Virus record (IMG/VR): IMGVR_UViG_3300045988_147970
Reading direction: 5' to 3' (one strand)
Length of the DNA stretch: 38,666 nucleotides
DNA from: a virus
Lineage: Duplodnaviria; Heunggongvirae; Uroviricota; Caudoviricetes
Part shown: piece by piece, positions 1 through 38,666 of the stretch
Position numbering within the stretch: the first letter of the stretch is position 1
How the letters are laid out: every line of letters starts with the position of its first letter
The notes under the pieces: model-generated
The model's input: only the letters and a program-made list of their open reading frames with translations
Told to the model about the DNA's origin: nothing
Database searches by the model: none
Translations under genes and position numbers: made by a program

Positions 1-3
1 CTA

Positions 4-231
4 TTATAAAGAACCTGAGCAGACAGCGGAGAAGTTTGTGCTATATCCTATTTTAGATACGGCCTCTGCGTATGTATAAGCAATGATAGGTTTATTTACC
101 GCTGAGGCTGGATCTTCTAACTGATTAACAGGAGCTGTACCAAATGCGACAATCAACCCAGCACTAACTTGTACTGGAGGAGTTATAGATGTAGCCAGCT
201 CAGATATATAAATACCGTGGCGATATCCCAT
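4..231 (-). CDS. tail sheath protein, 5-prime portion (N-terminal ~67 codons); gene continues at 37350..38666 if the window ends are joined
   Basis: N-terminus MGYRHGIYISE... resembles contractile sheath N-termini. Codons at 31..84 are identical to 38613..38666 and in frame with the sheath ORF at the other end; codons 4..30 (SAVCSGSL-stop) are junction-derived. Confidence 0.5.
   Translation of the reverse strand: MGYRHGIYISELATSITPPVQVSAGLIVAFGTAPVNQLEDPASAVNKPIIAYTYAEAVSKIGYSTNFSAVCSGSL
31..84. repeat. 54-bp exact direct repeat, copy 1 (copy 2 at 38613..38666)
   Basis: Identical 54-mer GAAGTTTGTGCTATATCCTATTTTAGATACGGCCTCTGCGTATGTATAAGCAAT at both ends; flanking bases differ (1..30 versus 38583..38612). 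Confidence 0.85.
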
Positions 232-521
232 TATTTAATCTCCATGATAGAAGAAGAAACTCTAGAGTACATTACATACTCGACACTGGTTTTATCAGAA
301 AGTCTTTTTTCTGCATCTGCAAAATCACTGGTTGCCACAAACAAACACTTTGCACCAGGAATATGTGATATTAATTTTTTACACTCTGGAGATAAACCAT
401 TCTTAAATAGTTTATGCTTCAAAATTGAGAGTTGAGGGATTGTTGGTCCTATATATACAAATGTTTGAGCAACATCTTCCTTCTTTTCTATATCTTCTTT
501 ACTACTTTTCTTATTAGCCAT
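231..521 (-). CDS. hypothetical protein (neck / tail-completion position between head and sheath genes)
   Basis: 96-aa ORF, co-oriented and tightly packed in the structural operon; no recognisable motif. Confidence 0.3.
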   Translation of the reverse strand: MANKKSSKEDIEKKEDVAQTFVYIGPTIPQLSILKHKLFKNGLSPECKKLISHIPGAKCLFVATSDFADAEKRLSDKTSVEYVMYSRVSSSIMEIK

Positions 522-1007
522 TTAGATAAACTCCTGAGACTGAATATTCTGAGGCTTTAATACTAGCCACGTTCCAGTTGCTTCCGTTATCCAATATGGA
601 TATGGTTGATCATCAAACATTCGCCATCTGATATCACCCTGAAAGAGAAATTTCTCTTCAAGTAAAGGCTTCTCCTGAAAATGAAACATCATCCTTTCAA
701 GAAGAGCCATTACCCATTCATATCCAGTATGGTCCTCACAAAAACCACCTAGAAGAAACTTAACCTTAACTTCATCCGTTTCAGGCTGCATTCCTCCTTC
801 CGTGGGCCTGATAATCACATGAGGAAATTCTGGCGGTTTATCTGGAGATGGTTGTGATTTAGGAGGCAAGTACCCTTTAAATATTGTTGGAACAAACAAT
901 TTAATATCGCTGTCTGTTTCATCATAAGGAGGCCCCTGCACTAATAAATCATGGAAAACCTCATGTTCCAACCGATTTTTTATTGCATCTATCAAAAGAT
1001 TAATCAA
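522..1007 (-). CDS. hypothetical structural protein (possible tail terminator / neck protein by position)
   Basis: 161-aa ORF immediately after the FII-like gene and before the sheath gene; synteny only. Confidence 0.35.
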   Translation of the reverse strand: MINLLIDAIKNRLEHEVFHDLLVQGPPYDETDSDIKLFVPTIFKGYLPPKSQPSPDKPPEFPHVIIRPTEGGMQPETDEVKVKFLLGGFCEDHTGYEWVMALLERMMFHFQEKPLLEEKFLFQGDIRWRMFDDQPYPYWITEATGTWLVLKPQNIQSQEFI

Positions 1008-1348
1008 ATCGGCATTCCTCTGTTAGTATTAACAGTGAGAGTTATTTCCAATACACCAACATTATCTGATACTTCATCAATAATATAATTTTTACCGTTG
1101 ATTTTCATTGACTGGTCTTTGACAGGGAGAACAGGAAAATCTTTTCTTGAAACAAATAATATTATTTGCCCCTGATTTATTCCCTCTGCAAACTCAGCAT
1201 ATGAGCGTTTATTCCGCTCATGAATAAGGTCTGTATCAATAACGGCAAGGATATCCTTGCCGTCTATGTTATATGTATCGGCAAACTCTTTTTCATTGAG
1301 GAATATTGCAGAAATATCTTGCGCTATAACCTCTTTGAAGGAGTTCAT
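1004..1348 (-). CDS. head-tail adaptor protein (lambda FII-like, tentative)
   Basis: 114 aa; position after the major capsid gene; loose pattern similarity to phage head-tail joining proteins; overlapping stop/start coupling. Confidence 0.4.
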   Translation of the reverse strand: MNSFKEVIAQDISAIFLNEKEFADTYNIDGKDILAVIDTDLIHERNKRSYAEFAEGINQGQIILFVSRKDFPVLPVKDQSMKINGKNYIIDEVSDNVGVLEITLTVNTNRGMPI

Positions 1349-1740
1349 TACTTCTTATTACCTTTTTTTTGCGTTGATTTTTTCGCATTACTGGTATCAG
1401 AAGTAGCTACAGATTCAGATGAATCATCAGCAACCGTTTCCTCATTGCCGCCATCATCCTCAAACTCAACCTCGAATACACAGCTACCCGCCTCCGTTCG
1501 CGTAATCAACCCCGCGTCCACAGCATCATTAACAGCAGATGCGTATCCATGCTCAAAAGCTAACTTAGCAGCATCATAGCCCCCGGCCGATGCCAAATCA
1601 CCATCCTCTTCGGTGGCAATAGCATGTCCTGACGCAATCAGTTCGGCAATTCTGGAGTTATCCATTAGCCCATTAAGCAAACGGCCCGCTTTTAGCGAGC
1701 CGTGGCTTATCGTATCAATGTTTTTAATCAGTCTGGCCAT
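1348..1740 (-). CDS. hypothetical head-completion protein (occupies the lambda FI position)
   Basis: 130 aa with an acidic C-terminal tail, immediately downstream of the major capsid gene; synteny only. Confidence 0.3.
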   Translation of the reverse strand: MARLIKNIDTISHGSLKAGRLLNGLMDNSRIAELIASGHAIATEEDGDLASAGGYDAAKLAFEHGYASAVNDAVDAGLITRTEAGSCVFEVEFEDDGGNEETVADDSSESVATSDTSNAKKSTQKKGNKK

Positions 1741-2784
1741 TTAAACCACCTTAGCCACCAGATAGGCATCAGCCACACCAGGATTAGGCAGTGGAGATGA
1801 CTTCATGGCAACATAACGGCCAGCCGGCTTACGAGTTACCCAGGTGTCTGGAACTCGTGGTGACTCAACAATCGTTAGAGTCTTTTCGGCGTCATCTACA
1901 AGCTCTACAGCACCATACAGCATCGTTCCTCGACCAGGAGAGCCAAAGAGGATCTTATCTTCCGGTACTAATGGTTCTGGTTTTCCTGTTTTATCATTGC
2001 GAATAAGTTCGTCGTAACCATAAAAATCGACACCTTCAAGATTGCCATAATGAGTTACGCCTTCTTCTAACTCCTTAGGCTCAATATACCCAAGCTCTTT
2101 TCGGCGATTATCAAGATATTTAGTTACTGCTTCATTTTTAACGAAAGCATCAACAACTTTTGCGCCCATTACGGCAACACGAGGTGTAAAACCTGAAGTT
2201 AGTGATACCCGACGTTTCCAGTTGCGAACATTGACCAACGGATCTGATTTTGCAGCACTCCATAAATCATCACCTGTCAGTTCAAGATATGGTTTATCTC
2301 CTTCCTCTTCAGGCCAAAAATAAACTGTGTCATCCACACCTTCACCAACAATATCAACCTGCCCCGTAAACAAGACTTGTGCACACATCCATTCTTCACG
2401 GCGGTTAACCATTTCATCAAGCTCAAGCAAATCTTTACCTAATTGCTCGGCGGCTCGTTCTGCTGGCGATTTTGCGTTGTAAATATTCTCACCCGGAAGC
2501 CTGTTTAAAAGCAGCTCTGCTGTTGTTACCAAATCAGGTGCAACAAGTGGTGGCTCCAGAGTTCTCGTTACAAAGCCGCGTCGCTCAACGGTTTTTGAGC
2601 CAAAACCTTTACCAACAAACGGAGCCATAGTACGGCCACCGCGAACAAAATCCAGATCAACTTTCTTTGTATTAAAGGTCTGAACACCAGGAAAAAAGGT
2701 ACGAAGAAGAAAACGACGAGCCTTGAAATTCTGAATAACAGGCTCAAGCATTGTACGTCGTTCAAAAATATCAATATTCGGCAT
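1741..2784 (-). CDS. major capsid protein, lambda gpE family
   Basis: 347 aa; size, position and sequence pattern consistent with lambda E-type major capsid proteins. Confidence 0.8.
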   Translation of the reverse strand: MPNIDIFERRTMLEPVIQNFKARRFLLRTFFPGVQTFNTKKVDLDFVRGGRTMAPFVGKGFGSKTVERRGFVTRTLEPPLVAPDLVTTAELLLNRLPGENIYNAKSPAERAAEQLGKDLLELDEMVNRREEWMCAQVLFTGQVDIVGEGVDDTVYFWPEEEGDKPYLELTGDDLWSAAKSDPLVNVRNWKRRVSLTSGFTPRVAVMGAKVVDAFVKNEAVTKYLDNRRKELGYIEPKELEEGVTHYGNLEGVDFYGYDELIRNDKTGKPEPLVPEDKILFGSPGRGTMLYGAVELVDDAEKTLTIVESPRVPDTWVTRKPAGRYVAMKSSPLPNPGVADAYLVAKVV

Positions 2785-2804
2785 AAAAATACGACCTCTT
2801 TATA

Positions 2805-3188
2805 TTATGCAGATGGATTTTGTTGTGCGGTGTTAAGGAATATCCCAACCTTCCGGCAAGCCAGATATACATCGGCAATCTTTGCTGATTCAGGAAGGAT
2901 AACCGCATGTGCATTGAACATTCCGGTCAGCCATGCTGTTCCAACTTGCGCTGAATCAGTCGCATCAATACTGTGTTGAGCGATACAATACGGTTCTTTT
3001 GCCACCCCCTCACCAGAGAGATTTATTGGTGCTACAGTGACAACATTTGTTGTCTGATCAATACTGACAAAAGCAAGCAACTCACCTCGATTTACTTTAC
3101 CGCTGGCAAGTTTAATACTTGTTGTAATTGCTGGCATACCACCAGAAATAATCAGATTATCTGGTTCAAATGAAAAAGACTCTCGCAT
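2805..3188 (-). CDS. head decoration protein (lambda gpD-like)
   Basis: 127 aa between the protease/scaffold and major capsid genes, as for lambda D; weak sequence pattern. Confidence 0.55.
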   Translation of the reverse strand: MRESFSFEPDNLIISGGMPAITTSIKLASGKVNRGELLAFVSIDQTTNVVTVAPINLSGEGVAKEPYCIAQHSIDATDSAQVGTAWLTGMFNAHAVILPESAKIADVYLACRKVGIFLNTAQQNPSA

Positions 3189-3197
3189 AAACTCACC

Positions 3198-4286
3198 TTA
3201 ATTTTTATCGCGGTTTTTAAATACTGACCCAATAACATTTTTTACTACTTCAGCTTGTTTATCTCCGTTGTTTTCTGGTTGATTAACATCAACTGAATCA
3301 TTCACCTCATTTGCGTCTTCTTGCCGTTGATTAAGAAAGTTTTTGTTACGCGCTCGCTCTGCATTCATAATTTCCAAAGCAAGTTCAGCCGCAGAAACTC
3401 CCGTTTTGAATTTTGCATTCTTAACCAGGTCGTCATGACCTGGAATCACGCTATTCTCGATTGTTTCAATGCGCTCGCGTTCTGATTTAACGCCCTCGTC
3501 TTTACCAGCATTAAAAACCTGATTGTATAATTCTGGATGTTTATTTTTTAATTCATCAAGAGTCACAACATCGTCCTCATTTTGTTCATTTAATTCAGTA
3601 GATAATTCATTTTTATTTTGTGGCAACTTTGCGAGCGAATCAGGTAATTTTGAAAACCTTGATGCTTCAAAAGTTATTCCATTGAGCGAAAGCATCCCTT
3701 CCTTTATAGAAGCGGATAAGCGCATTGGTTTTTCAACTTCGTCAGCAAATCCAAGCTCTACAGCCTCTTCTGCATTTAGCCATGTTTCCTGATCCATTAG
3801 TTCAATTAATTTATCCTCAGAAAGCCCTGTTTTCTCCTTATATGCAGATAAAATACTATCTCGTATCTTATCCATCATCTCAGCAATATCACGTAGTTCA
3901 TCCGCATCACCAGCAGCAAATGTCCACGGATTATGGATCATCATCATAGCATTAGATGGGATAACAACTTTATCACCTGCCATTGCAATAATGGTTGCAG
4001 CCGATGCAGCAATACCATCAATATAAACAGTAATATTAGCCTTATGACGTTTTAATGAAGAAAGAATAGCTTGAGCAGTAAAAACAGAACCACCATAACT
4101 ATTAATTTTTACGTTGATAGCATTTGATGATATATCCTTTAATTTATTAACTATGTCAGAAGAAGAAACCTCATCAAATTCGCCAATATATCCGTAGATT
4201 AAAAGTTCAGCCGGAGAGTCATCTTCACCCGTGCTATTTTTTATTTCCCACCAATTAGGCATCATCTGTCTCCATATTTTGTTCAT
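3198..4286 (-). CDS. prohead serine protease (ClpP/S49-like) with C-terminal scaffold-like region
   Basis: N-terminal half carries a ClpP/SppA-like motif (SYGGSV...GIAASAATIIAMAGDK); C-terminal half is charged and coiled-coil-like; lies between portal and decoration genes. Confidence 0.7.
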   Translation of the reverse strand: MNKIWRQMMPNWWEIKNSTGEDDSPAELLIYGYIGEFDEVSSSDIVNKLKDISSNAINVKINSYGGSVFTAQAILSSLKRHKANITVYIDGIAASAATIIAMAGDKVVIPSNAMMMIHNPWTFAAGDADELRDIAEMMDKIRDSILSAYKEKTGLSEDKLIELMDQETWLNAEEAVELGFADEVEKPMRLSASIKEGMLSLNGITFEASRFSKLPDSLAKLPQNKNELSTELNEQNEDDVVTLDELKNKHPELYNQVFNAGKDEGVKSERERIETIENSVIPGHDDLVKNAKFKTGVSAAELALEIMNAERARNKNFLNQRQEDANEVNDSVDVNQPENNGDKQAEVVKNVIGSVFKNRDKN

Positions 4287-5829
4287 TTACCTCAGAAACA
4301 GGAGGCGTAATCAGCCCCAACTCACGGCGAGCATTCTCTTCTCTGCCACAAATTTGTGCGGTTTCTTCCCAGTTAAGACCTGACATTTCAGCCGCTTCCT
4401 TTTCACGGGTAGAGAATGTTTCCTCAACACGCAGTTTTGCAGCTTTGACTTCTTTAAGGGGATCTAATTGGCCTTGTGATGGGCCATACCATTGAGCGCC
4501 ACTCCATGCAGCGCGATATTCAGGCCCATAAAAAAAACCAGGGGCAATAACACGACCTTTAGCAACGGCTTCGGCCAACCATTCCTCATAGATCGGTTGG
4601 CAAAATGACTGAACCATCCAGTCACGTCGCATACGGAACATTTTCCAGGCTTCAAGTAATGCGGCCCTGCTTGCGCTATAACTTGCTGTAAAATGCTTTA
4701 CCAAGAGTTCGTAAGGGAGTTCTAAAGCAGCCCCAATTTGACGGCATATGGCGACAACAAAACCATCAAATGCCGTATTTGGTCGCCCGGGATTTGCTGT
4801 ATCTATCGACTCACCTTCACCCAAACTTACTATGGAGCCATTCCCCATTTCTTGGGTGTTATCATCATGGTTATCGATCTGCTCGTACTGAGGGATACCC
4901 GATTCACCGACTGGTCCATCAGGAGCGTCTGTTTTAATAAAGACAGTAAACATCCCTGACACAACCGCAGCAACCAATTCAGCATCGGTGTATCGTCCTA
5001 ACTGCTTCAATGCTTCAATAACAGGAGCAAGGACAGGAACGCCACGACGTTGCCCAGGCCTTTCAAAATCCTGCATGACATGCAGAATATTTCTTCTTCC
5101 TGTTTTACTCCCATATGCGGGAATACGTTCCCACTTGCGGGTTACAAAACCAGAAGTCCCGGCTGGGTGATGTTTTGCAACCCAGTACGCCACAGGCTCG
5201 CTAAATTCACCAACCTCTACGCCACCGTAAAGATTTGGTATAAAACGATCCTCTGGATTGCAAACACGATCACCTTCAATTAAATAGACGCACAAATCAT
5301 ATATAACACCCTTACGCTTAATAACTGGTAGCGCAGCAAATATATCGCCAGATGTTAACGCAGATATTTGGACCAATGATTGCAATTGTCCAAAAGTACA
5401 CATTCTTGATGCATCACAATTTGGAGAATCAGCCCATAATCTAAACTCACGCTCAACATGCTTTTCCCATGCTCGCGCTTCTTCCTGCGTCATCCCCAAG
5501 AAATCGGCATCAATGTTCGCATTTAGTTTTAAACCGGAACCAACAACGTTTGTCCTGATAGTTTTTATTGCGCCAACCGATAGCGGGTTTCCCATGAAGA
5601 GATCACGAGAACGCTCACGCAATTTATCTATATTTTTAACAATATCATCATCAGGAGAACCAGCTTTACTAAACCAACCCCTTAATGATTTTTTATGAGT
5701 GCTTGCACCATGACGTGAATATCCAAGGTTATTAATACCTTCAAGTGCTTCTAACCGTTTTCTTGCCAAAGCTCGATTTAATGCCCTCTGAGGTGAAAAC
5801 GGCGCAATAACTCGATCAAGAATATTCAT
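4255..5829 (-). CDS. portal protein (lambda gpB family)
   Basis: 524 aa, immediately downstream of the gpW-like and large terminase genes; size and pattern typical of lambda-family portals. Confidence 0.8.
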   Translation of the reverse strand: MNILDRVIAPFSPQRALNRALARKRLEALEGINNLGYSRHGASTHKKSLRGWFSKAGSPDDDIVKNIDKLRERSRDLFMGNPLSVGAIKTIRTNVVGSGLKLNANIDADFLGMTQEEARAWEKHVEREFRLWADSPNCDASRMCTFGQLQSLVQISALTSGDIFAALPVIKRKGVIYDLCVYLIEGDRVCNPEDRFIPNLYGGVEVGEFSEPVAYWVAKHHPAGTSGFVTRKWERIPAYGSKTGRRNILHVMQDFERPGQRRGVPVLAPVIEALKQLGRYTDAELVAAVVSGMFTVFIKTDAPDGPVGESGIPQYEQIDNHDDNTQEMGNGSIVSLGEGESIDTANPGRPNTAFDGFVVAICRQIGAALELPYELLVKHFTASYSASRAALLEAWKMFRMRRDWMVQSFCQPIYEEWLAEAVAKGRVIAPGFFYGPEYRAAWSGAQWYGPSQGQLDPLKEVKAAKLRVEETFSTREKEAAEMSGLNWEETAQICGREENARRELGLITPPVSEVNEQNMETDDA

Positions 5830-6065
5830 AAATCTCTTATCACCACTCGTTTAATTCGTGGGCCTCGGCGTATACCTGCTGATAATCTTTCTACTTCATT
5901 ACGCCAGTAATCCATCTCTTTTCTGACTTCTGATAAATCCGCACGAGTTAACTGCCGCGTACCAAATTTATATGACTGACCGCCAATAGCAATAGCGCGA
6001 TATGCTTCCCGCCAGACAGATAACATCTCTCTGGCTTCAGTCAGAGAAAATGCTTCATTGTTCAT
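5826..6065 (-). CDS. head-to-tail joining protein gpW-like
   Basis: 79 aa between large terminase and portal as in lambda; C-terminal RRGP motif shared with lambda gpW. Confidence 0.6.
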   Translation of the reverse strand: MNNEAFSLTEAREMLSVWREAYRAIAIGGQSYKFGTRQLTRADLSEVRKEMDYWRNEVERLSAGIRRGPRIKRVVIRDL

Positions 6066-6076
6066 TTATATTTCCT

Positions 6077-7933
6077 CTATATGGTTACGCCTTTACTTAT
6101 AACTCTACGGCGTCTTCTACGTATACCTGACGAGTTCTGCACATACACATTACCTCGCATTTCCTGTTCGGCAAGCCAGTTAAAATTAGGGTTCAGAATT
6201 TCCATCGCGGCAGTTGCATAGTTACGGCAATCAAGAGGCTCGTTACGCTCGTAGACTTTCACCCACTTTTCTTTTGTCTGCCCATTTTTATATTCAAATA
6301 TTTTCTTCTCTGATAATAATCCTTTAAAGTATTCGGTATCATATCCTCTGTCAGAATCTAATGGGAAATGCATATAACCAGGACCAGGATCATGTAGTTT
6401 AATTCTTGCCATGATGGTCCCTTTACCATCATCAACCCCCAAATTAAACAACATAGCACCCACACGGTTATTATTACTTGGCTTTCCTATAAATGGTAAA
6501 CCTACCCCACCACGCCCCCTGATAGAGTATATTCGCCTTGATTCTCTCGGCTTAGTAAAGCGATATACCTCTGTCGTAAAATGCCCACCAGAGTCAATAC
6601 AAACGGAAGAAATCTGTAATTTTCGACCGTCACGGAATGACCAGCTACGGAGTAAGTATTCATCAAGTTGTTTCCAGACAACATCTTGTGCGGGATCACC
6701 TGGGAATATTTTATATTCTATCCCCCATGACTCCTTACCTTTTCCCCAACCGACCAATTCACAAACTAAATACGTGTCCTGTACGTCAACACCAGCACTT
6801 AACAATAAAACATCATCTGGTAAAAACTCTTCAAACCTTATTCTGCGTTGCAACAAGTATTCAGGATCGATATCGTCTTTAGCATCCTCTTTCCATGGCT
6901 CACCCAGCTTAAGGTTAATAAACTCCATTAATCCATTTTTATCGCGGTTTCTGGTTGCTTCCGTAAATTCTTCAACCAGCTCTGACAATGCAACCCACGG
7001 GGAGTAAAGACTGTTAATATGAAAACCAACAATACCTTTAACTCCAGTATGTTCAGCTATCCATACCCCCTTCGCCAACCAATCAACGTCTGGTTTACCA
7101 GATCCGCGCATAATCCCGCCGCACTCACAGCACTCATATCTGGCCGTTTCCGGTAACGCCTCACCTGAATCGCTCTTATCCCATCTGACTTGCGACCATT
7201 TCATCACCTGCATGGTGCCACAACATGGGCAAGGAACATGGTAGTAACGCTGATCGGAGAGCTTAAACCACTTGTGGATTTTGCTCGTTTCCTCCAAAAC
7301 AGGAGTAGAAACAAAAACTTTCTTACGATTATGAAAGTTGGTAGTACGCTGAATACCTAGTTTTAGTGGGTCGCCCTCCTGCGTCACACCGTAACGATCA
7401 ATCTCATCAGCTAACAGTATTCGAATTGGCCTGGATGCAAGACCTGCTGGGGAATTAGCACCAACAAGTGCTATATATCCACCAGCGTAATGCTTCATAC
7501 GTATAGTCGTGCTGGACTTTTTGGCTGCACCGCGCCCCTCTTTCCCTTCATGCAGCTTGTGTTTCAAACCAGGGGAATATTTGAACGTCGGATCAATACG
7601 CTCTTTTGAAAAAGCCTCAGCCGCCTCTACCGTTGGATAAATCATCAACTGAGGAGATGGCTCCTGATCTGCAAAGTAACCCATAACATTTAGCTGTAAT
7701 TCGGATTTACCAATTTGCGAGCTACATTGCATCACTACTGTTTCTGTATCAGCGTCACCAATAACATCCATTGGTTCACGCAAATATGGCACTCGGCTTG
7801 TACGCCACGGCCCTGGCTCTGGAGACGTTCCCGGCGCTACATGACGATACTTATCAGCCCATTCGGAAACAGTTAGCCGTGATTTAGGGCGAAGCGCACG
7901 GAAAAAAGCGGTGCTCCATACTGTTTCGCCCAT
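6077..7933 (-). CDS. terminase large subunit (lambda gpA family)
   Basis: 618 aa; N-terminal TVSEWADKYRHV resembles lambda gpA AVEWADANYYLP; Cys-rich CPCCG motif aligns with gpA CPHCG. Confidence 0.85.
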   Translation of the reverse strand: MGETVWSTAFFRALRPKSRLTVSEWADKYRHVAPGTSPEPGPWRTSRVPYLREPMDVIGDADTETVVMQCSSQIGKSELQLNVMGYFADQEPSPQLMIYPTVEAAEAFSKERIDPTFKYSPGLKHKLHEGKEGRGAAKKSSTTIRMKHYAGGYIALVGANSPAGLASRPIRILLADEIDRYGVTQEGDPLKLGIQRTTNFHNRKKVFVSTPVLEETSKIHKWFKLSDQRYYHVPCPCCGTMQVMKWSQVRWDKSDSGEALPETARYECCECGGIMRGSGKPDVDWLAKGVWIAEHTGVKGIVGFHINSLYSPWVALSELVEEFTEATRNRDKNGLMEFINLKLGEPWKEDAKDDIDPEYLLQRRIRFEEFLPDDVLLLSAGVDVQDTYLVCELVGWGKGKESWGIEYKIFPGDPAQDVVWKQLDEYLLRSWSFRDGRKLQISSVCIDSGGHFTTEVYRFTKPRESRRIYSIRGRGGVGLPFIGKPSNNNRVGAMLFNLGVDDGKGTIMARIKLHDPGPGYMHFPLDSDRGYDTEYFKGLLSEKKIFEYKNGQTKEKWVKVYERNEPLDCRNYATAAMEILNPNFNWLAEQEMRGNVYVQNSSGIRRRRRRVISKGVTI

Positions 7934-7938
7934 GAGGT

Positions 7939-8499
7939 TTATTCTTCCTGCTTAATAAATCGGGATTCCTGGAGCGCCTGAAGCGCAAAATTAATCTCGT
8001 CTTCAATAATGCGTTCGATCTCCCTGGCTGTTTTGCCTTCACAACGGGGAGCTGCTCTTGGAGCAATACTAAATAAGCGGCTACGCAATTCATTAGCTGC
8101 CAGAAATGCATCATCCCTGACCGCATCTTTAGCGATGAGAGAGCCTTCCTTTTCTTCAAATTCAAGGCGTTTCAGCTTTGCCTGATAAATTTTTTCTGCG
8201 GTCTTAGCCTTGTTGAATTGCACCGCAACACCGGAAGTACCACCAGCTAATCCGGCATCATCAGCGGGTAACTCTGGTTGTTCCGAAGATATCCCATGCC
8301 CTCTTTTTCCATTTTCAGCAGATACCTCACGACCAACCTGTCGGCTCGCTTCATAAGCCGCACTGGCTTTATCAAAATCCAGCTTGCCGCTTTTCAGCAC
8401 TGGAATGCGACCGGAACGACAGAGCTTCGTAACCATTGCCGGAGAAATACCTTTCCGGCGAGCAAACTCTGACTTACTGACGATGGCCATTACTTGCAA
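7939..8499 (-). CDS. terminase small subunit (Nu1-like, N-terminal HTH)
   Basis: 186 aa directly upstream of the large terminase; N-terminal helix-turn-helix-like segment (SKSEFARRKGISPAMVTKL). Confidence 0.6.
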   Translation of the reverse strand: MQVMAIVSKSEFARRKGISPAMVTKLCRSGRIPVLKSGKLDFDKASAAYEASRQVGREVSAENGKRGHGISSEQPELPADDAGLAGGTSGVAVQFNKAKTAEKIYQAKLKRLEFEEKEGSLIAKDAVRDDAFLAANELRSRLFSIAPRAAPRCEGKTAREIERIIEDEINFALQALQESRFIKQEE

Positions 8500-9080
8500 C
8501 CATTAGCAAGATACTGAACAAATCCCTCATGCGTTTCATGCGCGTCGTGGTACTGACGATAAACATCCAGCAACAATGCAATTTCCATATCCGTCGCGGG
8601 AATACGTTCTTTATCAATAGCCAGGTACTTAATTTGAACAACAGGGGAAGAATTATCGTCTTCTTCCTGCGGCTGTTCATCGCTTAACATTTCGTCAAGC
8701 TCTGCATCATTAAACCCAAGCAGATCAATATCAAAATCATCATCCATTAACTCTTTGACTTCTTCGGCCAGAAGCTGCATATCCCAGCCAGCATTTAAGG
8801 CCAGCTTGTTATCTGCAATCCTGTAAGCCTTCTTCTGTTTTTCAGAAAGGTTACTCAACCGAATCGCCGGAACTTTATCCATTTCCAGAATTTCGGCTGC
8901 TGCAAGCCGACCATGCCCCGCAATCAGTTCATTCTTTTCATCGATCAGCACAGGATTAGTGAAACCGAACTCACGGATACTGTTCACCAACTGTTCAACC
9001 TGCTCATCTGAATGAGTCCGTGAATTTTTGGCGTATCTGAGCAGCTTACCGACTGGTAAATATTCGATTTTTAGAGCCAT
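8490..9080 (-). CDS. ParB-like nuclease domain (ParB/Srx N-terminal domain) protein
   Basis: 196 aa with ParB N-domain box (LIAGHGRLAAA); stop overlaps the small terminase start; paralog of 11747..12370. Confidence 0.7.
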   Translation of the reverse strand: MALKIEYLPVGKLLRYAKNSRTHSDEQVEQLVNSIREFGFTNPVLIDEKNELIAGHGRLAAAEILEMDKVPAIRLSNLSEKQKKAYRIADNKLALNAGWDMQLLAEEVKELMDDDFDIDLLGFNDAELDEMLSDEQPQEEDDNSSPVVQIKYLAIDKERIPATDMEIALLLDVYRQYHDAHETHEGFVQYLANGCK

Positions 9081-9637
9081 TTTTTAACCGCCATAACACA
9101 ACAGGTTAAAGAAAACTGTTTAACTTATTGATACTAAAAGAGAAAAATGACGATCTTTTTACTCATAAAAAATCACACAAACCAGCATAATCATCTGATT
9201 TTATTAAGTTTTTATAAGTAAAAAGGATCTTGAGATGGTGTTTTGGTTAAAAGATTGGATGTATTTGCATGATTTATAACGATTTTTATCAGAACAACAT
9301 CACATTGGTTAAAGATCTGCGCGTATCTTGATGATCTAAAAGAAAATTTTCTACTTTCTTTTTACCAGCACAAATACAGCAAAAAATCACGTTTTCCCGA
9401 TATTTTTCAATGAGATGAGTAAATTTCTTTTACCGCAACTTTTAACCTAACTTTTTTCACGTTTAGCTAGCCGAACATCGGGGTTCGAATGACCCGCATC
9501 CAACGCTTTTGTCCAGAAGGACCCAATTCTGCCGGACGATGAAACGATGCTCGTGCACCCCCACAGACAGCCAGCGAGCGACGCTACAGAACACAGTGAA
9601 TACACTCTGCATAACAACACCATCAACCACACGATGA

Positions 9638-10357
9638 TTAACGAGAGAAGGTCTTGGAAAGAATGTCATCAATAGCCTTTGTGACTTCATCAGCAAACGC
9701 ATCCTCACCAGCACGCAGCGCCACGCCATGCCAATCAAGACGCTGCGAATAGTTAGGTTGCTGGATAAACGTAAGGATCAACGTAGGACGCCGCCCAACG
9801 CGCTGCCAGACGCCTGGTTGAAGCGGGTTACTTGTACCAGGTCGAACAACAAAAAACTCCGTAGGCTTGCCCTGACGGCGATTTTGATGCGCATCTCGCT
9901 GAACTCTTAGGCCAGATAAGACCTGCTGTAATTGCCCCCGCGAAATATTCCCGTATTTGTCCAGCTTTGCGCCGGGACCAGGAGCAATCTGCCAGCCGTT
10001 AGGCAAATATCCACCAGCCCTTAGCGCCCCTTCTGAGCGTTTGTACTGTCGTTGGCCACCTTCGATTTGCGGAGTCAACGTTACAGGGGCTGGCGTTCCT
10101 CCCCATTCACGAGCATACACAATGGCTGTAGGATCACTCTTCTTTGCGGCCAAAACGTAAGTAGAGTTCTGAATCCACGGCGTGGGCCTGTCAAATACCC
10201 GATTAATTTCATTCTTAATCGCAGCCTGAGAAGCCTTTGCCGTTCTGGTTGCCGCAAGCGCCATTGCGAACGGCAATTCGCGTTCTTCAAGGCGCTGGAG
10301 TTGTCGTTGAATATCCTGAGAAGAAAAATCCATCTTTATCTCAATTCTGTCAGCCAC
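9638..10357 (-). CDS. hypothetical protein within the ParB/methyltransferase cassette
   Basis: 239-aa ORF co-oriented between the ParB-MTase fusion and the terminase-proximal ParB gene; no motif recognised. Confidence 0.35.
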   Translation of the reverse strand: MADRIEIKMDFSSQDIQRQLQRLEERELPFAMALAATRTAKASQAAIKNEINRVFDRPTPWIQNSTYVLAAKKSDPTAIVYAREWGGTPAPVTLTPQIEGGQRQYKRSEGALRAGGYLPNGWQIAPGPGAKLDKYGNISRGQLQQVLSGLRVQRDAHQNRRQGKPTEFFVVRPGTSNPLQPGVWQRVGRRPTLILTFIQQPNYSQRLDWHGVALRAGEDAFADEVTKAIDDILSKTFSR

Positions 10358-10373
10358 CAGCGCCTCCTACACA

Positions 10374-11753
10374 CTACTTAATCAACGGCCGGAAAGCCGC
10401 CAGCACATCATCAGATCGTCCGATTGTTGAACCACCAGGCAACGGCAACTCAAACTCAAAACGAACAGCTTTCTCCAGACTCGCCCAACTAAGGGAATCA
10501 TCGTTAATGACGTGCAAATACCAGCTCTTACAGTTGAATATTGACCGCTTAATCCTGAAACCATGTACACGACACAACTGCTTCACTTCCTCATCAGAGT
10601 GAAACTTCTGGTAAAACCAGTGCCCCTTCCGGTACAACGCGGTAAAACCGTCATGATCAATAAAATAAAGCCGGCTTTTGGAACTCGCCGCTTGTGTTTG
10701 CTTCAGGACTGTTTCCAGTTCTCCACGGCTACGGCCAGAAAAGAATATTGACCCACCAGCTTTACACAGGCCTTTCAGAACCGTCAGAACGGACCATTCA
10801 GCCTCGACACTATCGACCGAGTTCAAAACGCTATCGCAAATCACGTAGTCGTAACGCCCTCGCGTTTTTAAGTCGTCCACCAGCGTATCAATCATCCGGT
10901 TTGTTGCGGCCCTATCCAGAGTGTTTCCAGCGCCCTTACGGCGGAAAAGCTCGAGATCATGCAGGTTATATCCCTTTGCCCTGAGCATTCGCGCGTAGTC
11001 TCCCTGCCCCGAACCAAAATCAATTCCTCTTGGCGTCTTGGCAATGATCGGGAGGATCAACGACTCATACAGATTTGATTTCAGGCTGCCACCATTACGC
11101 AACCGCATAAGCTGCGCATACGTCTGGATGTATGTTGTTTTCTCCAGATGAGAATACTCAAATACACCATAAGTTTTATTCAGATAACTTTGGTATTTTT
11201 CCTTCTCAACATCAGGGATCACAAACACCGTTAGCGGTGTGCGCGTCATTTTCGCTGCTAATGCATACTGAGCACAGTGAATAACCTCACCAGACTGAGT
11301 AGCAACACAACCACCCCACGGACCATACTTGATAACCAGTTCCGCTATGTTCTTTCGAACATATGCCATTTTCGCGCGCATATTGCCTGAGATCTGGCTT
11401 GCCGATACCTGAACAAAACCATGCTTATCTTCCAGACCGGACACCCTGCAACGCTCATCTCCGCTATCAAAATCCGTTCCGTTATGCAGTTGGTTAAACC
11501 GTACTTCGTCGTATACCGTCGTTTCACAGGGCAACACATACACCGCAGCACGCGTTATTCCCAACTTACGTAGCGCCTTCGTCCTTTGGTGTCCCGCCAC
11601 CAGCAAATCGCCGCGCACTATCAATGGCTTCACAAGCCCCAGCTCCCTGACGCTTTCCGCCAGCCTCGCAAGATCATCCTCACCGATAAAACGCGGGTTA
11701 TATTCCGCGCCGCGTAGGTGCGTTATGTCGTAATTGAGGTGAAGCATCAGCAC
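10374..11753 (-). CDS. ParB-like N-terminal domain fused to a class I SAM-dependent methyltransferase domain
   Basis: N-terminus has a ParB box (LLVAGHQRTKALRKLG); C-terminal half has SAM-MTase motif I (IDFGSGQGDYARML), an acidic motif II (YDYVICDSV) and GGSIFFSG; 459 aa. Confidence 0.65.
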   Translation of the reverse strand: MLMLHLNYDITHLRGAEYNPRFIGEDDLARLAESVRELGLVKPLIVRGDLLVAGHQRTKALRKLGITRAAVYVLPCETTVYDEVRFNQLHNGTDFDSGDERCRVSGLEDKHGFVQVSASQISGNMRAKMAYVRKNIAELVIKYGPWGGCVATQSGEVIHCAQYALAAKMTRTPLTVFVIPDVEKEKYQSYLNKTYGVFEYSHLEKTTYIQTYAQLMRLRNGGSLKSNLYESLILPIIAKTPRGIDFGSGQGDYARMLRAKGYNLHDLELFRRKGAGNTLDRAATNRMIDTLVDDLKTRGRYDYVICDSVLNSVDSVEAEWSVLTVLKGLCKAGGSIFFSGRSRGELETVLKQTQAASSKSRLYFIDHDGFTALYRKGHWFYQKFHSDEEVKQLCRVHGFRIKRSIFNCKSWYLHVINDDSLSWASLEKAVRFEFELPLPGGSTIGRSDDVLAAFRPLIK

Positions 11754-12370
11754 ACCTCCCCAGCCAGCAATGCGGATACAAATCCGATATAGCTGCCATT
11801 ATCATCAACATAACGAGACACCGCGCAGTCAAAACGATCCGCTTCCTCATCCGTTGCCGGGATTTTATGACCTCCAAATGACAGGTACTGAACTTTTACG
11901 CCTGATTTGGCCTCATCCTTCTCAAATGGGATATCCATACCCTCTGTGTCATCGTAGACCGCCGCACTCAATAAGTTATCCAGTTCGCGCTGAGTAAAAC
12001 CAATTGAGTCCAGAGCAAAATCATCGGCCGCAAGATCTGCAAGCTCCGCGCTTAACAACTCTTCATCCCAACCAGCATTCAGCGGAATACGGTTGTCGGC
12101 CAGACGATATGCCTTCTTCTGATTCTCCGTTAGCCCAGCCAGAACAATGCAGGGAACATCATCCATCCCCAACTGAGTGGCCGCAGCAATTCGACCATGA
12201 CCAGCAATTACAACGTTGTTCTCGTCTATCAGGATCGGATTAGTCCATCCGTACTCCTGTATGCTGGCAACAATCTGATCTACCTGCTCCACGGAGTGTG
12301 TGCGAGCGTTCTTTTCATAACCAATCAACACAGAAAGTGGTAAAGAAACCACATTAAGATGTTTTGTCAT
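11747..12370 (-). CDS. ParB-like nuclease domain protein (paralog of 8490..9080)
   Basis: 207 aa; ParB box (VIAGHGRIAAA); similar along its length to the 196-aa ParB-like protein, including the C-terminal KIPATDEE region. Confidence 0.7.
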   Translation of the reverse strand: MTKHLNVVSLPLSVLIGYEKNARTHSVEQVDQIVASIQEYGWTNPILIDENNVVIAGHGRIAAATQLGMDDVPCIVLAGLTENQKKAYRLADNRIPLNAGWDEELLSAELADLAADDFALDSIGFTQRELDNLLSAAVYDDTEGMDIPFEKDEAKSGVKVQYLSFGGHKIPATDEEADRFDCAVSRYVDDNGSYIGFVSALLAGEVC

Positions 12371-12604
12371 GCCGTTTATCCGCTAAAATCCCCTCGCTTG
12401 TGCAAGCAAGTGGGCCTCGGTTTGTATCCACGGCACCCTGTGGGTATGAATGACTGTCGTCAGGTCGCAACTGACGGCGGTCGCCCACCTTCCAGTAATA
12501 AAAAAGCCACCAGCATTAACTCCACAGCGAGCAGGAGTTAATGAGGCAGCTTTGGTTTGCGCATTATCGCAGCCCCTGATTAGCACAAGAGCTGCTGTAA
12601 TGCG

Positions 12605-13015
12605 TTACGCAGGGATCAAACAGATGTGGCCGTTATTTACCTCAATACGGGAATATTCCGGCTTACCATCCACGATTCCGGTAATGACAAGTTCGCCATC
12701 AGGCGACCATTCTTCTTTGTCGTCTTCAAGTACCGCGCCTTCTGGCAAATCAATACAGGCAAAAACAGGGCAGCCAGGATGACGTTTATCCTCCATCGCA
12801 ATCAGCATCGACTCACCGAACCACTCTGTGGTAGCACGGCCATCAGCCGCCTGATAGTGAATCAGATACTGGTTTTCGCCATTTGCATACTGAGCACGGG
12901 CTTGAACTTCTCCCCACTCTTCACTGATACGCATTGTTACCAGTTGGGATAATTCAAACTTAAACGGAACAGACTCTGCACCAATGGCAATCGGTTTATC
13001 TTCTTTCTTTTCCAT
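12605..13015 (-). CDS. hypothetical protein
   Basis: Start chosen at MEKKEDKP (residue 24 of the track ORF) because AGGTGA sits 5 nt upstream and a terminator-like hairpin lies just before it. Confidence 0.35.
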   Translation of the reverse strand: MEKKEDKPIAIGAESVPFKFELSQLVTMRISEEWGEVQARAQYANGENQYLIHYQAADGRATTEWFGESMLIAMEDKRHPGCPVFACIDLPEGAVLEDDKEEWSPDGELVITGIVDGKPEYSRIEVNNGHICLIPA

Positions 13016-13026
13016 AACATCACCTG

Positions 13027-13057
13027 AAAATAAAAAGCCCCGCGACACCGCGAGGCT
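13027..13057 (-). terminator. intra-operon rho-independent terminator or attenuator
   Basis: Minus-strand hairpin AGCCUCGCG-GUGU-CGCGGGGCU followed by UUUUAUUUU, then AGGTGA RBS and the ATG at 13015. Confidence 0.4.
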
Positions 13058-13064
13058 GTAAGAG

Positions 13065-13229
13065 TTACTTTCGATATAAATCAAGGCGCATTTGCTCCCG
13101 CTTAAGCCGAAAAGCCCTCTGCGCCACTAAGATGCGCCACAGGACACCAGCGATAACCACCAGCGAGATACAAAAACACACGGCCACAACCATCAGAAAA
13201 ATGCCAACACCATTCATGAAACTATCCAT
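13065..13229 (-). CDS. small hydrophobic protein, 54 aa (not in the ORF track)
   Basis: Manually translated MDSFMNGVGIFLMVVAVCFCISLVVIAGVLWRIL... with one predicted TM helix; start overlaps the end of 13214..13426; weak RBS. Confidence 0.2.
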   Translation of the reverse strand: MDSFMNGVGIFLMVVAVCFCISLVVIAGVLWRILVAQRAFRLKREQMRLDLYRK

Positions 13230-13426
13230 TCTTCAATGAATATCTCCAGTAATGTCAAGAGATACGCCGTCCCCAGCGCGGTTCCTACCGATATAGCTAA
13301 GACAAACCTCAAAGATAACGAGGTGTCTTTCGCTTTTCTCCAGACGTAAGCGCCAGCTAGAAATACCAACAAATCTCTTATTGGAAGCGGAAACCAGAAC
13401 AAATCACTCGGCATAAGCACGATCAT
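13214..13426 (-). CDS. small membrane protein (two hydrophobic segments)
   Basis: 70-aa ORF with two hydrophobic stretches; overlaps neighbours in the operon. Confidence 0.3.
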   Translation of the reverse strand: MIVLMPSDLFWFPLPIRDLLVFLAGAYVWRKAKDTSLSLRFVLAISVGTALGTAYLLTLLEIFIEEWIVS

Positions 13427-13703
13427 CTTCCGCTGCTGATTTACATGCCGCAGTTACTGATATATTGATAACCGGTGCGCTAATCGTGATGGACGACGCT
13501 GTCGGTTGACGCGATATAACTGAACGATGGCTATCAATGAAGTCCACAATCTCATTCAGGCACTCTTTAGCTGCCTCATCGTGACTTTTTCCGTATGCTT
13601 CATGGAGGACTTTCATCCTCATCATTGCTCCGTCACATATAGTCGAAAGCGCGTAAAGCACATCACTAACCGCCATTTCTTTTTTGGTGCTTGTCGAAGG
13701 CAT
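13404..13703 (-). CDS. hypothetical protein
   Basis: 99-aa ORF co-oriented in the operon. Confidence 0.3.
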   Translation of the reverse strand: MPSTSTKKEMAVSDVLYALSTICDGAMMRMKVLHEAYGKSHDEAAKECLNEIVDFIDSHRSVISRQPTASSITISAPVINISVTAACKSAAEDDRAYAE

Positions 13704-13777
13704 CCCATGTTCTCCTTTGTCTGGATGTAAAAAAGCCCCGGCAATTGCCGAGGCTCGTTGTTCGTTATCGTTACGGT

Positions 13778-13978
13778 TTAATGCTCGCGTCGTCCGGCGA
13801 CAACTTCGGATTTGTATTTCAGGTCGCCCAGCAAGAATTGCAGTTTAAGCATCTTTGCCGCCGTGTAGTTTCCTGATTCCACAACCTCTTTCATGAGGTC
13901 ATAAACGGCCGCAACATCATCAGCCAGGAACTCTTTGCGTTGCTGCTCAGTCGCACGTTTGAAGGAAATACGCATCAC
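13778..13978 (-). CDS. hypothetical protein
   Basis: 66-aa ORF; its start overlaps the upstream stop. Confidence 0.3.
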   Translation of the reverse strand: MMRISFKRATEQQRKEFLADDVAAVYDLMKEVVESGNYTAAKMLKLQFLLGDLKYKSEVVAGRREH

Positions 13979-14244
13979 TCATCATCTCCTGCCGCACATA
14001 CAACCTCACAAAAAACATCAGCGGAATGTTTCTTTTTGAATGAATGGCGCTCAAAACCGCACTCAATATCAGGCGCAAAAACATCCACCACATACGGTCT
14101 TTCAGAATGTTTGTTTTCCCAACGATAAACCGTAGTGACGTTGAAATGTTTTAACGCTTCACGGTACTCAACGCTGCCCGTCAGGTTTTTTGAGGTCAGG
14201 TATTGCAGGAGGTTTTTTACTACTTCACGGTCTTGTACTTTCAT
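13975..14244 (-). CDS. hypothetical protein, first gene after a duplicated operator-bearing promoter module
   Basis: 89-aa ORF; GGAG RBS; preceded by the ~104-bp module that is duplicated upstream of the DUF3560-like gene. Confidence 0.35.
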   Translation of the reverse strand: MKVQDREVVKNLLQYLTSKNLTGSVEYREALKHFNVTTVYRWENKHSERPYVVDVFAPDIECGFERHSFKKKHSADVFCEVVCAAGDDE

Positions 14245-14251
14245 CGGGTTA

Positions 14252-14355
14252 TCTCCGGTTTAACCAGGGCGGGTATCGCTCGGTTTCGGGTATAATCATA
14301 GGAAATTTTTTCCCACCTGCAAAGCACTTTTTATATAAATATATAATTATATAAT
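14252..14355. repeat. ~104-bp duplicated promoter-leader module, copy A (copy B at 21832..21935)
   Basis: ~93% identical to 21832..21935; each copy sits directly upstream of a minus-strand gene start and carries the AGGAAA-N3-TTTCC operator-like motif and AT-rich TATATAA repeats. Confidence 0.6.
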
Positions 14356-14356
14356 T

Positions 14357-14944
14357 CTATGCCACTTGCCAGAGAGCATCATGCAACTGGATACCTCCAT
14401 TGCACTGGTTGCCCCAGCCATGCCAACCATCAGGTAAATCACCGCGAGCAAACAGCTCAATACGAGGAACATCACCTAACAGCCTTACCAGCTTGTCACG
14501 AACCACATCAGGCTTCCGAGAATGCTCCAGACGAGGCGATGTAAACGACTGAATGATCCCCGCATCAAGGCGGGTCGGCAATTTGCCTTTTACCGCAAAC
14601 AAGCAATCTTCACTGTTTGCACGAGTCATATGCCCCATCCCCATCACCAGCTTATCTGGTTGTCGGCTACCACATTTGTTCCATGTGAAGCCCTTCATGG
14701 TCATAAGCCTGAATCCCCATGCTTTCACCACCAGCAACGCTTCTTCTGGCTGAGTCGGAACCCACCACATGGCCAACAAACACGATTCAGGATTAGCAAG
14801 CTGCCAGACAGGAATACGAGCAATATCCTCAGCTTTCATCGTTGGATACTTAAAACCAGCTCCACGATTCCCATCCTTACACTTATCTTTGTATTCCCAG
14901 GGGGGATCTGCATAAATCAGATTAAACAATGCAATTGCCTCCAT
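14357..14944 (-). CDS. N6-adenine DNA methyltransferase, MT-A70 family
   Basis: N-terminal IYADPPWEY (DPPW catalytic motif) is the MT-A70 signature; 195 aa. Confidence 0.8.
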   Translation of the reverse strand: MEAIALFNLIYADPPWEYKDKCKDGNRGAGFKYPTMKAEDIARIPVWQLANPESCLLAMWWVPTQPEEALLVVKAWGFRLMTMKGFTWNKCGSRQPDKLVMGMGHMTRANSEDCLFAVKGKLPTRLDAGIIQSFTSPRLEHSRKPDVVRDKLVRLLGDVPRIELFARGDLPDGWHGWGNQCNGGIQLHDALWQVA

Positions 14945-15010
14945 GTTAGTTGTGCCTCCGGCGCTGATCTCCGGCAGTCATAACGCTGGCCAGCTCTACA
15001 GCAGACACAA

Positions 15011-15043
15011 CGAAAAGGGCACTAACCAGACTGATTAATGCCC
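15011..15043 (-). terminator. possible terminator downstream of the tRNA
   Basis: Minus-strand hairpin GGGCAUUAA...UUAGUGCCC (one U-G wobble) followed by a U-rich tract; approximate. Confidence 0.3.
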
Positions 15044-15252
15044 TTGCCTGTTGTGTGCCGGATATCGCCCGACAACGCTGTTTTGGTAACACGGCTACAG
15101 TTCCGTGCCGCTCCAGCTTTTACCCCTTTGCGGATAACAGGCCCTGCCTGTAACTTAGCCCCACGTTCGCCCGAAATGCGCACCAGGCACGCATAAAGAT
15201 GAGCACGAAGGAAGTAACTCCACCGCGCTTATCTTTATGTGTGAGAGTGAAT

Positions 15253-15328
15253 TGGTGGCCCCTACCGGATTTGAACCGATGACCGTGCGATTATGAGTCG
15301 CCTGCTCTAACCACTGAGCTAAGGGGCC
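15253..15328 (-). tRNA. tRNA with anticodon CAU, ileX-like (tRNA-Ile2 or Met); 3-prime CCA encoded
   Basis: Reverse complement GGCCCCTTAGCTCAGTGGTTAGAGCAGGCGACTCATAATCGCACGGTCATCGGTTCAAATCCGGTAGGGGCCACCA folds as a cloverleaf; the first ~42 nt match my recollection of E. coli ileX. Confidence 0.85.
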
Positions 15329-15497
15329 ATATTTGATCTGTTTGTCTGGTGTGGCGCCGCGCACGAAAATCCCAGCCAATAAATTCAGGATTTTTGGGCG
15401 CGGCGGCATATCAGACAAACATGGTTGATGCGTGCGCCCATGAGAAAAGCGCATAGAATGTTGTAACTATATATTTATATAATTATAGAAATATATA

Positions 15498-15707
15498 TTA
15501 CTTTCGGCAGTTGATTTCCCATGCCCTGTTATGAGCCAGAATATCTTTCTTTGTCTGGCGGTCCATAACATCGATGTCGTGATCAGTCAGGTAGATGGGC
15601 TTTACCCAATCACAGGCGGTATCAACCACCACCGGGACGCTTCCACGACTCCCGCAGCTCGCGATCAACATCGTCATCAGCCATATGGTTAACACTCTGC
15701 TGTACAT
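15498..15707 (-). CDS. o-spanin (Rz1-like outer-membrane lipoprotein)
   Basis: 69 aa with lipobox LIASC; reading frame overlaps the 3-prime end of the i-spanin gene. Confidence 0.55.
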   Translation of the reverse strand: MYSRVLTIWLMTMLIASCGSRGSVPVVVDTACDWVKPIYLTDHDIDVMDRQTKKDILAHNRAWEINCRK

Positions 15708-15900
15708 TCCCCACCTCTTTTGTCACTTCTATACGCCGCTCCGCAGTGGCTTTTACAGCGGCTGCATTCTCATTAATGCGCTGCTTTTCAGCTTCATCTT
15801 CGGCCTTTTCTCGCCCCTTCATACGACCAAAACCAAACGCACCGAATGCAACCAATATAACGGTGCCGATAAATGACAAAACGGCTTTCAAACCAGTCAT
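15622..15900 (-). CDS. i-spanin (Rz-like)
   Basis: 92 aa, N-terminal TM helix then charged coiled-coil; immediately downstream of the endolysin. Confidence 0.55.
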   Translation of the reverse strand: MTGLKAVLSFIGTVILVAFGAFGFGRMKGREKAEDEAEKQRINENAAAVKATAERRIEVTKEVGNVQQSVNHMADDDVDRELRESWKRPGGG

Positions 15901-16439
15901 ACCACCACTCGCTCTTTCATCCAGCCGTAGACAAACGACTCATTAGCCTCGCGCTTCTCCGCCAGCTCCAGATAGCGTTCGCCCTGCGTACAGTTCAGCG
16001 ACGTCAGCATCACCCGTTCGCCGTCTTTTCCCCGATTCCCAAGATAAGCACGTAGCGCATTAATGGTACGTGGACCGATTCGTCCGTCTGCATCCAAATC
16101 GGGATACAGCTTCCCGCGCAGGTTGAACACATTCAGCCAGCGTTGAAGCATTTTTGACGCCACTGTTGGCCCCATGTTCACCCCCGTGTCACACAGCTCT
16201 GCGGCAATATCAGAGGATAATGCGGCCACCTGATCAAAGCGTGGTCCGTACCAGTAATCAGCCTCAAGGATTTCCAGTGCCTGTTCGCGGGTTAAATCGC
16301 GCATATCGCCACGGTATCCATGAGCACGGGCAGTGTTCTGAGTAATGCCCCACTTTGTTGGGCCTCCCTTGTCGTCAGGGTGATCCACATAGCCGCCCTC
16401 TTTTCCAAGAACGCTGTTAAAAATCTCATCTTTGGTCAT
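15897..16439 (-). CDS. endolysin, GH108 muramidase with C-terminal peptidoglycan-binding domain
   Basis: N-terminus EGGYVDHPDDKGGPTKWGIT is the GH108 signature; 180 aa; follows the holin genes. Confidence 0.8.
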   Translation of the reverse strand: MTKDEIFNSVLGKEGGYVDHPDDKGGPTKWGITQNTARAHGYRGDMRDLTREQALEILEADYWYGPRFDQVAALSSDIAAELCDTGVNMGPTVASKMLQRWLNVFNLRGKLYPDLDADGRIGPRTINALRAYLGNRGKDGERVMLTSLNCTQGERYLELAEKREANESFVYGWMKERVVV

Positions 16440-16758
16440 GATTAAACCCTAATGCGTCAACTATCCGCGCCAGATTGCCCCTGAAATACAGAACAACGAT
16501 GCAGATAATCAGATTTCCAATAACCACCAGCCAGTGGGATTCTTGATAAAGACCGAACACATAACGGAAGGGAACATTGGCGTATACAATGACGTAGATA
16601 TAAGCCAGAAAGGAAACAAATGGACGATGCCTGGAGTCTTTCCGTCGATAAAGCATCAGCGCCATTACTATTACTGTGCAAAGCACCGCATTAATCAGTG
16701 CTGACGGGTCACTGCTTACCATTTGAACCCCCTCCACGTAAGCGGGAAAGCATTCCAA
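16426..16758 (-). CDS. putative holin / antiholin membrane protein (start uncertain)
   Basis: 110-aa ORF with at least two hydrophobic helices between the holin and the endolysin. Confidence 0.4.
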   Translation of the reverse strand: MECFPAYVEGVQMVSSDPSALINAVLCTVIVMALMLYRRKDSRHRPFVSFLAYIYVIVYANVPFRYVFGLYQESHWLVVIGNLIICIVVLYFRGNLARIVDALGFNHDQR

Positions 16759-17104
16759 AGATGCTACCGAGATCCTGGCTGTTTACGAACGTGAGGATTT
16801 TAATTGTCAATGCAGCCACAATAACCGCACCAAGTGCATCAAGAGGACGATCGTTGTAGCTGGTCCATTTGGCAAGAAATGAGCCAACTAACGGCGCTCC
16901 AATCACTCCAACAATGAACGATGTAAAGAAATAGCCAATCAGCTTGAGACGGCTAATATTCACCGCTGTAGCAACATAGAAAACAGCGCCAGCAAATGCC
17001 CCGAATACAACGCCGTAATCAATACCAGTTGCAATACCAAAAACGCTGGCCCCCATCAGGCCACCAGCAGCAACGGCCGTACCGGAAATTGGTTCTGCTG
17101 ACAT
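16709..17104 (-). CDS. holin
   Basis: 131 aa with three hydrophobic segments; first gene after a rho-independent terminator; GAGG RBS. Confidence 0.6.
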   Translation of the reverse strand: MSAEPISGTAVAAGGLMGASVFGIATGIDYGVVFGAFAGAVFYVATAVNISRLKLIGYFFTSFIVGVIGAPLVGSFLAKWTSYNDRPLDALGAVIVAALTIKILTFVNSQDLGSIFGMLSRLRGGGSNGKQ

Positions 17105-17117
17105 TGAAATCCTCGTT

Positions 17118-17149
17118 AAAAAAAAAGCCCCGCCGAAAAAGGCAGGGCT
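17118..17149 (-). terminator. rho-independent terminator immediately upstream of the holin gene (tR-prime-like)
   Basis: Minus-strand hairpin AGCCCUGCC-UUUUUC-GGCGGGGCU followed by a run of 8 U, ending ~14 nt before the holin start. Confidence 0.6.
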
Positions 17150-17490
17150 TCATAAAGCAACAAATTACGCGGTAATCGCTTAACGCAGTTTTACTACGTT
17201 AAATGAAACACTACACCCAGTTACCACCTAAAACAAGGTTTCCCCATAAAAAAACCTTCATATCGTGGTTAATCGATCAATAAAAAATCAATGTTCAACT
17301 TTTTACCAACCGAACATCCCGACCAGGACTTCCATAATATTCGCCGATATGCCACTGCTTAAGTTGAGTAATCTTCTCCAACTTAACTCCCATAGAGTCC
17401 AGTTTCTGCCATGTTTTCGGTTGTATGTGCTTCATTACCCGCTCTGAATATCTGAATACTGCTCGTAAGCGCATGGTTTCTCACTACAGC

Positions 17491-17898
17491 TTATATATGT
17501 TCACGACTGGACTTCCAGAATATCCACGCCAGATCAACATTCGGGTCCTGGTAATTCATCCCTTCGTTGGCACGAATCAATAATGTTTCATGGTTTTTAT
17601 CACCCGCATGAAACCTGACAAGTGCTTCGAACTTTTCGCGCCCATCATCCGGCACTACCACCGTTGGCGGCGCGGAGAATAGAGGTTTAGGTGATATTTC
17701 CGCACGTTTTGCGTATGCTTCAACTGTGTCAGGGTTAAACAGGATTATGTTTTCACCGCATTCCCACGCTACCGGCTCTGCTTCCAGTGATGCCAGAGCA
17801 ATTTCATAAGCACGGCGCTCAATATTGTCTCGGACGTCCAGGCTGCCTATGCGCTCTTTGATTTCTTTAATCAGTTCTTTGTCGGTTAAAGTGGTCAT
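17491..17898 (-). CDS. hypothetical protein (candidate late regulator by position)
   Basis: 135-aa ORF immediately upstream of the late-region leader and terminator; no motif recognised. Confidence 0.3.
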   Translation of the reverse strand: MTTLTDKELIKEIKERIGSLDVRDNIERRAYEIALASLEAEPVAWECGENIILFNPDTVEAYAKRAEISPKPLFSAPPTVVVPDDGREKFEALVRFHAGDKNHETLLIRANEGMNYQDPNVDLAWIFWKSSREHI

Positions 17899-18104
17899 TT
17901 GTTAATCCTCAAAACTTTATGCCCGGGCGCAAAAGCACGCGTTTTGTCGGCGCTTATTCGCCACCCATCTTTACGTGCCTCTTTTGCACAGCCAGCCCAT
18001 GACGTACCGATATATTCACCGAAGTCTGGTACTGGATATACACCTTCCGTACACTGGCGGCAGTCACAATAGAGATGCATGGTGTAACTTGCGGCAACAG
18101 CCAT
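17895..18104 (-). CDS. small Cys-rich protein (possible zinc-binding)
   Basis: Start at MAVAASY (residue 37 of the track ORF) with GGAG 8 nt upstream; contains CDCRQC. Confidence 0.3.
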   Translation of the reverse strand: MAVAASYTMHLYCDCRQCTEGVYPVPDFGEYIGTSWAGCAKEARKDGWRISADKTRAFAPGHKVLRINK

Positions 18105-18105
18105 A

Positions 18106-18297
18106 TCACTCTCCTTTAGTACGCAAGTGGTTTTTCCAGCGGTTTTGCGCCGCGCTGCGCTTATCTTTGACTCCCTCTCTGGCAATTCCAGAAAATGAAA
18201 ACAACACCACACGGCGATTGCTAACTCTCAACCACTGGCTGGGGTAGCAAAGTCTGTATACACGGGAAATAAGCATCTTTGCTTTACGGTTTTTCAT
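18106..18297 (-). CDS. hypothetical small basic protein
   Basis: 63-aa ORF; ATGA start/stop overlap with the upstream 58-aa ORF. Confidence 0.25.
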   Translation of the reverse strand: MKNRKAKMLISRVYRLCYPSQWLRVSNRRVVLFSFSGIAREGVKDKRSAAQNRWKNHLRTKGE

Positions 18298-18470
18298 CGC
18301 TTTGCTCTCCTGCGTCTCTTTGCTGCTCGTCGTGCCGCTGCAATACCGGTATGGCGGCGCTTTGGTGCCGGGATGATGTTGTCAGCCATCAGGACATGTG
18401 GCTTTGCAATTAGCGCAGAAGCCCAAAAACGAGTCGGGTACGGTAACAAGCCGATACATGCCACACGCAT
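18294..18470 (-). CDS. hypothetical small protein, 58 aa, highly basic C-terminus (not in the ORF track)
   Basis: Manually translated MRVACIGLLPYPTRFWASALIAKPHVLMADNIIPAPKRRHTGIAAARRAAKRRRRAKR; TAATG overlap with the upstream stop and ATGA overlap with the next start. Confidence 0.25.
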   Translation of the reverse strand: MRVACIGLLPYPTRFWASALIAKPHVLMADNIIPAPKRRHTGIAAARRAAKRRRRAKR

Positions 18471-19105
18471 TACTCACCTCCTTTGATGCGAATGCCAGCG
18501 GCGCGTGGCACATTAACTTCCACGATACGCACTGTTGGTTTGTACATCTCAATCGCTGTCAGCCAGTCAGCTCCTGTCATGCGCTTTTCCGCATCGCCAT
18601 TAGTCCACTGAACCGGTACACCAATAGCCTTCATCGCGATTTCTATTTCCCCGGCGATGGCGCTTTTTCCGCAACCAGTAAAACCAGAAACAACGACAAG
18701 AACTTCACCTTTGGCTGGTTTTATTTCCCGCGCTTCCAGTTCTGCTATGCGCTTACTTCCATCCGCGATTACTCCCTCGTAATACTCGCGTTGCTCGTTG
18801 AGTTTTGATTTTGCTTCCTCAAGCTCAACACGCAGCTTCCCTACCGTTAGCGCAATATCCTCGTTCTCCTGGTCGCGGCGTTTGATGTATTGCTGGTTTC
18901 TTTCCCGTTCATCCAGCAGTGCCAGCACGGTTTCTGGTCCGGTCAGAAATTTGAAGGCGTTGAGCGCATCAATATCCACACCGTAATCTTTAAGTTCCTG
19001 TTCACTTAACAAGTCATCATCAGCTGGCAACATTAACAGGCGTTCCATTGCTGGAGTTGCACGTTCCGCCACCTCACGCAGTGCCTGGTAATTAATTTCG
19101 CTCAC
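18470..19105 (-). CDS. Ead/Ea22-like protein with C-terminal Walker A-like motif
   Basis: N-terminal MSEINYQALREVAERATP matches the characteristic Ea22-like start; central coiled coil; C-terminal VLVVVSGFTGCGKS. Confidence 0.5.
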   Translation of the reverse strand: MSEINYQALREVAERATPAMERLLMLPADDDLLSEQELKDYGVDIDALNAFKFLTGPETVLALLDERERNQQYIKRRDQENEDIALTVGKLRVELEEAKSKLNEQREYYEGVIADGSKRIAELEAREIKPAKGEVLVVVSGFTGCGKSAIAGEIEIAMKAIGVPVQWTNGDAEKRMTGADWLTAIEMYKPTVRIVEVNVPRAAGIRIKGGE

Positions 19106-19376
19106 TGGCTGCCTCCTGCTTTTCTGCCTTCAACACCATGCGAGAACCATCATCCAGCTCCCACACTATCTCACCACCTTCAGCCATGACCAGTTGCCAC
19201 ACCAATTGAGCAGCCTCATTGGTAACATCACGACCTGGATCATTGCCAACGCGCATACGTCCACCTTCAACATCGCGCATTTTTGCCAGCATGATAGTTT
19301 TTGATAGCGGTGAAAAACCAAGCTGTAGCCGTGCGGAATTACTCACTGGTTGCCCCCTGAATACGTTTAAACTCAA
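19092..19376 (-). CDS. hypothetical protein
   Basis: 94-aa ORF in the operon. Confidence 0.3.
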   Translation of the reverse strand: MSLNVFRGQPVSNSARLQLGFSPLSKTIMLAKMRDVEGGRMRVGNDPGRDVTNEAAQLVWQLVMAEGGEIVWELDDGSRMVLKAEKQEAASERN

Positions 19377-20031
19377 TTACCCATACCCACGGGTTAGATA
19401 GCCAGTTCTCTTGCCCGTAAATACCGCGCCAGATATCACCAAAGCCAACGCGATAAACAGCTTCCGGTGGCGTAATTTTGTACGTCGCCGGAAATGCGCC
19501 TTCCGCTTTCGCATCTGCCTCGCTAATGTCATGCAGCCGTTCCACACGCACGTCGGTAATTTCCAGAAGAATGCGTGATGCCCATCGCGGCATGTGAATT
19601 GATGGACACCACCCGCCATCAAACTTTTCATTCACAGTGTGAGGTTTCCAGTCGGCATCATCGGGTATCGACCACAGGCCGTAATCACCAGGCTTTTGCT
19701 CGCAACTGGCCCGATAAATCCTTGCTGCGTTCTTCTCATCGCCACGACAAAGGTTGTCGTTCCAGTCCACACTGCAACCATCCTCATTGCCTAATATCGC
19801 CCACGCTTCACGGACCCATATGCGATCACCAACGTTACCGAACGGGCATAAACCATGTTCAGGTGCATCCATAACGTGGGTATAGACACCATTGCGTTTC
19901 TTTGTCGGTTTACGGATAACCAGGCAGTTATCGGCCCTGACATTTTTTACAGGTCGGCGAGTCTGCGTCTTCCTTCCTTCGAGGATGGCCCTGACCATCG
20001 CATCATTAAAAATCATGCCGCGCTCTTTCAT
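19339..20031 (-). CDS. ASCH-domain-like protein
   Basis: Start at MKERGMIF; AILEGRKTQTRR resembles the ASCH GxKTxTxR motif (as in E. coli YqfB) and C-terminal WVIEFK resembles the YqfB C-terminus. Confidence 0.45.
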   Translation of the reverse strand: MKERGMIFNDAMVRAILEGRKTQTRRPVKNVRADNCLVIRKPTKKRNGVYTHVMDAPEHGLCPFGNVGDRIWVREAWAILGNEDGCSVDWNDNLCRGDEKNAARIYRASCEQKPGDYGLWSIPDDADWKPHTVNEKFDGGWCPSIHMPRWASRILLEITDVRVERLHDISEADAKAEGAFPATYKITPPEAVYRVGFGDIWRGIYGQENWLSNPWVWVIEFKRIQGATSE

Positions 20032-20036
20032 CTTGC

Positions 20037-20402
20037 TCACTTCAACTCCTCCCGACGACGTTCCTGAAGCTCTAGCATTGCGGCTCGGAAATCCTGCCAC
20101 CATTCCTCATCTGCAACGGGGGTGTTTCGCTCCAGCACCTTGTCCGCATCAGCGATCAGGTTTGCCAGACTCTTGTCTGAAATCTTCGTTACCGGAGTCG
20201 TTGGTTGCTCAACCTGCCCGATAGGTTTTATCGTGCTCAAAAGGAGGCGACGGCTGGAAAGTGGCGACCCACAACGGCGCCCATCTTCCTTGCGATATGT
20301 TTCTTTCGGACCAACACACCAGGTTGTCGGCGTTTCGCGTAACTTCACTTTTTTCTCACCATCAATGGTGATGATTATTCCGGTATGGGTTTTGATGCTC
20401 AT
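20037..20402 (-). CDS. hypothetical protein
   Basis: 121-aa ORF in the operon. Confidence 0.3.
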   Translation of the reverse strand: MSIKTHTGIIITIDGEKKVKLRETPTTWCVGPKETYRKEDGRRCGSPLSSRRLLLSTIKPIGQVEQPTTPVTKISDKSLANLIADADKVLERNTPVADEEWWQDFRAAMLELQERRREELK

Positions 20403-20680
20403 GCCACAGCCCCTCTCAACGGCTTAACTTTGGCTAATAAGGTGTTAAACAACATGGAGTTAGGATTCATGCCAAATGGCAATTCCGGTTTAGCGGAGTA
20501 GTACAGGCAACCATTTATTTTCCTGGTTGTTATCTGTCCTTCGGCAACCATGCTTCTCAGTCTGCAACGCATAGAGTTCTGCGACACACCAATGTGCTCC
20601 GCGATTACGTCCACTTTTGAACATGGGTGATCGGTCAGGAAATTAATCACATCTTGGGGGTTAATAATTTTGCGTTTCAT
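20399..20680 (-). CDS. small putative winged-helix DNA-binding protein
   Basis: 93 aa; VDVIAEHIGVSQNSMRCRLRSMVAEGQI resembles a wHTH recognition region; AT-rich promoter-like sequence upstream. Confidence 0.3.
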   Translation of the reverse strand: MKRKIINPQDVINFLTDHPCSKVDVIAEHIGVSQNSMRCRLRSMVAEGQITTRKINGCLYYSAKPELPFGMNPNSMLFNTLLAKVKPLRGAVA

Positions 20681-20757
20681 TGTCGAGGCGTCCTTATAAA
20701 TTTATATAAATATATAATTCTATATAAGGCGGGAGACATCCCGCCGTAGGCTTACTG

Positions 20758-21825
20758 TCAGGCTTTCAATAGCGATTCTTTCAGATATCGGGCATCAGCC
20801 AGGGCGTTTGGAGTAATCTTGCGAACCCATGCATTACGGGTTGGACTCCACTTAAAGGCGCGTGATTTAAGCAGCGAACGAATGTTTGCCTCTGGTTTGC
20901 CTGGGAAATAAAACAGGATGCGGTTATCCTCTGGATCTATCTCCATAGAAAAGCCGTCGTATTCTTCGCGCTGTGCTCCTGTTACAGACTTGACCGATTC
21001 AAGCTCCTTAATACGGCTCTGTAGTCGTTTGATTTCGGCGTTATTGTTGCTCAGTGCGTATGAAGGGAATCCGATGTGCCCACAGAAATCTCCGGCCAGT
21101 AACTCTTTGGCTTCGCTTTCTGTAAACCTGAGATCGATTAATGCAGAAAGCTGCTGTAATTGGTCTTTTTTGTATTTGCGAATGGCCTTATTTGCGGCCT
21201 TCATTTTGACGTGTGACTTCATGCAGCCTTGCAGCTTACGAAGCAACTTAAATAGCGCATCAGGATCATCAGACGAAATTCCATTACGACCAACACCTGC
21301 GGCTTTGCTCTCGTAGTGTGATGCTTTACTTTCGCATTCAACAAACGCTTTTCTTAATAACGCATCAGCTTTAGACAAACGGCGGCGATGGCCTTTCGCG
21401 CTATAATGGTCAACTAAAATCGGCTGGCCTAACGGGATCACATCCAACAGGTCATGCGCTCGCTTATGCGCTACCGCACCTTCTTTTCTGGCTTTTTCTG
21501 CACGAGCAATATATCGGGCAAGACGCGCGTTCTGGCGTTCCTGATAGGTGTTTACGTAATCATCTCCGCGCTGCTGCTGTTCAAGCCATGCTTTGCGCAG
21601 ATCTTCTGTTACGTCCACCAGCTCCGCAGGGATACAACCAGTTTGGGCTTCATAAGAGTAACCATCCTCATAGATACGCCCATCATCTTCAACAAAGAAA
21701 AAGGTTTCGTGCTCATCGCTTTTGACCATACGACCATTAACATGGCGTAATAGGTAGCCAGTATCAGTGCTTAACAAGCTGTTAGGGTTGTTGATCCAGT
21801 CAGAAATAATTACTTGTTTATTCAT
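20758..21825 (-). CDS. DUF3560-like protein with N-terminal extension
   Basis: Start at MNKQVII (residue 51 of the track ORF) with GGAG RBS; motifs GQPILVDHYSAKGHRRR, SSDDPDALFKL, KAANKAI, DFCGHIGFPSYALSNNNAEIKR, FKWS match my recollection of DUF3560. Confidence 0.5.
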   Translation of the reverse strand: MNKQVIISDWINNPNSLLSTDTGYLLRHVNGRMVKSDEHETFFFVEDDGRIYEDGYSYEAQTGCIPAELVDVTEDLRKAWLEQQQRGDDYVNTYQERQNARLARYIARAEKARKEGAVAHKRAHDLLDVIPLGQPILVDHYSAKGHRRRLSKADALLRKAFVECESKASHYESKAAGVGRNGISSDDPDALFKLLRKLQGCMKSHVKMKAANKAIRKYKKDQLQQLSALIDLRFTESEAKELLAGDFCGHIGFPSYALSNNNAEIKRLQSRIKELESVKSVTGAQREEYDGFSMEIDPEDNRILFYFPGKPEANIRSLLKSRAFKWSPTRNAWVRKITPNALADARYLKESLLKA

Positions 21826-21831
21826 CAGATT

Positions 21832-21935
21832 TCTCCGGTTTAACCAGGGCGGGTATCGCTCGGTTTCGGGTATAACCTTAGGAAATTTTTTCCCACCCGT
21901 AAAGCACTTTTTATATAAATCTATAATTATATAAA
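21832..21935. repeat. ~104-bp duplicated promoter-leader module, copy B
   Basis: See copy A; upstream of the DUF3560-like gene start at 21825. Confidence 0.6.
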
Positions 21936-22018
21936 TAATAGTGACTGGTGCTTTTTTAGGCTGCACATTAAACATTTTTGTTTAGCTTATTGGCAAGGTC
22001 TTGAAAAAGACATTTCAG

Positions 22019-22034
22019 CAATGGTATACCATTG
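22019..22034. promoter_or_regulatory. 16-bp perfect palindrome CAATGGTATACCATTG, operator-like
   Basis: Lies ~60 bp upstream of the plus-strand regulator start in the divergent intergenic region; overlaps a -35-like TTGAAC. Confidence 0.5.
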
Positions 22035-22091
22035 AACATGGTATCGGCTGAATTTTACAATTAACACATTTTAAACAATTGGAGGTGCCAA

Positions 22092-22376
22092 ATGGCTAAA
22101 CCAAAATCTGAAATTGATGCTATTCGAGCATTAACAGAAGTAACAATTAAAGGTTTTGAGCAGGTTGCTCAGGCATTAGTTGATATGAGAGAAGCTCAGG
22201 GAAAAGTCGCACGAGCAACATATAATGGATTAACCTCCTCAGGAAAATCTCGCTATGTTGCATCGCTAGTAGAGGAAGTAGGATCACAAGCTGAAGTAAG
22301 CCGCATGTTAAATATCACACCTGGGCGCGTTAGCCAGCTTATGAAGTCCGAAAAAAACCGCAAAAATGGTAAGTAA
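22092..22376 (+). CDS. putative DNA-binding regulator; the only convincing plus-strand gene
   Basis: 94 aa; GGAGGTG RBS 5 nt upstream; C-terminal HTH-like SQAEVSRMLNITPGRVSQLMK; 16-bp perfect palindrome in its promoter region. Confidence 0.45.
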   Translation: MAKPKSEIDAIRALTEVTIKGFEQVAQALVDMREAQGKVARATYNGLTSSGKSRYVASLVEEVGSQAEVSRMLNITPGRVSQLMKSEKNRKNGK

Positions 22377-22380
22377 ATAA

Positions 22381-22403
22381 GTAAGGCCCCAATGGGGCCT
22401 TAC
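22381..22403. terminator. bidirectional rho-independent terminator between convergent genes
   Basis: Near-perfect hairpin GTAAGGCCCC-AAT-GGGGCCTTAC flanked by A/T-rich sequence on both sides. Confidence 0.6.
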
Positions 22404-22409
22404 ATTATG

Positions 22410-22709
22410 TTAGACATGGAACGCTACTCGCTTTCCTGTAGGAAGCTCAACATCCAGGCTTAATTTGCCTCCCATAGCTTCAACGTAACGCTTTAATGTC
22501 GCCAGCTTTAAATCATTTCCGCGCTGCTCCAGCTTTGTTACTGCTGGCTGGCTTATACCCATCGCCTCAGCAACCTGTTTTTGTGATAACTGGAGTTCTT
22601 CACGCATCATCTGCAAGCCGACCTCAAGAATCATCTCATCTGCCATTTCTTTAATTCGCGCCTGGCTTTCAGGTGAACGGCTGGCAATCACCTCATCTAA
22701 TGTTCTCAT
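22410..22709 (-). CDS. HTH XRE-family antitoxin (HigA-like)
   Basis: 99 aa; HTH QKQVAEAMGISQPAVTKLEQ; start overlaps the toxin stop by 1 nt (ATGA). Confidence 0.65.
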   Translation of the reverse strand: MRTLDEVIASRSPESQARIKEMADEMILEVGLQMMREELQLSQKQVAEAMGISQPAVTKLEQRGNDLKLATLKRYVEAMGGKLSLDVELPTGKRVAFHV

Positions 22710-23056
22710 TACTTGCTCTCCAGTGTGTTCAGATGTGCTGCAAACTCATCCTCAGCTATACGCACCAGTTTTTTATAAAACCGCTTATCGTTACTTTTGT
22801 CTCCTGCACAAAGAACGATGGCCCGACGAATCGGATCGAACGCATAAAAGGCTCTTATCGGACGGCCAGAAAACTGAACGCGAAGCTCTTTCATATTTTT
22901 GTACCGAGAACCTTTTACGGTATCGGCATATGGCCTGGGTAACTCAGGTCCGTAAACCTGTAGATTTTTCAAATCAGCCAAAACCTTTTCCTGAAGAGCC
23001 TCTTCTTGCTCATTTAGCCAGTCGTCAAATCGCTGGCTAAAAAGTACCGTCCACAT
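22709..23056 (-). CDS. RelE/HigB-superfamily toxin, phage Gp49-like
   Basis: Start at MWTV with AGGA RBS; ADTVKGSRYKNMKELRV...AFYAFDPIRRAIVLCAGDK...KRFYKKLVRIAEDEF matches the Gp49-like toxin pattern. Confidence 0.65.
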   Translation of the reverse strand: MWTVLFSQRFDDWLNEQEEALQEKVLADLKNLQVYGPELPRPYADTVKGSRYKNMKELRVQFSGRPIRAFYAFDPIRRAIVLCAGDKSNDKRFYKKLVRIAEDEFAAHLNTLESK

Positions 23057-23300
23057 GCTCAATCCTATAACCTGTAGTTTATACCACTGACTATATAACC
23101 CGTAGGTTATAATTTCAAGAAAAACGGGGCTATTTAACATAATGGACGTTATCGGCACCACCGGATCACCGTTCATTGTCGGATCTAAAAAATCCGCTCA
23201 AAAGATCATGTTTTCCTGGGCGTTTTCCACCGTTTTTTATGTTGCTTATTTGTTAATGAAATCTCGTTTTCAGTTTCGCCTCATTTTCGACGCGAAAGCC

Positions 23301-23591
23301 CTATTTTTGTGACTTTACTCCTGGCATATGGACTTCCCAGCGACGAATCCCCATAGCTGCGCAAAAATCAGCCACATAATTCAATCCCGCCCATTCGCGG
23401 ATACCACCACGGGCTTTTTCAATGAAAACGGCAATCCCTTTTTTATTGAGAGCAAAAAGCCGCCAGCTTTTTGTCACTTCGTCCTGGGTAGCCACAACAC
23501 AAGTGAAAGCTCCCATGCGATACAGGTCCAAGAACTCTTTGCGTGTTTTGCGTACAAGTTCCATAACAAACCTCATATTTGCATGTTTCAA
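23301..23591 (-). CDS. hypothetical protein
   Basis: 96-aa ORF whose start overlaps the stop of the upstream HTH gene. Confidence 0.3.
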   Translation of the reverse strand: MKHANMRFVMELVRKTRKEFLDLYRMGAFTCVVATQDEVTKSWRLFALNKKGIAVFIEKARGGIREWAGLNYVADFCAAMGIRRWEVHMPGVKSQK

Positions 23592-23887
23592 ACATCTGTT
23601 TTGTTATCAATGAAGATTAACCCTAACCCAGCGAAGTAACACAGCAGCGCCCAGGCTGCATACGGAATGCTGGATCTGGATGTGGACTCCTTTAACATCT
23701 GCCAGTTGCGAACATTGCGACTATCTTTTAAGCCTAGTTTTTTGGCTAACTGCGAGCCGCTCATTCCGGTCAGGCCAATGACTGCCCGAACTTCTCCACA
23801 TGTAGGAGATTCCCATTCATCCGCTTTTTTTAAACAAGCCGGATTCAACATTTTTAAAACAGTATCTTTATCCATAACCATCTCCAT
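23588..23887 (-). CDS. XRE-like HTH protein with C-terminal hydrophobic segment
   Basis: HTH-like GMSGSQLAKKLGLKDSRNVRNWQ; C-terminal IPYAAWALLCYFAGLGLIFI; palindrome AGGAAA-N3-TTTCCT just upstream of the start. Confidence 0.4.
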   Translation of the reverse strand: MEMVMDKDTVLKMLNPACLKKADEWESPTCGEVRAVIGLTGMSGSQLAKKLGLKDSRNVRNWQMLKESTSRSSIPYAAWALLCYFAGLGLIFIDNKTDV

Positions 23888-23906
23888 TTATTATATCTAC
23901 GATGGT

Positions 23907-23921
23907 AGGAAATCTTTTCCT
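23907..23921. promoter_or_regulatory. operator-like perfect inverted repeat AGGAAA-TCT-TTTCCT
   Basis: Perfect 6-bp inverted repeat with 3-bp spacer ~20 bp upstream of the HTH gene start; near-identical copies at 14300..14314 and 21880..21894. Confidence 0.5.
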
Positions 23922-24368
23922 ATGTGGCAATAGAAATTTACTACATTGCGTATAAGACAAGTTTTCTATGTCTAATAGGAAATGATGTTTCTTACATTTT
24001 ATCGCGTTCTGATGGCTACTGTGTGCGTATTTATCGACGTTTATTGATAAGGCTCGCCCCTTCCTCCTGCAAAGCCCGGCCGTAGGCCTTATTTCGGCCT
24101 TATATAAATTGATTTTGTATAGTTCGAAACGTGCCGTTTCGAAAAGGATGATCAGGCTGCTCCATGCCTCCGGCAAGTGCCGGAGGAGGTATATTTGAGC
24201 GTAGCGACTCGAACCGGCGCGAGCTTTAGCTCGCTGCAAGGGCGAACATATTCACAGGCAAAGCCTGTGTAAGTTAAATAAAGAAAGTCTTAATAAAAGA
24301 AAGTGATTTTGCATTTATTTGTTTAGTGCATCTATTATAAAAAACCATTTGCATATACATATCAGAAC

Positions 24369-24377
24369 TGTGGATAA
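24369..24377. promoter_or_regulatory. DnaA box (TGTGGATAA) within candidate oriR
   Basis: Perfect 9-mer consensus ~145 bp downstream of the repA stop in an AT-rich stretch. Confidence 0.5.
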
Positions 24378-24518
24378 CTTTATTAGCCGATGCCTGTAAA
24401 GGCGATATTTTTGCTGTGTTCAGGTTTAGAGAAAATTAATTTAGATTGTTTTTTGAACAGATATTTTATTGCGACGTAGATAATCCTCCGGTAAAACCGG
24501 ATTCATCATTCAGGTGGG

Positions 24519-25367
24519 TTAATGTTGGAGTGATTTCCAGGTCTTTCTTAACCTGTTATAACGCTGCTCAACGAGGGATCGTAAATATGCAAGGTCAGCA
24601 CCAGGATACATGCCATCAGCAAATTCCTGACTAACCTCTCTGGTGATTTGATGACGAAGTTCGGCCTCTCCCTTTTCCCGAACAAGACGCGCAGCTCTCT
24701 CCGCTGCTTTCTGTTTTGCCTTTATCTCTCTGGCCGTCTTCCTCTGACGCCATACATTCTCCATCTGCTCCTGAATAACAATACGCTTATAATCAGCCTC
24801 CGTTATCGCTTTTTTAAGCCGTTCGCTATTCTTCGCATTGAAGTAATTAAGTTTCTGGCTAACCGCACGTCTCCATGCTTGTTCAGTAATACCAACGGTT
24901 TCCAGCAGTTGATCACGAATCTCTATTTTCGCTGGCCAATACTGTTTATTCACCCGATCCCAGCGACGTTCATAATCAATAAAACCTAACGCTTTCAGTT
25001 GCGACAACGCCCTTGTACAGCGCGTTATAGACTTGTTCCCAGCTTCGGATACGGTAGACAGGCCGCAAAAATCAGCCAACGCCTCAGCACTAGCCAGAAC
25101 CCGCTTAGAAATGATGTTTACATGGTGCAAAATCGCAGCGATCACAGCATTAATCGCCCGACGACGATGCTCGTTTATCCGGCGCTTCCGCTCTGACGGT
25201 TGATTAACGTAGAACGCAACCTCACACGTAAGATCACGCCCATTAATGCGCTGTAAAGCATCAGATAACACCAGCGGCAGCTTGTGCGTATGGTGCTTTG
25301 GAGGCTGGAACTCCGGCGACAAATTACAAACGTAAGCTGAACGTAGAGACGGCATTGGTCTATCCAT
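24519..25367 (-). CDS. repA: replication initiator RepA, IncFII RepA1 family
   Basis: AINAVIAAILHHVNIISKRVLASAEALADFCGLSTVSEAGNKSITRCTRALSQLKALGFIDYE aligns with my recollection of R100 RepA1. Start set at MDRP; the track ORF extends 44 codons further upstream in frame. Confidence 0.8.
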   Translation of the reverse strand: MDRPMPSLRSAYVCNLSPEFQPPKHHTHKLPLVLSDALQRINGRDLTCEVAFYVNQPSERKRRINEHRRRAINAVIAAILHHVNIISKRVLASAEALADFCGLSTVSEAGNKSITRCTRALSQLKALGFIDYERRWDRVNKQYWPAKIEIRDQLLETVGITEQAWRRAVSQKLNYFNAKNSERLKKAITEADYKRIVIQEQMENVWRQRKTAREIKAKQKAAERAARLVREKGEAELRHQITREVSQEFADGMYPGADLAYLRSLVEQRYNRLRKTWKSLQH

Positions 25368-25382
25368 ATGTTCGCTCTTGCG

Positions 25383-25495
25383 TCCACGGAAAACCAACGT
25401 ATAATGGGAGTTGTCGAGGCGCCCATGGATTGTTGTTGTTGGTTTTCCGTGGATGTCGCAAGAAGCCCGCAGATTTATCTGCGGGCTTTTTGTTT
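25383..25495 (+). ncRNA. candidate CopA-like antisense RNA opposite the repA leader
   Basis: 16-bp perfect inverted repeat (25383..25398 with 25438..25453) followed by hairpin AGCCCGCAGA-TTTA-TCTGCGGGCT and a T-run on the plus strand; boundaries inferred. Confidence 0.4.
25464..25495 (+). terminator. rho-independent terminator on the plus strand, antisense to the repA leader
   Basis: Perfect 10-bp stem with 4-nt loop followed by TTTTTGTTT. Confidence 0.55.
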
Positions 25496-25862
25496 CCATA
25501 TCTGGTCACTTTCCAACCAGACACCCACAATCATAACCACGTTACGTGGTTTTAAGAGAACTCTACCACAACACTTTCGGTCATGCACGAAGTCTCTCAC
25601 TGATCGAACGATAATCCACCAGTAAAAGGATCTAAATTGGATCTCGTTTTGCGAGCATCATACTACTGGCCTAACTCCAGTCAATGATTCCCAGCCAGAA
25701 ACCTGCGGTAAACTCATCGTTCAGCAATATGCTGTCCGGCTTCAAAGATAAGGTGACATCATCCCTTAACAGCGCGGCCAGCTCCGTTAAAGGGTTGTTT
25801 TGACTTAATGCAAAACCGCTAATAAACATATTGGCGGTTTTGTTCCTTAAATCATCTTGCCT

Positions 25863-26438
25863 TTACACTAATTCTGGCCATTCGATATCAGGGGCATTTT
25901 CCGGCTGAACGCGATTCAGTAGCACACGGTATTTTTTCCAGTGTGTCAGGCTTAACTTTTCTTCCTCGGTAGCCATATCTAAATCGACAGCATCCTGCAG
26001 AGTGGCAATAATTTCACCTGCATATGCAATCAGCTCTTTCTTCTGAGAGTCAGCCGCTCTGACAAGCGCATCACGCTCTGCATTCTCATCATTCACCCAC
26101 GCATTGCCGTTCCATTTCTGATAATCCCCCTCCGGGGAAATGGCTGTCACGTCTGGAGGTAATACGCCAAGTTCAGAAATATAAATGGCTGCTCCCGTTT
26201 TCGTTTCATAGACGGTCTTTCCGCGATGGTCTTCCATCAGTTCCCATTTCATTTCATCTGCATTGAAAACGGCTGCATAACCCGCCGGAATATCAGGCGG
26301 TGCAATATCTGTACTGTTTGCAGGCAGGCCAGTATACGGTGGGATATATGCGTCACTTTCGCCAATAAATTCATTGGTTCCATCAAGTAAATTGAAAACG
26401 CGGATAGTTTGTGCTTCTGCACTCATTCTGAAAGCCAT
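25863..26438 (-). CDS. tail fiber assembly protein
   Basis: 191 aa immediately downstream of the tail fiber gene with overlapping stop/start; pattern typical of Tfa chaperones. Confidence 0.7.
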
Positions 26439-29242
26439 TATGCAAGCCTCACAATATAGTTAAATGCGATGTTTTTGACGGTGTTTTCGGTATTACCCGT
26501 AGCATTTACCGTGATGGTGTGTCCGTGCGCACCTAATGCTACAGTGTGTGCATGGGCACCAATACCTACAGTGTGGTTATGCTGACCAATATCCACCGTA
26601 TGGGCGTGCGCTCCGGCGGTGCTGGACACCTGATTGTTTCCTGAAGCCTGTACACGCTGTTTTCCACCGACAGAGTCGCCGCCATAAACACCACCGACAG
26701 TGTGCGTATGATTGCCCGTATTGTTCGTTGATTTTGTGCCATGATTAAACGTACTGACCGTCTTCGTGCCGTAATCAAACGAACTGGTTGTTTTCGTTCC
26801 CAAATCCGTATTTGACGCACTGGCACTGTGAGTATGCGATTTAATCCCGTCCTGTTCCTGTGACAATACGGCACGCCCACTGGCGGGTTTGCCCTTGATT
26901 GTCCAGCCGCGCATATCTGGAATAACACCAGAAGGATAGGCTATAGCCAGTTTCGGATATGCTGCCTTATCAAACGTCTGCCCCTGCATAATTGCATAGC
27001 CCGCAGGTGGTGTATCTGATGGCCACGGCAACGGAACACCTGGCGGAAATGCTTCAATATTTGCCGAGCCGTCAAATTTTACGCCGTTAATTGTCCTTGC
27101 CGTTTTCAGCTTTGTAGCTGTAGCCGCATTGCCGGACAGTTCACCAGAAAGACCACCGCTGAATGTCTGTTTCGCCGCCCATGTCTGAGCTTCGTCGATA
27201 ATTGGCACACGTCTTGTCGTGATCGTGCGGCTTCCCGGATTTCCTGAAATACGCACCATAAAAAAGCGGTAATTCGCTTTACTTACAGTGCTGCGCCATA
27301 CATGCATTGAGCGCCCCGTACCGGAATCATCACTCGGACCAACTGCGATGTTTATCAGGTTGCCATCAATGACGCCCCAGTCCATACCGTCGGGAATGTT
27401 GGTCATGTTATCAAGCCGAACGGTTATCAGACTGCCCGGCACAAAGTCGTGGGTCTGCCAGTCCAGGCTGGTGAGCTTTGCCACTGCACCGCCGATACCC
27501 AGATTCAGGGGAAGTGAATACGAGGTGTAGACTTCCCGCCATTCGCTCCATGAGCTGCCGGTAAAAACGCGCTCAAACGTGCGACCTTTAAGGGTTGTAC
27601 CTGTTCCGGCAGTTGTATAACGCTGCCATACGTTAACACCATCAAAGCGCCTCAACACTTCCAGAATACCGAGGACTGTCACGCCGTTTCCGTCCAGTAT
27701 TGGACCATTGGTCGCTTTACCTGTAACGCTGTAAATACCTGGTGAAGTCACATCATTCAAATCCCCGTCGTAATAACGACTCTCTGACTGATGACCGACT
27801 CTTAACCACGGTTCCCACTGCGGATTTGATGCATCCCAGCTTGCCGCAAGGCAGCGGACATACATATTTCCACGGCGAGTGGTATAACGTTGCGTTCTTC
27901 CATAATTCCCGCCTTCGAGGATCTCAAGCGTCCCCTGAGCAAAGCCGCCTTCCTCTGGATAATTGCGTTCATATGAAGCTATAGCCGAGCTACTGTTACG
28001 CCATAAACCAAGATGCTCGGCGGCTCCAAGCGTATTCAGGTCTATAGTCGTACTCAAAGGGCGGGTAGCAGATTGAGTGTGACGCCATACGCCCCACGGA
28101 CCATCAGTGCCATTCCACTTACTGGCGAGTTTACGCATGTATACATTGCCGTCTCCCGTGGTAAAGCGTTGAGTACCTGCAAAATTGCCGGCAGCAAAAA
28201 CCTCAAGCACACCGACAGCATTATCTTCCGGGAAATTTTTCTCCAGTGTTGCGTTAGTTGAGGTAGCTTTAGACCAGATCCCCAGATAAGCCTTAACGGG
28301 ACCAAATGTATTCAGGTCGGCATCAACCGGCATTTCGCCATTGTTTTTCATAAACGTCAGGCTAGTAACGCCAACATTGTCCAGAAAAGCTGATTTATCC
28401 TGGATATCTGCACCGTTCTGATTTTTCGCCAGACGTGAATTTGCGTTGTCATTTGCTGCCTTGACCGCTTTTGGCGTTGCCGCCTGCGTTTCAGACGTAC
28501 TGTTAGTGGCACTACTGAGCTGAACAATCCCTTTTCGCGCCGTGGTAGCGTCCTGTGCGGTGTATTTAGCGTTAGCCAGGTCATATGCAGCCTTAACAGC
28601 CTTAGGCGTCGCTGCGAGCTTTTCAGACGTGCTATTGGTGGCATTACTGAGTTGAACAATGCCTTTTGATGTTAAAGTTGCATCAGGATGATTACGTGAT
28701 TGCTCATGTTTTACAATAGCTTGCTTAAGCCGCTTTGCTGAAACAGCCAGGGAATCATCTGTACCTGCATCAATTTCTTGTTCATTAGCAAATCTTGCTA
28801 CTCCAACAACAGTTTCGGTTGCGGGAGGGTTAATAAACTCAACATCACCAAATGTAATGTTTTTAGTATCAAGATTTTTAATTGCTATATCACTTGATAT
28901 TAAAGCAATTGTAGAAGATGCTTTATTTATTATTACTTGTTCTTGCGAGTATACAGCAAACAATGTTCCTTTATTTGTATACAAACCTATTGTATGGACA
29001 ACATACTCATCTTTACTATCATCCTTCGCAGTTACATGAATGGTATCAGGAGAAACGACTTTGCCTCCTATTGTGGTAAGTCGCTTTATTTCATCTGTTA
29101 TTTTTGTTTGTGTGGTTGATGTGGCATAATATCTACTACCTAAACCAACAGAAACGATCTCAACTTTATTTGTTCCAGTCTTGTTGGCATTAACCAGCGC
29201 CTTACGCCCGGCGTCAGTCATCGTAAATAATAATTTACTCAC
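26438..29242 (-). CDS. tail fiber protein
   Basis: 934 aa; two tandem copies of a fiber repeat (KGIVQLSxATNSTSE..[10 protein letters not shown]); C-terminus rich in HxH motifs ([21 protein letters not shown]). Confidence 0.8.
28458..28721. repeat. tandem duplication of a ~132-bp unit inside the tail fiber gene
   Basis: Two adjacent ~132-bp units share long identical runs (TTTCAGACGT.CT.TTGGTGGCA.TACTGAG.TGAACAAT.CCTTTT) and encode the repeated peptide motif. Confidence 0.5.
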
Positions 29243-29272
29243 GCTTAATTCCTTGGATTAACAAATCGCAAA

Positions 29273-29854
29273 TTAGCACTCACCAATTAATCGTACATAA
29301 GACACAGGCTGGAAAGCACCGACAATACCAACACCACCTGAAACATTGGTTGCTTGCGAAAATGTAAATAGTGTTCTTGCCGACTTTGCACTCTTGATAC
29401 TTCTTAACGTATCCTCCAACATCTCTTTCGAAGGAACAGCACCATCAAAAGAGTTAATCGAAGCAACAATTGAGGCTGTATATGGTTCGCCAGGTGGTGA
29501 TGTTTCAAACCATTCTGTTATGTTTACCTCTCCACCCAAGCTATTTACTACATCTTCAACCGCTGCCCTTGTACCCTTTATTCGCTTTGTTCGTATTATT
29601 GATTTAAAAACAGAACGCTTTAACGATACAGGCCAACTATCCCTCCATGTATCAGCATTCCATTGCCAAGCTAAATGATCGAGAACAACTGAGTCCAGGT
29701 TATCAACAACGCTATATATTTCTGTCTTATATATTAAATTGTTAATTGCTTGTAGTTCATCATCAATAGCTTTCGACATAGCTATCACGTTGGGATCGCT
29801 AGCTAAGTTAGGAGGTAAAACATCCAACAAGCTAACATTAAAGATATCAGCCAT
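29273..29854 (-). CDS. tail/baseplate protein, P2 gpI-like
   Basis: LDHLAWQWNADTWRDSWPVSLKRSVFKSIIRTKRIKGTRAAVEDVVNSLGGEVNITEWFETSPPGEPY aligns closely with my recollection of P2 gpI. Confidence 0.8.
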   Translation of the reverse strand: MADIFNVSLLDVLPPNLASDPNVIAMSKAIDDELQAINNLIYKTEIYSVVDNLDSVVLDHLAWQWNADTWRDSWPVSLKRSVFKSIIRTKRIKGTRAAVEDVVNSLGGEVNITEWFETSPPGEPYTASIVASINSFDGAVPSKEMLEDTLRSIKSAKSARTLFTFSQATNVSGGVGIVGAFQPVSYVRLIGEC

Positions 29855-30971
29855 CCTCTAACCCCGCATACTGGCAATTTATATTTCTCTCTCTGGCGAC
29901 CTGTGTCTCTCCAACCACATTAAAAACAGGACTTGATATTTCTAATCTTTTAGCCCCAGCATTTTTTAAACGTTGAATAATTTCATCTGGATTTATATCT
30001 CTTCCCATAACCGAACGTTGCCATTGTTTATACTCATCAATAGCTTTCTCAACCTCACTTTGAATTAAAGTTGTTCTGTTTTTGTCCGATGAGTTAATCC
30101 AGTATTTAATTATTATATCGTATTCAATGCTCTCTGGTTTCTTAACAAGAACTTTATCTGTGAATGGTCGAATATTAGTTGCAGAGAGAACGCTATTTAT
30201 CTGCTCTAATAGTTCATCAGAAGGTATATCTCCGTTCTCTAACAAAGAACGGATTTCTACAATTCCGGGCGATGGTGTATATACATTCACATCTTTTATA
30301 TTCTGATTGGCTGTTCTTGTCCAATATTTATAAGAATCCTCCGGCCCTGCTGTAGACAGTTTTTCCGGCGACAGTTTTATTCTTTCAGCATAATTATCAT
30401 CTGACTCCGTATCAGCACCAGAATTAGATGTTGTTACATTCCTTACTCTGGAAACATACGGCAACGGAGTCACCAACTCATTTATTTGCCCTGGTAAAAA
30501 GCCATTCCCAGATAAACCAGGTATAACAGCATATCCTGAGACTGTACCAACTGTTTTCCCAGCAGGTATTTCCAACAAAATATCTGTTTGGAAAATAACA
30601 CCATTTCCAGTTGAAACTTGAGTGCCAGCAGGTATTGTATATATCCCCGATAATTTTGTTGACAGATTAAACTCAAATGTAGTCAAGGCAGATTGAGCTT
30701 CCAGCCTAGGCGTATCCGTCAGATAGCCTATATGGTCGAGATATTCACCTTCACCATATGTAAGAAGGTTTTGTTTTGCAGAAAAATCGATAGCTTTTCT
30801 TTGCTGTATAATAATCTCACACAATGATAAGATGAATAATCTACGTGGATCAGCAGGTGCTAATGTTTCACCTGTTATACTCTCAAAAGCCCTGATTGAA
30901 CGAGTTGTTATATCAGTCGGGTTAGAATCTGCGAAAGTAATATCTGGCAAACCACCACGCGGCAACGTCAT
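29847..30971 (-). CDS. baseplate assembly protein J-like
   Basis: 374 aa between the gpW-like and gpI-like genes, the P2 J position; overlapping starts and stops. Confidence 0.65.
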   Translation of the reverse strand: MTLPRGGLPDITFADSNPTDITTRSIRAFESITGETLAPADPRRLFILSLCEIIIQQRKAIDFSAKQNLLTYGEGEYLDHIGYLTDTPRLEAQSALTTFEFNLSTKLSGIYTIPAGTQVSTGNGVIFQTDILLEIPAGKTVGTVSGYAVIPGLSGNGFLPGQINELVTPLPYVSRVRNVTTSNSGADTESDDNYAERIKLSPEKLSTAGPEDSYKYWTRTANQNIKDVNVYTPSPGIVEIRSLLENGDIPSDELLEQINSVLSATNIRPFTDKVLVKKPESIEYDIIIKYWINSSDKNRTTLIQSEVEKAIDEYKQWQRSVMGRDINPDEIIQRLKNAGAKRLEISSPVFNVVGETQVARERNINCQYAGLEDG

Positions 30972-31288
30972 TCTCTAACTCCTATCACAAGTTTTGGCCT
31001 AATAAAACCATCAGAAACGTCCGTTCTTTCAAAAGTAACAGAATGGATAATCGCTCTAGGCTCAAACTCACTAATTTTTTGAATTATTTCTCGTGTTGCT
31101 GTAGCAATAAAAATTGGACTAGAGCTATCAACAAGACTTGAATTAATTCCTAATTTTCTGGCATATGGTACAGTGCCAATTTGAGTATTAATAATAGTAG
31201 AGACATTTTGCAAAACTTCTTCTACAACTGTTTTGGGCGACCAATCAATCGAGTAAGAAGGTGATGATATGGTAAACGTATTATTCAT
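30968..31288 (-). CDS. baseplate wedge protein, gpW/gp25-like
   Basis: 106 aa; size and position match P2 gpW / T4 gp25 family; weak pattern similarity. Confidence 0.55.
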   Translation of the reverse strand: MNNTFTISSPSYSIDWSPKTVVEEVLQNVSTIINTQIGTVPYARKLGINSSLVDSSSPIFIATATREIIQKISEFEPRAIIHSVTFERTDVSDGFIRPKLVIGVRE

Positions 31289-31752
31289 AATAATTTACCT
31301 AACGCACTTCTAGTTTTTGACTCTATATTGCCAGCAATATCAACTAATGCTTCTTTCAGAGAGGTCTGTCCGACTTCCTGTAATTTAATGCCGACGATAA
31401 TCACTCGTGGATTCCCAGTTGGACCGAAATAAGTCCATGATTCCTCTATATCTGTAATTATAAAATTACCAAAATACTGAATACCAATTACAACAGGATT
31501 TACTTCCTGAATTGATTGCATTGTCCTAAGTAATGAAAGCGCAGCCAATGGAACAATGCCAAGTGTTGTATCCAACCGCATATTAAAACTAACTTCATCC
31601 AGATCTGGACCTATATCCTCCAGAACAGGTTTAAGCCCAATAACATCATGGCGCGCTACACGACGCTTTGACGTCCTTTTAAAATTGTTGAACGTATTCA
31701 CCACTATTGATGAGGCAACAAAAGGCATTGTACCAAGCATACCCACAATCAT
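31285..31752 (-). CDS. tail/baseplate protein (family uncertain)
   Basis: 155 aa between the spike and gp25-like genes; structural by synteny only. Confidence 0.35.
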   Translation of the reverse strand: MIVGMLGTMPFVASSIVVNTFNNFKRTSKRRVARHDVIGLKPVLEDIGPDLDEVSFNMRLDTTLGIVPLAALSLLRTMQSIQEVNPVVIGIQYFGNFIITDIEESWTYFGPTGNPRVIIVGIKLQEVGQTSLKEALVDIAGNIESKTRSALGKLL

Positions 31753-32369
31753 GCCTGAGCCTCCGTTGTCGGAGCGTATTCCCCCTGAGCTGTGTGATGG
31801 TGGCCTTTAGATTTAATCCCATCAACATCTATATCACCACCAACAACCTTAACATTCCCAGAAATTGTAGCTGCAACACCTCCAGCAGAAGATCCTTTCA
31901 TTCCACCTTTGAAGGTTAGTAATCCTTCAACTGTAGCATTTCCGGTAATGATGGTTTCTGGAGCATCAATAGTTACGGTTCCTGTAGCCTTAATGGTTAC
32001 ATCTCCGACAGCATCAACAAGGAGTAAATTAGATTCTCTGTCTATCTCAATACGAGTTCCGTTATTAAATCTAATGACGCGTTTATTAACAGTATTAGAT
32101 GGCGGCTTCTGTGTTTCATCATAAAAACTACCAAGAATAAAACCTTGTTGCGGCCCCGCGGGATGAAAGATACACAAAACTTGCTCACCAATATCTGGCA
32201 TCCAGTAATCAGCATTCTTATCTGTATTTTTCACAATAACTGATAACTTTGCCGAAGTGACGCTATCCTGATCATCGAAAGTAACTCTTGCTGTAACATC
32301 ACCATCATCAATATCAGAAACAACGCCAACTCTTATAGTCTGACGTAATAATGTTTCTAAATCATTCAT
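31749..32369 (-). CDS. baseplate spike / assembly protein V-like
   Basis: IGEQVL, DAPETIITGNATVEGLLTFKGGMKG and C-terminal GHHHTAQGE align with P2 gpV motifs VGEQVL, DTPEVVCTN..LEVQKGGTM and HTHKHPGD. Confidence 0.8.
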   Translation of the reverse strand: MNDLETLLRQTIRVGVVSDIDDGDVTARVTFDDQDSVTSAKLSVIVKNTDKNADYWMPDIGEQVLCIFHPAGPQQGFILGSFYDETQKPPSNTVNKRVIRFNNGTRIEIDRESNLLLVDAVGDVTIKATGTVTIDAPETIITGNATVEGLLTFKGGMKGSSAGGVAATISGNVKVVGGDIDVDGIKSKGHHHTAQGEYAPTTEAQA

Positions 32370-32371
32370 AA

Positions 32372-33373
32372 TTAATACCCATTAATTACTCTTCGGACAT
32401 CAATCGAGGTGGTATAACCACTAGTCCCAATTGAATGCACAGCTTTCGATATAAGATATTTTCCAGAAAATGAACCGAATCCCTCCAGATTTATAGTTAC
32501 ACCAGCTACCAATCTGGTGTCTCCAACCAATACTAAAGATCCGGTATTTTGATATCTATTTTTAAGCCGCAAAGCAGCCTTTGCCTTACGTTTTGCTTCA
32601 TCTAAATTAGCTACCAGTTTTCTTATCTTAAGATTCGACCCTTCTTCTACGGATGGATCTACCCAAGTATACGAAAGCGACTTTCTTTTTTTAGGTACGC
32701 GATATTTGCACGTGCAACTTTTATACAAATCTGTAGATTGTGTGCTAAAGCTATATCTGATTATCTCATCAATACCTAACGTAAGCGTAGCGATAGGATC
32801 TTTTTGCTCAAACATCTCTTGAGCAAATATTATTAATTGGCTATCAGTGACCTTTAACGACAACCCTTCATCCTGGCAAAGTCGATGGAGAAATTTTAAA
32901 TCGCTTTCCTCCATTTGATCTTCACGCGCATAATATGGATTACTATCACCATCAATAAGAAACAACAGTTCAAGGTTAGCTAATTTAGCTATAGAAGTTG
33001 CTATATCTTTAAGAGTTGTTTTTTCCCATGCATTACTTTTTAAATCACGTCTAATGCCTGATGAAACAGGAACAGAAACAGCAGTTACCTCAACCACAGA
33101 AGGTGGTCCAGAGCAAGTTATGCCATCTACCTGGAATTTCCCGCACTCAAGGACGATTTGATTTATAGGCTTAAAGCTCAAATCAATAAAATCACCCTTT
33201 TTAGGTGTCCAGTCTCCAGACCATTTCCCATCATCATTTTTTAATATAATAGAAATATCATCGACCTGACCATCTTCATTATCTGTATAAGACATTGACA
33301 AAACATCAGGTGACATATGAGCGGTAATATTTACATTCTGATATATAACATCAAAAAGCGTTTTACGTAACAC
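32372..33373 (-). CDS. tail protein D-like (P2 gpD / late control D family)
   Basis: 333 aa between the gpX-like and gpV-like genes; assignment mainly by synteny. Confidence 0.55.
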   Translation of the reverse strand: MLRKTLFDVIYQNVNITAHMSPDVLSMSYTDNEDGQVDDISIILKNDDGKWSGDWTPKKGDFIDLSFKPINQIVLECGKFQVDGITCSGPPSVVEVTAVSVPVSSGIRRDLKSNAWEKTTLKDIATSIAKLANLELLFLIDGDSNPYYAREDQMEESDLKFLHRLCQDEGLSLKVTDSQLIIFAQEMFEQKDPIATLTLGIDEIIRYSFSTQSTDLYKSCTCKYRVPKKRKSLSYTWVDPSVEEGSNLKIRKLVANLDEAKRKAKAALRLKNRYQNTGSLVLVGDTRLVAGVTINLEGFGSFSGKYLISKAVHSIGTSGYTTSIDVRRVINGY

Positions 33374-33581
33374 TATTGCGTCTCCACGGAGGAAAATTGT
33401 TTACTGATATTGGCATAACCGGAGCATCAGGAACTTTAAGAATAATTCCCGCAGAAAAAAGCACCGTAAAGCGGTGCTCAGTATTAGCATCAATAAGAAG
33501 ATAAGACAGGTACTCATTACCATACAACTTTAAAGCGATACTATCCCATGAGTCCCCTTGAACCGTTCTATAATCATCCAA
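33363..33581 (-). CDS. tail protein X-like (LysM-like, P2 gpX family)
   Basis: 72 aa; QGDSWDSIALKLYGNE...KVPDAPV parallels P2 gpX QGDTLDAICVRYYG...VELPDVQ. Confidence 0.7.
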   Translation of the reverse strand: MDDYRTVQGDSWDSIALKLYGNEYLSYLLIDANTEHRFTVLFSAGIILKVPDAPVMPISVNNFPPWRRNSVT

Positions 33582-36366
33582 AACTTAATCTCCGTTGTTG
33601 GAACATATGAGCACTCAATTTCTTCTCAAAATCAGAATATCCCGCATCTAATGCTCTTTTAGCTGCCGCCTCAGTTTCCTTTGGTGAACCAGCCGGAAGA
33701 TTGATTACAGGTGAATAGGTTATTCCACCAGTCACAGCGTTAACGTTCTGGCGAGGTCCAGAAGTCCCAGCGGCAGATATCCCGTGAGGTGATAAATTTG
33801 ATTGCCCGAACTTGCTTGCTATTGCATTCTGTAAGCTGTTATTCCTGCTAACACCTGATGCCAGAGTAGTCATTATTGCACCACCTGACTTTGTTAGCTG
33901 TGAGAATGGACCTTTTTTCGCGTCAGAGAACGGTAAATACTCACGTACAGAAGAAAAAACGCCTTTCACTTCATTAATTAAAGCATTTGCTTTTGATTTT
34001 ATCCCAGTGATTAACGTCTCAATTATTTTTGCGCCTGACTCACTCCAGTTTATTCCAGATAAATAAGTCGTTACAGATTGGAATGCTCTTATAAAGAGTC
34101 CAACTGGTGAAAAACGCATAAAAACAGATACCAGTGTATCTATGATTTTCTTTCCTGTTTCGCTCCAGTTAATGCCAGAAAGGTAATTTGTTGTAATTTT
34201 AAATGCTTTAATTAAGAACGGAAGCGGAGACATCCATTTAAAAGCACTAATTAATGTACTGTAAATTCTTACTCCTGCCGAACTCCAGTTTATGTTGGAA
34301 AGATAATCCCATGCTTTACCAAACATAGATATAATCCATCCATTGAGGTCAAAGTTTAAGATAAAGTTTTTTATAGCCTCAAATGATTTAACTGTATATT
34401 CCTTAACAGAAGGCCAAACTCTGACAGCATAATCTCTGATCTTATCCCAATTCTGATAGAGCAATATTCCTGCGGCAACCAGCGCAGATATAGCCATCTG
34501 AATCCACCCGAAGGGTGTTAGCTTTGTCGCTACAGATAAAGCCAGCATAGCTACCCTACACGCTATAACCACACTTTTCATGGTTAGAAACGCACCTGCC
34601 GCCATCACTATCTGAGACACAAAATTGGGGTTGTTAGCTACAAATTCACTAATTTTTGTAATCAGCGGAACCAAAACACTAAGCGCGGCATTCAAAGCAG
34701 GTTGCAAGGCCTGACCAAAACTTAATGATGCATTGCTAGCCTGAATACGTAATTGTTTCAATCGCTCCGCATTATCTTTCGTTATGTTGGCAAAATCGCG
34801 GTCAATAACAGCACTTCCAGCTCCAAGAGATGTTGCTTTGATTCTCTGGTATTCCTTCCAGTTTTGAATCATCGGACGAACAAAGTTCTGAACCTGCATA
34901 TCGCCAAATAGTTCACCAAGTAACTTCTGATCTCCGTTCTTAGTCATTTTCATGACAGAATGCATTGCAGCTTCGAATGGATTCTTCCCTTTTTTCTGCG
35001 CTGTTGTAACAATTTTATATAAATCTACACCGAAATTTTTCTTTGCTTTTTTTAGTGTTTCAGGGGAAAGTATTTTTGCCAAAAAGTTGTTCATATTATT
35101 AGCAGCCTCATCCGAAGTTGCAGCCCCCTTGCGAGCTATCTGCAAAGCTGCACCCATCGTCGCGGCTGCTTCTTTACCTCCCATTTTTAATGCCTGGAAC
35201 TGAGCACCAAGCACAGGAAGATTTTTGGCCATATCTTTAAATTCAAAGTTCCCCTCTTTCCCTGCCTGAACCAGAATCCCCATTGCAGACTTCATTTGAG
35301 ATGGATCAATCTTCAATGAGTCACTTAATGTAAATGATGCTTTCGAGACATCGAGGATATCAGAGCCAGTAGCTGTAGCTGTTCGCCCAATAGTTAGTAG
35401 ATTCGCCTGAGCCTCTTTATAATCCTGCCCAGCAGCGACGAGAAAACCCTGAGCGGCCTGAATATCAGATGCAAACTGGTTGGTAGCCGTTCCGGTAACA
35501 AGCATCGCCTGCCCCATCGCCTGAACTTCTTCCGGCTTCATATCTGCCGTAAGACCAATCATTTTGTTTTCACGATTGAAATTTGCTGCATTGTTAGCAG
35601 CAGCAAATGCACCAGCCGCTACAGCACCAGTTTGTAATCCTGACCTTACAAGTTGACTCTTTGCCTCACCAAGATGCTCTCGCTTCAATTCACGCTGCCT
35701 TTCCAACGCGCGGTTTAACTCCTCCTGAGCACGTTTTACTGCAAGAACATTTTTCCGTGCTTCAGCCAACGCATTTTTATAGCTGTTAATTTTATCAATA
35801 CGTTGTTTTTCTAATGCCCGGTTAAGTTCCTCCTGCTGTTTTTTCACTTGCTGAACATTTGCTCTGGCTAAAGCCAAAGCCGTTCTGTAGCGGTTAACCT
35901 GCTCAACGCTACGGGCCTGAGCCTCACGATTACGATCAATGCTGGCTTTAAGCTCTTTCTCTCTTGAGGCCAAAGCTCTGGCAGATGTATCAGCTCCCTG
36001 ATAGGCAGACTTTAAAGCGGCCAGTTCTTCACGCTGAGAACGTAGTGATGCTCGTAAATTTGATGAATGTGTTTTTGCCTTCTCAAAGTCACGAAGCATC
36101 GCTCTGGTTGGATTGGCCGTGTTTTTTATTTGCTTCTGTAACTCTTCAACGCGAGCGGCAGCTTTATGATATTCGAGGGCAGTCTGTCCAACCTTTACTT
36201 TTACAGATTGTAGCTTTTGAATTTCCCCATGTTCTTTCGTTAACCCAGCAAGCTCTGCATTTAATTTAGCAACAGCCTGATTAGCTGTAGTAAAACTTTT
36301 GGGGAGAGAGGCGGCAACTTTGCCGCCAATTTCAAAAGCCAGCTTAAAGTTCTTATTGCTGGCCAT
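33574..36366 (-). CDS. tail tape measure protein
   Basis: 930 aa, extensive coiled-coil N-terminal half, downstream of the frameshifted chaperone pair. Confidence 0.85.
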   Translation of the reverse strand: MASNKNFKLAFEIGGKVAASLPKSFTTANQAVAKLNAELAGLTKEHGEIQKLQSVKVKVGQTALEYHKAAARVEELQKQIKNTANPTRAMLRDFEKAKTHSSNLRASLRSQREELAALKSAYQGADTSARALASREKELKASIDRNREAQARSVEQVNRYRTALALARANVQQVKKQQEELNRALEKQRIDKINSYKNALAEARKNVLAVKRAQEELNRALERQRELKREHLGEAKSQLVRSGLQTGAVAAGAFAAANNAANFNRENKMIGLTADMKPEEVQAMGQAMLVTGTATNQFASDIQAAQGFLVAAGQDYKEAQANLLTIGRTATATGSDILDVSKASFTLSDSLKIDPSQMKSAMGILVQAGKEGNFEFKDMAKNLPVLGAQFQALKMGGKEAAATMGAALQIARKGAATSDEAANNMNNFLAKILSPETLKKAKKNFGVDLYKIVTTAQKKGKNPFEAAMHSVMKMTKNGDQKLLGELFGDMQVQNFVRPMIQNWKEYQRIKATSLGAGSAVIDRDFANITKDNAERLKQLRIQASNASLSFGQALQPALNAALSVLVPLITKISEFVANNPNFVSQIVMAAGAFLTMKSVVIACRVAMLALSVATKLTPFGWIQMAISALVAAGILLYQNWDKIRDYAVRVWPSVKEYTVKSFEAIKNFILNFDLNGWIISMFGKAWDYLSNINWSSAGVRIYSTLISAFKWMSPLPFLIKAFKITTNYLSGINWSETGKKIIDTLVSVFMRFSPVGLFIRAFQSVTTYLSGINWSESGAKIIETLITGIKSKANALINEVKGVFSSVREYLPFSDAKKGPFSQLTKSGGAIMTTLASGVSRNNSLQNAIASKFGQSNLSPHGISAAGTSGPRQNVNAVTGGITYSPVINLPAGSPKETEAAAKRALDAGYSDFEKKLSAHMFQQRRLSFG

Positions 36367-36371
36367 TAGTA

Positions 36372-36554
36372 TTAATCCTCATTAAACACGTCAATCCATG
36401 CGACGATTCGCCTCAACCGAAGAGAAAGCCAGTAGGATATAGGTGTTGATTGAGATGATTGAGATAGAGAACTCGCGGCCCTCATTATTTGCTTATCAAT
36501 AGGTTTTTGCTCATCAAAACCTACGAGAGCAAAAAATTCTGTACCTTTTGACAA
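36372..36554 (-). CDS. tail assembly chaperone frameshift extension (E-prime-like), -1 frame relative to 36521..36802
   Basis: Overlaps the 3-prime end of the upstream chaperone ORF in the -1 frame; slippery heptamer T_TTT_TTG lies in the overlap. Confidence 0.55.
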   Translation of the reverse strand: MSKGTEFFALVGFDEQKPIDKQIMRAASSLSQSSQSTPISYWLSLRLRRIVAWIDVFNED

Positions 36555-36802
36555 ACTTTAACAAAGTCTTTCGCTGGTAATCCATTCAGATACTCTATTG
36601 GACGACCAATACAGCGAGCAGCCAAGGCTGCATGGACTTTATTATCAAGTGATGTTTGAACTGAAACATGCCCTTGAGATTGCAGTAAGTCCGATACCTC
36701 TAAAATATCACTGCCTTTTAGGTTGTCTAAATCAAGGTTGAGTTCAGTCACCGGCTCAAAGTCTTCAAAACGATATTCTTTACTTAATTTAACGGTTTCC
36801 AT
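36521..36802 (-). CDS. tail assembly chaperone (P2 gpE-like)
   Basis: 93 aa between tube and tape measure genes; ends ...QNFLLS with the slippery site in its last codons. Confidence 0.6.
   Translation of the reverse strand: METVKLSKEYRFEDFEPVTELNLDLDNLKGSDILEVSDLLQSQGHVSVQTSLDNKVHAALAARCIGRPIEYLNGLPAKDFVKVCQKVQNFLLS
36530..36536 (-). other. candidate -1 programmed frameshift slippery heptamer T_TTT_TTG
   Basis: mRNA reads CAG AAT TTT TTG CTC; the -1 frame continues as FFALVGFDEQ..., the 36372..36554 ORF. Confidence 0.5.
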
Positions 36803-36811
36803 TTTGTCACC

Positions 36812-37333
36812 TTATAAACCTAAATCATCACGAACGCTTTTTAATATATCTTCACCATCAAAGATACAAATAAAGTTCAACTTATCAATTTCCAGGACTT
36901 CTTTTCCATCAATAAATAATTTGATATAGAGAACTTCAAATTCATTCTCTGAATCAGTAGCCTTTGCCACCTGTAGCGAACCTAAATCCAGTTTTTTAGG
37001 GTTTAGCTTCATTGAAGCCCGAATAGGAACCGTTTTATATTTTCCTGTTCCTGCATCATAAACCTGCTGGCTACCGCGAAAATCTACCTGATGCGATGAG
37101 GATAGAAATAATTTTGTACCAGCAGAGGTCAGAGTTCGCCATTTAAGAGAGACAGTCATTGGTTTGAAATGCCCCAGCGTTCCGCTCTCAAGCTCTCCAG
37201 CGATACCTGCACCACTAACAGTTTCTGTCATCATCTCAATTGATGGCAGCTTTGCGTCAGCAACACCGATAATACGGTTTCCTTCACCGTATACTGTAAA
37301 GTTAATAAGTCTCTCAGGAATTTGATTGCTCAA
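36812..37333 (-). CDS. tail tube protein (P2 FII-like)
   Basis: C-terminus IDGKEVLEIDKLNFICIFDGEDILKSVRDDLGL aligns with P2 FII MDGKELVEIDTINMIEKVNGVDRLEQHRRNIGL; 173 aa. Confidence 0.85.
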   Translation of the reverse strand: MSNQIPERLINFTVYGEGNRIIGVADAKLPSIEMMTETVSGAGIAGELESGTLGHFKPMTVSLKWRTLTSAGTKLFLSSSHQVDFRGSQQVYDAGTGKYKTVPIRASMKLNPKKLDLGSLQVAKATDSENEFEVLYIKLFIDGKEVLEIDKLNFICIFDGEDILKSVRDDLGL

Positions 37334-37349
37334 AGCAACCTCCTATTAT

Positions 37350-38666
37350 TTATTCAGAAAACAAGTTCAGCAGATAATCAGGATTATATTCCATGACGAA
37401 CTCTATATCTCTGGCAGGTGAGAATGGTGTCATTTTTACATGGAATTTAACAATCCCGTCCATCAATGACGTAATCGTGTTTTCAGACTGATCAAAGGTA
37501 ACAACACCACCTGCAATATCCTGATTACCAGTGAGGCCGTTAAGCCAAATATTCGCACTAGTAACAATCGATTCAATTAATCGACGGTTTGCAGGATTGT
37601 CTATTTTTGACCAATGCGAAAGAATTAACGTATTACCCACCCAGTTAAACATACGTCGGCAAACACGAAATGCGTCTTTGGGGTCTGTAGATGTTGGATA
37701 AATAGCATTACGGTTTCCCCATGATTTCCAACCATCAAAATTAAGGCTTGTTACAATCCCCTGTCCATTTAAGTAGTTTGCCTGGCTAATGTTAAGCCAT
37801 ACCTCACTGCCATCTTTACGTACAGCACCGTCCATCTGTAGTTTTATATTTGACGGAGAACGTGATGGAATATCATCATACTGACTATCCAGCAAGCATG
37901 TTGCTGCAGCTAAATGGGTTGAGTGATGGTAAATATTGTCACCAAGTTTCACCATCGGCCAGCACACTGTCTGGTTAGCTGCCATATGATTATTGTTCTG
38001 CTTCCATTCAGGAACAGCAGAATAATCACTGATAGTAGATTTATCAGTCGGCGCATCGGTGATAGCTTCTGCTTTGAACAATTCACTAATCAGCGCAGCT
38101 TTAGCCGCCATTAGCTGGCCAACTTCACTATCAGAACTAAATCCAGGCGCAATCACTTGTCCAGGAACCAACTTGAAGCGGGGATACACATCAGACAGTA
38201 ACTCAAGCCCTGTATTGGCTTTAGTGTTGGAATCCACACCACCGATAATGTCATTTTTAGTTACGGCACCGGGATCAAGATGCGTATAACTAACCTTAAG
38301 AGTAGCGTCTTTTTCGGTAATTTTTCCTCCGCTAATAGCGGTAATGACCGTATAGCCATTATCATCCAGCGCCAGCACATAATCGGTGTCAACCGTTAAT
38401 CCTGCCGAATCACCATCTGCTTTTTTCACAACAACAGATTTATATAAGACACCATCGTTAGAGAGCGTACCTTTCCCGCCAGAAAGTTTTACTACCTCAT
38501 CAGGTACGTCTTTCTTATGCTTTGCTGGATCAAGCACATTAATAAATACAACTGGCGCAACACCATATATTCCAAATGCGACTTTAATTACTTCGCTTAA
38601 AGTATATTTCTCGAAGTTTGTGCTATATCCTATTTTAGATACGGCCTCTGCGTATGTATAAGCAAT
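37350..38666 (-). CDS. tail sheath protein, 3-prime major portion (reading frame open to the window end)
   Basis: Track ORF 37350..38537 plus 43 in-frame codons to 38666; the first 18 of these are the 54-bp repeat also at 31..84, linking to the N-terminal fragment at 4..231; immediately upstream of the tube gene. Confidence 0.8.
   Translation of the reverse strand: MAYTYAEAVSKIGYSTNFEKYTLSEVIKVAFGIYGVAPVVFINVLDPAKHKKDVPDEVVKLSGGKGTLSNDGVLYKSVVVKKADGDSAGLTVDTDYVLALDDNGYTVITAISGGKITEKDATLKVSYTHLDPGAVTKNDIIGGVDSNTKANTGLELLSDVYPRFKLVPGQVIAPGFSSDSEVGQLMAAKAALISELFKAEAITDAPTDKSTISDYSAVPEWKQNNNHMAANQTVCWPMVKLGDNIYHHSTHLAAATCLLDSQYDDIPSRSPSNIKLQMDGAVRKDGSEVWLNISQANYLNGQGIVTSLNFDGWKSWGNRNAIYPTSTDPKDAFRVCRRMFNWVGNTLILSHWSKIDNPANRRLIESIVTSANIWLNGLTGNQDIAGGVVTFDQSENTITSLMDGIVKFHVKMTPFSPARDIEFVMEYNPDYLLNLFSE
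38613..38666. repeat. 54-bp exact direct repeat, copy 2 (ends exactly at the window end)
   Basis: See copy 1 at 31..84. Confidence 0.85.

Follow-up and report, generated by a model that had tools for sequence, protein, structure and literature searches.

The two ends of the viral contig IMGVR_UViG_3300045988_147970 (38,666 nt, the whole of which is called the window in what follows) show an assembly artefact of a known kind, namely a circular-contig overlap together with a chimeric tip, and not a biological feature. It is very probable that a circular (or circularly permuted) E. coli phage-plasmid of myovirus type was assembled here from short reads and written out in linear form, with a chimeric-read tip attached to it.

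Tail sheath gene at the contig ends and in circular relatives

The two ends of the window are linked by a 54-nt direct repeat of 100% identity, positions 31-84 being the same as 38613-38666 according to both the repeat finder and direct reading. About 7e8 position pairs in 38.7 kb have to be set against 4^54, and for this reason the repeat cannot be attributed to chance. The identity ends sharply at the boundary, where the alignment has an A at position 30 and a C at position 38612. The features at the two ends are as follows.

31..84, sheath codons 50-67 on the minus strand: first copy of the terminal overlap (repeat finder, translation)
38613..38666: second copy of the terminal overlap, the same single-copy sequence in the real circle (repeat finder, relatives)
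85..231, minus strand: tail sheath codons 1-49, with the ATG at 231-229 (translation; aligns with the start of the sheath CDS of plasmid p48)
37350..38612, minus strand: tail sheath codons 68-487 and the stop codon (translation)
4..231, minus strand: artefactual chimeric ORF of 75 aa, made of 67 sheath codons followed by SAVCSGSL, the antisense of the Mediterraneibacter faecis fragment

Read on the minus strand, the sheath frame comprises 49 codons from 231 to 85, the 18 codons of the 54-mer, and 420 codons plus the stop from 38612 to 37350, that is, 487 codons in one single frame. At the window end, the frame continues after the 18 repeat codons as EKYTLSEV... down to the stop at 37350; at the window start, the same frame enters 30..1 as SAVCSGSL and then meets two stop codons. 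The joined protein of 487 aa matches PHROG 23 "tail sheath" over residues 1-486 (E = 2.9e-95), its counterpart in RefSeq relatives is annotated by PGAP as "phage tail sheath family protein" and the gene that comes after it in these relatives as "phage major tail tube protein"; the identity of the gene rests on this full-length profile match and on the adjoining tail tube gene. It is worth mentioning that the same protein has no Pfam-A match even at E <= 10, and there appears to be a gap in the Pfam coverage of sheath proteins. As to the chimeric 75-aa ORF, no exact product was found in an index of 153 billion genes. The first-pass annotation had proposed that the repeat was exact and lay inside the tail sheath reading frame, that the N-terminal codons (85..231) and the rest of the gene (37350..38612) were in the same frame, that 1..30 did not match 38583..38612, and that these 30 nt encoded an 8-codon tail ending in a stop; all of these readings are borne out by the repeat finder, the translations and the PHROG 23 match.

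The first 1.2 kb of the window matches five phage records and 72 complete E. coli genomes at ~99-99.9% identity, and all but one of the 77 E. coli match places (76/77) lie on plasmids of ~47-49 kb. In each of the 77 near-identical records (five phage and 72 E. coli), the alignment begins at query position 31 and never at position 1. About 70 of the relatives were deposited as circular plasmids, two of which were fetched for comparison: p48 (strain 1428, NZ_CP023368.1, 48,774 bp) and pSCU-204-5 (NZ_CP053252.2, 47,295 bp). Besides the genes for RepA, ParA, a RelE/ParE toxin-antitoxin pair and an XRE-type repressor, both carry a full myovirus module (terminase, portal, protease, capsid, sheath, tube, tape measure, baseplate and fibres). 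The co-occurrence of plasmid genes and of a complete myovirus morphogenesis module means that the family is one of phage-plasmids, which PLSDB types as non-mobilizable. The window resembles these 47-49-kb contractile-tail phage-plasmids of E. coli, as well as the Yersinia phages vB_YpM_39/41/44, with ~98-99.7% nucleotide identity over the long aligned blocks that make up most of its length, and its genes come in the same order (terminase, portal, capsid, sheath, tube, tape measure, baseplate, fibre, RepA, RelE/ParE toxin-antitoxin, lysis). Unlike them, it is devoid of an arc of ~8.6-9.5 kb (ParA, XRE-type repressor, ORF6N/Rha, Ref nuclease, DUF1064), and it also departs from p48 in the tail-fibre region, p48 having an invertible segment with a recombinase. 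We found no family name for the closest phages in the literature, where one preprint lists vB_EcoM-613R2 among prophages with ParB.

Relative to p48 and pSCU-204-5, two closed circles of E. coli, the window is collinear in the reverse direction, with 31-12995 aligned to p48 34264-21300 and 28449-38666 to p48 44428-34211. Window 31 falls on p48 34264 and window 38666 on p48 34211; in other words, the two copies of the 54-mer lie on the same 54 bases of a p48 sheath gene that is intact (34064-35527, 1,464 nt, containing 34211-34264), and in pSCU-204-5 both copies likewise fall on a single site. A 354-nt in-silico join that keeps one 54-mer differs from p48 by one mismatch and from pSCU-204-5 by two, with no indel, and the joined sheath protein agrees with the p48 sheath in 486 of 488 columns, as expected from the earlier proposal that joining the ends yields one gene of ~487 codons. 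Five independent relatives in total (the two circular plasmids and three IMG/VR contigs with the 40-mer) read uninterrupted across the join, with the sequence ...TATATTTCTC/GAAGTTTG...GCAAT/GATAGG over both boundaries (slashes), i.e., the window end and then window 85 onward. It follows that the 54-mer exists only once in the real molecule, as relatives that were closed independently contain it a single time and have the two contig ends side by side. The duplication results from writing a circle as a line, and the sheath gene of the real molecule is intact, with 487 codons. CheckV calls a direct terminal repeat (DTR) when a repeat of at least 20 bp occupies the first and the last bases of a contig; here, the right copy reaches the last base, 38666, but the left one begins only at 31, behind 30 foreign nt, and in this strict sense the repeat is not a DTR.

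Origin of the first 30 nucleotides

What precedes the left copy of the repeat is foreign to the phage-plasmid.

1..30, plus strand: foreign fragment from outside the phage-plasmid, sense strand of a Mediterraneibacter faecis gene for an AMP-binding (adenylation) enzyme
31..42, no strand: exact microhomology of 12 nt, GAAGTTTGTGCT, common to the M. faecis gene and the phage sheath gene (three-way alignment)

No second copy of window 1-30 occurs in the window on either strand with up to three mismatches, which rules out an internal rearrangement or an inverted duplication as the source of the 30-mer. Neither does it have a 28-nt word match in 5,426 complete E. coli genomes, a null result that rules out an E. 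coli host flank or the end of an IS. The 30-mer is not in IMG/VR, and its partial matches in 50,697 phage records are at chance level. When the junction-proximal 24-mer (window 7-30) was used as the scan query, it was found in [Ruminococcus] faecis JCM 15917, a species now named Mediterraneibacter faecis (family Lachnospiraceae), and in 72 human-gut metagenome contigs. Window 1-42 is identical in 67 of the 74 loci fetched from the type-strain genome and these 72 contigs, and the identity to M. faecis therefore goes 12 nt past the supposed boundary at position 30. At the junction, none of the M. faecis loci goes on into phage sequence, and the 67 that reach the site run uninterrupted. In JCM 15917, the locus holds a gene (5051-6418, plus strand) for a 455-aa AMP-binding enzyme (PF00501, E = 2.4e-42), of which window 1-30 encodes the part ...GYYKEPEQTAEKFV... 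By eye, the 30-mer bears no resemblance to the Nextera, TruSeq, 454, Ion, PacBio and ONT adapters, and the question of an adapter is moot because of the positive identification in M. faecis.

The bases around the junction read ...GCGGA GAAGTTTGTGCT g TATCCT g T agatgg in M. faecis and ...TTCTC GAAGTTTGTGCT a TATCCT a T tttaga in the phage, that is, 12 of 12 bases are shared over 31-42 and 19 of 21 over 31-51. Homology of the two parent genes is ruled out, one coding for an AMP-binding enzyme on the plus strand and the other for a tail sheath on the minus strand; because the genes are unrelated and their coding strands opposite, the 12-nt identity is due to chance and not to common descent. By simple arithmetic, about ten thousand shared 12-mers are expected between a genome of ~3 Mb (the size that we assumed for M. 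faecis) and one of 38.6 kb, which means that there is no shortage of possible partner sites. The probability of finding at least 12 shared bases at a random, homology-independent junction is ~6e-8, and it follows that the join was driven by microhomology. The two parental sequences are unrelated and have a short identical stretch exactly at their junction, as in a microhomology-induced chimeric read or a template-switch chimera. The source contig and a second instance of the junction were looked for by scanning metagenome contigs with the 24-mer, and only loci of the M. faecis type were recovered.

The first-pass annotation had regarded the extreme start of the contig as an assembly junction and not as biology, a view that is reinforced by the tracing of the 30 nt to an M. 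faecis gene, and which the alignment allows us to refine: the foreign identity reaches position 42, so that the true crossover is situated somewhere within 31-42. The foreign piece is real DNA of a co-resident gut Firmicute, neither adapter nor noise. Its origin in M. faecis, taken together with the E. coli nature of the element, points to a sample of human-gut type.

As a side observation, Halobacillus litoralis (NZ_WMEW01000004.1, 1091-1117, minus strand) has 27 nt, the 24-mer followed by GAA, that are identical to the M. faecis fragment, although neither the genome nor the flanks are related; a match of this length goes far beyond chance, with ~7e-5 expected in 596 Gb. This match may reflect either a conserved segment of the adenylation domain or contamination.

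Formation of the ends and its practical meaning

The layout of the window is best explained in the following way. The 54-nt repeat would be the overlap left when an assembler travels once around a circle and stops on re-entering its starting node. A chimeric molecule or read probably carried 30-42 nt of the M. faecis AMP-binding gene at its 5' side and then switched into the phage sheath gene at the 12-nt match, most simply if single-stranded M. faecis DNA mis-annealed to phage DNA at this match (19/21) and was extended in the course of end repair; template switching in PCR could be an alternative to such mis-annealing. In a read that starts 30 nt ahead of the switch, the k-mers would be novel until they lie wholly inside the phage sequence, and a 30-nt dead-end tip would be left hanging on the phage cycle; with fewer than k foreign bases, it could make no connection with the graph of M. 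faecis. The emitted path would then consist of the tip (30), the node (54), the cycle and again the node (54), which is the observed layout; and because the tip would enter the cycle at this very place, the foreign bases abut a repeat copy and the circle is opened in the middle of a gene. Assemblers normally clip short tips, and this counts against the tip model.

Several elements of the model have been described before. Lengths of DTRs in metagenomic contigs peak at the k values of assemblers, e.g., 55, 77 and 99 (CheckV, PMC8116208), the end overlap equals maxK for metaSPAdes and MEGAHIT and maxK-1 for IDBA_UD, and single aberrant reads produce extra contig ends (COBRA, PMC10914622). Microhomology-induced chimeric reads (MICR) are generated by mis-annealed single-stranded DNA during end repair (MicroSEC, PMC8674242). 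The length of 54, equal to 55-1, fits the maxK-1 convention (an assembler of the IDBA_UD type or a classical de Bruijn graph at k = 55), and it is one short of the 55 nt that metaSPAdes or MEGAHIT would leave and of the 55 peak of CheckV. Both the chimeric-read tip and the reading of 54 as k-1 at k = 55 are what we infer from the layout, and for the length itself it is a matter of conjecture whether it stands for k-1 or has no k-mer meaning at all.

The ends of the window share with the terminal overlaps of assemblers (the "DTR contigs" of CheckV and IMG/VR) an exact direct repeat of about k in length that links the ends, is single-copy in the real genome and falls at an arbitrary place, here in mid-gene; they differ from them by a length of 54 and not of an odd k such as 55, and by an opening point that is not random here but set by the attachment of the chimeric tip. 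As in MICR (MicroSEC, PMC8674242) and in PCR template-switch chimeras, unrelated DNAs are joined at a short shared sequence (12/12, 19/21), and the foreign part is confined to the end of a read-sized stretch. Unlike MICR, which concern one human FFPE genome, two organisms of a metagenome are involved here, and the event is known from its imprint on a contig end.

The value of this case is mainly practical (trimming, circularisation, gene calling), and its biological interest is low. The 30-nt foreign tip moves the overlap away from the literal start of the contig and in this way affects the detection of circularity. Gene callers will produce a bogus chimeric ORF of 75 aa and a sheath gene truncated at its 5' end in place of one protein of 487 aa, and a spurious Firmicute signal is possible in taxonomic or host-prediction tools. 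The remedy is to drop 1-84 (or 1-30 together with 38613-38666), after which the 38,582 bp that are left can be handled as a circle and rotated to a starting point outside any gene. The window also illustrates cleanly that one microhomology chimera can be enough to fix the point at which a circle is opened in assembly.

Other explanations of the ends have to be weighed against a chimeric read. The join might have been made by the assembler itself, at a gap-closing, scaffolding or low-k step in which a dangling M. faecis end was connected through the 12-nt (19/21) overlap. The junction does sit at a short exact overlap with near-identity beyond it, the sequence outcome would be identical, and some assembler gap closers accept overlaps of ~10 nt, as in SPAdes settings, which favours a join at this level. 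However, the M. faecis part is only 30 nt long, whereas the joining of two graph tips would usually add an entire M. faecis edge, of k nt or more, and 12 exact bases are fewer than any usual k. We regard the assembler-level join as rather unlikely, a lesser alternative whose practical meaning is the same as that of a chimeric read.

One could also imagine a real junction formed in vivo, by which the phage-plasmid and the M. faecis chromosome were joined in a microhomology-mediated illegitimate recombination, with capture of Firmicute DNA or the reverse. If true, such a junction would record a phage in the act of capturing DNA from another phylum in the gut, an environment that both organisms inhabit in humans, and microhomology-mediated end joining does give junctions with ~5-20 shared nt. 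But the element is ~99% or more identical to plasmids of E. coli, which belongs to another phylum than M. faecis, and the junction destroys an essential structural gene; the foreign DNA is present on one side only and over 30 nt only. Moreover, every one of the 67 M. faecis loci that reach the site runs on uninterrupted, the junction is in no other contig or gene record of the collections searched, and the intact continuation of the sheath gene is found at the other end of the same contig. Taken together, these observations make an in-vivo event very improbable. The 54-nt repeat can also be excluded as a true DTR at the physical termini of a linear phage genome, for although short exact DTRs occur in some tailed phages and the element encodes a large terminase, the repeat interrupts the sheath CDS (codons 50-67), it is single-copy and uninterrupted in two closed circular plasmids and three viral contigs, its left copy is not terminal but preceded by 30 foreign nt, and the relatives are closed circles, some 70 of them deposited as such.

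At first sight, the contig end is reminiscent of a prophage-host junction or of the ends of Mu-like phages, in that non-phage bacterial DNA abuts phage DNA at a contig end. It departs from them in that the flank comes from another phylum and exists on one side, and in that the junction falls within a structural gene, away from any genome end or att site. A prophage-host junction or a Mu-type host flank was accordingly rejected: what is seen is a lone 30-nt Lachnospiraceae flank in mid-sheath, in a family of E. coli plasmids, with no integrase or transposase nearby, and the annotated relatives have none either, apart from the tail-fibre invertase-type recombinase of p48.

Missing arc and repeats of the shortened circle

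The continuous gene order that the first-pass annotation had predicted from joining the ends is present at the join, but the circle as a whole is ~8.6 kb shorter than every relative examined: the closed circle has 38,582 bp, against 47-49 kb for full-length relatives. The window is without the equivalent of pSCU-204-5 18148-26734 (~8.6 kb), an arc that all relatives examined possess and which contains two hypothetical/HTH genes and the genes for an ORF6N protein, ParA, the XRE repressor, the Ref nuclease and DUF1064, among others. Because the circle closes and nonetheless is without these ~8.6 kb, closure by an end overlap is not proof of completeness. The limits of the arc coincide exactly with a ~103-113-nt repeat in two direct copies (pSCU-204-5 18034-18147 and 26735-26846), and the window has a hybrid between them.

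21822..21934, no strand: hybrid copy of the ~110-nt direct repeat, A-type on the left and B-type on the right, with a private SNP

In relatives, the two repeat copies share an exact run of 66 nt. The private SNP of the window would cut this run to 46 + 19 nt, and the two repeat copies of the window share 44 exact nt.

The junction that results from the loss of the arc was not found in one piece in any of 100 E. coli, 62 PLSDB and three phage records. A gapped pattern gave no further case in IMG/VR, a null result that is valid because the pattern does match the window itself. Nor did the junction occur in 24 contigs that encode an identical copy of the adjacent DUF3560 protein; among the matches listed, the long DUF3560 contigs all have the standard ParA/repressor neighbourhood.

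Two readings of the shorter circle are, in our estimation, about equally credible. On the one hand, the 38,582-bp circle may be a sub-cycle of the assembly graph, the true genome measuring ~47 kb and the assembler having skipped the 8.6-kb ParA/repressor arc by passing from copy A to copy B; the chances of this are about even. It would account for arc edges that coincide with direct ~110-nt copies whose exact run of 66 nt exceeds k = 55, for the A-left/B-right hybrid in the window and for a junction present in no other record, and short-read contigs of relatives do break inside the ~110-nt repeat. Against it, the contig passes through the repeat without a break, the private SNP leaves exact runs of 46 + 19 nt, shorter than 54, the two window copies share just 44 nt, and recombination between direct repeats of ~110 nt is also a normal route to real deletions. 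On the other hand, the loss of the ParA and repressor arc may, with a similar even chance, be genuine, the window then standing for a naturally dominant deletion variant of the phage-plasmid family.

Several independent short-read contigs of relatives in Logan/ENA stop within the repeat, at a distance of 36-81 nt upstream of the DUF3560 gene, and for this reason the ~110-nt repeat is a recurrent assembly breakpoint for the family. The repeat exists in three direct copies per full-length plasmid (pSCU-204-5 18034-18147, 26735-26846 and 33617-33719), and the window has two, at 14252-14354 and 21822-21934. Every copy extends to, or almost to, the start codon of a gene (in pSCU-204-5, these codons begin at 18144, 26843 and 33727) and holds an AT-rich promoter-like block (TATATAAATCTATAATTATATAA), a conserved leader of ~80 nt and an RBS. 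Judging from this composition, the repeat seems to provide three operons with a common promoter and 5' leader. Related AT-rich blocks are situated at window 15468-15511 and 20695-20730. A structured RNA is unsupported for the ~110-nt repeat, with a fold z-score of -0.65 and no Rfam match.

Some further observations concern the window and its family. The region 25712-28449, which touches a tail-fibre ORF of 934 aa (26438-29242, minus strand) and adjoining genes, diverges from p48, where the fibre gene is shorter, the fibre-assembly genes are opposed and a recombinase is present, i.e., an invertible host-range segment; the region is closer to pSCU-204-5, yet ~73% identical or unaligned over ~1 kb. 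One IMG/VR contig that has the same sheath segment, IMGVR_UViG_3300029841_000009, is 68,543 nt long, as compared with 47-49 kb for the closed plasmids; its excess length may mean a concatemer, a mis-assembly or a relative with a larger genome. The only tRNA gene of the window, at 15253-15328 (minus strand), has a CAT anticodon; ARAGORN calls it tRNA-Met, and RefSeq names its counterpart in relatives tRNA-Ile, presumably a lysidine-modified tRNA-Ile2. Finally, window 34025-34306 has three copies of ~42 nt (~71% identity) with a spacing of 120 nt inside the 930-aa tape-measure gene (33574-36366, minus strand), a pattern that suggests a tape-measure protein with an internal repeat of 40 residues.

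Follow-up and report, generated by a model that had tools for sequence, protein, structure and literature searches.

Four minus-strand genes, ParB1, ParB-MT, p239 and ParB2, lie in a phage genome between its lysis genes (15.6-17.1 kb) and its terminase genes. Do they form one functional cassette, and what would they do there? A sequence-only reading of the 38.7-kb stretch of DNA analyzed here (the window) had proposed a single four-gene cassette for DNA modification or anti-restriction, for packaging, or for both. Its placement of the genes stands, as do the four open reading frames, coordinates included. The cassette gives way to three separate units around a probable cos site: ParB1 with ParB-MT; p239; and ParB2 with the packaging genes. 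The reading that we tentatively favor, at a probability of roughly 0.45, joins this division to a late-expressed, DNA-modifying methyltransferase that would be activated by a ParB protein.

The element and its packaging genes

The window comes from an E. coli phage-plasmid of ~48 kb, a temperate myovirus that is maintained as a plasmid and also makes virions. Of 5426 complete E. coli genomes, 74 have matches to a 4-kb query; 78 of the matching places lie on ~48 kb plasmids and 3 in chromosomes, and Yersinia phage isolates are 99% identical to the element. It encodes its own RepA, a RelE-type toxin, a P2-like tail and a lambda-like head. A tRNA-Met gene lies in the vicinity of the region. The small terminase gene terS (7939-8490, minus strand; 183 aa from the ATG at 8490) matches phrog_57, 'terminase small subunit' (E 7e-42), and gives weak HTH matches to the AbiEi_4 and Cox-like families. 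The large terminase TerL (6077-7933, minus strand) is of the lambda gpA type, with the Pfam domains GpA_ATPase (E ~1e-76 to 7e-76) and GpA_nuclease (E 1e-84).

The plasmid state of the element and the existing annotation 'chromosome (plasmid) partitioning protein ParB' would suit a role of ParB1 and ParB2 as centromere-binding partition proteins. We regard this role as highly improbable. The TIGR00180 scores (29.8 and 40.1) fall short of the cutoff of 58.45, and direct reading of the two sequences finds neither an HTH domain nor the ParA-binding motif [LFI]G[KR]G[LFI]. The plasmid encodes a ParA of its own with a small 82-aa partner, ~30 kb from the ParB genes, and genes of the ParB1/ParB2 type are also found beside terminases in integrated prophages and virome contigs.

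A probable cos site divides the four genes

The run of genes is not contiguous; a 557-nt AT-rich gap (9081-9637) separates p239 from ParB2. Within this gap lies a 17-mer (9479-9495), invariant GGGTCATTCGWACCCCG (minus strand GGGTCATTCGAACCCCG), which is the sole invariant island in the divergent intergenic alignment of nine relatives and is present in exactly one copy, between p239 and ParB2, in 30 loci. GenBank records of three 99%-identical Yersinia phages end at 9494/9495 (vB_YpM_39 and vB_YpM_41) or at 9482/9483 (vB_YpM_44), two positions that are 12 nt apart. The linearization of these records, together with the conservation, indicates that 9479-9495 is probably the core of the cos site (cosN), from which we infer a cohesive end of 12 nt (9483-9494, GGTCATTCGAAC). 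Between cosN and ParB2 runs an AT-rich, cosB-like region (9104-9447) in which the element CTTT(T)AACC recurs. Of five matches to this element in the whole window, four fall within these 344 bp, and one relative (L019) has about ten TTGTTAACC copies at the equivalent position. Inverted copies of the element are also reported in the region. Because the probable cos lies between p239 and ParB2, genes of the supposed cassette would come to lie at opposite ends of the virion chromosome.

The last gene ahead of cos, p239 (9638-10357, minus strand), has an AGGAGG of its own, 5 nt ahead of its GTG start. It has no Pfam match; its fold resembles the HK97 gp10-type neck protein, and p239 is probably a virion protein of the neck or tail-completion type. 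Compared with the HK97 gp10 family of head-tail (neck) proteins, p239 is double the length and its gene lies at the far end of the genome, remote from the head-tail genes. It is also the final gene before terS and the gpA-type TerL in phages without any ParB genes, and its place here as the last late gene ahead of cos would be a matter of chance. A single cassette for combined DNA modification and packaging could draw on the adjacency of the four genes on one strand of the late region, and on their joint presence in the E. coli phage-plasmid lineage. We consider it very unlikely, as its components assort independently among relatives, cos sits in its middle and p239 is structural in appearance.

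ParB2 belongs to the packaging unit

ParB2 (8490-9080, minus strand; 196 aa) is the first gene past cos. It is 48% identical to ParB1 (BLASTP E 5e-62), which bears out the claim of two paralogous proteins of ~200 aa; both match phrog_620 at E ~1e-74 (5e-75 for ParB2, 4e-74 for ParB1), and the Pfam ParB_N score of ParB2 (33.7 bits) is over the cutoff. Its translational coupling to terS, likewise proposed from the sequence alone, is seen in the junction TAATG, a 1-nt stop/start overlap. In 18 close relatives ParB1 and ParB-MT are missing within 6 kb and p239-cos-ParB2-terS-TerL is kept. We assign ParB2 to a packaging unit of cos, ParB2, terS and TerL. Over its first 150 aa, ParB2 shares 43-57% identity with the N-terminal module of ParB_N + N6_N4_Mtase DNA methylases, and such methylases fill its slot in two other phages (L116 and L119); ParB2 is the methylase-less counterpart of these enzymes of related phages.

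The position of ParB2 had been likened to that of the HNH endonuclease in HK97-type phages. The likeness holds for the position and ends there: the terminase is of the gpA type, not the HK97 type, and a search for an HNH or other nuclease motif found none. The ParB proteins, ParB2 above all, could nevertheless be nicking nucleases or NTP-dependent DNA-handling factors that aid the terminase at cos. The place of ParB2 next to cos, its coupling to terS and its persistence with the terminase genes where ParB-MT is missing would all fit, as would more distant stand-alone ParBs found ~1.2-1.4 kb upstream of gpA-type TerL genes, often at contig starts. A ParB-MTase of a B. cereus prophage nicks DNA non-specifically, and its gene adjoins terS (PMC3592412, PMC5512222). 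Against such a role, gpA-type terminases have an endonuclease domain of their own, and a ParB is absent from this place in many gpA phages that encode p239 (L008, L010). To our knowledge, the lambda terminase works without any HNH-like accessory factor. The ParB-DNA methylases in the slot of ParB2 also point to modification rather than cleavage, and we judge such a role in aid of the terminase unlikely.

ParB1 and ParB-MT form an optional pair

ParB1 (11747-12370, minus strand; 207 aa; Pfam ParB_N 23.9 bits) is a stand-alone ParB/Srx protein. Its NTP-binding domain, with the box II AGHGR, is followed by a helical hairpin and then, beyond an acidic linker, by a conserved C-terminal domain. Its match to the PADLOC ParB-type II MTase model (E 3e-37) is confined to the N-terminal 150 positions of the model. 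Across 59 aligned partner ParBs, N21, G57-H-x-R60 and D/N91-92 are conserved, and so is the C-terminal pattern IPxTxxE...Y....G...GFV..LL.

ParB-MT (10374-11747, minus strand; 457 aa from RefSeq's ATG) begins within the stop codon of ParB1, the junction being TGATG with a 1-nt overlap. An N-terminal ParB/Srx domain (aa 1-90; 11478-11747) is followed by a middle domain (aa 96-215; 11103-11462) and by a class I SAM methyltransferase (aa ~225-415; 10503-11075). The fusion that had been recognized earlier is confirmed by the Pfam scores of Methyltransf_23 (31.9 bits, cutoff 27) and ParB_N (24.3 bits, just under cutoff), and by an end-to-end match to phrog_5475 (E 6e-265). The NTP-pocket residues are invariant in the family (box I NPR, box II AGHQR, N85). 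The middle domain is family-specific, restricted to residues ~96-218 of ~460-aa proteins, and is probably a degenerate second ParB-like fold.

In every one of the 77 evaluable IMG/VR loci, ParB-MT is directly preceded by a stand-alone ParB gene on its own strand; the identity of ParB-MT across these loci ranges down to 32%. The gap is at most 16 nt, or the reading frames overlap, in 69 of the 77, and the pairing is also present in the loci L004, L006 and L011. The pair is absent from the 18 close relatives above, and one further relative retains a 62-aa remnant of ParB1/ParB-MT. ParB1 and ParB-MT make up a self-contained operon of two genes, a widespread, optional and always-paired phage module that is open to gain and loss. 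In 54 of 80 loci a large terminase gene begins 0.45-2.2 kb downstream, and these terminases belong to four families (gpA, the Terminase_1 type, Terminase_3 and Terminase_6). A third gene, Cys/His-rich, is a frequent neighbor. The place beside the terminase may be a mere hot spot for accessory genes, with no link to packaging.

The substrate of ParB-MT

DNA modification or anti-restriction, which had been suggested for all four genes, is not supported for the four as a unit and is the most plausible role for ParB1 with ParB-MT. For ParB1 we propose a role like that of the ParB proteins that activate phage thymine dioxygenases. By contacting both DNA and the ParB domain of ParB-MT, in a nucleotide-dependent manner, it would activate the methyltransferase or bring it to its target. 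Late in infection, shortly before packaging, ParB-MT would then put a mark on the replicated phage DNA, and the mark would protect that DNA from host defenses. The chemistry would be other than N6-A, N4-C or C5-C methylation.

The methyltransferase is not of the DPPY type, as had been seen from its motifs. It has no resemblance to any DNA methylase, and structurally it lies closest to small-molecule, Trm9 and METTL6-type enzymes. This likeness counts against DNA as the substrate, and so does the DPPW MT-A70 DNA adenine methylase that the phage already encodes 2 kb upstream. The methyl acceptor of ParB-MT might instead be RNA (tRNA or another kind), a protein, or a small molecule or nucleotide that the ATP-binding ParB/Srx domain binds, such as an immune signal of the host or a cofactor, with ParB1 as a regulatory subunit. 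In addition to the Methyltransf_23 type and its structural neighbors, this alternative would be served by the capacity of ParB/Srx folds to be ATP-using enzymes on non-DNA substrates (Srx, SerK), by the binding of ATP by a likely family member, by several conserved arginines (R269, R270, R339 and R373), which would suit any phosphorylated substrate, and by the nearby tRNA-Met gene. Three observations speak against it. The partner ParB is homologous to the ParB module attached to DNA methylases, the sole stand-alone phage ParB partner studied experimentally acts in modification of dsDNA, and the slot of the module holds DNA methylases in L116, L119 and L008. A non-DNA substrate is in our estimate a serious but rather doubtful alternative, and we retain DNA modification as the preferred role.

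Comparison with known systems

The proposed cos resembles the lambda type (gpNu1/gpA) in its gpA-type TerL, in the 12-nt offset between deposited genome ends, and in the order of its parts, with a conserved core and then repeats ahead of terS. It differs in the ParB gene inserted between the cosB-like repeats and terS, and in the core sequence itself, which is unlike the lambda cos core, GGGCGGCGACCT; the ends here are taken from deposited records.

ParB_N + N6_N4_Mtase prophage fusions (phrog_498; PADLOC PDLC03229; B. cereus Bce_0392) share with ParB1 and ParB2 homology over the N-terminal ~150 residues (43-57% identity; E 1e-37 to 1e-52), and also lie immediately upstream of terS/TerL. ParB1 and ParB2 have no methylase domain and carry a different conserved C-terminal domain instead, and the methyltransferase of ParB-MT is not of the DPPY beta-class.

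O'Toole et al. (2026, PNAS, PMC13229309) describe a phage ParB that stands alone and is built of an NTP-binding domain (NBD), a helix-helix region, a disordered linker and a C-terminal domain (CTD). It lacks a DNA-binding domain and, on dsDNA, activates the thymine dioxygenase encoded beside it; a stable ParB-enzyme complex could not be trapped in that system, and NTP-pocket mutations changed little. The partner ParBs here are likened to this system (ParB176/5mYOX176) by their layout of NTP-binding domain, helix-helix, linker and CTD, and in both cases the stand-alone ParB gene adjoins the gene of a modifying enzyme. Unlike 5mYOX176, an Fe/2OG dioxygenase, ParB-MT is a SAM methyltransferase with a ParB domain built in.

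The fusion type itself is already catalogued. Fusions of a ParB-CTPase with Methyltransf_23 (PF13489) were classed as phage-enriched, and a tested 'Mtase23' protein with the box II GHQRTKA was among the ATP binders in vitro (Kaljevic et al. 2025, PNAS, PMC12704722). This class corresponds to phrog_5475, with the same domain pair and the same enrichment in phages and prophages. The box II of the tested protein is identical to the invariant motif of the ParB-MT family, and its Pfam label and boxes I and II make it a likely member. Beyond that survey, our analysis adds the obligatory upstream ParB, the family-exclusive middle domain, the placement ahead of terminases of four families and the Cys/His-rich neighbor.

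Gene organization of the region

All genes of the region are carried on the minus strand. ParB1 (12370-11747, 207 aa), a stand-alone ParB/Srx-domain protein, is first in transcription order, and ParB-MT (11747-10374, 457 aa), a fusion of a ParB_N domain to a class I SAM-dependent methyltransferase, lies directly 3' of it. The gene for p239, a 239-aa protein of putative virion neck type, comes 3' of ParB-MT (10357-9638), and an AT-rich gap of 557 nt (9637-9081) separates it from the second stand-alone ParB, ParB2 (9080-8490, 196 aa). The small terminase gene terS (8490-7939) is located 3' of ParB2, ahead of the large terminase TerL (7933-6077), which is of the lambda gpA type with Pfam matches to GpA_ATPase (E = 1e-76) and GpA_nuclease (E = 1e-84). 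The stop/start junction is TGATG between ParB1 and ParB-MT and TAATG between ParB2 and terS, while p239 has an AGGAGG of its own 5 nt 5' of its GTG start. ParB1 and ParB2 are 48% identical (E = 5e-62). Layout, junctions, this identity and the domain matches given below thus confirm what the sequence-only reading had observed, namely two paralogous ParB-domain proteins, a ParB-methyltransferase fusion and the coupling of the last ParB-like gene to terS.

In a scan for promoters and terminators over 7800-13200, promoter-like sites were rarer than in shuffled sequences, and the gap between p239 and ParB2 gave no signal of either kind. Upstream of the 136-aa gene located before ParB1, at 13036-13057 on the minus strand, is a hairpin that resembles a strong intrinsic terminator, with 9 pairs, of which 7 are G-C, and then TTTTATTTT. 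A gene 2 kb upstream of ParB1 (14357-14944, minus strand) encodes a DNA adenine methyltransferase of the MT-A70 family, with a DPPW motif (Pfam E = 3e-23, PADLOC MTase_II E = 2e-68), so that the phage already has a conventional DNA methylase. ParB-MT-A70 fusions have been reported from archaea (PMC12704722). Between the MT-A70 gene and the lysis genes lies a tRNA-Met gene with a CAT anticodon (15253-15328, minus strand), which RefSeq annotates as tRNA-Ile and which may therefore be a lysidine-type tRNA-Ile2.

The ParB-domain proteins are not partition proteins

Against the Pfam ParB_N model (cutoff 26.3 bits), ParB2 scores above threshold at 33.7 bits, and ParB1 (23.9) and ParB-MT (24.3) fall just below it. 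All three have strong matches to PHROG ParB families. Their box II motifs, GHGR and GHQR, align with GERR of Spo0J, and the box residues are invariant in the family alignments. By these features the three proteins are predicted to adopt the ParB/Srx (ParB-CTPase) fold. The first approximately 150 residues of ParB1 and ParB2 are also homologous to the N-terminal module of ParB_N + N6_N4_Mtase DNA methylases (43-57% identity, E = 1e-37 to 1e-52). M.EcoGII, a non-specific adenine methylase of prophage origin, was considered as a further bearer of a ParB domain and dropped, as its paper describes no extra domain. PADLOC placed none of ParB1, ParB2, ParB-MT and p239 in a defence system; the three ParB-domain proteins matched just the ParB module of its type II MTase model, and for p239 there was no match.

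That these might be ordinary partition proteins was the case the sequence-only reading had named against itself, and this part falls. The TIGR00180 (ParB/RepB/Spo0J) scores are 29.8 bits for ParB1, 40.1 for ParB2 and 16.4 for ParB-MT, all below the cutoff of 58.45, and the ParA gene of the element, with its small partner, is located elsewhere rather than beside any of the three. Solved ParB/Noc/Spo0J chains match their N-terminal domain alone; the three sequences have no Pfam HTH match and lack the ParA-binding motif [LFI]G[KR]G[LFI].

Architecture of ParB-MT and of its partner

ParB-MT matches PF13489 (Methyltransf_23) at 31.9 bits (cutoff 27) and aligns end to end with phrog_5475, a family of unknown function (3-459 of 458 positions, E = 6e-265). 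On these matches it belongs to the ParB-CTPase + Methyltransf_23 fusions that have been catalogued as phage-enriched (Kaljevic et al. 2025, PMC12704722). There is no match to PF01555 or PF05063 and no (D/N/S)PP(Y/F/W) motif, so the earlier remark that the methyltransferase is not of the DPPY type holds, and ParB-MT does not classify as a DNA amino-methyltransferase. The methyltransferase fold type suggests a substrate other than DNA; this is the main rival to the view that ParB-MT marks phage DNA, and we regard it as a real, if minority, possibility.

The AlphaFold model of ParB-MT is confident (pLDDT 90.5). Residues 1-90 form the ParB/Srx domain, in which box I (NPR), box II (AGHQR) and N85 are all invariant, and residues 96-215 form a separate middle domain. 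With the middle domain as query, profile searches found no relatives among PDB sequences or in Pfam, and its 244 hits in 1.84 billion representative proteins occur solely at this position in proteins of about 460 aa. The order of its secondary-structure elements in the model repeats that of the first domain, and an HMM of the partner ParBs aligns to it weakly and always in the same register (best E = 1e-3). Because of this repeated order and consistent register, the middle domain can be read as a second, degenerate ParB-like fold with the box II arginine substituted, a reading that is suggestive only; hhalign of the N-terminal ParB domain against the middle domain was negative (probability 0.4%).

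Across 59 diverse partner ParBs that were aligned, the NTP-binding domain (N21 and G57-H-x-R60) is conserved, as is the C-terminal domain, and a helical hairpin and an acidic linker lie between the two. No HTH was found in this alignment.

ParB1 and ParB-MT form an obligatory two-gene module

Homologues of ParB-MT (774 clusters, 45-73% identity) occur in Alpha- and Gammaproteobacteria. Their gene neighborhoods were surveyed in 80 IMG/VR loci, with homologues down to 32% identity; 77 were evaluable, the other three being cut by a contig end. A stand-alone ParB of about 190-250 aa lies directly upstream of the ParB-MT homologue and on the same strand in all 77, and in 69 of them the two ORFs overlap or are separated by at most 16 nt. 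Loci from genomes and metagenomes show the same pairing. ParB1 and ParB-MT are thus an obligatory two-gene module. A large terminase starts 0.45-2.2 kb downstream of the pair in 54/80 loci, and four unrelated families are represented among these neighboring terminases (gpA, Terminase_1 type, Terminase_3 and Terminase_6).

A third gene family, of about 135-170 aa and rich in Cys and His, directly adjoins ParB-MT on its 3' side, in one orientation or the other. Examples are found at 1610-2041 in locus L024, 2037-2471 in L036, 2210-2644 in L006, 9419-9883 in L004 and, on the minus strand, 8361-8804 in L031. Its invariant residues include Y, W, K, H-C-A, Y-x-C-G-V, N-x-H and C-R-N-x-x-F, and it was counted in 33 loci by BLAST clustering and in 49/80 by HMM. 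Searches of Pfam, PHROG and PDB gave no match, and the gene is missing from the window and from its closest relatives. In two distant prophages, one from Bradyrhizobium and one on a marine metagenome contig, Amidoligase_2 and GGACT/AIG2 (gamma-glutamyl cyclotransferase-like) genes adjoin the pair (L004, 9936-17196; L011, 9381-10973).

p239 and ParB2 are separate from the module

The sequence-only reading took the four genes for a single cassette. This does not survive comparison with relatives, in which the genes assort separately. Eighteen loci have neither ParB1 nor ParB-MT within 6 kb and retain ParB2, at 76-86% identity, along with p239, the cos core, terS and TerL; the slot of the pair is filled there by lysis genes and by accessory genes on the reverse strand. 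In one further locus a 62-aa remnant is all that is left of ParB-MT. In phages free of ParB, a p239 homologue is the last gene ahead of terS and a gpA-type TerL, and one such homologue lies 49 nt from a contig end. For p239 itself no Pfam family was found at E <= 0.01, nor did it match the HK97 gp10 profile. Two loci (L116 and L119) have a ParB-N6_N4 DNA methylase in place of ParB2. p239 and ParB2 are therefore matters apart from the ParB1 + ParB-MT module. ParB2 might act as a packaging accessory or a nicking factor, which we consider rather improbable. A literature search on ParB-like nucleases in packaging returned no papers, and a broader one nothing relevant.

The cassette is further divided by a probable cos site. 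Three Yersinia phage records start and stop inside the p239-ParB2 gap, two at 9494|9495 and one at 9482|9483, an offset of exactly 12 nt. In an alignment of this intergenic region from nine relatives, some with ParB-MT identity as low as 69%, the sequence is poorly conserved save for one island with the invariant core GGGTCATTCG(A/T)ACCCCG. The invariant 17-mer GGGTCATTCGWACCCCG (9479-9495) occurs once per locus and always between p239 and ParB2 in 30 loci. Four of the five CTTT(T)AACC matches of the whole window cluster within 9104-9447, downstream of the core. In lambda, cosB holds the repeats bound by terS, and this cluster looks like a cosB by analogy. Probably, then, cos is situated at about 9479-9495 with a 12-nt cohesive end. 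A cos in the gap would put ParB1, ParB-MT and p239 at the right end of the virion chromosome and ParB2, terS and TerL at the left end.

Many virome contigs have a stand-alone ParB, or the ParB + ParB-MT pair, as the outermost gene at one end, with terminase genes coming next (contig starts in L121, L124, L125 and L133; also L025, L036, L038, L053 and L076). This arrangement suggests that the ends of the genomes are frequently situated a short way upstream of these ParB genes.

The element is a phage-plasmid

The 4-kb region is 99-100% identical to circular plasmids of about 48 kb and was matched in 74 of 5426 complete E. coli genomes, at 78 plasmid and 3 chromosomal places. A fully annotated copy, NZ_CP069971.1, encodes RepA, a RelE-type toxin and ParA with a small 82-aa partner, together with virion genes for a P2-like contractile tail and a lambda-like head. 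The Yersinia phage isolates vB_YpM_39, 41 and 44 and one E. coli phage record are 99% identical. Plasmid copies on the one hand and phage isolates on the other indicate that the element is a phage-plasmid that forms infectious virions. PLSDB lists 62 plasmids with the element, 57 of them from Escherichia, all of 47-52 kb and non-mobilizable. One is the 48,488-bp plasmid NZ_CP009073.1 of E. coli ATCC 25922 (ParB-MT 99.6% identical), a widely used quality-control strain that offers a convenient experimental host. Two loci look like natural deletion derivatives: L095, where ParB-MT is reduced to a 62-aa C-terminal remnant (4519-4707) upstream of p239, and the 32-kb plasmid NZ_CP024829.1, where ParB2 is present and a second ParB match is absent.

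Proposed function and comparison with known systems

The pairing, architecture and position of ParB1 and ParB-MT are direct observations. For their function we propose a mobile, late-expressed modification module, in which the stand-alone ParB would activate the ParB-domain methyltransferase or deliver it to replicated phage DNA before packaging, the two ParB domains likely engaging in a nucleotide-dependent manner. We infer activation by ParB1, DNA as the substrate and an anti-defence purpose. In its full form, to which we assign a probability of roughly 0.2, the module, together in other lineages with the third, Cys/His-rich gene, would represent a new class of ParB-activated, ATP-/SAM-dependent nucleic-acid modification that gives phage DNA a non-canonical methyl mark while it is being prepared for packaging. 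The mark, just as tentatively, would differ from m6A, m4C and m5C; examples would be a methylated ring nitrogen, oxygen or phosphate, or a pre-activated base that is then methylated. No less speculatively, the switch would be a nucleotide-driven heterodimerization of the two ParB domains. If true, this would add to the range of DNA modifications and give ParB-gated DNA chemistry its second example, with a bearing on restriction escape by phages and phage-plasmids.

What ParB folds do beyond chromosome segregation is a topic of current research. The ParB-Methyltransf_23 fusion type was already catalogued, and a single precedent exists for ParB-gated DNA modification. New, to judge by the searchable literature, are the obligatory stand-alone partner, the middle domain exclusive to the family, the placement close to terminase genes of four families, the third gene, rich in Cys and His and frequently present, and the splitting of the apparent cassette by a probable cos. 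A catalogue entry among phage-enriched ATP binders thereby becomes a defined, testable system of a three-domain enzyme and its cognate stand-alone ParB. Routine annotation is corrected as well: the partition label does not apply to these genes, nor do the four make up a single operon-like system.

The sequence-only reading had likened the position of the gene beside terS to that of the HNH accessory of HK97-type cos phages; the analogy is one of position alone, as the four proteins have no HNH Pfam match and TerL is gpA-type rather than Terminase_1-type. A ParB-N6_N4-type methylase of a B. cereus prophage adjoins terS and shows non-specific nicking (PMC3592412, PMC5512222). As to ParB-MT, a "Mtase23" protein with box II GHQRTKA is among the tested ATP binders in the supplement of Kaljevic et al. 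2025 (PMC12704722). The window's ParB-MT has the same box II, and GHQRTKA is the invariant motif of this family, a member of which therefore very probably binds ATP. The precedent for the pair is a stand-alone phage ParB that activates a neighboring thymine dioxygenase on dsDNA and consists of an NBD, a helix-helix region, a linker and a CTD, with no DNA-binding domain (O'Toole et al. 2026, PMC13229309). Such 5mYOX/ParB-type pairs place a stand-alone ParB (NBD + CTD) beside an enzyme, and ParB1 and ParB-MT have the same layout.

Follow-up and report, generated by a model that had tools for sequence, protein, structure and literature searches.

The packaging site (cos) of phage lambda lies immediately upstream of the terminase genes, and at the right end of the lambda genome the heptamer GGGTCCT is followed at 23 nt by ACG/GGGCGGCGACCT, where the slash marks a nick. 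We take GGCGTTTCCGTTCTTC, at lambda nt 51-66, to be the lambda R3 site. The lambda cosQ element is reportedly GGGTCCT at lambda bp 48473-48479 (Wieczorek & Feiss 2001). An AT-rich segment between cosN and cosB has been described as I2 (PMC4856287). The 'simple' cosB of phage N15 and the cos sites of Rpp-hijacked PICIs show, in work from the Feiss and Penades laboratories, that cosQ and cosN are conserved and that cosB and TerS specificity vary as modules (PMC4669245, PMC9026076). Vibrio phages X29, phi 2, vB_VpaM_XM1 (XM1), R20L and PVP-XSN, placed in a proposed family 'Weiviridae' (PMC11432961), have the order cos, ParB-like gene, small terminase subunit (TerS) and gpA-type large terminase subunit (TerL), and for X29 and phi 2 'defined ends' were reported from read-coverage drop-offs (PMC5690320). 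In Acinetobacter phage HFM1 (GenBank OR246918) an 11-nt 5' cohesive end is annotated from PhageTerm at both genome ends, and the genes for a TerS homologue and a gpA-type TerL lie directly downstream of it. No cos is described in the available portions of the two Vibrio phage papers (PMC11432961 and PMC5690320), and the 613R2 preprint does not mention one.

The DNA analysed here (the window, 38,666 nt in all) belongs to a temperate myovirus maintained as a plasmid, or plasmid prophage. It is a myovirus-type phage-plasmid, recorded in Escherichia, Salmonella and Klebsiella as plasmids of ~48 kb; among E. coli carriers it is a plasmid in 71 of 72 genomes, and the 48,488-bp plasmid of E. coli ATCC 25922 is 98.7% identical here. 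An affiliation with the pSLy3 phage-plasmid group was considered and dropped, as that group belongs to the SSU5 supergroup, and vB_YpM_HQ103 was set aside as an unrelated peduovirus. Positions 9081-9637 of the window are very probably the cos site of this element, organised like that of lambda. A lambda-type cos is an ordinary and expected feature here.

The region is a 557-bp non-coding one that lacks a conserved ORF and, as the original prediction had it, lies directly upstream of the ParB-like and terminase operon, between the stop of a 239-aa ORF (9638-10357, minus strand) and the ParB-like start codon. It had also been called the largest gene-free stretch, which holds for 9081-9446, the longest part of the window without any ORF of at least 50 aa. 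G+C content is ~0.29-0.32 in 9000-9500 and rises to ~0.45-0.51 after 9400. Every nearby gene is on the minus strand. The first gene after cos encodes a 196-aa ParB/Srx N-terminal-domain protein (8490-9080, minus strand; Pfam ParB_N 3.8e-8, phrog_620 4.6e-75) and is followed by those for a 186-aa TerS (7939-8499, minus strand; phrog_57 'terminase small subunit' 7.4e-42), with weak N-terminal HTH-type matches at residues 5-39, and a 618-aa TerL of the lambda gpA family (6077-7933, minus strand; Pfam GpA_ATPase ~7e-76, GpA_nuclease ~1e-84), and then by adaptor, portal, ClpP protease and capsid genes. Gene orientation is constant from the lysis module, across cos, to the head genes. A TerL with both the ATPase and the gpA nuclease domains is thus encoded beside the site, as expected of a lambda-type cos, and is 28% identical to lambda gpA over 599 aa (E = 2e-62). 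TerS has no sequence similarity to lambda Nu1, and a search with it against solved structures returned nothing useful; it is 42% identical to the TerS of the Vibrio phages and 35% identical to that of HFM1.

The best-conserved non-coding block of the region, at 9441-9526 (minus strand), is a cos core composed of a cosQ-like element, cosN, a spacer and the first R-like site. It is 86% identical to the sequences of 18 diverged relatives, compared with 70-76% for the flanking coding sequences, 60% for the AT-rich half and 26% for the adjacent spacer, and BLAST alignments to the relatives resume exactly at 9526. The original prediction had located the signal in the AT-rich repeats, whereas this block, with both the predicted cosN and the cosQ-like element, lies in the GC-rich half. 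The cosQ-like heptamer GGGTCCT (9518-9524, minus strand) is contained within an invariant TTGGGTCCTTCTGG (9513-9526) and stands 23 bp before the predicted nick; its sequence and its distance from the nick are those at the right end of lambda, and it may act in termination as cosQ does. The predicted cosN (9483-9494, minus strand), placed by the record boundaries of relatives, would yield the 12-nt cohesive end GGTCATTCGAAC by nicks at 9494/9495 and 9482/9483. The sequence, read directly, has little two-fold symmetry at cosN, with 5 of 10 half-site positions matching. The spacer from cosN to the first R-like site (9448-9482, minus strand), comparable to lambda I2, is near-invariant in the alignment of relatives and contains a conserved TCGGCTAGCTA box and an A-tract (9452-9457).

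The ends of related genome records coincide with this core. Three Yersinia phage records that are 98-99% identical to the window, all flagged 'circular', begin or end within it at two points 12 nt apart: vB_YpM_39 and vB_YpM_41 end in ...GGATGCG and begin with GGTCATTCGAAC, and vB_YpM_44 ends in ...GCGGGTCATTCGAAC (i.e. ...GGTCATTCGAAC) and begins with CCCGATG. On the window these boundaries fall at 9494/9495 and 9482/9483. The Vibrio phages have a homologous cos core (TTTGGGTCCT...GCG/GGTGCTCGCGA(C)/CCC...TCGTCTAGCTA plus an A-run), including CTAGCTA followed by the A-run, and the linear records of X29 and phi 2 break at homologous nucleotides (...GCGGGTGCTCGCGA/CCCC). Those of XM1, R20L and PVP-XSN begin with GGTGCTCGCGACCCC, which XM1 has at both ends, and the HFM1 ends fit the frame GCG/GGACCGAGGAC/CCC. 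A GGGTCCT motif lies 22-23 nt from the end in X29, XM1, R20L and PVP-XSN, and HFM1 has a degenerate form, AGTCTCT, with 5 of 7 positions matching; across the cases seen, the spacing from heptamer to nick is 20-23 bp. We note that the heptamer persists where TerL identity is only 28%, and also in phages of marine Vibrio and uncultured metagenomic phages. Among 120 metagenomic viral contigs containing TTGGGTCCTTCTGG, four end 26-29 nt past the 14-mer, compared with ~0.05 expected by chance (a rough estimate from contig sizes); in genome contigs neither TerS peptides nor the 20-nt cosN core had a match. The end of contig L005 (at approximately window position 9195) and the start of record 473R2 (9080) were rejected as physical ends, both being boundaries of assembly or prophage prediction.

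Taken with the mapped homologous ends, the record boundaries point indirectly to unique virion ends at cosN, as in lambda. The Yersinia records and the terminal duplication of XM1 give an overhang of 12 nt, and X29, phi 2 and HFM1 give one of 11 nt, such that an 11-nt cohesive end (9484-9494) may be the alternative. A 5' overhang is annotated by PhageTerm in HFM1, the end duplications in XM1 and HFM1 also imply one, and by extension the overhang in this element would also be 5'.

The region had been put forward as either a cos or a pac site, and it is as a cos that the proposal stands. A pac site serving headful packaging, possibly Dam-regulated as in P1 and yielding permuted, terminally redundant virion DNA, would fit the location upstream of the terminase genes and the four GATC sites, confirmed at 9152, 9226, 9314 and 9333, that span 182 bp of AT-rich DNA (4 seen compared with 0.82 expected, reached in ~0.5% of shuffles). 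However, TerL belongs to the lambda gpA family, and in relatives the defined ends, or the annotated cohesive ends, fall at a single conserved position. In P1, the pac cut is flanked by clusters of TGATCA/G hexamers, and the packaged DNA shows permutation and terminal redundancy. The sites here occur as GATCT rather than the P1-type hexamer, and only two are conserved, that at 9226 in 18 of 20 relatives and that at 9152 in 15 of 20; the other two are missing from vB_YpM_44 and from most relatives. Membership of the P1-type pac group was accordingly rejected, and a pac site appears exceedingly improbable.

The GC-rich half had been suggested to encode a small RNA, and the segment 9440-9640 is indeed non-coding, with a minus-strand fold slightly more stable than those of shuffled sequences (z = -1.81). 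Neither strand reaches significance, however (z = -1.8 and -1.3), there is no Rfam match in 8950-9750 even at E <= 1, and a consensus scan of 8900-9800 found no promoter- or terminator-like sites; a scan of the whole window (Rfam 15, gathering threshold) gave a tRNA at 15256-15328 as its sole match. The conserved part coincides with the genome ends of relatives, and outside it the spacer from the stop codon of the 239-aa gene to cosQ (9527-9637) is only 26% identical and has many indels, among them ones of 34, 14 and 16 nt. A small RNA is thus highly improbable.

The resemblance of this core to lambda is one of layout. At GGGTCCT plus 23 nt the window has GCG/GGTCATTCGAAC where lambda has ACG/GGGCGGCGACCT, and the two share ...CG/GG... 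where the first nick falls, a 12-nt cohesive end (predicted in the window), an AT-rich spacer, inverted repeats around IHF-consensus sites, a gpA-family TerL and the position of the site immediately upstream of the terminase genes. The first repeat begins in a similar place throughout, at nt 48-56 in the window, nt 51-66 for what we take to be lambda R3, nt 50 in X29 and nt 51 in HFM1. Several features are unlike lambda: the cohesive end GGTCATTCGAAC is identical to that of lambda at only 3 of 12 positions, which excludes the window from the narrow group with cohesive ends close to GGGCGGCGACCT, the repeat GGTWAAA(A)G is unrelated to the lambda R sites, cos and terS are separated by a ParB-like gene, and the element that carries the site is a plasmid prophage of myovirus type. 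The window shows the same modular pattern as the N15 and PICI cos sites, but does not share with them a cosN near-identical to that of lambda or 12-nt ends of high identity to lambda's.

The AT-rich half is probably cosB and contains GGTWAAA sites together with IHF-like sites. GGTTAAA, counted on either strand, is present five times in the region among 11 copies in the whole 38.7-kb window, compared with 0.13 expected in the region from dinucleotide-preserving shuffles, and any 7-mer with at least two G/C reaches five copies in only 0.1-0.3% of shuffles. Overall, this core is the only element of the named repeats beyond chance. Families of 8- and 9-mers allowing one mismatch are not above local shuffles of the region, and reliance is therefore placed only on the exact GGTTAAA core and on positional conservation. 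As to the latter, there are five columns of the alignment at which 19-20 of 20 relatives have GGTWAAA, though the surroundings are only 60% identical. Nearest to cosN is GGTTAAAAG (9439-9447, minus strand; nt 48-56 of the predicted mature left end), present at the same column in 20 of 20 relatives, followed by GGTAAAAG (9427-9434, minus strand; 20 of 20) and GGTAAAAAG (9358-9366, minus strand; 19 of 20), the last of these kept at the edge of a deletion in vB_YpM_44. On the plus strand are GGTTAAAG at 9307-9314 and again at 9104-9111, the latter with GGTWAAA at its column in 20 of 20 relatives, and a second GGTTAAAAG at 9245-9253, which contributes the first TTGGTTAAAAGAT of the original prediction. 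This last copy is exact only in the window's own group and is replaced by a one-mismatch version, GAGTAAAA, in the relatives.

Within the AT-rich half, invariance is highest in an imperfect palindrome at 9152-9229, consisting of GATCTTTTTAC, an IHF-like site and GTAAAAAGGATC, with GATC at both outer ends and R-like sites at 9155-9163 (minus strand) and 9217-9225 (plus strand). Its arms (inverted repeat I1, 9155-9185 and 9195-9225) are 77% complementary. The IHF-consensus match at its centre, AATCAGATGATTA (WATCARNNNNTTR; 9188-9200, minus strand), is one of eight in the window and is kept at the same column in 20 of 20 relatives. A second match, TATCAATAAGTTA (9121-9133, minus strand), lies between the R-like sites at 9104-9111 (plus strand) and 9155-9163 (minus strand) and is present in 3 of 20. 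There is also a degenerate duplication with an offset of ~203 bp, 9104-9190 relative to 9307-9390, which the original prediction had missed and whose alignment score is 54, compared with 23 +/- 4 and a maximum of 38 in shuffles.

Part of this half is dispensable. A 90-bp segment, 9266-9355, is missing from vB_YpM_44 (a deposited record, host Y. pestis EV76-CN), and it includes the R-like site at 9307-9314, the GATC sites at 9314 and 9333, TTGGTTAAAGAT (9305) and ATCTTGATGAT (9325). The repeats named in the original prediction are present as described, the TTGGTTAAA pair at 9243 and 9305 and ATCTTGA, of the pair ATCTTGA(G/T)GAT, at 9227 and 9325; however, the proposed mirrored order finds no support as a functional unit, as the segment that vB_YpM_44 lacks takes in one copy from either pair along with two GATC sites out of four, so that one copy of each repeat is dispensable. 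The ATCTTGA(G/T)GAT pair was dropped altogether, being neither enriched (two of seven copies in the window) nor conserved in relatives. The suggestion that the repeats are small-terminase sites is therefore plausible for the GGTTAAA core, with its conserved positions and a first copy at nt 48, but not for the mirrored pairs.

Comparable arrays occur in the related phages. X29 has five direct copies of a short GTTAA-containing repeat, GTTAACAC, 16-24 bp apart over ~140 bp at the homologous place, and HFM1 has TAACAC-type repeats, a motif that differs from that of the window. In HFM1 no ParB-like gene separates cos from terS, yet the repeats are present, which favours TerS as the binder. No plasmid replication module is seen in the parts of the Vibrio phage records examined. 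The AT-rich part of the window, at ~400 bp, is far longer than the cosB of lambda (~120 bp) or its counterpart in the Vibrio phages (~140 bp), and some of it may therefore serve another role.

One such role would be regulatory, with cosQ and cosN as described but most of ~9090-9420 controlling the ParB-like, terS and terL operon rather than acting as cosB: an activator-dependent late promoter or operator, in which a transcription factor or the adjacent ParB-like protein binds the GGTWAAA/GATC palindromes. The ~260 bp of additional AT-rich DNA relative to the Vibrio phages, the loss of 90 bp from that half in vB_YpM_44, and the start of a ParB_N-domain gene directly after the region are consistent with this, as are the enrichment of GATC in an element that encodes several methyltransferases and the shape of 9152-9229, a palindrome with GATC at its outer ends that is typical of an operator or parS-like site. 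However, a consensus scan of 8900-9800 found no sigma-70-like promoter on either strand, and the shared orientation of lysis module, cos and head genes would allow lambda-like read-through, with no promoter needed here. The cosN-proximal sites at nt 48-68 also have this repeat core, and the comparable repeats of HFM1 likewise tell against dependence on a ParB-like gene. A mainly regulatory function for this part is on balance unlikely, though it deserves serious consideration, and cosB is the preferred reading.

The AT-rich DNA, with its short repeats and GATC sites, could also be viewed as a plasmid maintenance site, either an iteron/Dam origin or a parS centromere for the ParB-like proteins, given that the element is a plasmid in nearly all E. 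coli carriers and that ParB_N-domain genes flank the region on both sides. However, repA (24519-25499) is ~15 kb away, and in a full-length relative a ParA gene and its own small partner ORF are sited elsewhere, far off. The ParB-like proteins match phage 'ParB-like nuclease' families common beside terminases, and the same repeat-bearing region is found at the genome ends of HFM1 and of the virulent-looking Vibrio phages. With rep and par genes distant and the homologous region at phage genome ends, assignment to iteron origins or to parS was rejected, and a maintenance site is very unlikely.

In the proposed model the cos site is read along the minus strand, on which the packaging operon runs, with the direction of packaging taken by analogy with lambda. 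The order is the upstream gene, a variable spacer, GGGTCCT (9524-9518), 23 bp, cosN, the A-tract spacer and the repeat array. The gpA-type TerL would introduce staggered nicks at cosN, giving a 12-nt (possibly 11-nt) 5' cohesive end GGTCATTCGAAC (9494-9483). From nt 48, copies of GGT(T/A)AAA(A)G on both strands, with IHF-like sites between them, extend over ~400 bp to the ParB-like start codon. TerS would bind the cosN-proximal repeats (cosB), perhaps with the involvement of IHF, and position TerL on cosN, with packaging starting toward the genes for terminase and head proteins. When the next cos of the concatemer is reached, the terminating cut would be triggered by cosQ and cosN together.

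Two wider readings, taken jointly, are speculative and rather doubtful: that the heptamer and its ~23-bp spacing are an ancient, near-universal signature of gpA-type terminases, and that the ~400-bp cosB of this lineage is unusually long. If the first were true, a rule of GGGTCCT, ~23 bp and CG/GG could predict genome ends from sequence alone. If the second were true, duplicated 'R, IHF, R' modules with half-sites ending in GATC would make up the long cosB, and initiation would be tuned by adenine methylation (through host Dam or methyltransferases of the element itself), by the ParB-like protein, or by both; the ParB-like protein would then be a third, clade-specific packaging factor.

Current understanding of cos is not overturned by this analysis, which fixes the genome ends and packaging signal for a widespread, little-studied family of ~48-kb phage-plasmids, related virions of which infect Yersinia pestis. 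This then provides a basis for orienting and annotating genomes, recognising the element in assemblies, constructing cosmid-like vectors and transduction assays, and judging the potential to mobilise other DNA with a matching cos. It also extends the cosQ/cosN geometry of lambda to terminases only 28% identical to gpA, and the keeping of that geometry while the TerS/cosB part was swapped out supports a modular view of packaging specificity.

The 557-bp non-coding gap at 9081-9637 is very probably the cos site of a phage-plasmid, with the lambda architecture. All genes around it are on the minus strand, and it lies between a 239-aa ORF that precedes it (10357-9638; phrog_1924) and a gene for a 196-aa protein with a ParB/Srx N-terminal domain that directly follows it (9080-8490). 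Next come the small terminase, TerS (8499-7939; phrog_57, 7e-42), a large terminase, TerL, of the lambda gpA family (7933-6077; GpA_ATPase 7e-76, GpA_nuclease 1e-84), and then a head-tail adaptor, portal, ClpP-type protease, unassigned 127-aa ORF and major capsid protein, in that order. Positions 9081-9446 form the longest run in the window free of ORFs of at least 50 aa. We note that three proteins with ParB/Srx N-terminal domains are encoded around cos, one as a fusion to a methyltransferase domain, together with an MT-A70 methyltransferase (8490-9080, 10374-11753, 11747-12370 and 14357-14944, all minus strand). The Vibrio phages X29 and XM1 likewise have a ParB-like gene between cos and terS, and Acinetobacter phage HFM1 has none there; the product of this gene may act in packaging, end protection or DNA modification.

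With the TerS protein as query, 26 related loci were taken from IMG/VR, giving 20 distinct sequences for alignment of the intergenic region. Identity between the window and 18 diverged relatives is 70% at the end of the upstream gene, 26% with several indels in the spacer after its stop codon (9527-9637), 86% in a core block at 9441-9526, 60% in the AT-rich half and 76% at the start of the ParB-like gene. This places the functional core in the GC-rich half rather than in the AT-rich repeats, where the original prediction had put the signal. A small RNA had been proposed for the GC-rich half, and is rejected on the grounds that there is no Rfam match, folding is non-significant and conservation is poor beyond the cos core.

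The cut site is located by the ends of related genome records. The minus-strand sequence of the core is TTGGGTCCTTCTGGACAAAAGCGTTGGATGCG/GGTCATTCGAAC/CCCGATGTTCGGCTAGCTAAACGTGAAAAAAGTTAGGTTAAAAG, with slashes at the boundaries. The records of the closely related Yersinia phages vB_YpM_39 and 41 finish with ...GGATGCG and begin with GGTCATTCGAAC, whereas that of vB_YpM_44 finishes with ...GCGGGTCATTCGAAC and begins with CCCGATG, such that 12 nt separate the two boundaries. Five more distant Vibrio phages (X29, phi 2, XM1, R20L and PVP-XSN; TerS 41-42% identity) share the order cos, ParB-like gene, TerS and TerL with the window, and the homologous nucleotides form the ends of their linear records, ...GAGCG/GGTGCTCGCGA(C)/CCCCG..., with the cohesive sequence present at both ends in XM1. 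For X29, drops in read coverage had led to its ends being described as defined (PMC5690320). HFM1 (TerS 35% identity) has the same end frame, ...TTGCG/GGACCGAGGAC/CCCAAC, and an 11-nt 5' cohesive sequence annotated at both ends by PhageTerm; no other relative has a cohesive end annotated in its record, and the papers found and read on the element or its relatives give no description of this cos. Because the record ends fall there, cosN is very probably at 9483-9494, with a cohesive end of 12 nt, possibly 11 nt. The end is most likely 5'-protruding, since the duplicated ends in XM1 and HFM1 are explicable only by fill-in of a 5' overhang. Of the cos/pac alternatives proposed for the gap, cos is thus upheld by record ends at cosN, while pac or headful packaging is excluded by the gpA family of TerL and the defined ends of the relatives.

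A second element lies upstream of the nick. The lambda ends, taken from NC_001416, read ...ACGGGTCCTTTCCGGTGATCCGACAGGTTACG/GGGCGGCGACCT/CGCGGG..., and GGGTCCT is found 23 nt ahead of the nick both in lambda and in the window (9518-9524). The window nick was placed from record ends, independently of the heptamer, so that a given heptamer at one given offset would arise by coincidence about once in 16,000 cases. We take the lambda copy (bp 48473-48479) to be the cosQ of Wieczorek & Feiss 2001. Among lambda-like phages the 7-bp cosQ shows high conservation, and packaging termination requires it (PMC4669245, PMC4856287). Scanning IMG/VR for TTGGGTCCTTCTGG gave at least 120 loci. Among the matches listed, 18 are relatives with GCG/GGN9/CCC downstream, and four unrelated metagenomic contigs (L041, L095, L107 and L128) end 26-29 nt past the motif, as a filled-in right end would give, with about 0.05 contigs expected to end there by chance (estimated roughly from the lengths of the contigs). 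These contig ends point to the cosQ-like motif as a marker of the right genome end across a far broader range of uncultured phages.

The AT-rich half carries short repeats. Of the 11 exact GGTTAAA copies in the window, five lie here, with 0.13 expected from local dinucleotide shuffles, and five copies of any comparable 7-mer were reached in 0.1-0.3% of shuffles; 8 of the 15 window matches to RGTWAAA+G fall within 9104-9447. In 19-20 of the 20 aligned sequences GGTWAAA is kept at five shared columns, in surroundings that are only 60% identical. When nucleotides are counted from the predicted mature left end, the first pair of these R-like sites falls at nt 48-56 and 61-68, and in lambda GGCGTTTCCGTTCTTC, presumably R3, is at nt 51-66. 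Similarly, X29 has a first GTTAACAC from nt 50 followed by four more at a spacing of 16-24 bp, and HFM1 a first TAACAC from nt 51. Two of the eight window matches to the IHF consensus used (WATCARNNNNTTR) also lie in this half; that at 9188-9200 is kept in 20/20 relatives and is the centre of a conserved imperfect palindrome (9152-9229; GATCTTTTTAC...GTAAAAAGGATC), whereas that at 9121-9133 is kept in only 3/20. A degenerate duplication at a distance of about 203 bp (9104-9190 and 9307-9390) carries in each copy, in order, GGTTAAAGA, CTAAAAGARAA, TCTTTTTAC and AAAAAATCAC. We read the cosN-proximal repeats as a putative cosB, and it is somewhat more probable than otherwise that the GGTWAAA sites are TerS-binding elements of it. 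HFM1 has no ParB-like gene in that place, which points to TerS rather than the ParB-like protein as the putative binder. The distal 260-300 bp may be an extended cosB or have a regulatory role; an activator-dependent late promoter may lie here, although no sigma-70 consensus was found on either strand.

The repeats and GATC sites named in the original prediction are present in this half at the coordinates it gave, and GATC is seen four times in the gap (0.82 expected), with three of the four (9152, 9226 and 9314) directly adjoining R-like half-sites. The ATCTTGA(G/T)GAT pair is neither enriched nor conserved in the relatives. A natural dispensability test is provided by vB_YpM_44 (OR545055.1, record nt 1-332), which has a clean 90-bp deletion corresponding to window 9266-9355. 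The deleted segment contains TTGGTTAAAGAT (9305), ATCTTGATGAT (9325) and the GATC sites at 9314 and 9333, and thus one member of each pair described as mirrored and half of the GATC sites, which leaves the mirrored order unsupported as a functional unit. Since the vB_YpM_44 record is that of a deposited phage whose host is named, propagation does not seem to require these copies.

The gap has matches of 96.7-99.6% identity in 72 complete E. coli genomes, 71 of these matches being on plasmids of about 47-50 kb, and the cos core matches 62 plasmids in PLSDB, all non-mobilizable, from Escherichia (58; E. coli, E. fergusonii and E. albertii), Salmonella enterica (3) and Klebsiella aerogenes (1). 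A full-length relative, a 48,488-bp plasmid of the ATCC 25922 lineage, encodes repA, ParA and a toxin-antitoxin pair along with a complete set of myovirus structural and lysis genes. At the cos region the window shares 98-99% identity with the deposited phages vB_YpM_39, 41 and 44, which are of 49 kb and were propagated on Yersinia pestis EV76. From the plasmid matches, the phage gene set and the Yersinia phages, the window is a phage-plasmid. A plasmid origin or parS in the gap is rejected, as repA (24519-25499, minus strand, in the window) and ParA lie elsewhere and the homologous region is at phage genome ends. Downstream of repA, an AT-rich, ORF-poor stretch (24240-24518) with a 16-bp tandem pair, TTAAATAAAGAAAGT/TTAATAAAAGAAAGT, at 24274-24304 is a candidate for the plasmid origin; no iteron array longer than this pair was detected.

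Among other features, the final 54 nt of the window (38613-38666) are identical to 31-84, and the window therefore wraps a circular unit of about 38,582 bp, about 10 kb smaller than the 48-kb plasmids. The tail-sheath gene is divided between the two window ends, and nt 1-30 are unique and interrupt its reading frame (...STNF/SAVCSGSL*); they may reflect an assembly or rearrangement junction. A metagenome-derived contig of 68,543 bp (IMGVR_UViG_3300029841_000009) is 100% identical to the window across 8490-10357; it is larger than one element unit and could be a concatemer, a misassembly or the contig from which the window came. A tRNA with a CAT anticodon (15253-15328, minus strand) is called tRNA-Met by ARAGORN, and RefSeq gives its homologue in NZ_CP149501.1 as tRNA-Ile, an assignment that would presuppose lysidine modification.

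TerL is 28% identical to lambda gpA (E = 2e-62) and TerS has no detectable similarity to lambda Nu1, which fits the known modular packaging logic in which cosQ and cosN are read by TerL and cosB by TerS. Only 3 of 12 cohesive-end positions are shared with lambda, and we reject placement in a narrow 'lambda-like cohesive end' group; the window cos belongs to the broader gpA-terminase cos type, and differs from lambda in its TerS/cosB module and in the ParB-like gene inserted after cos. Locating the site helps annotation and studies of this phage-plasmid family.

Follow-up and report, generated by a model that had tools for sequence, protein, structure and literature searches.

A plasmid-borne tRNA-Ile2-type gene related to phage P1 trnI, with a probable role in AUA decoding in a ~48-kb phage-plasmid family of Escherichia

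A single tRNA gene with the anticodon CAU, lying among the lytic genes of an element that also carries plasmid genes, raises two questions: which amino acid the tRNA serves, isoleucine or methionine, and what the element gains from encoding it. We address both for a 38,666-nt stretch of viral DNA (IMG/VR record IMGVR_UViG_3300045988_147970), referred to throughout as the window. An original prediction for this locus had proposed an ileX-like tRNA that supplies AUA decoding to an acquired, AT-rich tail module, and had named an elongator tRNA-Met as the alternative. The explanation that we favor, with a probability of about 0.72, is that the gene encodes a functional phage-plasmid tRNA-Ile2 of the P1 trnI lineage and serves codon compensation for AUA.

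ARAGORN finds exactly one tRNA gene in the 38,666-nt window, at positions 15253 to 15328 on the minus strand, which is the orientation of the lytic genes, and places the anticodon CAT at position 34. These coordinates are precisely those of the original prediction, to which our analysis adds the strand. The Rfam tRNA model (RF00005) matches positions 15256 to 15328 on the same strand with 67 bits against a gathering score of 29 (E = 1.3e-12) and is covered from model position 1 to 71 of 71. The tRNA is 76 nt long, carries the discriminator A73, and has its 3' CCA encoded in the gene (...GGGGCCACCA). It has the canonical cloverleaf of a bacterial tRNA, comprising a 7-bp acceptor stem, the D-, anticodon- and T-arms, a 7-nt anticodon loop, and the conserved U8, A14, G18-G19, and T54-psi55-C56 positions, with standard pairs at 20 of the 21 stem positions and a G.A combination at 27:43 as the sole exception. 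A complete tRNA with the anticodon CAU and an encoded CCA, as had been claimed, is therefore present. We reject a pseudo-tRNA, given the intact cloverleaf, the full coverage of the model at 67 bits, and the preserved pairing of the T-stem described below. We likewise reject an initiator tRNA-fMet, which would show a C1xA72 mismatch and, at the foot of its anticodon stem, a run of three G:C pairs; here nucleotides 1 and 72 form a G:C pair, and the last two pairs of the anticodon stem are G30:C40 and A31:U39. Assignment of the gene at 15253 to 15328 to the tRNA-Ile2 type draws on ARAGORN and the Rfam model together with its identity to ileX and P1 trnI and its RefSeq label, tRNA-Ile.

As references we used ileX, ileY, metT, and metU of E. 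coli K-12 MG1655, with ileX taken from NC_000913.3. The window tRNA is identical to ileX at 68 of 76 positions (89.5%), and its identity is 86.8% to ileY and 74% to metT. The match to ileX that the prediction had given for roughly the first 42 nt extends over exactly nucleotides 1 to 42; nucleotides 66 to 76 are identical as well, and the two genes do not differ on either strand of the acceptor stem. All eight differences fall at positions 43, 44, 49, 50, 51, 59, 63, and 65. Six of these (49, 50, 51, 59, 63, and 65) account for the T-arm divergence that had been predicted, and the remaining two are at 43 and 44. In the T-stem, G49:C65 of ileX is replaced by A:U, U51:A63 by C:G, and C50:G64 by U:G. 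Since pairing has been kept through changes on both strands, we expect a working tRNA rather than a decaying copy. Pair 27:43, which is G.A in the window tRNA and G.U in ileX, varies within the wider group: it is G.U in ileX, G.A in P1 trnI and the window tRNA, and A.C in ileZ of Stx phages.

The features by which tRNA-Ile2 is recognized are of the host type. In E. coli, TilS identifies its substrate chiefly by pairs 4:69 and 5:68, and the anticodon stem contributes as well (PMC11947777, citing Ikeuchi et al. 2005). At these positions the window tRNA has C4:G69 and C5:G68, as ileX does, against U4:A69 and A5:U68 in metT. The anticodon loop, CUCAUAA (CTCATAA in the gene), is the same in the window tRNA, K-12 ileX, and ileY, and the anticodon-stem pairs from 28:42 to 31:39 are those of ileX. 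None of the features of a metT-type elongator is present, neither the acceptor pairs U4:A69 and A5:U68 nor the anticodon pairs C27:G43, A28:U42, and U29:A41. E. coli ileX thus shares with the window tRNA the TilS pairs 4:69 and 5:68, the loop CUCAUAA, C29:G41, U12:A23, and A73; ileX and ileY are chromosomal, whereas the window tRNA is plasmid-borne and has G27.A43 in place of the G27.U43 of ileX. C29:G41, U12:A23, and A73 are reportedly identity elements for IleRS. Pair 27:43 aside, the differences from ileX appear to lie outside the known determinants. Judged by its sequence, the gene is intact and of the ileX-like Ile2 type, and its product would presumably be expressed, modified with lysidine, and charged with isoleucine.

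What kind of element carries this gene is apparent from its relatives. About 3 kb around the tRNA is 96 to 100% identical to stand-alone circular E. coli records of 47 to 50 kb, and the same segment is 96 to 100% identical to the Yersinia phages vB_YpM_39, 41, and 44. (vB_YpM_HQ103 is an unrelated phage of 32 kb.) One full-length relative, the 48,644-bp circular record NZ_CP069971.1, carries the plasmid genes RepA, ParA, and a RelE/ParE toxin-antitoxin pair. It also encodes an XRE-type repressor with an S24 peptidase domain (a CI/LexA-like repressor), a set of head genes (terminase, portal, ClpP-type prohead protease, and major capsid protein), a contractile tail with a P2-like baseplate, two holins, and a GH108 endolysin; its annotation contains neither an integrase nor a recombinase. 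This combination of plasmid and phage gene content identifies the element as a phage-plasmid. The window is a 38.6-kb deletion variant of this ~48-kb circular phage-plasmid: its ends overlap by 54 nt and so close it into a circle of 38,582 bp, in which the sheath gene is intact, and 9.3 kb of the full-length element is absent from it, including the genes for the Ref nuclease, the CI-like repressor, ParA, and an ORF6N protein.

The family is represented among sequenced genomes; our literature search returned no published description of it. The segment from portal to terminase occurs at an identity of at least 99% in 72 of 5,426 complete E. coli genomes, ATCC 25922 among them, and 67 of those 72 genomes contain the tRNA region at a coverage of at least 80%; nearly every family member thus retains the gene. 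Among the matches listed, the family records are replicons of 31 to 94 kb; one match was counted as chromosomal, and the record that was individually checked is a plasmid. As a separate observation, the deletion junction of the window lies within a 114-bp repeat.

Nearly all genes of the element lie, like the tRNA, on the minus strand. Transcription would run from the early genes through two successive holins, the endolysin, the i-spanin, the o-spanin, the tRNA, the MT-A70 gene, and the ParB-like genes, and after these through the terminase, head, connectors, sheath, tube, tape measure, baseplate, and tail fibre to repA. The RefSeq annotation of the relative, Pfam, and PHROGs all agree with the predicted place of the tRNA between a lysis cassette and an MT-A70 gene. 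Upstream on its strand stand the two holins, the GH108 endolysin, and the i-/o-spanin pair (from the relative's RefSeq annotation and the spanin PHROGs), and its downstream neighbor, at 14357 to 14944 on the minus strand, is an MT-A70 family methyltransferase (Pfam PF05063, E = 3.4e-23; RefSeq). The true end of the lysis cassette is position 15498, where the o-spanin gene ends (15498 to 15707, minus strand), and the tRNA begins 170 nt later. The o-spanin is a 69-aa lipoprotein with the lipobox LIASC (phrog_1275, 'Rz-like spanin', E = 3.5e-33; phrog_1026, E = 5.9e-32). Its gene at 15498 to 15707 is missing from the RefSeq annotation and overlaps the i-spanin open reading frame at 15622 to 15900.

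Codon usage provides a clear demand for such a tRNA. We counted codons in 47 window genes and, as a host sample, in two 50-kb regions of K-12 with 73 annotated genes. The element uses AUA at 16.6 per 1000 codons and the host sample at 2.7 per 1000, a ~6-fold difference; of the isoleucine codons, AUA accounts for 26.8% and 4.4%, respectively (P = 2.6e-48). The enrichment on which the predicted role depended is therefore present. To correct for composition, we set AUA use against how often A, rather than T or C, fills the third position of four-fold degenerate codons. On this scale the element has an observed/expected ratio of 0.83 and the host one of 0.21: a codon that the host strongly avoids is hardly avoided in the element.

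This demand is spread over the whole element. By module, AUA per 1000 codons and its share of isoleucine codons are 35.1 and 39% in the baseplate genes, 29.9 and 37% in the head-tail connectors, 15.7 and 27% in sheath, tube, and tape measure, 15.5 and 25% in the early genes, 15.5 and 29% in the plasmid module, 14.8 and 27% in the head genes, 12.4 and 23% in the tail fibre, 7.8 and 13% in the lysis genes, and 7.3 and 13% in the MT-A70/ParB-like block. The baseplate gene block at 29273 to 33373 on the minus strand, in which genes were identified from the relative's RefSeq annotation, is the top consumer, with 48 AUA codons among 1,367, 13-fold above the host. Early and plasmid genes still stand ~5-fold above the host, and within the plasmid module RepA reaches 18 and the RelE/ParE-type toxin 32 per 1000.

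The proposal that the tRNA serves the tail module in particular can be kept only in part. Its premise is sound, in that the tail and baseplate genes are AT-rich (34 to 40% GC per gene and 37 to 40% per kb, against 47 to 51% around the tRNA), and AUA is indeed enriched, but it is enriched element-wide: the AUA share of isoleucine codons does not differ between head and connector genes together (29%) and the tail genes as a whole (32%; P = 0.67). A link to the tail module alone is thus too narrow. Among structural genes only the baseplate is modestly higher, at 39% against 28% in the other structural genes (P = 0.02), and structural genes as a class exceed non-structural ones, with 19.9 against 11.5 AUA per 1000 codons (P = 8e-4).

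Two further observations bear on how far any compensation reaches. AUA is scarce in the most abundant virion proteins, with none in the 348 codons of the major capsid protein, one in the tube, and three in the sheath, and this avoidance suggests that AUA is still costly despite the tRNA. AGA is enriched almost as strongly as AUA (9.0 against 1.7 per 1000, ~5-fold; 20.5 in the baseplate block), yet ARAGORN finds no tRNA-Arg(UCU) in the element, the gene at 15253 to 15328 being the sole tRNA of the window; codon compensation is to that extent incomplete. Codon compensation is the most widely accepted role of phage tRNAs (PMC10264068), and some surveys find codon adaptation to be no different between phages with and without such tRNAs (PMC4631060).

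Where the gene comes from can be read in its T-arm. The window tRNA belongs to a tRNA-Ile2 lineage that is specific to phage-plasmids and was first annotated in phage P1. P1 trnI (P1_gt117), annotated in NC_005856 as 'tRNA-ile2 (CAT)' and '89 pct identical to ileX', is identical to it at 72 of 76 positions, and the tRNA-Ile of the D6-like plasmid pPSS-08-1_2 at 76 of 76. A derived set of nucleotides, namely A43, C44, and the T-stem A49-Y50-C51-G52-G53 / C61-C62-G63-G64-U65, is found in the window tRNA, the D6-like plasmid, P1, and the punavirus Ro157c2, and is lacking in ileX, ileY, Stx ileZ, and the tRNA of Pectobacterium phage Ymer. Among 185,579 representative genomes there is no exact match either to the 45-nt 3' half of the gene or to the 29 nt of T-arm and acceptor strand (near-matches would escape both searches), and with these exact patterns no chromosomal donor species of the T-arm variant emerged from that set.

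In IMG/VR there are nine matches, eight of them in the ~48-kb family and one in an element of the P1/D6 type, which shares with the window just the 77 nt of the tRNA, at 100% identity, between unrelated flanks. In PLSDB the tRNA occurs at an identity of at least 99% in 43 records of 47 to 49 kb from E. coli and E. fergusonii and at 95 to 99% in 52 P1/D6-like records of 80 to 95 kb; all 95 records are non-mobilizable. Identity at 76 of 76 positions without homology of the flanks suggests that the gene has passed between co-resident phage-plasmids by exchange or gene conversion.

Genes of this kind are already known, from P1 trnI and Stx ileZ, and this one is already called tRNA-Ile in RefSeq. 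[quoted passage not shown] The carriers are nevertheless unrelated, P1-type elements being 90 kb in size and the window family ~48 kb, with a lambda-like head, a P2-like tail, and RepA. The settings of the gene differ as well: P1 trnI comes after tciABC and has Asn and Thr tRNAs in its vicinity, and D6-like plasmids have tRNA-Ile within an Arg(UCU)-Thr(UGU)-Ser(UGA)-Ile array, whereas the window tRNA is a single gene between the lysis genes and MT-A70, and the element lacks the other members of that array. The Stx phages 933W and VT2-Sakai carry an ileZ-argN-argO cluster upstream of stx2 and downstream of the late promoter. Their ileZ is likewise an ileX/ileY-like tRNA(CAU) of a temperate phage, annotated as tRNA-Ile and placed in the late region near the lysis genes; it has a putative promoter of its own and has been read as a supplier for rare codons. 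It differs from the window tRNA in its identity (84.2%), its host-type T-arm, its greater closeness to ileY (U6:A67), and its company of two Arg tRNAs, of which the window element has none though AGA is enriched 5-fold. Finally, the tRNA(CAU) of Ymer belongs to the ileX family and is identical to K-12 ileX at 76 of 76 positions, host-type T-arm included; phage-borne genes of this kind, which occur in virulent and other phages, are often mislabelled tRNA-Met.

The same distribution could be taken to favor a back-up function, in which the tRNA would sustain translation when host tRNA-Ile2 has been depleted or cleaved, whether by a tRNA-targeting defence or by phage-induced shut-off. A role of this sort has been proposed for phage tRNAs generally (PMC10264068). 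The distinctive T-arm, found on phage-plasmids only and, by exact match, in 0 of 185,579 representative genomes, would suit it, as would the presence of a 76/76 identical tRNA in unrelated phage-plasmids. Such a back-up is predicted, however, to carry changes in the anticodon loop, and here the loop and the stem pairs from 28:42 to 31:39 are identical to those of the host. The strong AUA excess is, moreover, already sufficient reason for the gene, and we know of no nuclease that targets tRNA-Ile2. We regard a back-up function as unlikely.

How the gene might be expressed is suggested by its flanks. Near the tRNA, a strict sigma-70 scan yields no promoter, and a relaxed scan yields a perfect -10 element, TATAAT, at 15487 to 15482 with a poor -35 element. 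An AT-rich block of four 8-bp units of the form TATAnnnn, recognized from motif counts and the relaxed scan, occupies 15462 to 15497 on the minus strand; it includes the TATAAT hexamer, and its core, TATAATTATA, is present in three copies in the window, where 0.04 would be expected. In the window, the corresponding 20-nt motif clusters only at 14332 to 14361, 15462 to 15497, 20695 to 20724, and 21912 to 21933, each time in an intergenic position upstream of a minus-strand unit, and in the full-length relative parA has additional clusters on both sides, two upstream and one right behind the gene. Such an arrangement hints at an operator or a centromere-like site for an element-encoded DNA-binding protein, and at separate control of the tRNA as a unit inside the regulon of the AT-rich block; we tentatively take the block at 15462 to 15497 as a candidate promoter/operator of that unit. 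An 82-aa protein encoded downstream of parA is a candidate binder of the AT-rich iterons, and Pfam returned no family for it; the MarR-like product of 20399 to 20680 is a second candidate.

Between this block and the gene, an 83-nt near-perfect hairpin predicted by RNA folding (15339 to 15421, minus strand) ends 10 nt before the 5' end of the tRNA, and could act as a processing or attenuation structure. The minus strand of 15253 to 15470 folds with -78.1 kcal/mol (z = -3.9). A permissive Rfam scan of 14900 to 15650 identified the tRNA only, the hits of the 83-nt hairpin to miRNA-precursor models all being below threshold. A second hairpin lies 3' of the tRNA, and a terminator-like hairpin with a T-run at 15015 to 15045 on the minus strand (terminator scan and sequence inspection), 208 nt downstream of the tRNA and before the start codon of MT-A70, is a candidate for the end of the transcription unit.

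If the gene is indeed a tRNA-Ile2 that compensates for AUA, it would probably be transcribed as a short unit, from the AT-rich promoter/operator block to the terminator-like hairpin before MT-A70. Its precursor would be trimmed by host RNase P and 3' processing enzymes, with the CCA already encoded, and host TilS would convert C34 to lysidine by way of the ileX-type pairs 4:69 and 5:68 and the anticodon stem-loop. The lysidine-modified tRNA would then be charged by IleRS and decode AUA. Given suitable timing of its transcription, it would raise AUA-decoding capacity while the element's AT-rich genes are being translated, presumably to the benefit of the element's fitness.

The iterons, the T-arm, and the distribution of the gene can also be joined in a wider proposal, which we consider doubtful. 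Here the tRNA-Ile2 with its remodelled T-arm would be a self-contained cassette that moves between unrelated phage-plasmids of Escherichia, is wired to the AT-rich 8-bp iteron operator, and has a role beyond codon matching. That role could be late translation that is independent of the host's tRNA-Ile2 supply across E. coli, E. fergusonii, and Yersinia pestis; it could be late translation sustained under a tRNA-targeting defence; or it could be AUA decoding reprogrammed in carrier cells.

Expression from the resident plasmid is also the core of another explanation, in which the gene would act in the carrier state and boost AUA-rich genes acquired by host or plasmid, the element's own replication and toxin-antitoxin genes included. 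The element is maintained as a plasmid (RepA, ParA, RelE/ParE), the genes of its plasmid module are rich in AUA (15.5 per 1000, with 18 in RepA and 32 in the RelE/ParE-type toxin), and the tRNA, preceded by an AT-rich promoter-like block, looks more like an independent unit than like a member of a late operon. An AT-rich iteron block also precedes lytic-looking operons, however, and may be a repressed operator, and the tRNA lies between lysis and packaging genes. We think it quite improbable that the gene is kept for the carrier state.

An elongator tRNA-Met, the alternative offered by the original prediction, would require that the transcript escape TilS, keep C34, be charged by MetRS, and read AUG, enlarging the pool of methionine tRNA. 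That label is the one returned by callers that go by the anticodon: ARAGORN, whose classification had been proposed as a check, finds the gene at 15253 to 15328 and calls it tRNA-Met from the anticodon alone, as GenBank phage records do. Without its modification, tRNA-Ile2 is reportedly a substrate of MetRS. A burst of tRNA from a multicopy replicon could outpace TilS, and pair 27:43 and the T-arm, which are unlike those of ileX, may influence TilS. These points are outweighed by the identity of 89.5% to ileX against 74% to metT, and by the pairs 4:69, 5:68, and 28:42 to 30:40, which are of the ileX and not of the metT type. The RefSeq label is tRNA-Ile in 20 of 20 family records among those listed. 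The NCBI annotation pipeline calls tRNAs with tRNAscan-SE. Version 2.0 of that program has isotype-specific models that distinguish Ile2, Met, and fMet (PMC8450103). Usage of AUG, too, is lower in the element than in the host sample (22.6 against 29.7 per 1000 codons), which leaves no demand-side reason for an additional tRNA-Met. The gene is very unlikely to serve methionine.

It is least probable of all that the gene is a recombination target or relic with no translational role, that is, an attachment site for ileX/ileY or a hybrid tRNA left by imprecise excision: a host-identical 5' part followed by a diverged 3' part superficially resembles the junction at a tRNA-gene attachment site, but the full-length relative has no annotated integrase or recombinase, the family records among those listed are plasmids of 31 to 94 kb, P1-family elements carry the same T-arm between unrelated flanks, and the compensatory T-stem changes, together with a 3' acceptor strand (66 to 76) that is host-identical too, point to selection on a working tRNA and not to a junction. 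An attP site in particular was rejected, as host identity covers 42 nt at the 5' end and 11 nt at the 3' end instead of being confined to the 3' end, and no integrase is annotated.

A temperate phage with a tRNA for a rare codon is a case of the textbook type, and the main reading has little import beyond annotation. On that level it matters: the GenBank records of vB_YpM_39, 41, and 44 and many other phage records say tRNA-Met on the anticodon alone, and these labels need correcting. The family also makes codon compensation accessible to experiment, since one of its members is a 48.5-kb plasmid carried by E. coli ATCC 25922, a strain used for quality control. The T-arm serves as a sequence tag by which the element's tRNA can be separated from host ileX and ileY in tRNA-seq, and with this tag one can conveniently ask whether host TilS is able to keep pace with a plasmid-borne substrate.

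Within the family, nine sequences show no variable column in the 76 nt of the tRNA against 19 in 650 nt of flanking sequence; about 2.2 would have been expected in the tRNA, and at this sample size the comparison is underpowered and not significant. Two further family contigs carry one tRNA substitution each, A26T in one and C13T in the other.

AUA, the codon that the element's tRNA-Ile2 (anticodon CAU) is predicted to read, is nearly absent from the genes for the most abundant virion proteins: it occupies 0 of 348 codons for the major capsid protein (1741-2784), 1 of 174 for the tube (36812-37333), and 3 of 396 for the sheath (37350-38537). Low-copy structural genes adjoining these three, in contrast, reach 36 to 61 AUA codons per 1,000. 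This difference between abundant proteins and their AUA-rich neighbors argues, from codon composition, that AUA is still under selection inside the element, its own tRNA notwithstanding.

D6-like P1-family plasmids carry a tRNA-Ile identical to that of the window at 76 of 76 positions, arrayed with tRNA-Arg(UCU), tRNA-Thr(UGU), and tRNA-Ser(UGA) (440-1664 in record L016 and 1940-3164 in record L018), whereas the ~48-kb family to which the window element belongs carries tRNA-Ile alone. Because the plasmid array includes tRNA-Arg(UCU), the rare AGA codon is also covered in those plasmids. AGA is used 5-fold more often in the ~48-kb family than in the host and reaches 20.5 per 1,000 in the baseplate genes. 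The ileX-type tRNA(CAU) is labeled tRNA-Met, by anticodon alone, in GenBank OR545053-OR545055 (4254-4329 in phage record L002) and in many other phage records, and RefSeq labels the same sequence tRNA-Ile; the tRNA-Met label is a systematic misannotation in phage entries. In E. coli complete genomes, 1 of 77 family matches was counted as chromosomal, and no chromosomal record for the ~48-kb family stands among the matches listed.

The tRNA is flanked by two hairpins on the minus strand, one a near-perfect structure of 83 nt (15339-15421) that stops 10 nt short of the tRNA 5' end, and the other a shorter one 3' of the tRNA (15195-15250), itself followed by ~200 nt of noncoding sequence up to a terminator-like site (15045-15015). 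Neither hairpin matched a known RNA family; they may act in processing, in attenuation, or as an sRNA.

An AT-rich motif, TATAnnnn repeated three to four times with a periodicity of 8 bp, is confined to intergenic sites that precede the tRNA or the start of an operon; its core, TATAATTATA, has three exact copies in the window against 0.04 expected. The clusters lie at 14332-14361, 15462-15497, 20695-20724, and 21912-21933 in the window and at 4582-4609, 4655-4682, 5363-5382, and 10261-10280 in the full-length relative L001, where the motif also flanks parA on both sides. From its sequence and placement, the motif looks like a centromere/operator system; the DNA-binding protein that it would serve, putatively encoded by the element, may be a global regulator.

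In the full-length element, three separate operons begin with a 114-bp repeat composed of an AT-rich box, a conserved leader, GGAGA, and ATG (L001 734-846, 10170-10283, and 41871-41985); the window has two copies of it (14240-14353 and 21821-21934). The 9.3 kb between two of the L001 copies (846-10170), encoding a Ref nuclease, a CI/LexA-like repressor, ParA, ORF6N, and others, is missing from the window, as if recombination between the copies had removed it; the window variant is thus without its partition ATPase and SOS-type repressor.

Positions 31-84 recur as the closing 54 nt of the window (38613-38666), and joining the ends at this overlap yields a circle of 38,582 bp in which the sheath ORF (487 aa) is intact. 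The opening 30 nt have no counterpart elsewhere in the window or anywhere in the relative and are therefore probably an assembly or trimming artifact.

An ORF unannotated in the RefSeq entries of relatives (15498-15707, minus strand) overlaps the i-spanin ORF (15622-15900) in a different frame at the latter's 3' end; its product, a 69-aa lipoprotein, is by its lipobox (LIASC) and its match to phrog_1275 ("Rz-like spanin"; E = 3.5e-33) an o-spanin.

What the first reader, a model, noticed from the sequence alone, without database searches (positions are those of the whole stretch)
17118..17898. Terminator directly upstream of the holin implies antitermination-controlled late expression, but no recognisable Q
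A strong intrinsic terminator ends ~14 nt before the holin start, as lambda tR-prime sits after pR-prime, with a ~340-bp leader upstream. The genes just upstream (135 aa at 17491..17898 and a 69-aa Cys-rich protein at 17895..18104) show no Q-family features, so late control may use a divergent or novel antiterminator.
Basis: inference. Interest (0 to 1): 0.5.

Follow-up and report, generated by a model that had tools for sequence, protein, structure and literature searches.

The report
Late-gene terminator switch missing its antiterminator
A strong transcription stop signal sits just before the lysis genes of this E. coli phage-plasmid, preceded by a deeply conserved promoter; this is an ordinary lambda-style late switch whose probable antiterminator, an unannotated distant relative of phage 21 Q, is encoded in complete relatives but is absent from this window.

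Summary
The terminator is real. It has an 11-bp stem (17151..17124, minus strand) and nine T (17126..17118), with dG -20.5 kcal/mol. It ends 13 nt before the holin ATG (17104).

The "340-bp leader" is only partly non-coding. It holds a conserved 59-aa gene (17295..17474). The remaining ~190 nt carry a footprinted sigma70-type promoter, TTGTTT-N17-TAGTGT (17236..17208), then a hairpin at about +1..+19. The predicted terminated RNA is ~80 nt, like lambda pR'-6S-tR'.

The same layout (promoter, 5' hairpin, terminator, first lysis gene) recurs in enterobacterial lineages and in Vibrio phage K308. The hexamers are kept in most of them, but the spacer differs between lineages.

The 135-aa and 69-aa genes are swappable cargo, not regulators.

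That gene lies in a 9.3-kb segment missing from this window; the junction falls in a 112-bp repeat.

Verdict: antitermination-controlled late expression is supported. It is a divergent member of a known kind, not a new mechanism. Nothing here was tested experimentally.

Novelty: 'novel antiterminator' is too strong. Complete relatives encode a 125-aa protein that is a remote Q21-family (PF06530) relative by fold and by profile comparison. It lies ~4.7 kb upstream of the late promoter, in a segment that this window lacks.

The parts
17118..17151 (-). Intrinsic terminator before the holin: 11-bp stem 17151..17124, loop TTTTTC, T9 run 17126..17118.
   Evidence: dG -20.5 kcal/mol, z -4.5. Kept with a different sequence in Salmonella and L010 lineages, with compensatory and wobble changes.
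17208..17236 (-). Candidate late promoter: -35 TTGTTT (17236..17231), 17-nt spacer TAGGTGGTAACTGGGTG (candidate Q-binding element), -10 TAGTGT (17213..17208).
   Evidence: The only match to TTGTTT-N17-TAGnnT in the window. A relaxed form of this pattern occurs once per related genome, always before the lysis genes, in five lineages with lineage-specific spacers. The start site was not mapped.
17182..17200 (-). Hairpin at the predicted 5' end of the leader RNA (AACGTAGT-AAA-ACTGCGTT). The predicted start is ~17200. The loop and 3' arm hold a -10-like AAAACT, a candidate sigma-dependent pause element.
   Evidence: Invariant in the E. coli, Salmonella and L010 lineages. Hairpins with other stems sit at the same place in L019 (GGTGG/CCACC), L022 (GGTCG/CGACC), L024 and Vibrio phage K308. 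The pause function is inferred.
17255..17273 (-). Block A, ATTAACCAC-GATA-TGAAGG: a conserved upstream element of unknown role. Its AACCAC is the inverse of the GTGGT in the promoter spacer.
   Evidence: AACCAC-N4-TGAAGG is invariant in 14 distinct relatives while the N4 varies. It recurs in L019, L020 and L022. ACCAC repeats also flank the K308 promoter.
17295..17474 (-). Conserved 59-aa gene inside the supposed leader (phrog_9594). Function unknown, and dispensable in some relatives.
   Evidence: Annotated in Yersinia phage vB_YpM_41. Absent from pMB9880_3 and L012, which keep both the leader and the Q-like gene.
16709..17104 (-). First late gene: 131-aa holin. It is followed by a second holin, a GH108 endolysin and a spanin (15498..16758).
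   Evidence: RefSeq annotation of the 100%-identical plasmid NZ_CP069971.1.
17491..18104 (-).
   Evidence: Only PHROG families of unknown function match. DNA matches to Stx and other lambdoid phages cover the neighbouring cargo genes upstream, window ~17800-18160. At least five different genes sit in this position in relatives with the same leader.
13036..13057 (-). Further strong co-directional terminator inside the late region, ~20 nt before the gene starting at 13015.
   Evidence: 9 pairs, 7 GC, tail TTTTATTTTC; sequence.
13733..13756 (-). Further strong co-directional terminator, ~30 nt before the gene starting at 13703.
   Evidence: 10 pairs, 7 GC, T6. An equivalent terminator is present in the Salmonella relative at L016 35628-35651.
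21822..21933 (.). 112-bp repeat at the junction where ~9.3 kb present in complete relatives is missing. The missing segment holds the CI-like repressor, ParA, the c4/isrK/ant region and early genes including the 125-aa Q-like gene.
   Evidence: BLAST of the window against NZ_CP069971.1. tblastn with the 125-aa protein finds nothing in the window. The junction is contiguous in none of 74 complete E. coli relatives.

Best explanation
The region is the late-control cassette of a ~48-kb E. coli phage-plasmid, built like lambda pR'-6S RNA-tR'.

A weak sigma70-type promoter (TTGTTT-17-TAGTGT, 17236..17208) starts transcription near 17200. The RNA begins with a conserved hairpin and, without a factor, ends ~80 nt later at the terminator (17151..17118), 13 nt before the holin ATG. 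The same terminator also stops early-operon transcription arriving from upstream, so lysis genes stay silent.

In complete relatives the early operon encodes a 125-aa protein (WP_001250512.1) with a sigma-region-4-like fold and a remote relationship to phage 21 Q. I infer that it binds the lineage-specific promoter spacer. I further infer that it loads onto RNA polymerase near the start site and makes it read through this terminator and the later ones (15045..15015, 13756..13733, 13057..13036). That would give one long late transcript covering lysis, packaging, head and tail genes.

The window itself lacks that gene. As assembled, its late genes would need the factor in trans.

Shown: the terminator, the conservation pattern, and the fold and profile similarity. 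Inferred: the start site, the binding site, the pause element and antitermination itself.
For: - Terminator strength and position.
- No room for a promoter between terminator and ATG: 13 nt here, 55 nt in Salmonella.
- Promoter footprint: the relaxed pattern [GT][GT]GTTT-N16-18-TAGnnT hits once per genome, always before the lysis genes, in five lineages. The -35 and -10 are kept while the spacer is lineage-specific.
- Constraint on the promoter block: within the E. coli/Salmonella/L010 group the 57-nt block differs at ~3 positions, while the adjacent gene differs at 64% of third codon positions.
- Spacer tracks the protein: proteins >=89% identical go with spacers 15/17 identical; proteins <=61% identical go with spacers 3-8/17.
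- More strong co-directional terminators in the late region, also present in a Salmonella relative.
- The low-confidence but most conserved segment, residues 21-47, occupies the place of the 21Q H1-H2-H3 linker that forms the exit-channel ring (PMC6606751).
- The 125-aa protein by sequence: 12 of 113 family representatives hit PF06530, more than any other family. hhalign of the family against PF06530 members gives 79.9% probability, E 1.4e-5.
- Co-occurrence: the leader is in 61 plasmids (57 Escherichia, 3 Salmonella, 1 Klebsiella). The protein at >=90% identity is also in 61.
- Vibrio phage K308, whose protein is 35% identical, has a promoter, a 13-bp hairpin and a strong terminator ending just before its holin.
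- Lambdoid phages with a related holin have a Q gene and terminators shortly before the holin.
Against: - No transcript data: the start site, termination and read-through are all untested.
- The promoter hexamers are weak (3/6 each), and the consensus scan did not flag them.
- The 125-aa protein gets no Pfam hit of its own. BLASTP against a PF06530 Q gives E 0.085 over 13 aa. The shallow profile comparison gave only 4.3% probability. All Foldseek E-values exceed 0.1.
- The gene is not adjacent to the promoter: ~4.7 kb away in NZ_CP069971.1.
- Spacer and protein co-divergence could simply reflect shared ancestry.
- The -10-like loop motif is imperfect in L024.
- AT-rich palindrome promoters downstream of the lysis genes could drive some downstream genes independently.
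Confidence: 0.6

Rival explanations
1. Control acts at initiation, or through the RNA, rather than through a Q-type factor. The 125-aa sigma4-like protein would activate the weak late promoter. The conserved 5' hairpin would act in cis on the polymerase, as HK022 put RNA does, or the activated polymerase flux would simply leak through the terminator.
Against: An activator alone cannot get past a -20.5 kcal/mol terminator with nine U or the later terminators. Only one hairpin is conserved, whereas put has two. No Rfam family reaches its threshold. The family's only recurrent named Pfam relation besides sigma/HTH models is Phage_antitermQ. The longest structural alignments are to 21Q and AlpA, both antiterminators.
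Confidence: 0.15
2. The element is chiefly a small-RNA gene, or the 3' end of the early operon (an Hfq-type sRNA with a GcvB-like GU-rich stretch). On this view its terminator merely insulates the lysis genes, which are expressed by leaky read-through, and the structural genes use other promoters.
For: There is a sub-threshold Rfam GcvB match at 17119..17276 (34.3 bits, E 1.8e-5). Several Hfq-sRNA models match the terminator end weakly. The terminator has a long U tail preceded by a U-rich stretch. AT-rich palindrome promoter-like elements lie downstream at 15468-15511 and 14332-14367.
Against: The GcvB score is below the family's gathering score (34.3 against 42). The aligned GU-rich part falls in the promoter spacer and -10, upstream of the predicted start. 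The cassette always sits directly before the first lysis gene, even where lysis genes and terminator sequence differ. The downstream promoter-like elements are themselves followed by strong terminators before the packaging genes. A short terminated RNA is also what the Q model predicts, as with lambda 6S RNA.
Confidence: 0.12
3. The antiterminator is one of the genes directly upstream: the 135-aa or 69-aa protein proposed by the first reader, or the 59-aa protein acting on the hairpin like lambda N on boxB.
For: All three are close to the cassette. The 59-aa gene is conserved next to the leader in three lineages and is basic at its N-terminus.
Against: The 135-aa and 69-aa genes are replaced by unrelated genes in relatives with an identical leader, and their families are unannotated cargo. 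The 59-aa gene is missing from pMB9880_3, NZ_CP082049.1 and L012, which keep both the leader and the Q-like gene. It is also absent from the L019/L022 lineages and from K308. None of the three has any Q or N family hit. The AF2 model of the 59-aa protein is unreliable (pLDDT 59.6).
Confidence: 0.05

Closest known systems
Lambda late control: Q, pR', 6S RNA, tR', then S-R-Rz
   Same: A promoter followed by a short terminated leader directly before the lysis genes. Early transcription approaches on the same strand. One long co-directional late region carries internal terminators. The regulator is made from the early operon.
   Different: The predicted leader RNA is ~80 nt against 194 nt in lambda, and the terminator abuts the holin ribosome-binding site. 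The candidate regulator is unrelated to lambda Q (PF03589). It lies ~4.7 kb from the promoter rather than next to it. The replicon is a RepA plasmid with a P2-like tail module.
Phage 21 Q (21Q, Pfam PF06530) and its pR' (PDB 6P18, 6P19, 6JNX)
   Different: The E. coli protein gets no Pfam hit of its own. It is 125 aa against 162 aa for 21Q. It has a canonical short turn in the helix-turn-helix, instead of 21Q's long loop. The spacer sequence is not TGAGCA repeats. The gene is not adjacent to the promoter. A conserved 5' hairpin and an upstream AACCAC...TGAAGG block have no described counterpart in the phage 21 papers read here.
Pseudomonas aeruginosa AlpA, a Q-like antiterminator (PDB 7XYB)
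   Different: The structural score is lower than for 21Q. No sequence relation was found.
HK022 put RNA
   Same: A structured RNA at the very start of a transcript that precedes terminators.
   Different: put has two stem-loops, works without phage proteins, and sits after early promoters. Here only one hairpin is conserved, and a Q-like protein co-occurs with it.

Membership tests
Lambdoid Q-type late cassette (promoter, short leader, terminator, lysis genes) | An intrinsic terminator between the late promoter and the first late gene. | tested here: met
   Terminator 17151..17118, dG -20.5 kcal/mol, 13 nt before the holin ATG. Conserved in position across lineages.
Lambdoid Q-type late cassette (promoter, short leader, terminator, lysis genes) | A sigma70 promoter a short distance upstream that yields a short terminated RNA. 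| tested here: inconclusive
   TTGTTT-17-TAGTGT is footprinted in five lineages and is unique per genome. However, the hexamers match only 3/6 each, and no transcript ends were mapped.
Lambdoid Q-type late cassette (promoter, short leader, terminator, lysis genes) | The Q gene lies immediately upstream of the late promoter. | tested here: not met
   No Q-like gene is in the window. In complete relatives the candidate lies ~4.7 kb upstream, separated by DUF3560 and cargo genes.
Lambdoid Q-type late cassette (promoter, short leader, terminator, lysis genes) | A Q-binding element between -35 and -10, plus a -10-like pause element in the initial transcribed region. | tested here: inconclusive
   The spacer is conserved within a lineage group and differs between groups, in step with the protein. 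A loop motif AAAACT/GAAGTT/AAAGTT is present but imperfect in L024. Binding and pausing were not tested.
Lambdoid Q-type late cassette (promoter, short leader, terminator, lysis genes) | Read-through of the terminator depends on the factor. | not testable with these tools
   This needs a reporter fusion or in vitro transcription.
Q21 antiterminator family (Pfam PF06530), applied to the 125-aa protein of relatives | A match to the PF06530 model. | tested here: not met
   No hit for the E. coli, Salmonella or L010 proteins even at E <= 10. Twelve of 113 family representatives do hit it, with best E 3.7e-6.
Q21 antiterminator family (Pfam PF06530), applied to the 125-aa protein of relatives | Profile-level homology to family members. 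| tested here: inconclusive
   hhalign of the 113-member family against PF06530 members gives 79.9% probability, E 1.4e-5, over 77 columns. With the shallow alignment the probability was only 4.3%.
Q21 antiterminator family (Pfam PF06530), applied to the 125-aa protein of relatives | The 21Q fold: a sigma-region-4-like domain capped by an N-terminal helix, joined by a mobile linker. | tested here: met
GcvB sRNA (Rfam RF00022) | A score at or above the gathering threshold of 42 bits. | tested here: not met
   34.3 bits at 17119..17276.
Lambda N / nut system | An arginine-rich N protein plus boxA/boxB sites after the promoter. | tested here: not met
   No N-family hit. The only small basic protein nearby, the 59-aa one, is absent from relatives that keep the leader. 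TTGCTTTA before the terminator only loosely resembles boxA (my reading).

The most novel reading that the evidence does not exclude
The conserved 5' hairpin and the AACCAC/GTGGT elements are not decoration. On this reading, the 125-aa sigma4-like protein family is a distinct class of late regulator. It is widespread and unannotated in phage-plasmids of Enterobacteria, Vibrio, Pseudomonas and others. It would load differently from the known Q proteins, for example through an upstream site plus the nascent hairpin, or by replacing sigma region 4. It would act at a distance from its own gene.
Probability: 0.15. Interest if true: 0.6.

Novelty: new member of a known kind. Interest (0 to 1): 0.35.

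Why it matters
It assigns a testable function to an unannotated protein family. I found at least 131 clusters at 50% identity, always in the early operon of RepA/ParA phage-plasmids, and all labelled 'hypothetical'.

It also gives the late promoter and terminator of a phage-plasmid family common in clinical E. coli, including the plasmid of reference strain ATCC 25922.

It would extend the Q21 type of antitermination beyond lambdoid prophages. It shows that a Q gene need not sit next to its promoter, so gene-neighbourhood rules for finding Q would miss such cases.

For this window it flags a practical point. As assembled, the element has lost repressor, partition and Q-like genes, so it is either defective or mis-assembled.

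Tried and rejected
- Pfam and PHROG scans of ten window proteins and ten early proteins of NZ_CP069971.1 found no Q, N, Ogr, Mor/C or similar regulator.
- Rfam on the leader gave only sub-threshold hits driven by the terminator.
- A search for a second copy of leader motifs in the window found none convincing.
- Exact-pattern scans: genome contigs gave 0 hits. Viral contigs returned only the same family.
- Homologues of the 59-aa protein exist only within the family. Its AF2 model is unreliable (pLDDT 59.6), so no fold search was run on it.
- Direct BLASTP of the 125-aa protein against a PF06530 Q was insignificant, as was the shallow profile comparison. An HMM search of PDB sequences gave only a weak Tc3 HTH hit.
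- Literature searches for this phage-plasmid family or the Yersinia phages found nothing useful. pSLy3 turned out to belong to another group (SSU5).
- A promoter between terminator and holin was rejected for lack of room.
- Block A was rejected as a sigma70, sigma54, sigmaE or sigma28 promoter by inspection of the hexamers.
- The terminator-like hairpin at 33479..33459 may lie inside an unannotated tail-X-like gene, since L016 annotates one there. I do not count it as firm.

Full report
**What the window is.** All genes in the region run on the minus strand. The window is >=98% identical over most of its length to ~48-kb circular E. coli plasmids that are also phages. These carry RepA, a toxin-antitoxin pair, a lambda-like head, a P2-like tail and a lysis cassette. 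Examples are NZ_CP069971.1, the 48.5-kb plasmid of ATCC 25922, and Yersinia phages vB_YpM_39, 41 and 44.

**The observation.** The terminator is there and it is strong. The stem spans 17151..17124, the loop is TTTTTC, and nine T occupy 17126..17118. The sequence AACGAGGATTTCA and the holin ATG at 17104 follow. It folds at -20.5 kcal/mol with z = -4.5, and none of 200 shuffles folds as well. With only 13 nt before the start codon, no promoter fits downstream. The holin can therefore only be transcribed by polymerases that pass this terminator.

**The 'leader'.** The 339 bp upstream are not all leader. A 59-aa ORF (17295..17474) matches phrog_9594 (E 8.6e-46). It is annotated in a Yersinia phage. 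It evolves like a gene: 19 synonymous against 11 non-synonymous codon changes between E. coli and Salmonella versions, with 27 of 42 differences at third positions. The true non-coding leader is ~190 nt.

**Phylogenetic footprint of a promoter.**
- I aligned 14 distinct relatives from three lineages: E. coli type, Salmonella plasmids, and a third lineage, L010.
- The lysis genes and the terminator sequence differ between these lineages. A 57-nt block is almost invariant: CCTTGTTTT..GTGGTAACTG.GTGTAGTGTTTCATTTAACGTAGTAAAACTGCGTT.
- It reads as -35 TTGTTT, a 17-nt spacer, -10 TAGTGT, 7 nt, and then a perfect hairpin. That predicts a start near 17200 and an ~80-nt RNA ending at the terminator. 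The 89-nt stretch 17200..17112 folds at -34.4 kcal/mol, z -5.2.
- More distant family members keep the arrangement with other spacers. I found them through the 125-aa protein described below. L022 has TTGTTT-N17-TAGCGT, L024 has TTGTTT-N17-TAGTCT, and L019 has GGGTTT-N17-TAGTAT.
- In each, a hairpin with a different stem follows after 7-9 nt, and a strong terminator lies further on.
- The relaxed pattern hits once per genome, always before the lysis genes. Only two other hits occur in 432 kb searched on both strands. The window has exactly one strict match.
- The weak hexamers (3/6 each, but with TTG and TA...T intact) explain why the consensus scan missed the promoter.

The 135-aa and 69-aa proteins belong to unannotated PHROG families. 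DNA matches to Stx and other lambdoid phages cover the adjacent cargo genes just upstream, around window 17800-18160. Relatives with the same leader carry at least five different genes in that position. These genes are cargo. The 59-aa gene is itself replaced in pMB9880_3, NZ_CP082049.1 and L012.

**A candidate antiterminator in complete relatives.**
- The early operon of full-length relatives has a constant core: a 164-aa gene, a ~160-aa gene, a 77-aa gene, a Ref nuclease, DUF1064, and then a 125-aa protein. The core is followed by DUF3560 and cargo genes.
- The 125-aa protein has no Pfam hit. Its N-terminus (RDLDxLxELWAxW) resembles that of PF06530 Q proteins (RDIQMVLERWGGW). Its C-terminus looks like sigma region 4.
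- An AF2 model (pLDDT 77) has six helices and a low-confidence segment at residues 21-47. That segment is nevertheless the most conserved part of the family.
- Foldseek's top PDB hit is the Q21 loading complex, with many other Q21 chains in the list, though all E-values exceed 0.1.
- The published 21Q structures describe this same architecture. There is a sigma-region-4-like domain related to 2H27, an N-terminal helix packed on it, and a mobile H1-H2-H3 segment that forms the ring in the RNA exit channel. The 21Q binding site lies between -35 and -10 (10.1101/651190; PMC6606751).
- An exhaustive profile search found 131 clusters of relatives. Of 113 scanned, 12 hit PF06530, more than any other family (best E 3.7e-6), and 6 hit an ECF sigma model.
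- The family profile aligns with PF06530 members at 79.9% probability, E 1.4e-5, over 77 columns.
- I read this as a remote Q21-family relative. I would not call it a proven member.

**Link between protein and cassette.**
- The leader is found in 61 plasmids of PLSDB (57 Escherichia, 3 Salmonella, 1 Klebsiella). The protein at >=90% identity is also found in 61. pMB9880_3, which lacks the 59-aa gene, is among them.
- Proteins >=89% identical go with spacers identical at 15 of 17 positions. Proteins <=61% identical go with spacers at chance level, 3-8 of 17.
- In Vibrio phage K308 the protein is only ~35% identical. Its holin is still preceded by TTGAAA-17-TATGTT, a 13-bp hairpin 8 nt later, and a 12-bp terminator with a T-run ending just before the start codon.

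**Why processive antitermination is plausible.** Strong co-directional terminators also lie inside the late region: 15045..15015 after the tRNA, 13756..13733, and 13057..13036. The last two sit 20-30 nt before the next gene start. A Salmonella relative has equivalents. Only one late-type promoter exists per genome, so a terminator-resistant polymerase is the simplest way to reach the packaging, head and tail genes.

**The window lacks the factor.** Compared with NZ_CP069971.1, the window is missing positions 847-10169, and the junction falls in a 112-bp repeat (21822..21933). The missing segment holds the CI-like repressor, ParA, a P1-like c4/isrK/ant region and the early genes, including the 125-aa gene. 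tblastn with that protein finds nothing in the window. None of 74 complete E. coli relatives has this junction. The window's ends overlap by 54 bp, as in a circularised contig. It is either a rare deletion derivative or an assembly that jumped across the repeat.

**Rivals.**
- The protein could be a sigma4-type activator, and the hairpin a put-like RNA.
- The leader could double as an sRNA. The GcvB hit is below threshold, and its GU-rich part lies in the promoter spacer.
- Both remain possible but explain less. The upstream genes are effectively excluded.

**Comparison and verdict.** The region works like lambda pR'-6S-tR', with a Q21-like factor. It differs in three ways. The factor's gene is ~4.7 kb from its promoter. 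The protein is too diverged for Pfam to detect. A 5' hairpin and an upstream AACCAC-N4-TGAAGG block are conserved without a known counterpart. It is a new member of a known kind, of moderate interest. All functional steps remain to be tested.

Noticed in passing
window 14332-14367, 15468-15511, 20695-20730, 21912-21947: A family of AT-rich elements built around the perfect palindrome TATATAATTATATA. They lie in four intergenic spots: before the 89-aa gene, the tRNA, the MarR-like gene and DUF3560. Two of them sit inside a 103-114-bp repeat. They look like operator/promoter units for a dimeric regulator.
   Followed up: partly
window 21822-21933 (junction); window 31-84 = 38613-38666: The window lacks ~9.3 kb present in all complete relatives: the repressor, ParA, the c4/isrK/ant region and early genes. 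The junction falls in a repeat, and the window's ends overlap by 54 bp like a circular contig. It is either a rare deletion derivative or an assembly collapse.
   Followed up: partly
L016 21135-21320; L021 1405-1605: Relatives carry a C4 antisense RNA and an isrK-like RNA next to an ORF6N/Rha-type antirepressor gene. This is a P1-like immI immunity region, and both RNAs score above Rfam gathering thresholds. The region is missing from the window.
   Followed up: no
window 15253-15328 (-): ARAGORN calls this gene tRNA-Met (CAT), while RefSeq annotates the identical gene as tRNA-Ile. It is probably a lysidine-type tRNA-Ile2. It has its own AT-rich promoter-like element and a terminator at 15045..15015.
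   Followed up: no
window 8490-9080, 10374-11753, 11747-12370, 14357-14944: Three ParB/Srx-domain proteins, one fused to a large C-terminal domain, and an MT-A70 methyltransferase lie between the lysis and packaging genes. An AT-rich ~400-bp gap (9081-9480) carries repeated CTTTAACC motifs and may be the packaging site.
   Followed up: no
L024 12200-13086: In one distant relative the late promoter and hairpin are followed by more than 850 nt of GC-rich sequence. It has no called gene and no Rfam hit, and it runs to the contig end. It may be a large structured RNA.
   Followed up: no
L019 10700-10873; L022 13000-13196: In these lineages a further ~220 nt follows the main terminator. It contains a long inverted repeat and another hairpin ~25 nt before the endolysin start, so the leader is more elaborate than in the window.
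   Followed up: no
L029 33290-33350 (Vibrio phage K308): Three direct repeats of ACCAC(A/T)AA lie upstream of and inside the late promoter spacer. The same pentamer occurs as AACCAC in block A, and inverted as GTGGT in the spacer, of the window. It may be the recognition motif of the Q-like protein.
   Followed up: partly

Follow-up and report, generated by a model that had tools for sequence, protein, structure and literature searches.

A DUF3560-family protein with an additional N-terminal domain encoded by a myovirus-type phage-plasmid

Proteins of the DUF3560 family, also named 'YdbA', form family 28 of the top-100 families of plasmid leading regions (Samuel et al., 2024, Nature, PMC11541004, supplementary file 3). 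The 1913 members are co-oriented and located at a median of 12 genes from oriT. The family is unlike known anti-CRISPR or anti-restriction sets, and its UniProt-derived names include 'Hydrolase' and 'Predicted HD superfamily hydrolase' (PMC11541004). On pO157, a DUF3560 gene lies beside ssb and shows about five-fold induction by ciprofloxacin (PMC11125564), and a DUF3560 gene is targeted by chromosomal CRISPR spacers of Klebsiella (PMC6965323). No functional study of DUF3560, PF12083 or YdbA was found in the literature searched. The other described systems of relevance here are the polyvalent proteins, which are proposed to enter the recipient along with the DNA (Iyer et al., 2017, PMC5512222); DUF3560 is not mentioned in the main text of that study.

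Here we analyze a DUF3560 gene in a viral sequence of 38,666 nucleotides (IMG/VR record IMGVR_UViG_3300045988_147970), hereafter called the window. Among its genes are those for terminase, portal, major head, sheath, tape-measure, baseplate and tail-fiber proteins and, assigned by similarity, those for RepA and a RelE/ParE-XRE pair; the window is therefore a myovirus-type phage-plasmid. At 99% identity, positions 20300-21933 recur in three myophages of Yersinia pestis (vB_YpM_39, 41 and 44) and in 62 plasmids, most of them of ∼48 kb, of which 61 are from Escherichia and 59 are typed as non-mobilizable. Some 58 phage-plasmids of E. coli (∼48 kb) and three Yersinia myophages encode a DUF3560 protein that is 99-100% identical to the one studied here. 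RefSeq already labels the gene 'DUF3560 domain-containing protein' on the matching plasmids (WP_024227027.1 type), and the proteins of WP_024227027.1 and PHROG 6744 are the same as that of the window, with no difference of substance. The gene is already catalogued and annotated; its presence is ordinary for this window and involves no departure from the database twins. A literature search for papers on the ∼48-kb phage-plasmid group gave nothing relevant.

The window protein belongs to the same Pfam family as the leading-region proteins (PMC11541004), but the latter are encoded on conjugative plasmids whereas the window copy resides on a non-mobilizable phage-plasmid. Leading regions comprise the first tens of genes after oriT and go with a relaxase and transfer genes, a setting in which the window gene does not lie; no relaxase or type IV secretion system is reported for the near-identical relatives of the window. 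Since the element is a non-mobilizable myovirus-type phage-plasmid, its DUF3560 gene is not in a leading region. Moreover, a phage-plasmid enters as double-stranded DNA by injection, and the logic of leading regions can thus not be transferred to it automatically.

The features of the locus are collected in Table 1. The gene is enclosed in a longer minus-strand ORF (20758..21975). We take the ATG at 21825 as its start because the homology of both promoter/leader copies stops at this codon and because the RefSeq orthologs are 1068 nt long. The 405-aa ORF that starts at ATG 21975 was rejected: its extra 50 codons overlie promoter and dyad sequence common to other genes, and homologs begin at the position equivalent to MNKQ. 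Past the stop codon, the hairpin is followed by TTATATA and then by the next 24-bp dyad; it was missed by the terminator scan because its T-run is interrupted. This succession of hairpin and dyad suggests a single-gene unit, and the DUF3560 gene is a unit of its own between the repeated promoter/leader cassette and the downstream hairpin.

Table 1. Features of the DUF3560 locus and of the repeated cassette, in window coordinates.
Feature	Position	Strand	Basis
CDS, 355 aa + stop, DUF3560 domain-containing protein	20758..21825	-	ORF, Pfam PF12083, phrog_6744, RefSeq identity
Ribosome-binding site GGAG, 7-8 nt 5' of ATG 21825	21833..21836	-	Sequence
GC-rich hairpin, 7-bp stem, 4-nt loop, 13 nt past the stop codon; possible terminator	20728..20745	-	Sequence
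N-terminal extra domain, residues 1-92, five short beta-strands (17-53) + helix 67-85	21550..21825	-	Model, homolog coverage
Pfam-matched stretch: hairpin H93-128/H141-177, loop IPLGQPILVDHYSA, GISSDDPDA, helix 190-217	21178..21546	-	Residues 94-216
C-terminal half module, residues 174-349; only its first ∼35 residues in the Pfam model	20779..21306	-	Polyvalent-protein match, phrog_19458
C-terminal basic alpha/beta domain, residues 283-355	20761..20979	-	NR..F.F.GKP...FKWSP..AWVR
Promoter/leader cassette upstream of the DUF3560 gene	21832..21934	-	95% identity to 14252-14354 over 103 nt
Second promoter/leader cassette copy	14252..14354	-	Drives 89-aa hypothetical gene 13975-14244
24-bp AT-rich dyad TTATATAA-N8-TTATATAA (termed 'operator' in the original prediction)	21911..21934	.	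Sequence
Likely sigma-70 promoter: -35 TTTACG (21898-21903), 17-nt spacer, -10 TAAGGT (21875-21880)	21875..21903	-	Inferred from sequence

The product is a bona fide DUF3560-family protein. The original prediction had assigned it to this family, and the profile search bears this out: Pfam PF12083 matches residues 94-216 with 107.2 bits (E 7.7e-31; gathering cut-off, 27.2 bits), over positions 2-124 of the 124-position model. Phrog_6744 (function unknown) matches over the full length with 776 bits, and NCBIfam gave no family match for the 355-aa protein. The four motifs on which the prediction had drawn are all present, at residues 133-149, 184-194, 246-267 and 324-327, with the correction that the last two fall outside the Pfam model, in a conserved and separate C-terminal module. 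A search of 5.8 billion proteins yielded 445 relatives, most of which measure 257-283 aa and align with the query from about residue 93 up to its C-terminus (69-76% coverage). The family unit therefore comprises ∼262 aa, about double the Pfam model. When the C-terminal half was used in a second search, the best 120 matches were ordinary DUF3560 proteins only.

The query keeps the residues that are invariant in the family. In an alignment of 90 sequences, 17 positions are invariant, including Q134, P135, H140, S142, G182, S184, D187, P188, K193 and M208 and, further on, R271, R302, F307, P311, S327 and R335. The loop around H140 takes the form VDHYSA in the query and VGHHSE in the alternative; G139D, H141Y and E143A co-vary in at least 10 unrelated members, and H140 and S142 are constant in both forms. 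VDHYSA in the query is not the product of motif decay.

An AlphaFold2 model built from the same number of sequences (90-sequence alignment; pLDDT 92.9, pTM 0.83) describes a protein of three parts: an acidic N-terminal beta-domain (pI 4.3), a basic helical hairpin and a basic C-terminal half, the remainder outside the N-domain having a pI of 9.5-10. The family unit itself is bipartite, with the helical hairpin (93-178) followed by the C-terminal half (179-355; GISSDDP ... NNNA ... FKWSP). The hairpin helices, 93-128 and 141-177, are connected by the conserved loop IPLGQPILV-x-H-x-S. After the GISSDDPDA loop, the model has four further helices and the loop DFCG-x-IGF..Y.L.NNNA, and the chain ends in an alpha/beta domain of the order strand-strand-strand-helix-strand-strand-helix (modeled at 285-354) with six conserved Arg/Lys. 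In the PDB, the best match from sequence or profile searches was at E 0.13, and Pfam scans of the members with the N-domain and the C-domain returned no consistent family.

The C-terminal half links the family to polyvalent proteins. Residues 174-349 are similar to residues 1082-1253 of a 1306-aa protein of an Enterococcus faecium plasmid (38% identity over 177 aa, E 3e-24), whose other domains are ArdA, ArdC_N, Peptidase_M78, LPD25, YodL and DUF4316 and whose gene adjoins those of topoisomerase III and a relaxase. The window protein has this half in common with the Enterococcus protein. Polyvalent fusions (Iyer et al., 2017, PMC5512222) carry several domains; in the window protein, one catalogued domain, DUF3560, is recognized, and the protein resembles a 'solo' form whose head domain is uncatalogued. 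In other relatives, the core is preceded by ArdC-N (e.g., P0074, 36.5 bits) or by LPD30 and LPD29, and the ∼262-aa core of these ArdC-N + DUF3560 and LPD30-LPD29 + DUF3560 fusions is 44-52% identical to the query.

Relatives that consist of the core only have as neighbors a TrwB/TrwC relaxase module, SSB, a DNA methylase, an SprT-like protein, LPD30-LPD29 and KorA. On PromA plasmids, a core-only homolog lies between kleA and kfrA/ssb/korA and is annotated 'ArdC'. This label is not supported: ArdC of plasmid pSa and the window protein share an association with DNA entry, but ArdC-N (PF08401) and the zincin HExxH are absent from the latter, no HExxH motif occurs anywhere in its 355 aa, and Pfam returned no peptidase family for it. 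By tblastn, at least 432 PLSDB plasmids carry the family (232 conjugative, 170 non-mobilizable and 30 mobilizable), as do at least 463 viral contigs of IMG/VR. The YdbA proteins of IncF plasmids are too distant for tblastn detection at E 1e-5, and the leading region of the F plasmid has no annotated DUF3560 gene.

A ∼90-aa N-terminal extension had also been predicted, and it is real in two respects. The first ∼92 residues are missing in most relatives, which start at about residue 93, and in the AlphaFold model, residues 17-85 form a domain of their own, made of beta-strands and a helix, with a pLDDT of ∼95. In the homolog search, this N-domain was confined to a small set of Enterobacterales relatives (P0001-P0026), and it was present in 6 of the best 80 IMG/VR contigs. 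When 1.84 billion cluster representatives were searched with a profile of the domain, only 12 proteins matched. These comprise DUF3560 fusions and short stand-alone or truncated forms, three ∼175-aa proteins in which the domain follows a CxxC...CxxC zinc ribbon, and two repeat proteins with low scores, which seem to be spurious matches; outside its own matches, the domain had no detectable relative in fold or sequence. It evolves faster than the core, with ∼42% identity in distant orthologs against ∼60% for the core.

Several genes with the N-domain lie in conjugative elements. In a Dickeya element, the ortholog is accompanied by ParA, KorB, KorA and an adjoining LPD29 protein, and in a Xenorhabdus element by Antirestrict/KlcA, LPD29 and TrwC. 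In an F-like leading region of Yersiniaceae, it occurs in the order SSB-ParB-PsiB-PsiA-...-DUF3560-...-SLT, which, along with the listing as family 28 (PMC11541004), agrees with the earlier description of DUF3560 as a leading-region family. The orthologs in canonical leading regions are 52-56% identical. Because orthologs in conjugative elements carry the N-domain, it is not specific to phages. It is probably an alternative targeting or partner-binding head, since it fills the position that ArdC-N or LPD30-LPD29 occupies in relatives.

The gene had further been predicted to be driven by a duplicated promoter bearing an operator. The duplication stands: the two cassette copies share identity from the AT-rich element up to the ATG, the ribosome-binding site included. 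The cassette is ∼90% conserved at the orthologous loci of K. aerogenes and E. cloacae, where the proteins are only ∼70% identical, and it is present in three copies in the 48-kb relatives versus two in the window. The second window copy precedes a gene that sits just downstream of an MT-A70 methyltransferase gene. For the genes downstream of the shared cassette, Pfam gave no family and nothing informative. The dyad is found at four sites of the window (14331-14354, 15475-15498, 20702-20725 and 21911-21934), with 0 expected from shuffles for the 24-mer, and in the 48-kb relatives it also flanks parA.

Less certain is the meaning of the dyad, for which the name 'operator' is an interpretation. 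The candidate sigma-70 promoter is below the threshold of the consensus scan, and better hexamers are found at the same place elsewhere, TTTACA/TATGGT in the relatives and TTTGCA/TATGAT in the copy at 14252-14354. From these positions, the dyad would lie upstream of the likely -35, at about -43 to -66, and need not be a repressor operator. It may serve a partition-linked or global regulator and not a simple repressor, and it could be an activator site, a UP element or a centromere-like site. A structured leader RNA was rejected as a candidate (fold z-score of -0.79, and no compensatory pairs among 4 sequences), and Rfam found one tRNA only over the window. The conservation of the leader more likely comes from the promoter or from a recent spread of the cassette.

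The window differs from its relatives upstream of the gene. Here, the sequence upstream of the dyad matches the distal cassette copy of the relatives and not their DUF3560 copy, and the adjoining window sequence (HTH, toxin-antitoxin pair, RepA) is ∼8.9 kb distant in the relatives. The match to the distal copy and the ∼8.9-kb gap therefore point to a deletion between cassette copies, or to an assembly collapse. The segment missing from the window includes the genes for Ref nuclease, DUF1064, a cI-like HTH protein, ParA and ORF6N.

The role in establishment or anti-defense that had been proposed for the protein is plausible on grounds of association, namely the fusions to ArdC-N, ArdA and LPD domains, the antirestriction neighbors and the leading-region orthologs. 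We tentatively favor a mechanism whose probability, taken as a whole, falls a little short of even. The protein would be a non-enzymatic accessory factor that is made as the DNA of the element enters or is de-repressed. Its basic core would bind nucleic acid, or a DNA-processing or defense factor on that DNA, and this binding would aid the establishment of the element, with its DNA protected or host attack evaded. The N-domain would act as an interchangeable head for targeting or partner binding in place of ArdC-N or LPD30-LPD29, and the function would be common to the phage-plasmid and to conjugative plasmids, which have the same gene in the leading region. A binder is preferred over an enzyme because no enzymatic family or fold was matched in Pfam, NCBIfam, PDB or structural searches, because the core is basic, and because a resemblance to MotA recurs. 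The full-length model repeatedly resembles the DNA-binding C-terminal 'double-wing' domain of T4 MotA (PDB 5jlt, 1kaf, 6k4y), although weakly, with an identity of at most 9% and a Foldseek E of ∼1.6; this is no evidence of homology to MotA or of sigma appropriation.

A more specific proposal is that the protein directly inhibits a host defense protein, such as a restriction enzyme or another immune effector, by binding to it and blocking it. As in ArdA, Ocr or KlcA, the acidic N-domain would then provide a surface for docking or act as a decoy. The N-domain is indeed acidic beside a basic core, a zinc-ribbon + N-domain protein and an N-domain ortholog both adjoin PF03230 Antirestrict genes, the C-terminal half and ArdA occur in one polypeptide, and PromA plasmids name the gene 'ArdC'. 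We nevertheless consider direct inhibition unlikely. The protein has no similarity in sequence or fold to ArdA, ArdB/KlcA, ArdC or Ocr, with no Pfam match to ArdA (PF07275) or ArdB/Antirestrict (PF03230) at E values up to 1, and the family does not match the anti-restriction and anti-CRISPR sets of Samuel et al. (PMC11541004). PADLOC-DB models gave no match at E ≤0.01 for the DUF3560 protein and six neighbors. Moreover, most family members lack the acidic domain, which therefore cannot be the core mechanism of the family. An accessory role in replication or priming, in which the protein would assist in the conversion or replication of incoming DNA, e.g., by recruitment of primase, SSB or the replisome, appears quite unlikely. 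It would fit with the position of the PromA gene near repB (putative primase) and ssb, with SSB as a frequent neighbor, and with the match of phrog_19458, labeled 'primase', to residues 173-351 (profile positions 122-299, E 1.8e-36). But positions 1-121 of that profile are unmatched, and its label plausibly stems from a fused N-terminal part that is absent here; no Toprim, DnaG-type, archaeo-eukaryotic or zinc-binding primase domain was found with Pfam and NCBIfam, and the phage-plasmid relatives possess their own RepA.

The resemblance to MotA could also be read as pointing to a transcription factor of the element, whose C-terminal domain would bind specific double-stranded DNA and redirect early transcription. 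This we regard as very unlikely: the similarity is below significance, the same module terminates a huge polyvalent protein delivered with DNA, which would be odd for a sequence-specific regulator, and no common promoter motifs are known for the very diverse elements that carry the family. Finally, the protein might be an enzyme of an unrecognized class. The invariant His140, Ser142, Ser184 and Asp187 of the conserved loops could equally form a catalytic site, and database names of the IncF homolog YdbA include 'hydrolase' and 'HD superfamily hydrolase'. Such an enzyme is highly improbable, as neither an HD nor another hydrolase family was matched in Pfam/NCBIfam, no hydrolase is among the top structural matches, HExxH is lacking, and the fold consists mostly of long helical hairpins; the flanks of His140/Ser142 switch as a set (GHHSE versus DHYSA), which suggests a structural role for them. 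A bolder scheme can also be drawn, which we find rather unlikely as stated. The ∼262-aa core would then be an unrecognized and very widespread effector of DNA protection or anti-defense in conjugative plasmids, phage-plasmids and phages, either solo or at the end of polyvalent proteins, the rare acidic N-domain would be a new partner-binding head that replaces ArdC-N, and through the dyad, expression would be under a global regulator with a link to partition, comparable to KorB or omega.

DUF3560 is among the largest uncharacterized families of plasmid leading regions. To what was already catalogued, this work adds the bipartite anatomy of the family, the link of its C-terminal half to polyvalent proteins and a description of the N-domain. 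The bipartite anatomy and the ArdC-N, ArdA and LPD29/30 partners narrow the hypotheses to functions in DNA entry. The phage-plasmid copy is useful in this respect, since it is a single gene under a promoter of its own and has close relatives in E. coli ATCC 25922 (plasmid NZ_CP009073) and among isolated phages of Yersinia, and the function of the family is therefore testable by simple deletion and infection assays.

Compared with the 48-kb relatives, a stretch of about 8.9 kb is missing from the window; in those relatives it is flanked by two copies of the promoter/leader cassette, a repeated 103-nt element. This emerged from comparing window 21832-21934 with positions 10546-10635 and 19433-19522 of the full-length relative L001 (NZ_AP022818.1). 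The absent segment encodes a Ref nuclease, DUF1064, a cI-like HTH protein, ParA, a small ParB-like gene and ORF6N, and the junction falls within the cassette that precedes the DUF3560 gene. The gap reflects either a real recombinational deletion or an assembly collapse.

The ends of the window also contain a repeat. An exact 54-nt direct repeat joins the far end (38613-38666) to a site 30 nt from the start (31-84). A plain circular overlap is ruled out because the 30 nt preceding each copy are unlike each other; the repeat could stem from circular permutation or terminal redundancy, or mark an assembly junction. Within 34025-34306, in the tape-measure gene (33574-36366), a 42-nt unit occurs three times at a spacing of 120 nt with 71% identity, and it probably corresponds to a repeat of 40 aa in the protein.

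Other genes of the window are listed in the table. An orphan MT-A70-type methyltransferase gene, near which no cognate restriction enzyme was noted, has its end abutting the second cassette. It lies on one side of a tRNA-Met, with lysis genes on the other; the tRNA lies just downstream of the 24-bp AT-rich dyad at 15475-15498, and the same annotation is found in Yersinia phage vB_YpM_41. Beyond the DUF3560 locus come the divergent gene of a 94-aa HTH protein, whose good sigma-70 match spans 22032-22061, then the toxin-antitoxin genes and then RepA. Two adjoining proteins with ParB/Srx-like N-terminal domains, set between the packaging and accessory genes, are nuclease- or methylase-associated ParB types and not partition proteins.

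Coordinates of features in the window and in related sequences
Feature	Sequence	Coordinates	Strand
ParB/Srx-like N-terminal-domain proteins, 459 aa (phrog_5475) and 207 aa (phrog_620)	window	10374-12370	-
Orphan MT-A70-type DNA methyltransferase (phrog_359)	window	14357-14944	-
tRNA-Met, anticodon CAT	window	15253-15328	-
94-aa HTH protein (phrog_15590)	window	22092-22376	+
RelE/ParE-type toxin and XRE antitoxin	window	22410-23176	-
Plasmid replication initiator RepA	window	24519-25499	-
24-bp AT-rich dyads around the ParA gene	L001	14367-14398, 14440-14463, 15156-15179	
P0123, zinc ribbon and N-domain protein	L009 (locus of P0123)	633-1178	

Within the DUF3560 family, the alignment (A2) contains two co-varying forms of a loop at query residues 139-143, V-G-H-H-S-E versus V-D-H-Y-S-A. 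Many unrelated members carry G139D, H141Y and E143A as a set, whereas H140 and S142 are invariant. The rare N-domain of the DUF3560 protein recurs in three proteins of about 175 aa (P0123, P0126 and P0128), together with a CxxC...CxxC zinc ribbon. The only one of these with genomic context is encoded immediately behind a PF03230 Antirestrict gene and ahead of a MazE-like antitoxin gene.

Finally, in L001 the same 24-bp dyad is also clustered close to the ParA gene, on both its upstream and its downstream side. By analogy with KorB or omega, the dyad may serve as a centromere-like or global-regulator site instead of a simple operator. The 8.9-kb deletion, if real, would have cost this phage-plasmid its candidate repressor together with its partition genes.

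Follow-up and report, generated by a model that had tools for sequence, protein, structure and literature searches.

Why two unrelated genes of one viral genome should be headed by almost the same stretch of non-coding DNA is the question raised by this locus. In the window, by which is meant the whole stretch of 38,666 nucleotides analysed here, a repeat search identifies a direct repeat of 103 nt (14252-14354 and 21832-21934) whose copies are 95% identical without gaps, and apart from the overlap of the window's two ends the search found no further repeat of similar length. An initial annotation, made from the letters of the DNA, had put the identity at ~93%; the repeat and its coordinates are borne out, and the measured identity is slightly higher. 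Both copies lie on the minus strand, where pairwise alignment extends the similarity to the ATG of each downstream gene with one 1-nt indel, and each stands immediately 5' of an unrelated open reading frame. Copy A heads the gene of an 89-aa protein (13975..14244, minus strand; phrog_6143, no assigned function), while copy B heads the gene of a 355-aa protein (20758..21825, minus strand) that has a primase-like PHROG match and matches Pfam DUF3560, in agreement with the DUF3560-like gene annotated at 21825. A GGAG is found 8-9 nt 5' of each ATG and the two proteins have no mutual blastp match at E<=10, so the copies do end at the ribosome-binding site and start codon of unrelated genes, as had been described.

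The replicon that carries these copies is best understood through its relatives. The window is a circular-looking contig of ~38.58 kb in which positions 31-84 are repeated as 38613-38666 (a 54-nt end overlap) and the first 30 nt match no relative. Judged by annotated relatives, its genes include those for terminase, portal, capsid, contractile tail and lysis, an IncFII-type RepA and a toxin-antitoxin pair. By sequence, this 38.6-kb element is a member of a family of ~48-kb (47-49-kb) phage-plasmids of Escherichia and Salmonella. The family is common: the repeated segment, termed the cassette below, was found in 74 of 5426 complete E. coli genomes, with a median of 3 copies and almost always on plasmids of ~48 kb, and it is carried by 65 PLSDB plasmids, those of Salmonella and Klebsiella aerogenes among them. 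Three isolated Yersinia pestis phages have three places each that match a query across copy B, and the E. coli reference strain ATCC 25922 carries such a plasmid, of 48,488 bp, with three cassette copies. In every full-length relative examined, copy 1 precedes the gene of a 126-aa protein (hyp126) followed by that of a 90-aa helix-turn-helix (HTH) protein, copy 2 precedes the DUF3560 gene and copy 3 precedes the 89-aa gene. Copy A of the window corresponds to copy 3. The description of two copies holds for the window, but the full-length family carries three. A scan of species-representative genomes for DUF3560 returned distant matches in Clostridia only, and a literature search on this phage-plasmid family, its regulation or the Yersinia phages found nothing relevant.

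The cassette has a constant internal order. Read along the minus strand, it consists of an array of 8-bp units, the sequence AAAAAGTGC, a -35 hexamer, a 17-bp spacer, a -10 hexamer, a variable stretch of 7-8 nt and a leader. The array is made of three to four units of the form TTATATAA or TTATAGAT, in keeping with the AT-rich TATATAA repeats that had been noted in both copies, and the composite pattern TTATATAA-W8-TTATATAA with <=2 mismatches occurs 3 times in the window against 0.00 expected. The promoter pattern is sigma-70-like (TTTACA-N17-TAWGGT, with the family consensus TTTACA-N17-TATGGT), and its spacer is filled by a 17-bp palindrome, T(A/G)GGAAA-N3-TTTCCTA, the last TA of which begins the -10 hexamer. 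Sites of the form TAGGAAA-N3-TTTCCTA, which correspond to the operator-like palindrome that had been reported in both copies, are present exactly 3 times in the window when <=2 mismatches are allowed, as opposed to 0.15 expected. The leader is ~45 nt long, almost invariant (GAAACCGAGCGATA..CGCCCTGGTTAAACCGGAGA) and runs to the ATG. The operators of the E. coli cassettes deviate from perfect symmetry by one mismatch (TGGG vs TAGG), while the Salmonella, Citrobacter and Enterobacter lineages have a perfect palindrome, TAGGAAAATATTTCCTA.

All elements of both copies can be placed on the minus strand of the window. Copy A spans 14245..14354, from its TATA array to the last base ahead of the 89-aa gene's ATG. 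Its array of three 8-bp units, TTATATAA TTATATAT TTATATAA (14331..14354), lies directly 5' of a -35-like hexamer TTTGCA (14318..14323), followed by a KorC-type palindrome TGGGAAAAAATTTCCTA of 17 bp (14299..14315) whose last TA starts the -10-like hexamer TATGAT (14295..14300). The leader (14245..14287) begins with GAAACCGAGCGATACCCGCCCTGGTTAAACC and continues with the GGAG (14253-14256) and the spacer to the ATG, and transcription would start near 14287. Copy B spans 21826..21934 and features the array TTATATAA TTATAGAT TTATATAA (21911..21934), a -35-like hexamer TTTACG (21898..21903), which is the allele of copy 1, the same KorC-type palindrome TGGGAAAAAATTTCCTA (21879..21895), a -10-like hexamer TAAGGT (21875..21880) and a leader (21826..21867) with its GGAG at 21833-21836 and a spacer of the copy-2 type, AAATCTG. 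The TTTGCA-17-TATGAT of copy A passes a consensus promoter scan; the TTTACG-17-TAAGGT of copy B agrees with the consensus at 7 of 12 positions and fails a simple promoter scan.

Comparison with related elements, which had been suggested as a check, revealed the three-copy family and the hybrid nature of copy B, and it also shows how strongly the cassette is conserved. Genome-wide identity between the E. coli and Salmonella lineages is 65-80%, while their cassettes are 87-90% identical and the coding sequences and flanks beside the cassettes only 34-74%. The non-coding cassette is the best-conserved stretch among those compared, and this conservation above the level of the neighbouring genes argues for a function. 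The copies do not evolve independently of one another. Within one genome they are 93-99% identical, as opposed to 85-88% between lineages, lineage-specific substitutions are common to all three copies of a genome, and the alleles of the spacer between GGAG and ATG form a mosaic among the copies, with copy 3 of ATCC 25922 carrying the copy-2 allele. These shared substitutions and mosaic spacers indicate that the copies exchange sequence, a form of concerted evolution.

A candidate for the protein that reads the palindrome is encoded by the replicon itself. A 95-aa HTH protein of the KorC repressor family (23588..23875, minus strand) is preceded by a promoter, TTGCCA-N17-TACCAT (23902..23930, minus strand), that was picked independently by the consensus promoter scan and holds a perfect palindrome, TAGGAAAAGATTTCCTA (23906-23922, minus strand), in the position seen in the cassettes. 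The spacing is identical to that in the cassettes, no TATA array is present there, and in all three palindromes of the window (14299-14315, 21879-21895 and 23906-23922) the last TA provides the first two bases of the -10 hexamer. The block TTGC-N-TAGGAAA-N3-TTTCCTACCATC is kept before the KorC-like gene in the Salmonella, Citrobacter and Enterobacter relatives, where it is the only conserved block of the intergenic region. Altogether, the window has three palindrome sites and full-length relatives have four, each of them in promoter position upstream of a gene.

The assignment of the 95-aa protein rests on several comparisons. Over 80 aa it shares 51% of its residues with the protein annotated as 'transcriptional repressor KorC' in the IncP-1 plasmid R772 (pairwise E 1.8e-21), and it is 52% identical to the product of the gene at the korC position (klcA-klcB-korC) of another IncP-1 plasmid. 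Sequence matches were also obtained to the HTH domain of AcrIF24 (E 1.4e-5) and to Aca3 (E 0.016), and the confident AlphaFold model of the protein (pLDDT 83.6) has the C-terminal domain of AcrIF24, Aca1 and Aca2 as its nearest folds. Several of the fold-matched PDB entries are Aca proteins complexed with palindromic DNA. The protein is like the Aca repressors and the C-terminal domain of AcrIF24 in both sequence and fold. Unlike in Aca systems, no anti-CRISPR gene was recognised beside the 95-aa gene, and the operator is found at several promoters that lie far apart and not at a single acr promoter. That the two operons are probably co-regulated through a common palindrome had been proposed from the repeat itself, and this proposal is strengthened by the form and position of the site, which are those of a KorC operator, and by the KorC homologue with the same operator 2 kb away. 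Taken together, these sequence comparisons make it most likely that the cassettes form a KorC-type regulon. A second candidate, the CI-like XRE repressor of the family, was rejected as the cassette regulator because its likely operators, ACCAC-N5-GTGGT, are absent from the cassette.

The closest parallel is found on conjugative plasmids. KorC belongs to the global repressors of IncP-1 plasmids, which are under autogenous control (PMC11997246), and it serves plasmid RA3 as its principal global regulator, where it acts on several promoters (PMC7414963). Reference lists (PMC7314908) cite the klcA and kleA promoters as experimentally studied promoters repressed by KorA and KorC. The klcA gene is strongly repressed by both proteins; upon entry of RP4 into a new cell its induction is about 120- to 220-fold, and that of the kle genes 20- to 50-fold (PMC7314908). 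R772 has near-identical cassettes as its klcA and kleA promoters, in which TAGG(G/A)CATTTTGCCCTA overlaps the -10 hexamer; the kleA cassette reads GTTTAGCTAAAGTGCTTGACAGGC[TAGGGCATTTTGCCCTA]ATATAGCAC...CCGGAGAAAGTCCGATG, and the arrangement of a palindrome over the -10 is also seen in klcAp of L048. The phage-plasmid cassette aligns colinearly with the R772 klcA and kleA cassettes from AAAGTGCTT (the -35) to the ATG, with alignment scores of 26-32, where shuffled sequences gave a mean of 14.7 (sd 2.2, maximum 27; z 5-8). The klcA leader of a second IncP-1 plasmid, GAGACCGAGC...AAACCGGAGAAAGACCGATG, is closer than that of R772 to the phage-plasmid leader, GAAACCGAGC...AAACCGGAGATAACCCGATG. This colinearity, together with the arrangement of -35, 17-bp spacer and -10, is consistent with the initial description of the repeat as a promoter-leader module.

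The likeness to IncP-1 plasmids (RK2/RP4/R751/R772) extends to the architecture of the regulon. There, as here, near-identical cassettes (klcAp, kleAp and kleCp) head different operons of one replicon, a 17-bp TAGG-N9-CCTA palindrome occupies the spacer, a KorC-family repressor is encoded on the replicon, a second element abuts the -35, and the cassettes are colinear from AAAGTGCTT through the leader to CCGGAGA...CCGATG. There are also clear differences. The inner half-sites of the operator are GAAA/TTTC in the phage-plasmid and GGCA/TGCC in IncP-1, and the position of the IncP-1 KorA operator, GTTTAGCTAAAC, is taken by TTATATAA units in the phage-plasmid. The cassettes sit on a tailed phage-plasmid that has an IncFII-type RepA, as opposed to a conjugative IncP-1 plasmid, and the genes headed by the cassettes are unrelated to IncP-1 klcA and kle: comparison of the phage-plasmid proteins with KlcA, KlcB, KleA and KleE gave no significant similarity. 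Unlike in IncP-1, the korC-like gene lies outside any klcA operon and has its own operator-bearing promoter. The proposed coordination of promoters of different functional modules by one small KorC repressor is shared with the IncU plasmid RA3, but korCp of RA3 is weak and constitutive (PMC7414963), whereas the operator in the korC-like promoter described here implies autoregulation. No KorA homologue was found among the family proteins (the best match, E 0.77, covers 17 residues of a generic HTH) and no KorA operator GTTTAGCTAAAC was seen in the cassette, which leaves the IncP-1 analogy incomplete. The cassette is most likely the phage-plasmid version of a known kind, a KorC regulon with repeated promoter cassettes, that differs in its upstream element and its cargo. 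As far as we have found, a KorC-type regulon in this phage-plasmid family has no earlier description in the literature. The link between gene control in a phage-plasmid and the KorC regulon of broad-host-range conjugative plasmids reaches down to the promoter-leader sequence, and this likeness suggests that whole regulatory cassettes may be exchanged between plasmids and phages.

The upstream element deserves separate consideration. The AT-rich repeats had been regarded as part of the duplicated module, and they are present in both copies, but arrays without the operator-promoter at other sites show that the TATA array is a separable element. In the window, stand-alone arrays on the minus strand are located 5' of the gene of a 93-aa MarR-like protein (array 20702..20725; gene 20399-20680) and about 140 nt 5' of a tRNA (array 15468..15497; tRNA 15253-15328). 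In full-length relatives, two TATA arrays flank the parA promoter, and in the Enterobacter lineage an array without the operator-promoter occupies the position of copy 1, so not all lineages wire the same genes. By analogy with the IncP-1 cassettes, in which the KorA operator has this position, the TATA array is probably a second regulatory input; its role could be that of a second operator, of an UP-like element or of an array related to partition. Short repeated binding units at several promoters of one element are a feature of the C1 operators of P1, the omega heptad arrays of pSM19035 and the ParG boxes of TP228, and the arrays that flank parA are similar to those that serve as centromere/operator in type Ib partition systems (ParG/omega-like). 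Full-length relatives encode a small ParA of 217 aa followed by an 82-aa protein, both genes being absent from the window, and the 82-aa protein is a candidate binder of the TATA array. It has no sequence match in Pfam or the PDB, its low-confidence model shows no more than two helices and an N-terminal half that is disordered, and a fold search gave no informative match; on these grounds its identification as a ribbon-helix-helix protein was set aside. The divergently encoded 94-aa protein (22092-22376) was likewise dropped as a KorA analogue, its similarity being limited to 17 residues of a generic HTH. The 94-aa gene is missing from the ATCC 25922 and Salmonella relatives, which retain the arrays.

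From these observations, it is likely that the cassette is a complete unit for the initiation of transcription and translation, that it is repressed by the KorC-like protein, that its copies exchange sequence, and that 8.7 kb are missing at copy B. This reading draws on the repeat, its anatomy, the triplication in the family, its conservation, the KorC homology and the IncP-1 colinearity, all of which were computed here; from the sequences, we infer that the promoters are active, where transcription starts, that the KorC-like protein binds them and that a burst follows entry. In the proposed mechanism, the KorC-family repressor (23588-23875) would bind the 17-bp operator in the cassettes, and because the promoter of its gene has this operator too, identically placed, it would limit its own synthesis. 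The operons headed by cassettes, two in the window and three in the full-length family, would be kept low once the element is established. Upon entry into a cell that is free of repressor, or when the repressor is diluted, they would fire together, as do the KorA/KorC-repressed klcA and kle genes of IncP-1 plasmids. The circuit so proposed would comprise one small repressor, four operators and three co-regulated operons without assigned function.

Other explanations of the repeat deserve consideration. The cassettes could be positively controlled middle or late phage promoters, with an activator bound to the TATA array and the palindrome either incidental or a secondary brake. The array does lie at about -40 to -65, a typical position for an activator or UP element, arrays without the palindrome precede the tRNA, the MarR-like gene and parA, the -10 hexamers of the cassettes are mediocre, and two of the three cassettes lie within the long rightward transcription direction of the phage genes. 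We regard this alternative as unlikely, given that the position and sequence of the palindrome are conserved across lineages and recur at the KorC-like gene, which lacks an array, that the homologous IncP-1 cassettes are repressed rather than activated, and that no activator candidate was identified. It is very unlikely that the leader acts mainly at the RNA level, whether through a 5' hairpin that stabilises the mRNA, through one that hides the ribosome-binding site, or through a site for antitermination or riboregulation, and that this is the reason for its repetition. The leader is the best-conserved part of the cassette between lineages, with 2-3 changes in 36 nt, and the leaders of the phage-plasmid and of IncP-1 can each fold into two hairpins, one at the 5' end and a small one that takes in part of the GGAG. 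Against this, the folding energies are not clearly better than those of shuffled sequences (z -0.8 to -2.1), covariation is almost absent (RNAalifold covariation term -0.1, with double changes in 2 of 11 pairs), an Rfam scan of the window returned the tRNA only, and no complementary RNA partner of the leader was found in the genome.

It is still more improbable that the repeat plays no part in regulation and is instead a mobile sequence, selfish or neutral, of the MITE-like or 'mobile promoter' kind. Highly similar promoters 5' of non-homologous genes in one genome are a described phenomenon (PMC3488235, PMC3575422), and the cassettes share this feature with such putative mobile promoters. They differ from them in that their number and positions are fixed across diverged lineages, the copies are kept alike by gene conversion and selection, a dedicated repressor is present whose gene has the same operator, and there is no sign of mobility, neither terminal inverted repeats nor target duplications being found at the cassettes. 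Conservation far above that of the neighbouring genes also speaks against this explanation.

The repressed-cassette reading includes DNA that is missing at copy B, and here the arrangement in the window departs from that of its relatives. A 2-kb query across copy B is split in 100 of the 100 matching E. coli records, none of which contains the joined halves: one part (21000-21933) matches the DUF3560 side and the other (21822-23000) the copy-1 side, and the parts overlap in the repeat alone. The window and its closest plasmid, pSCU-204-5, are colinear apart from 8,701 bp, reaching from copy 1 to copy 2, that the window lacks, and the sizes agree with this (47,295 - 8,701 = 38,594 vs 38,582 observed). 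Copy B is correspondingly a chimera. Its upstream flank (21935..22091, no strand assigned), which it has in common with the divergent 94-aa gene (22092-22376), and its TTTACG are of the copy-1 type, and its end, GGAGA-AATCTG-ATG, is of the copy-2 type, which places the joint between about 21833 and 21897. In all relatives, the counterpart of this flank adjoins the hyp126-HTH operon and not the DUF3560 gene. According to the relatives, the absent block comprises the hyp126-HTH operon, antirepressor genes, the genes of the small ParA and of the 82-aa protein that accompanies it, that of the CI-like XRE repressor, and an early operon with Ref and DUF1064. The suggestion that the copies could promote recombination is supported both by this copy-1/copy-2 chimera and by the mosaic alleles in complete genomes.

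The 8.7 kb may be absent either by a repeat-mediated deletion or by misassembly. In the latter case, a short-read assembler would have collapsed the repeat and gone through it from the copy-1 flank to the copy-2 flank, leaving out 8.7 kb that the sample really contains, and we assign this possibility somewhat less than an even chance. The 54-nt end overlap and the 30 unmatched initial nucleotides of the window are as in de Bruijn assembly, and many public short-read contigs end inside the repeat. A pattern that spans the joint matches the window and has no match in IMG/VR or JGI metagenomes, and among the contigs listed, those that encode an identical copy of the DUF3560 protein or of the neighbouring 94-aa protein are all arranged normally; like the 100 E. 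coli records, they lack the joint. A real deletion, by comparison, is favoured by the normal traversal of copy A, the same repeat, in the same contig, by the coherence of the resulting circle, the size of which fits one clean loss between repeats, and by the exchange of sequence between cassette copies in finished genomes. Complete plasmids of 32 and 39 kb are other deletion derivatives of the family, though not repeat-mediated ones: pCREC-544_3 (32 kb) was considered as a recombinant of copy 1 and copy 3, since the sizes fitted, but its annotation shows a different deletion, and the deletion in pGF31-D (39 kb) is unrelated to the repeat. The finding also has practical consequences. A triplicated repeat of ~110 bp breaks or misleads short-read assemblies of these elements, and the same repeat may cause true deletions in which the block for lysogeny and partition is lost.

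A more far-reaching reading would join these strands. The cassettes and TATA arrays together would form a global circuit with two inputs, borrowed from the kil-kor system of conjugative plasmids, in which a KorC-like repressor and a partition-linked or other array binder synchronise a burst of establishment genes upon entry into a naive cell, and the repeats would in addition excise the block of CI, antirepressor and ParA genes to give repressor-less 38.6-kb derivatives such as the window. This reading is speculative, and we consider it rather improbable as a whole. In some relatives, a beta-lactamase gene adjoins copy 1.

The KorC-like protein, the candidate regulator of the repeated promoter/palindrome/leader cassettes (95 aa, encoded at 23588-23875 on the minus strand), is similar to Aca3, Aca1, and Aca2, and to the HTH domain at the C-terminus of the anti-CRISPR AcrIF24. 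Its gene is followed by one encoding 87 aa. Diverging from cassette copy B is a 94-aa gene (22092-22376, plus strand) whose product features a weak C-terminal HTH. This gene is very widespread in public assemblies, being listed in 2398 index blocks, and it is missing from ATCC 25922 and Salmonella relatives.

The 8-bp units that make up the TATA arrays of the cassettes are also found elsewhere. In the window, one such array (15468-15497) lies ~140 nt upstream of a minus-strand tRNA with a CAU anticodon (15253-15328), which is assigned to Met by ARAGORN as opposed to Ile in the RefSeq annotation of relatives. Another immediately follows a hairpin, GGCGGGATGTCTCCCGCC, on the minus strand within 20681-20757, between the stop codon of the DUF3560 gene and the 93-aa MarR-like gene. 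Given this intergenic location, the hairpin and array may combine a terminator with an internal regulatory site. In the full-length ATCC 25922 plasmid (L003), the stretch 21096-22191 encodes a small ParA of 217 aa together with an 82-aa protein whose N-terminal half is disordered. There, a TTTTCA-N17-TATGCT promoter is flanked on either side by a TATA array, with repeat units identical to those of the cassettes. This layout looks like that of a type Ib partition locus.

The same plasmid features ACCAC-N5-GTGGT motifs that are repeated around a CI-like XRE repressor gene and at two further sites (L003 23322-23494, about 22600 and about 19480), and these are likely CI operators. The entire region containing the repressor gene and its motifs is missing from the window. 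Some relatives carry a beta-lactamase gene, adjoined in L062 by a DDE transposase (L060 276-1151; L062 1-1151). The insertion point is the 90-aa HTH gene immediately downstream of cassette copy 1, which is cut to a 43-aa remnant.

At the window ends, nucleotides 31-84 recur at the extreme end (38613-38666), and nucleotides 1-30 have no counterpart in any relative, with alignments starting at nucleotide 31 in 72 of 72 matching E. coli records. Judging from this repeat and the unmatched first 30 nt, the ends (1-84 and 38613-38666) look like a short-read assembly artefact. Internal repetition is also seen in the tape-measure gene, which contains three 42-nt repeats at 120-nt spacing (34025-34306).
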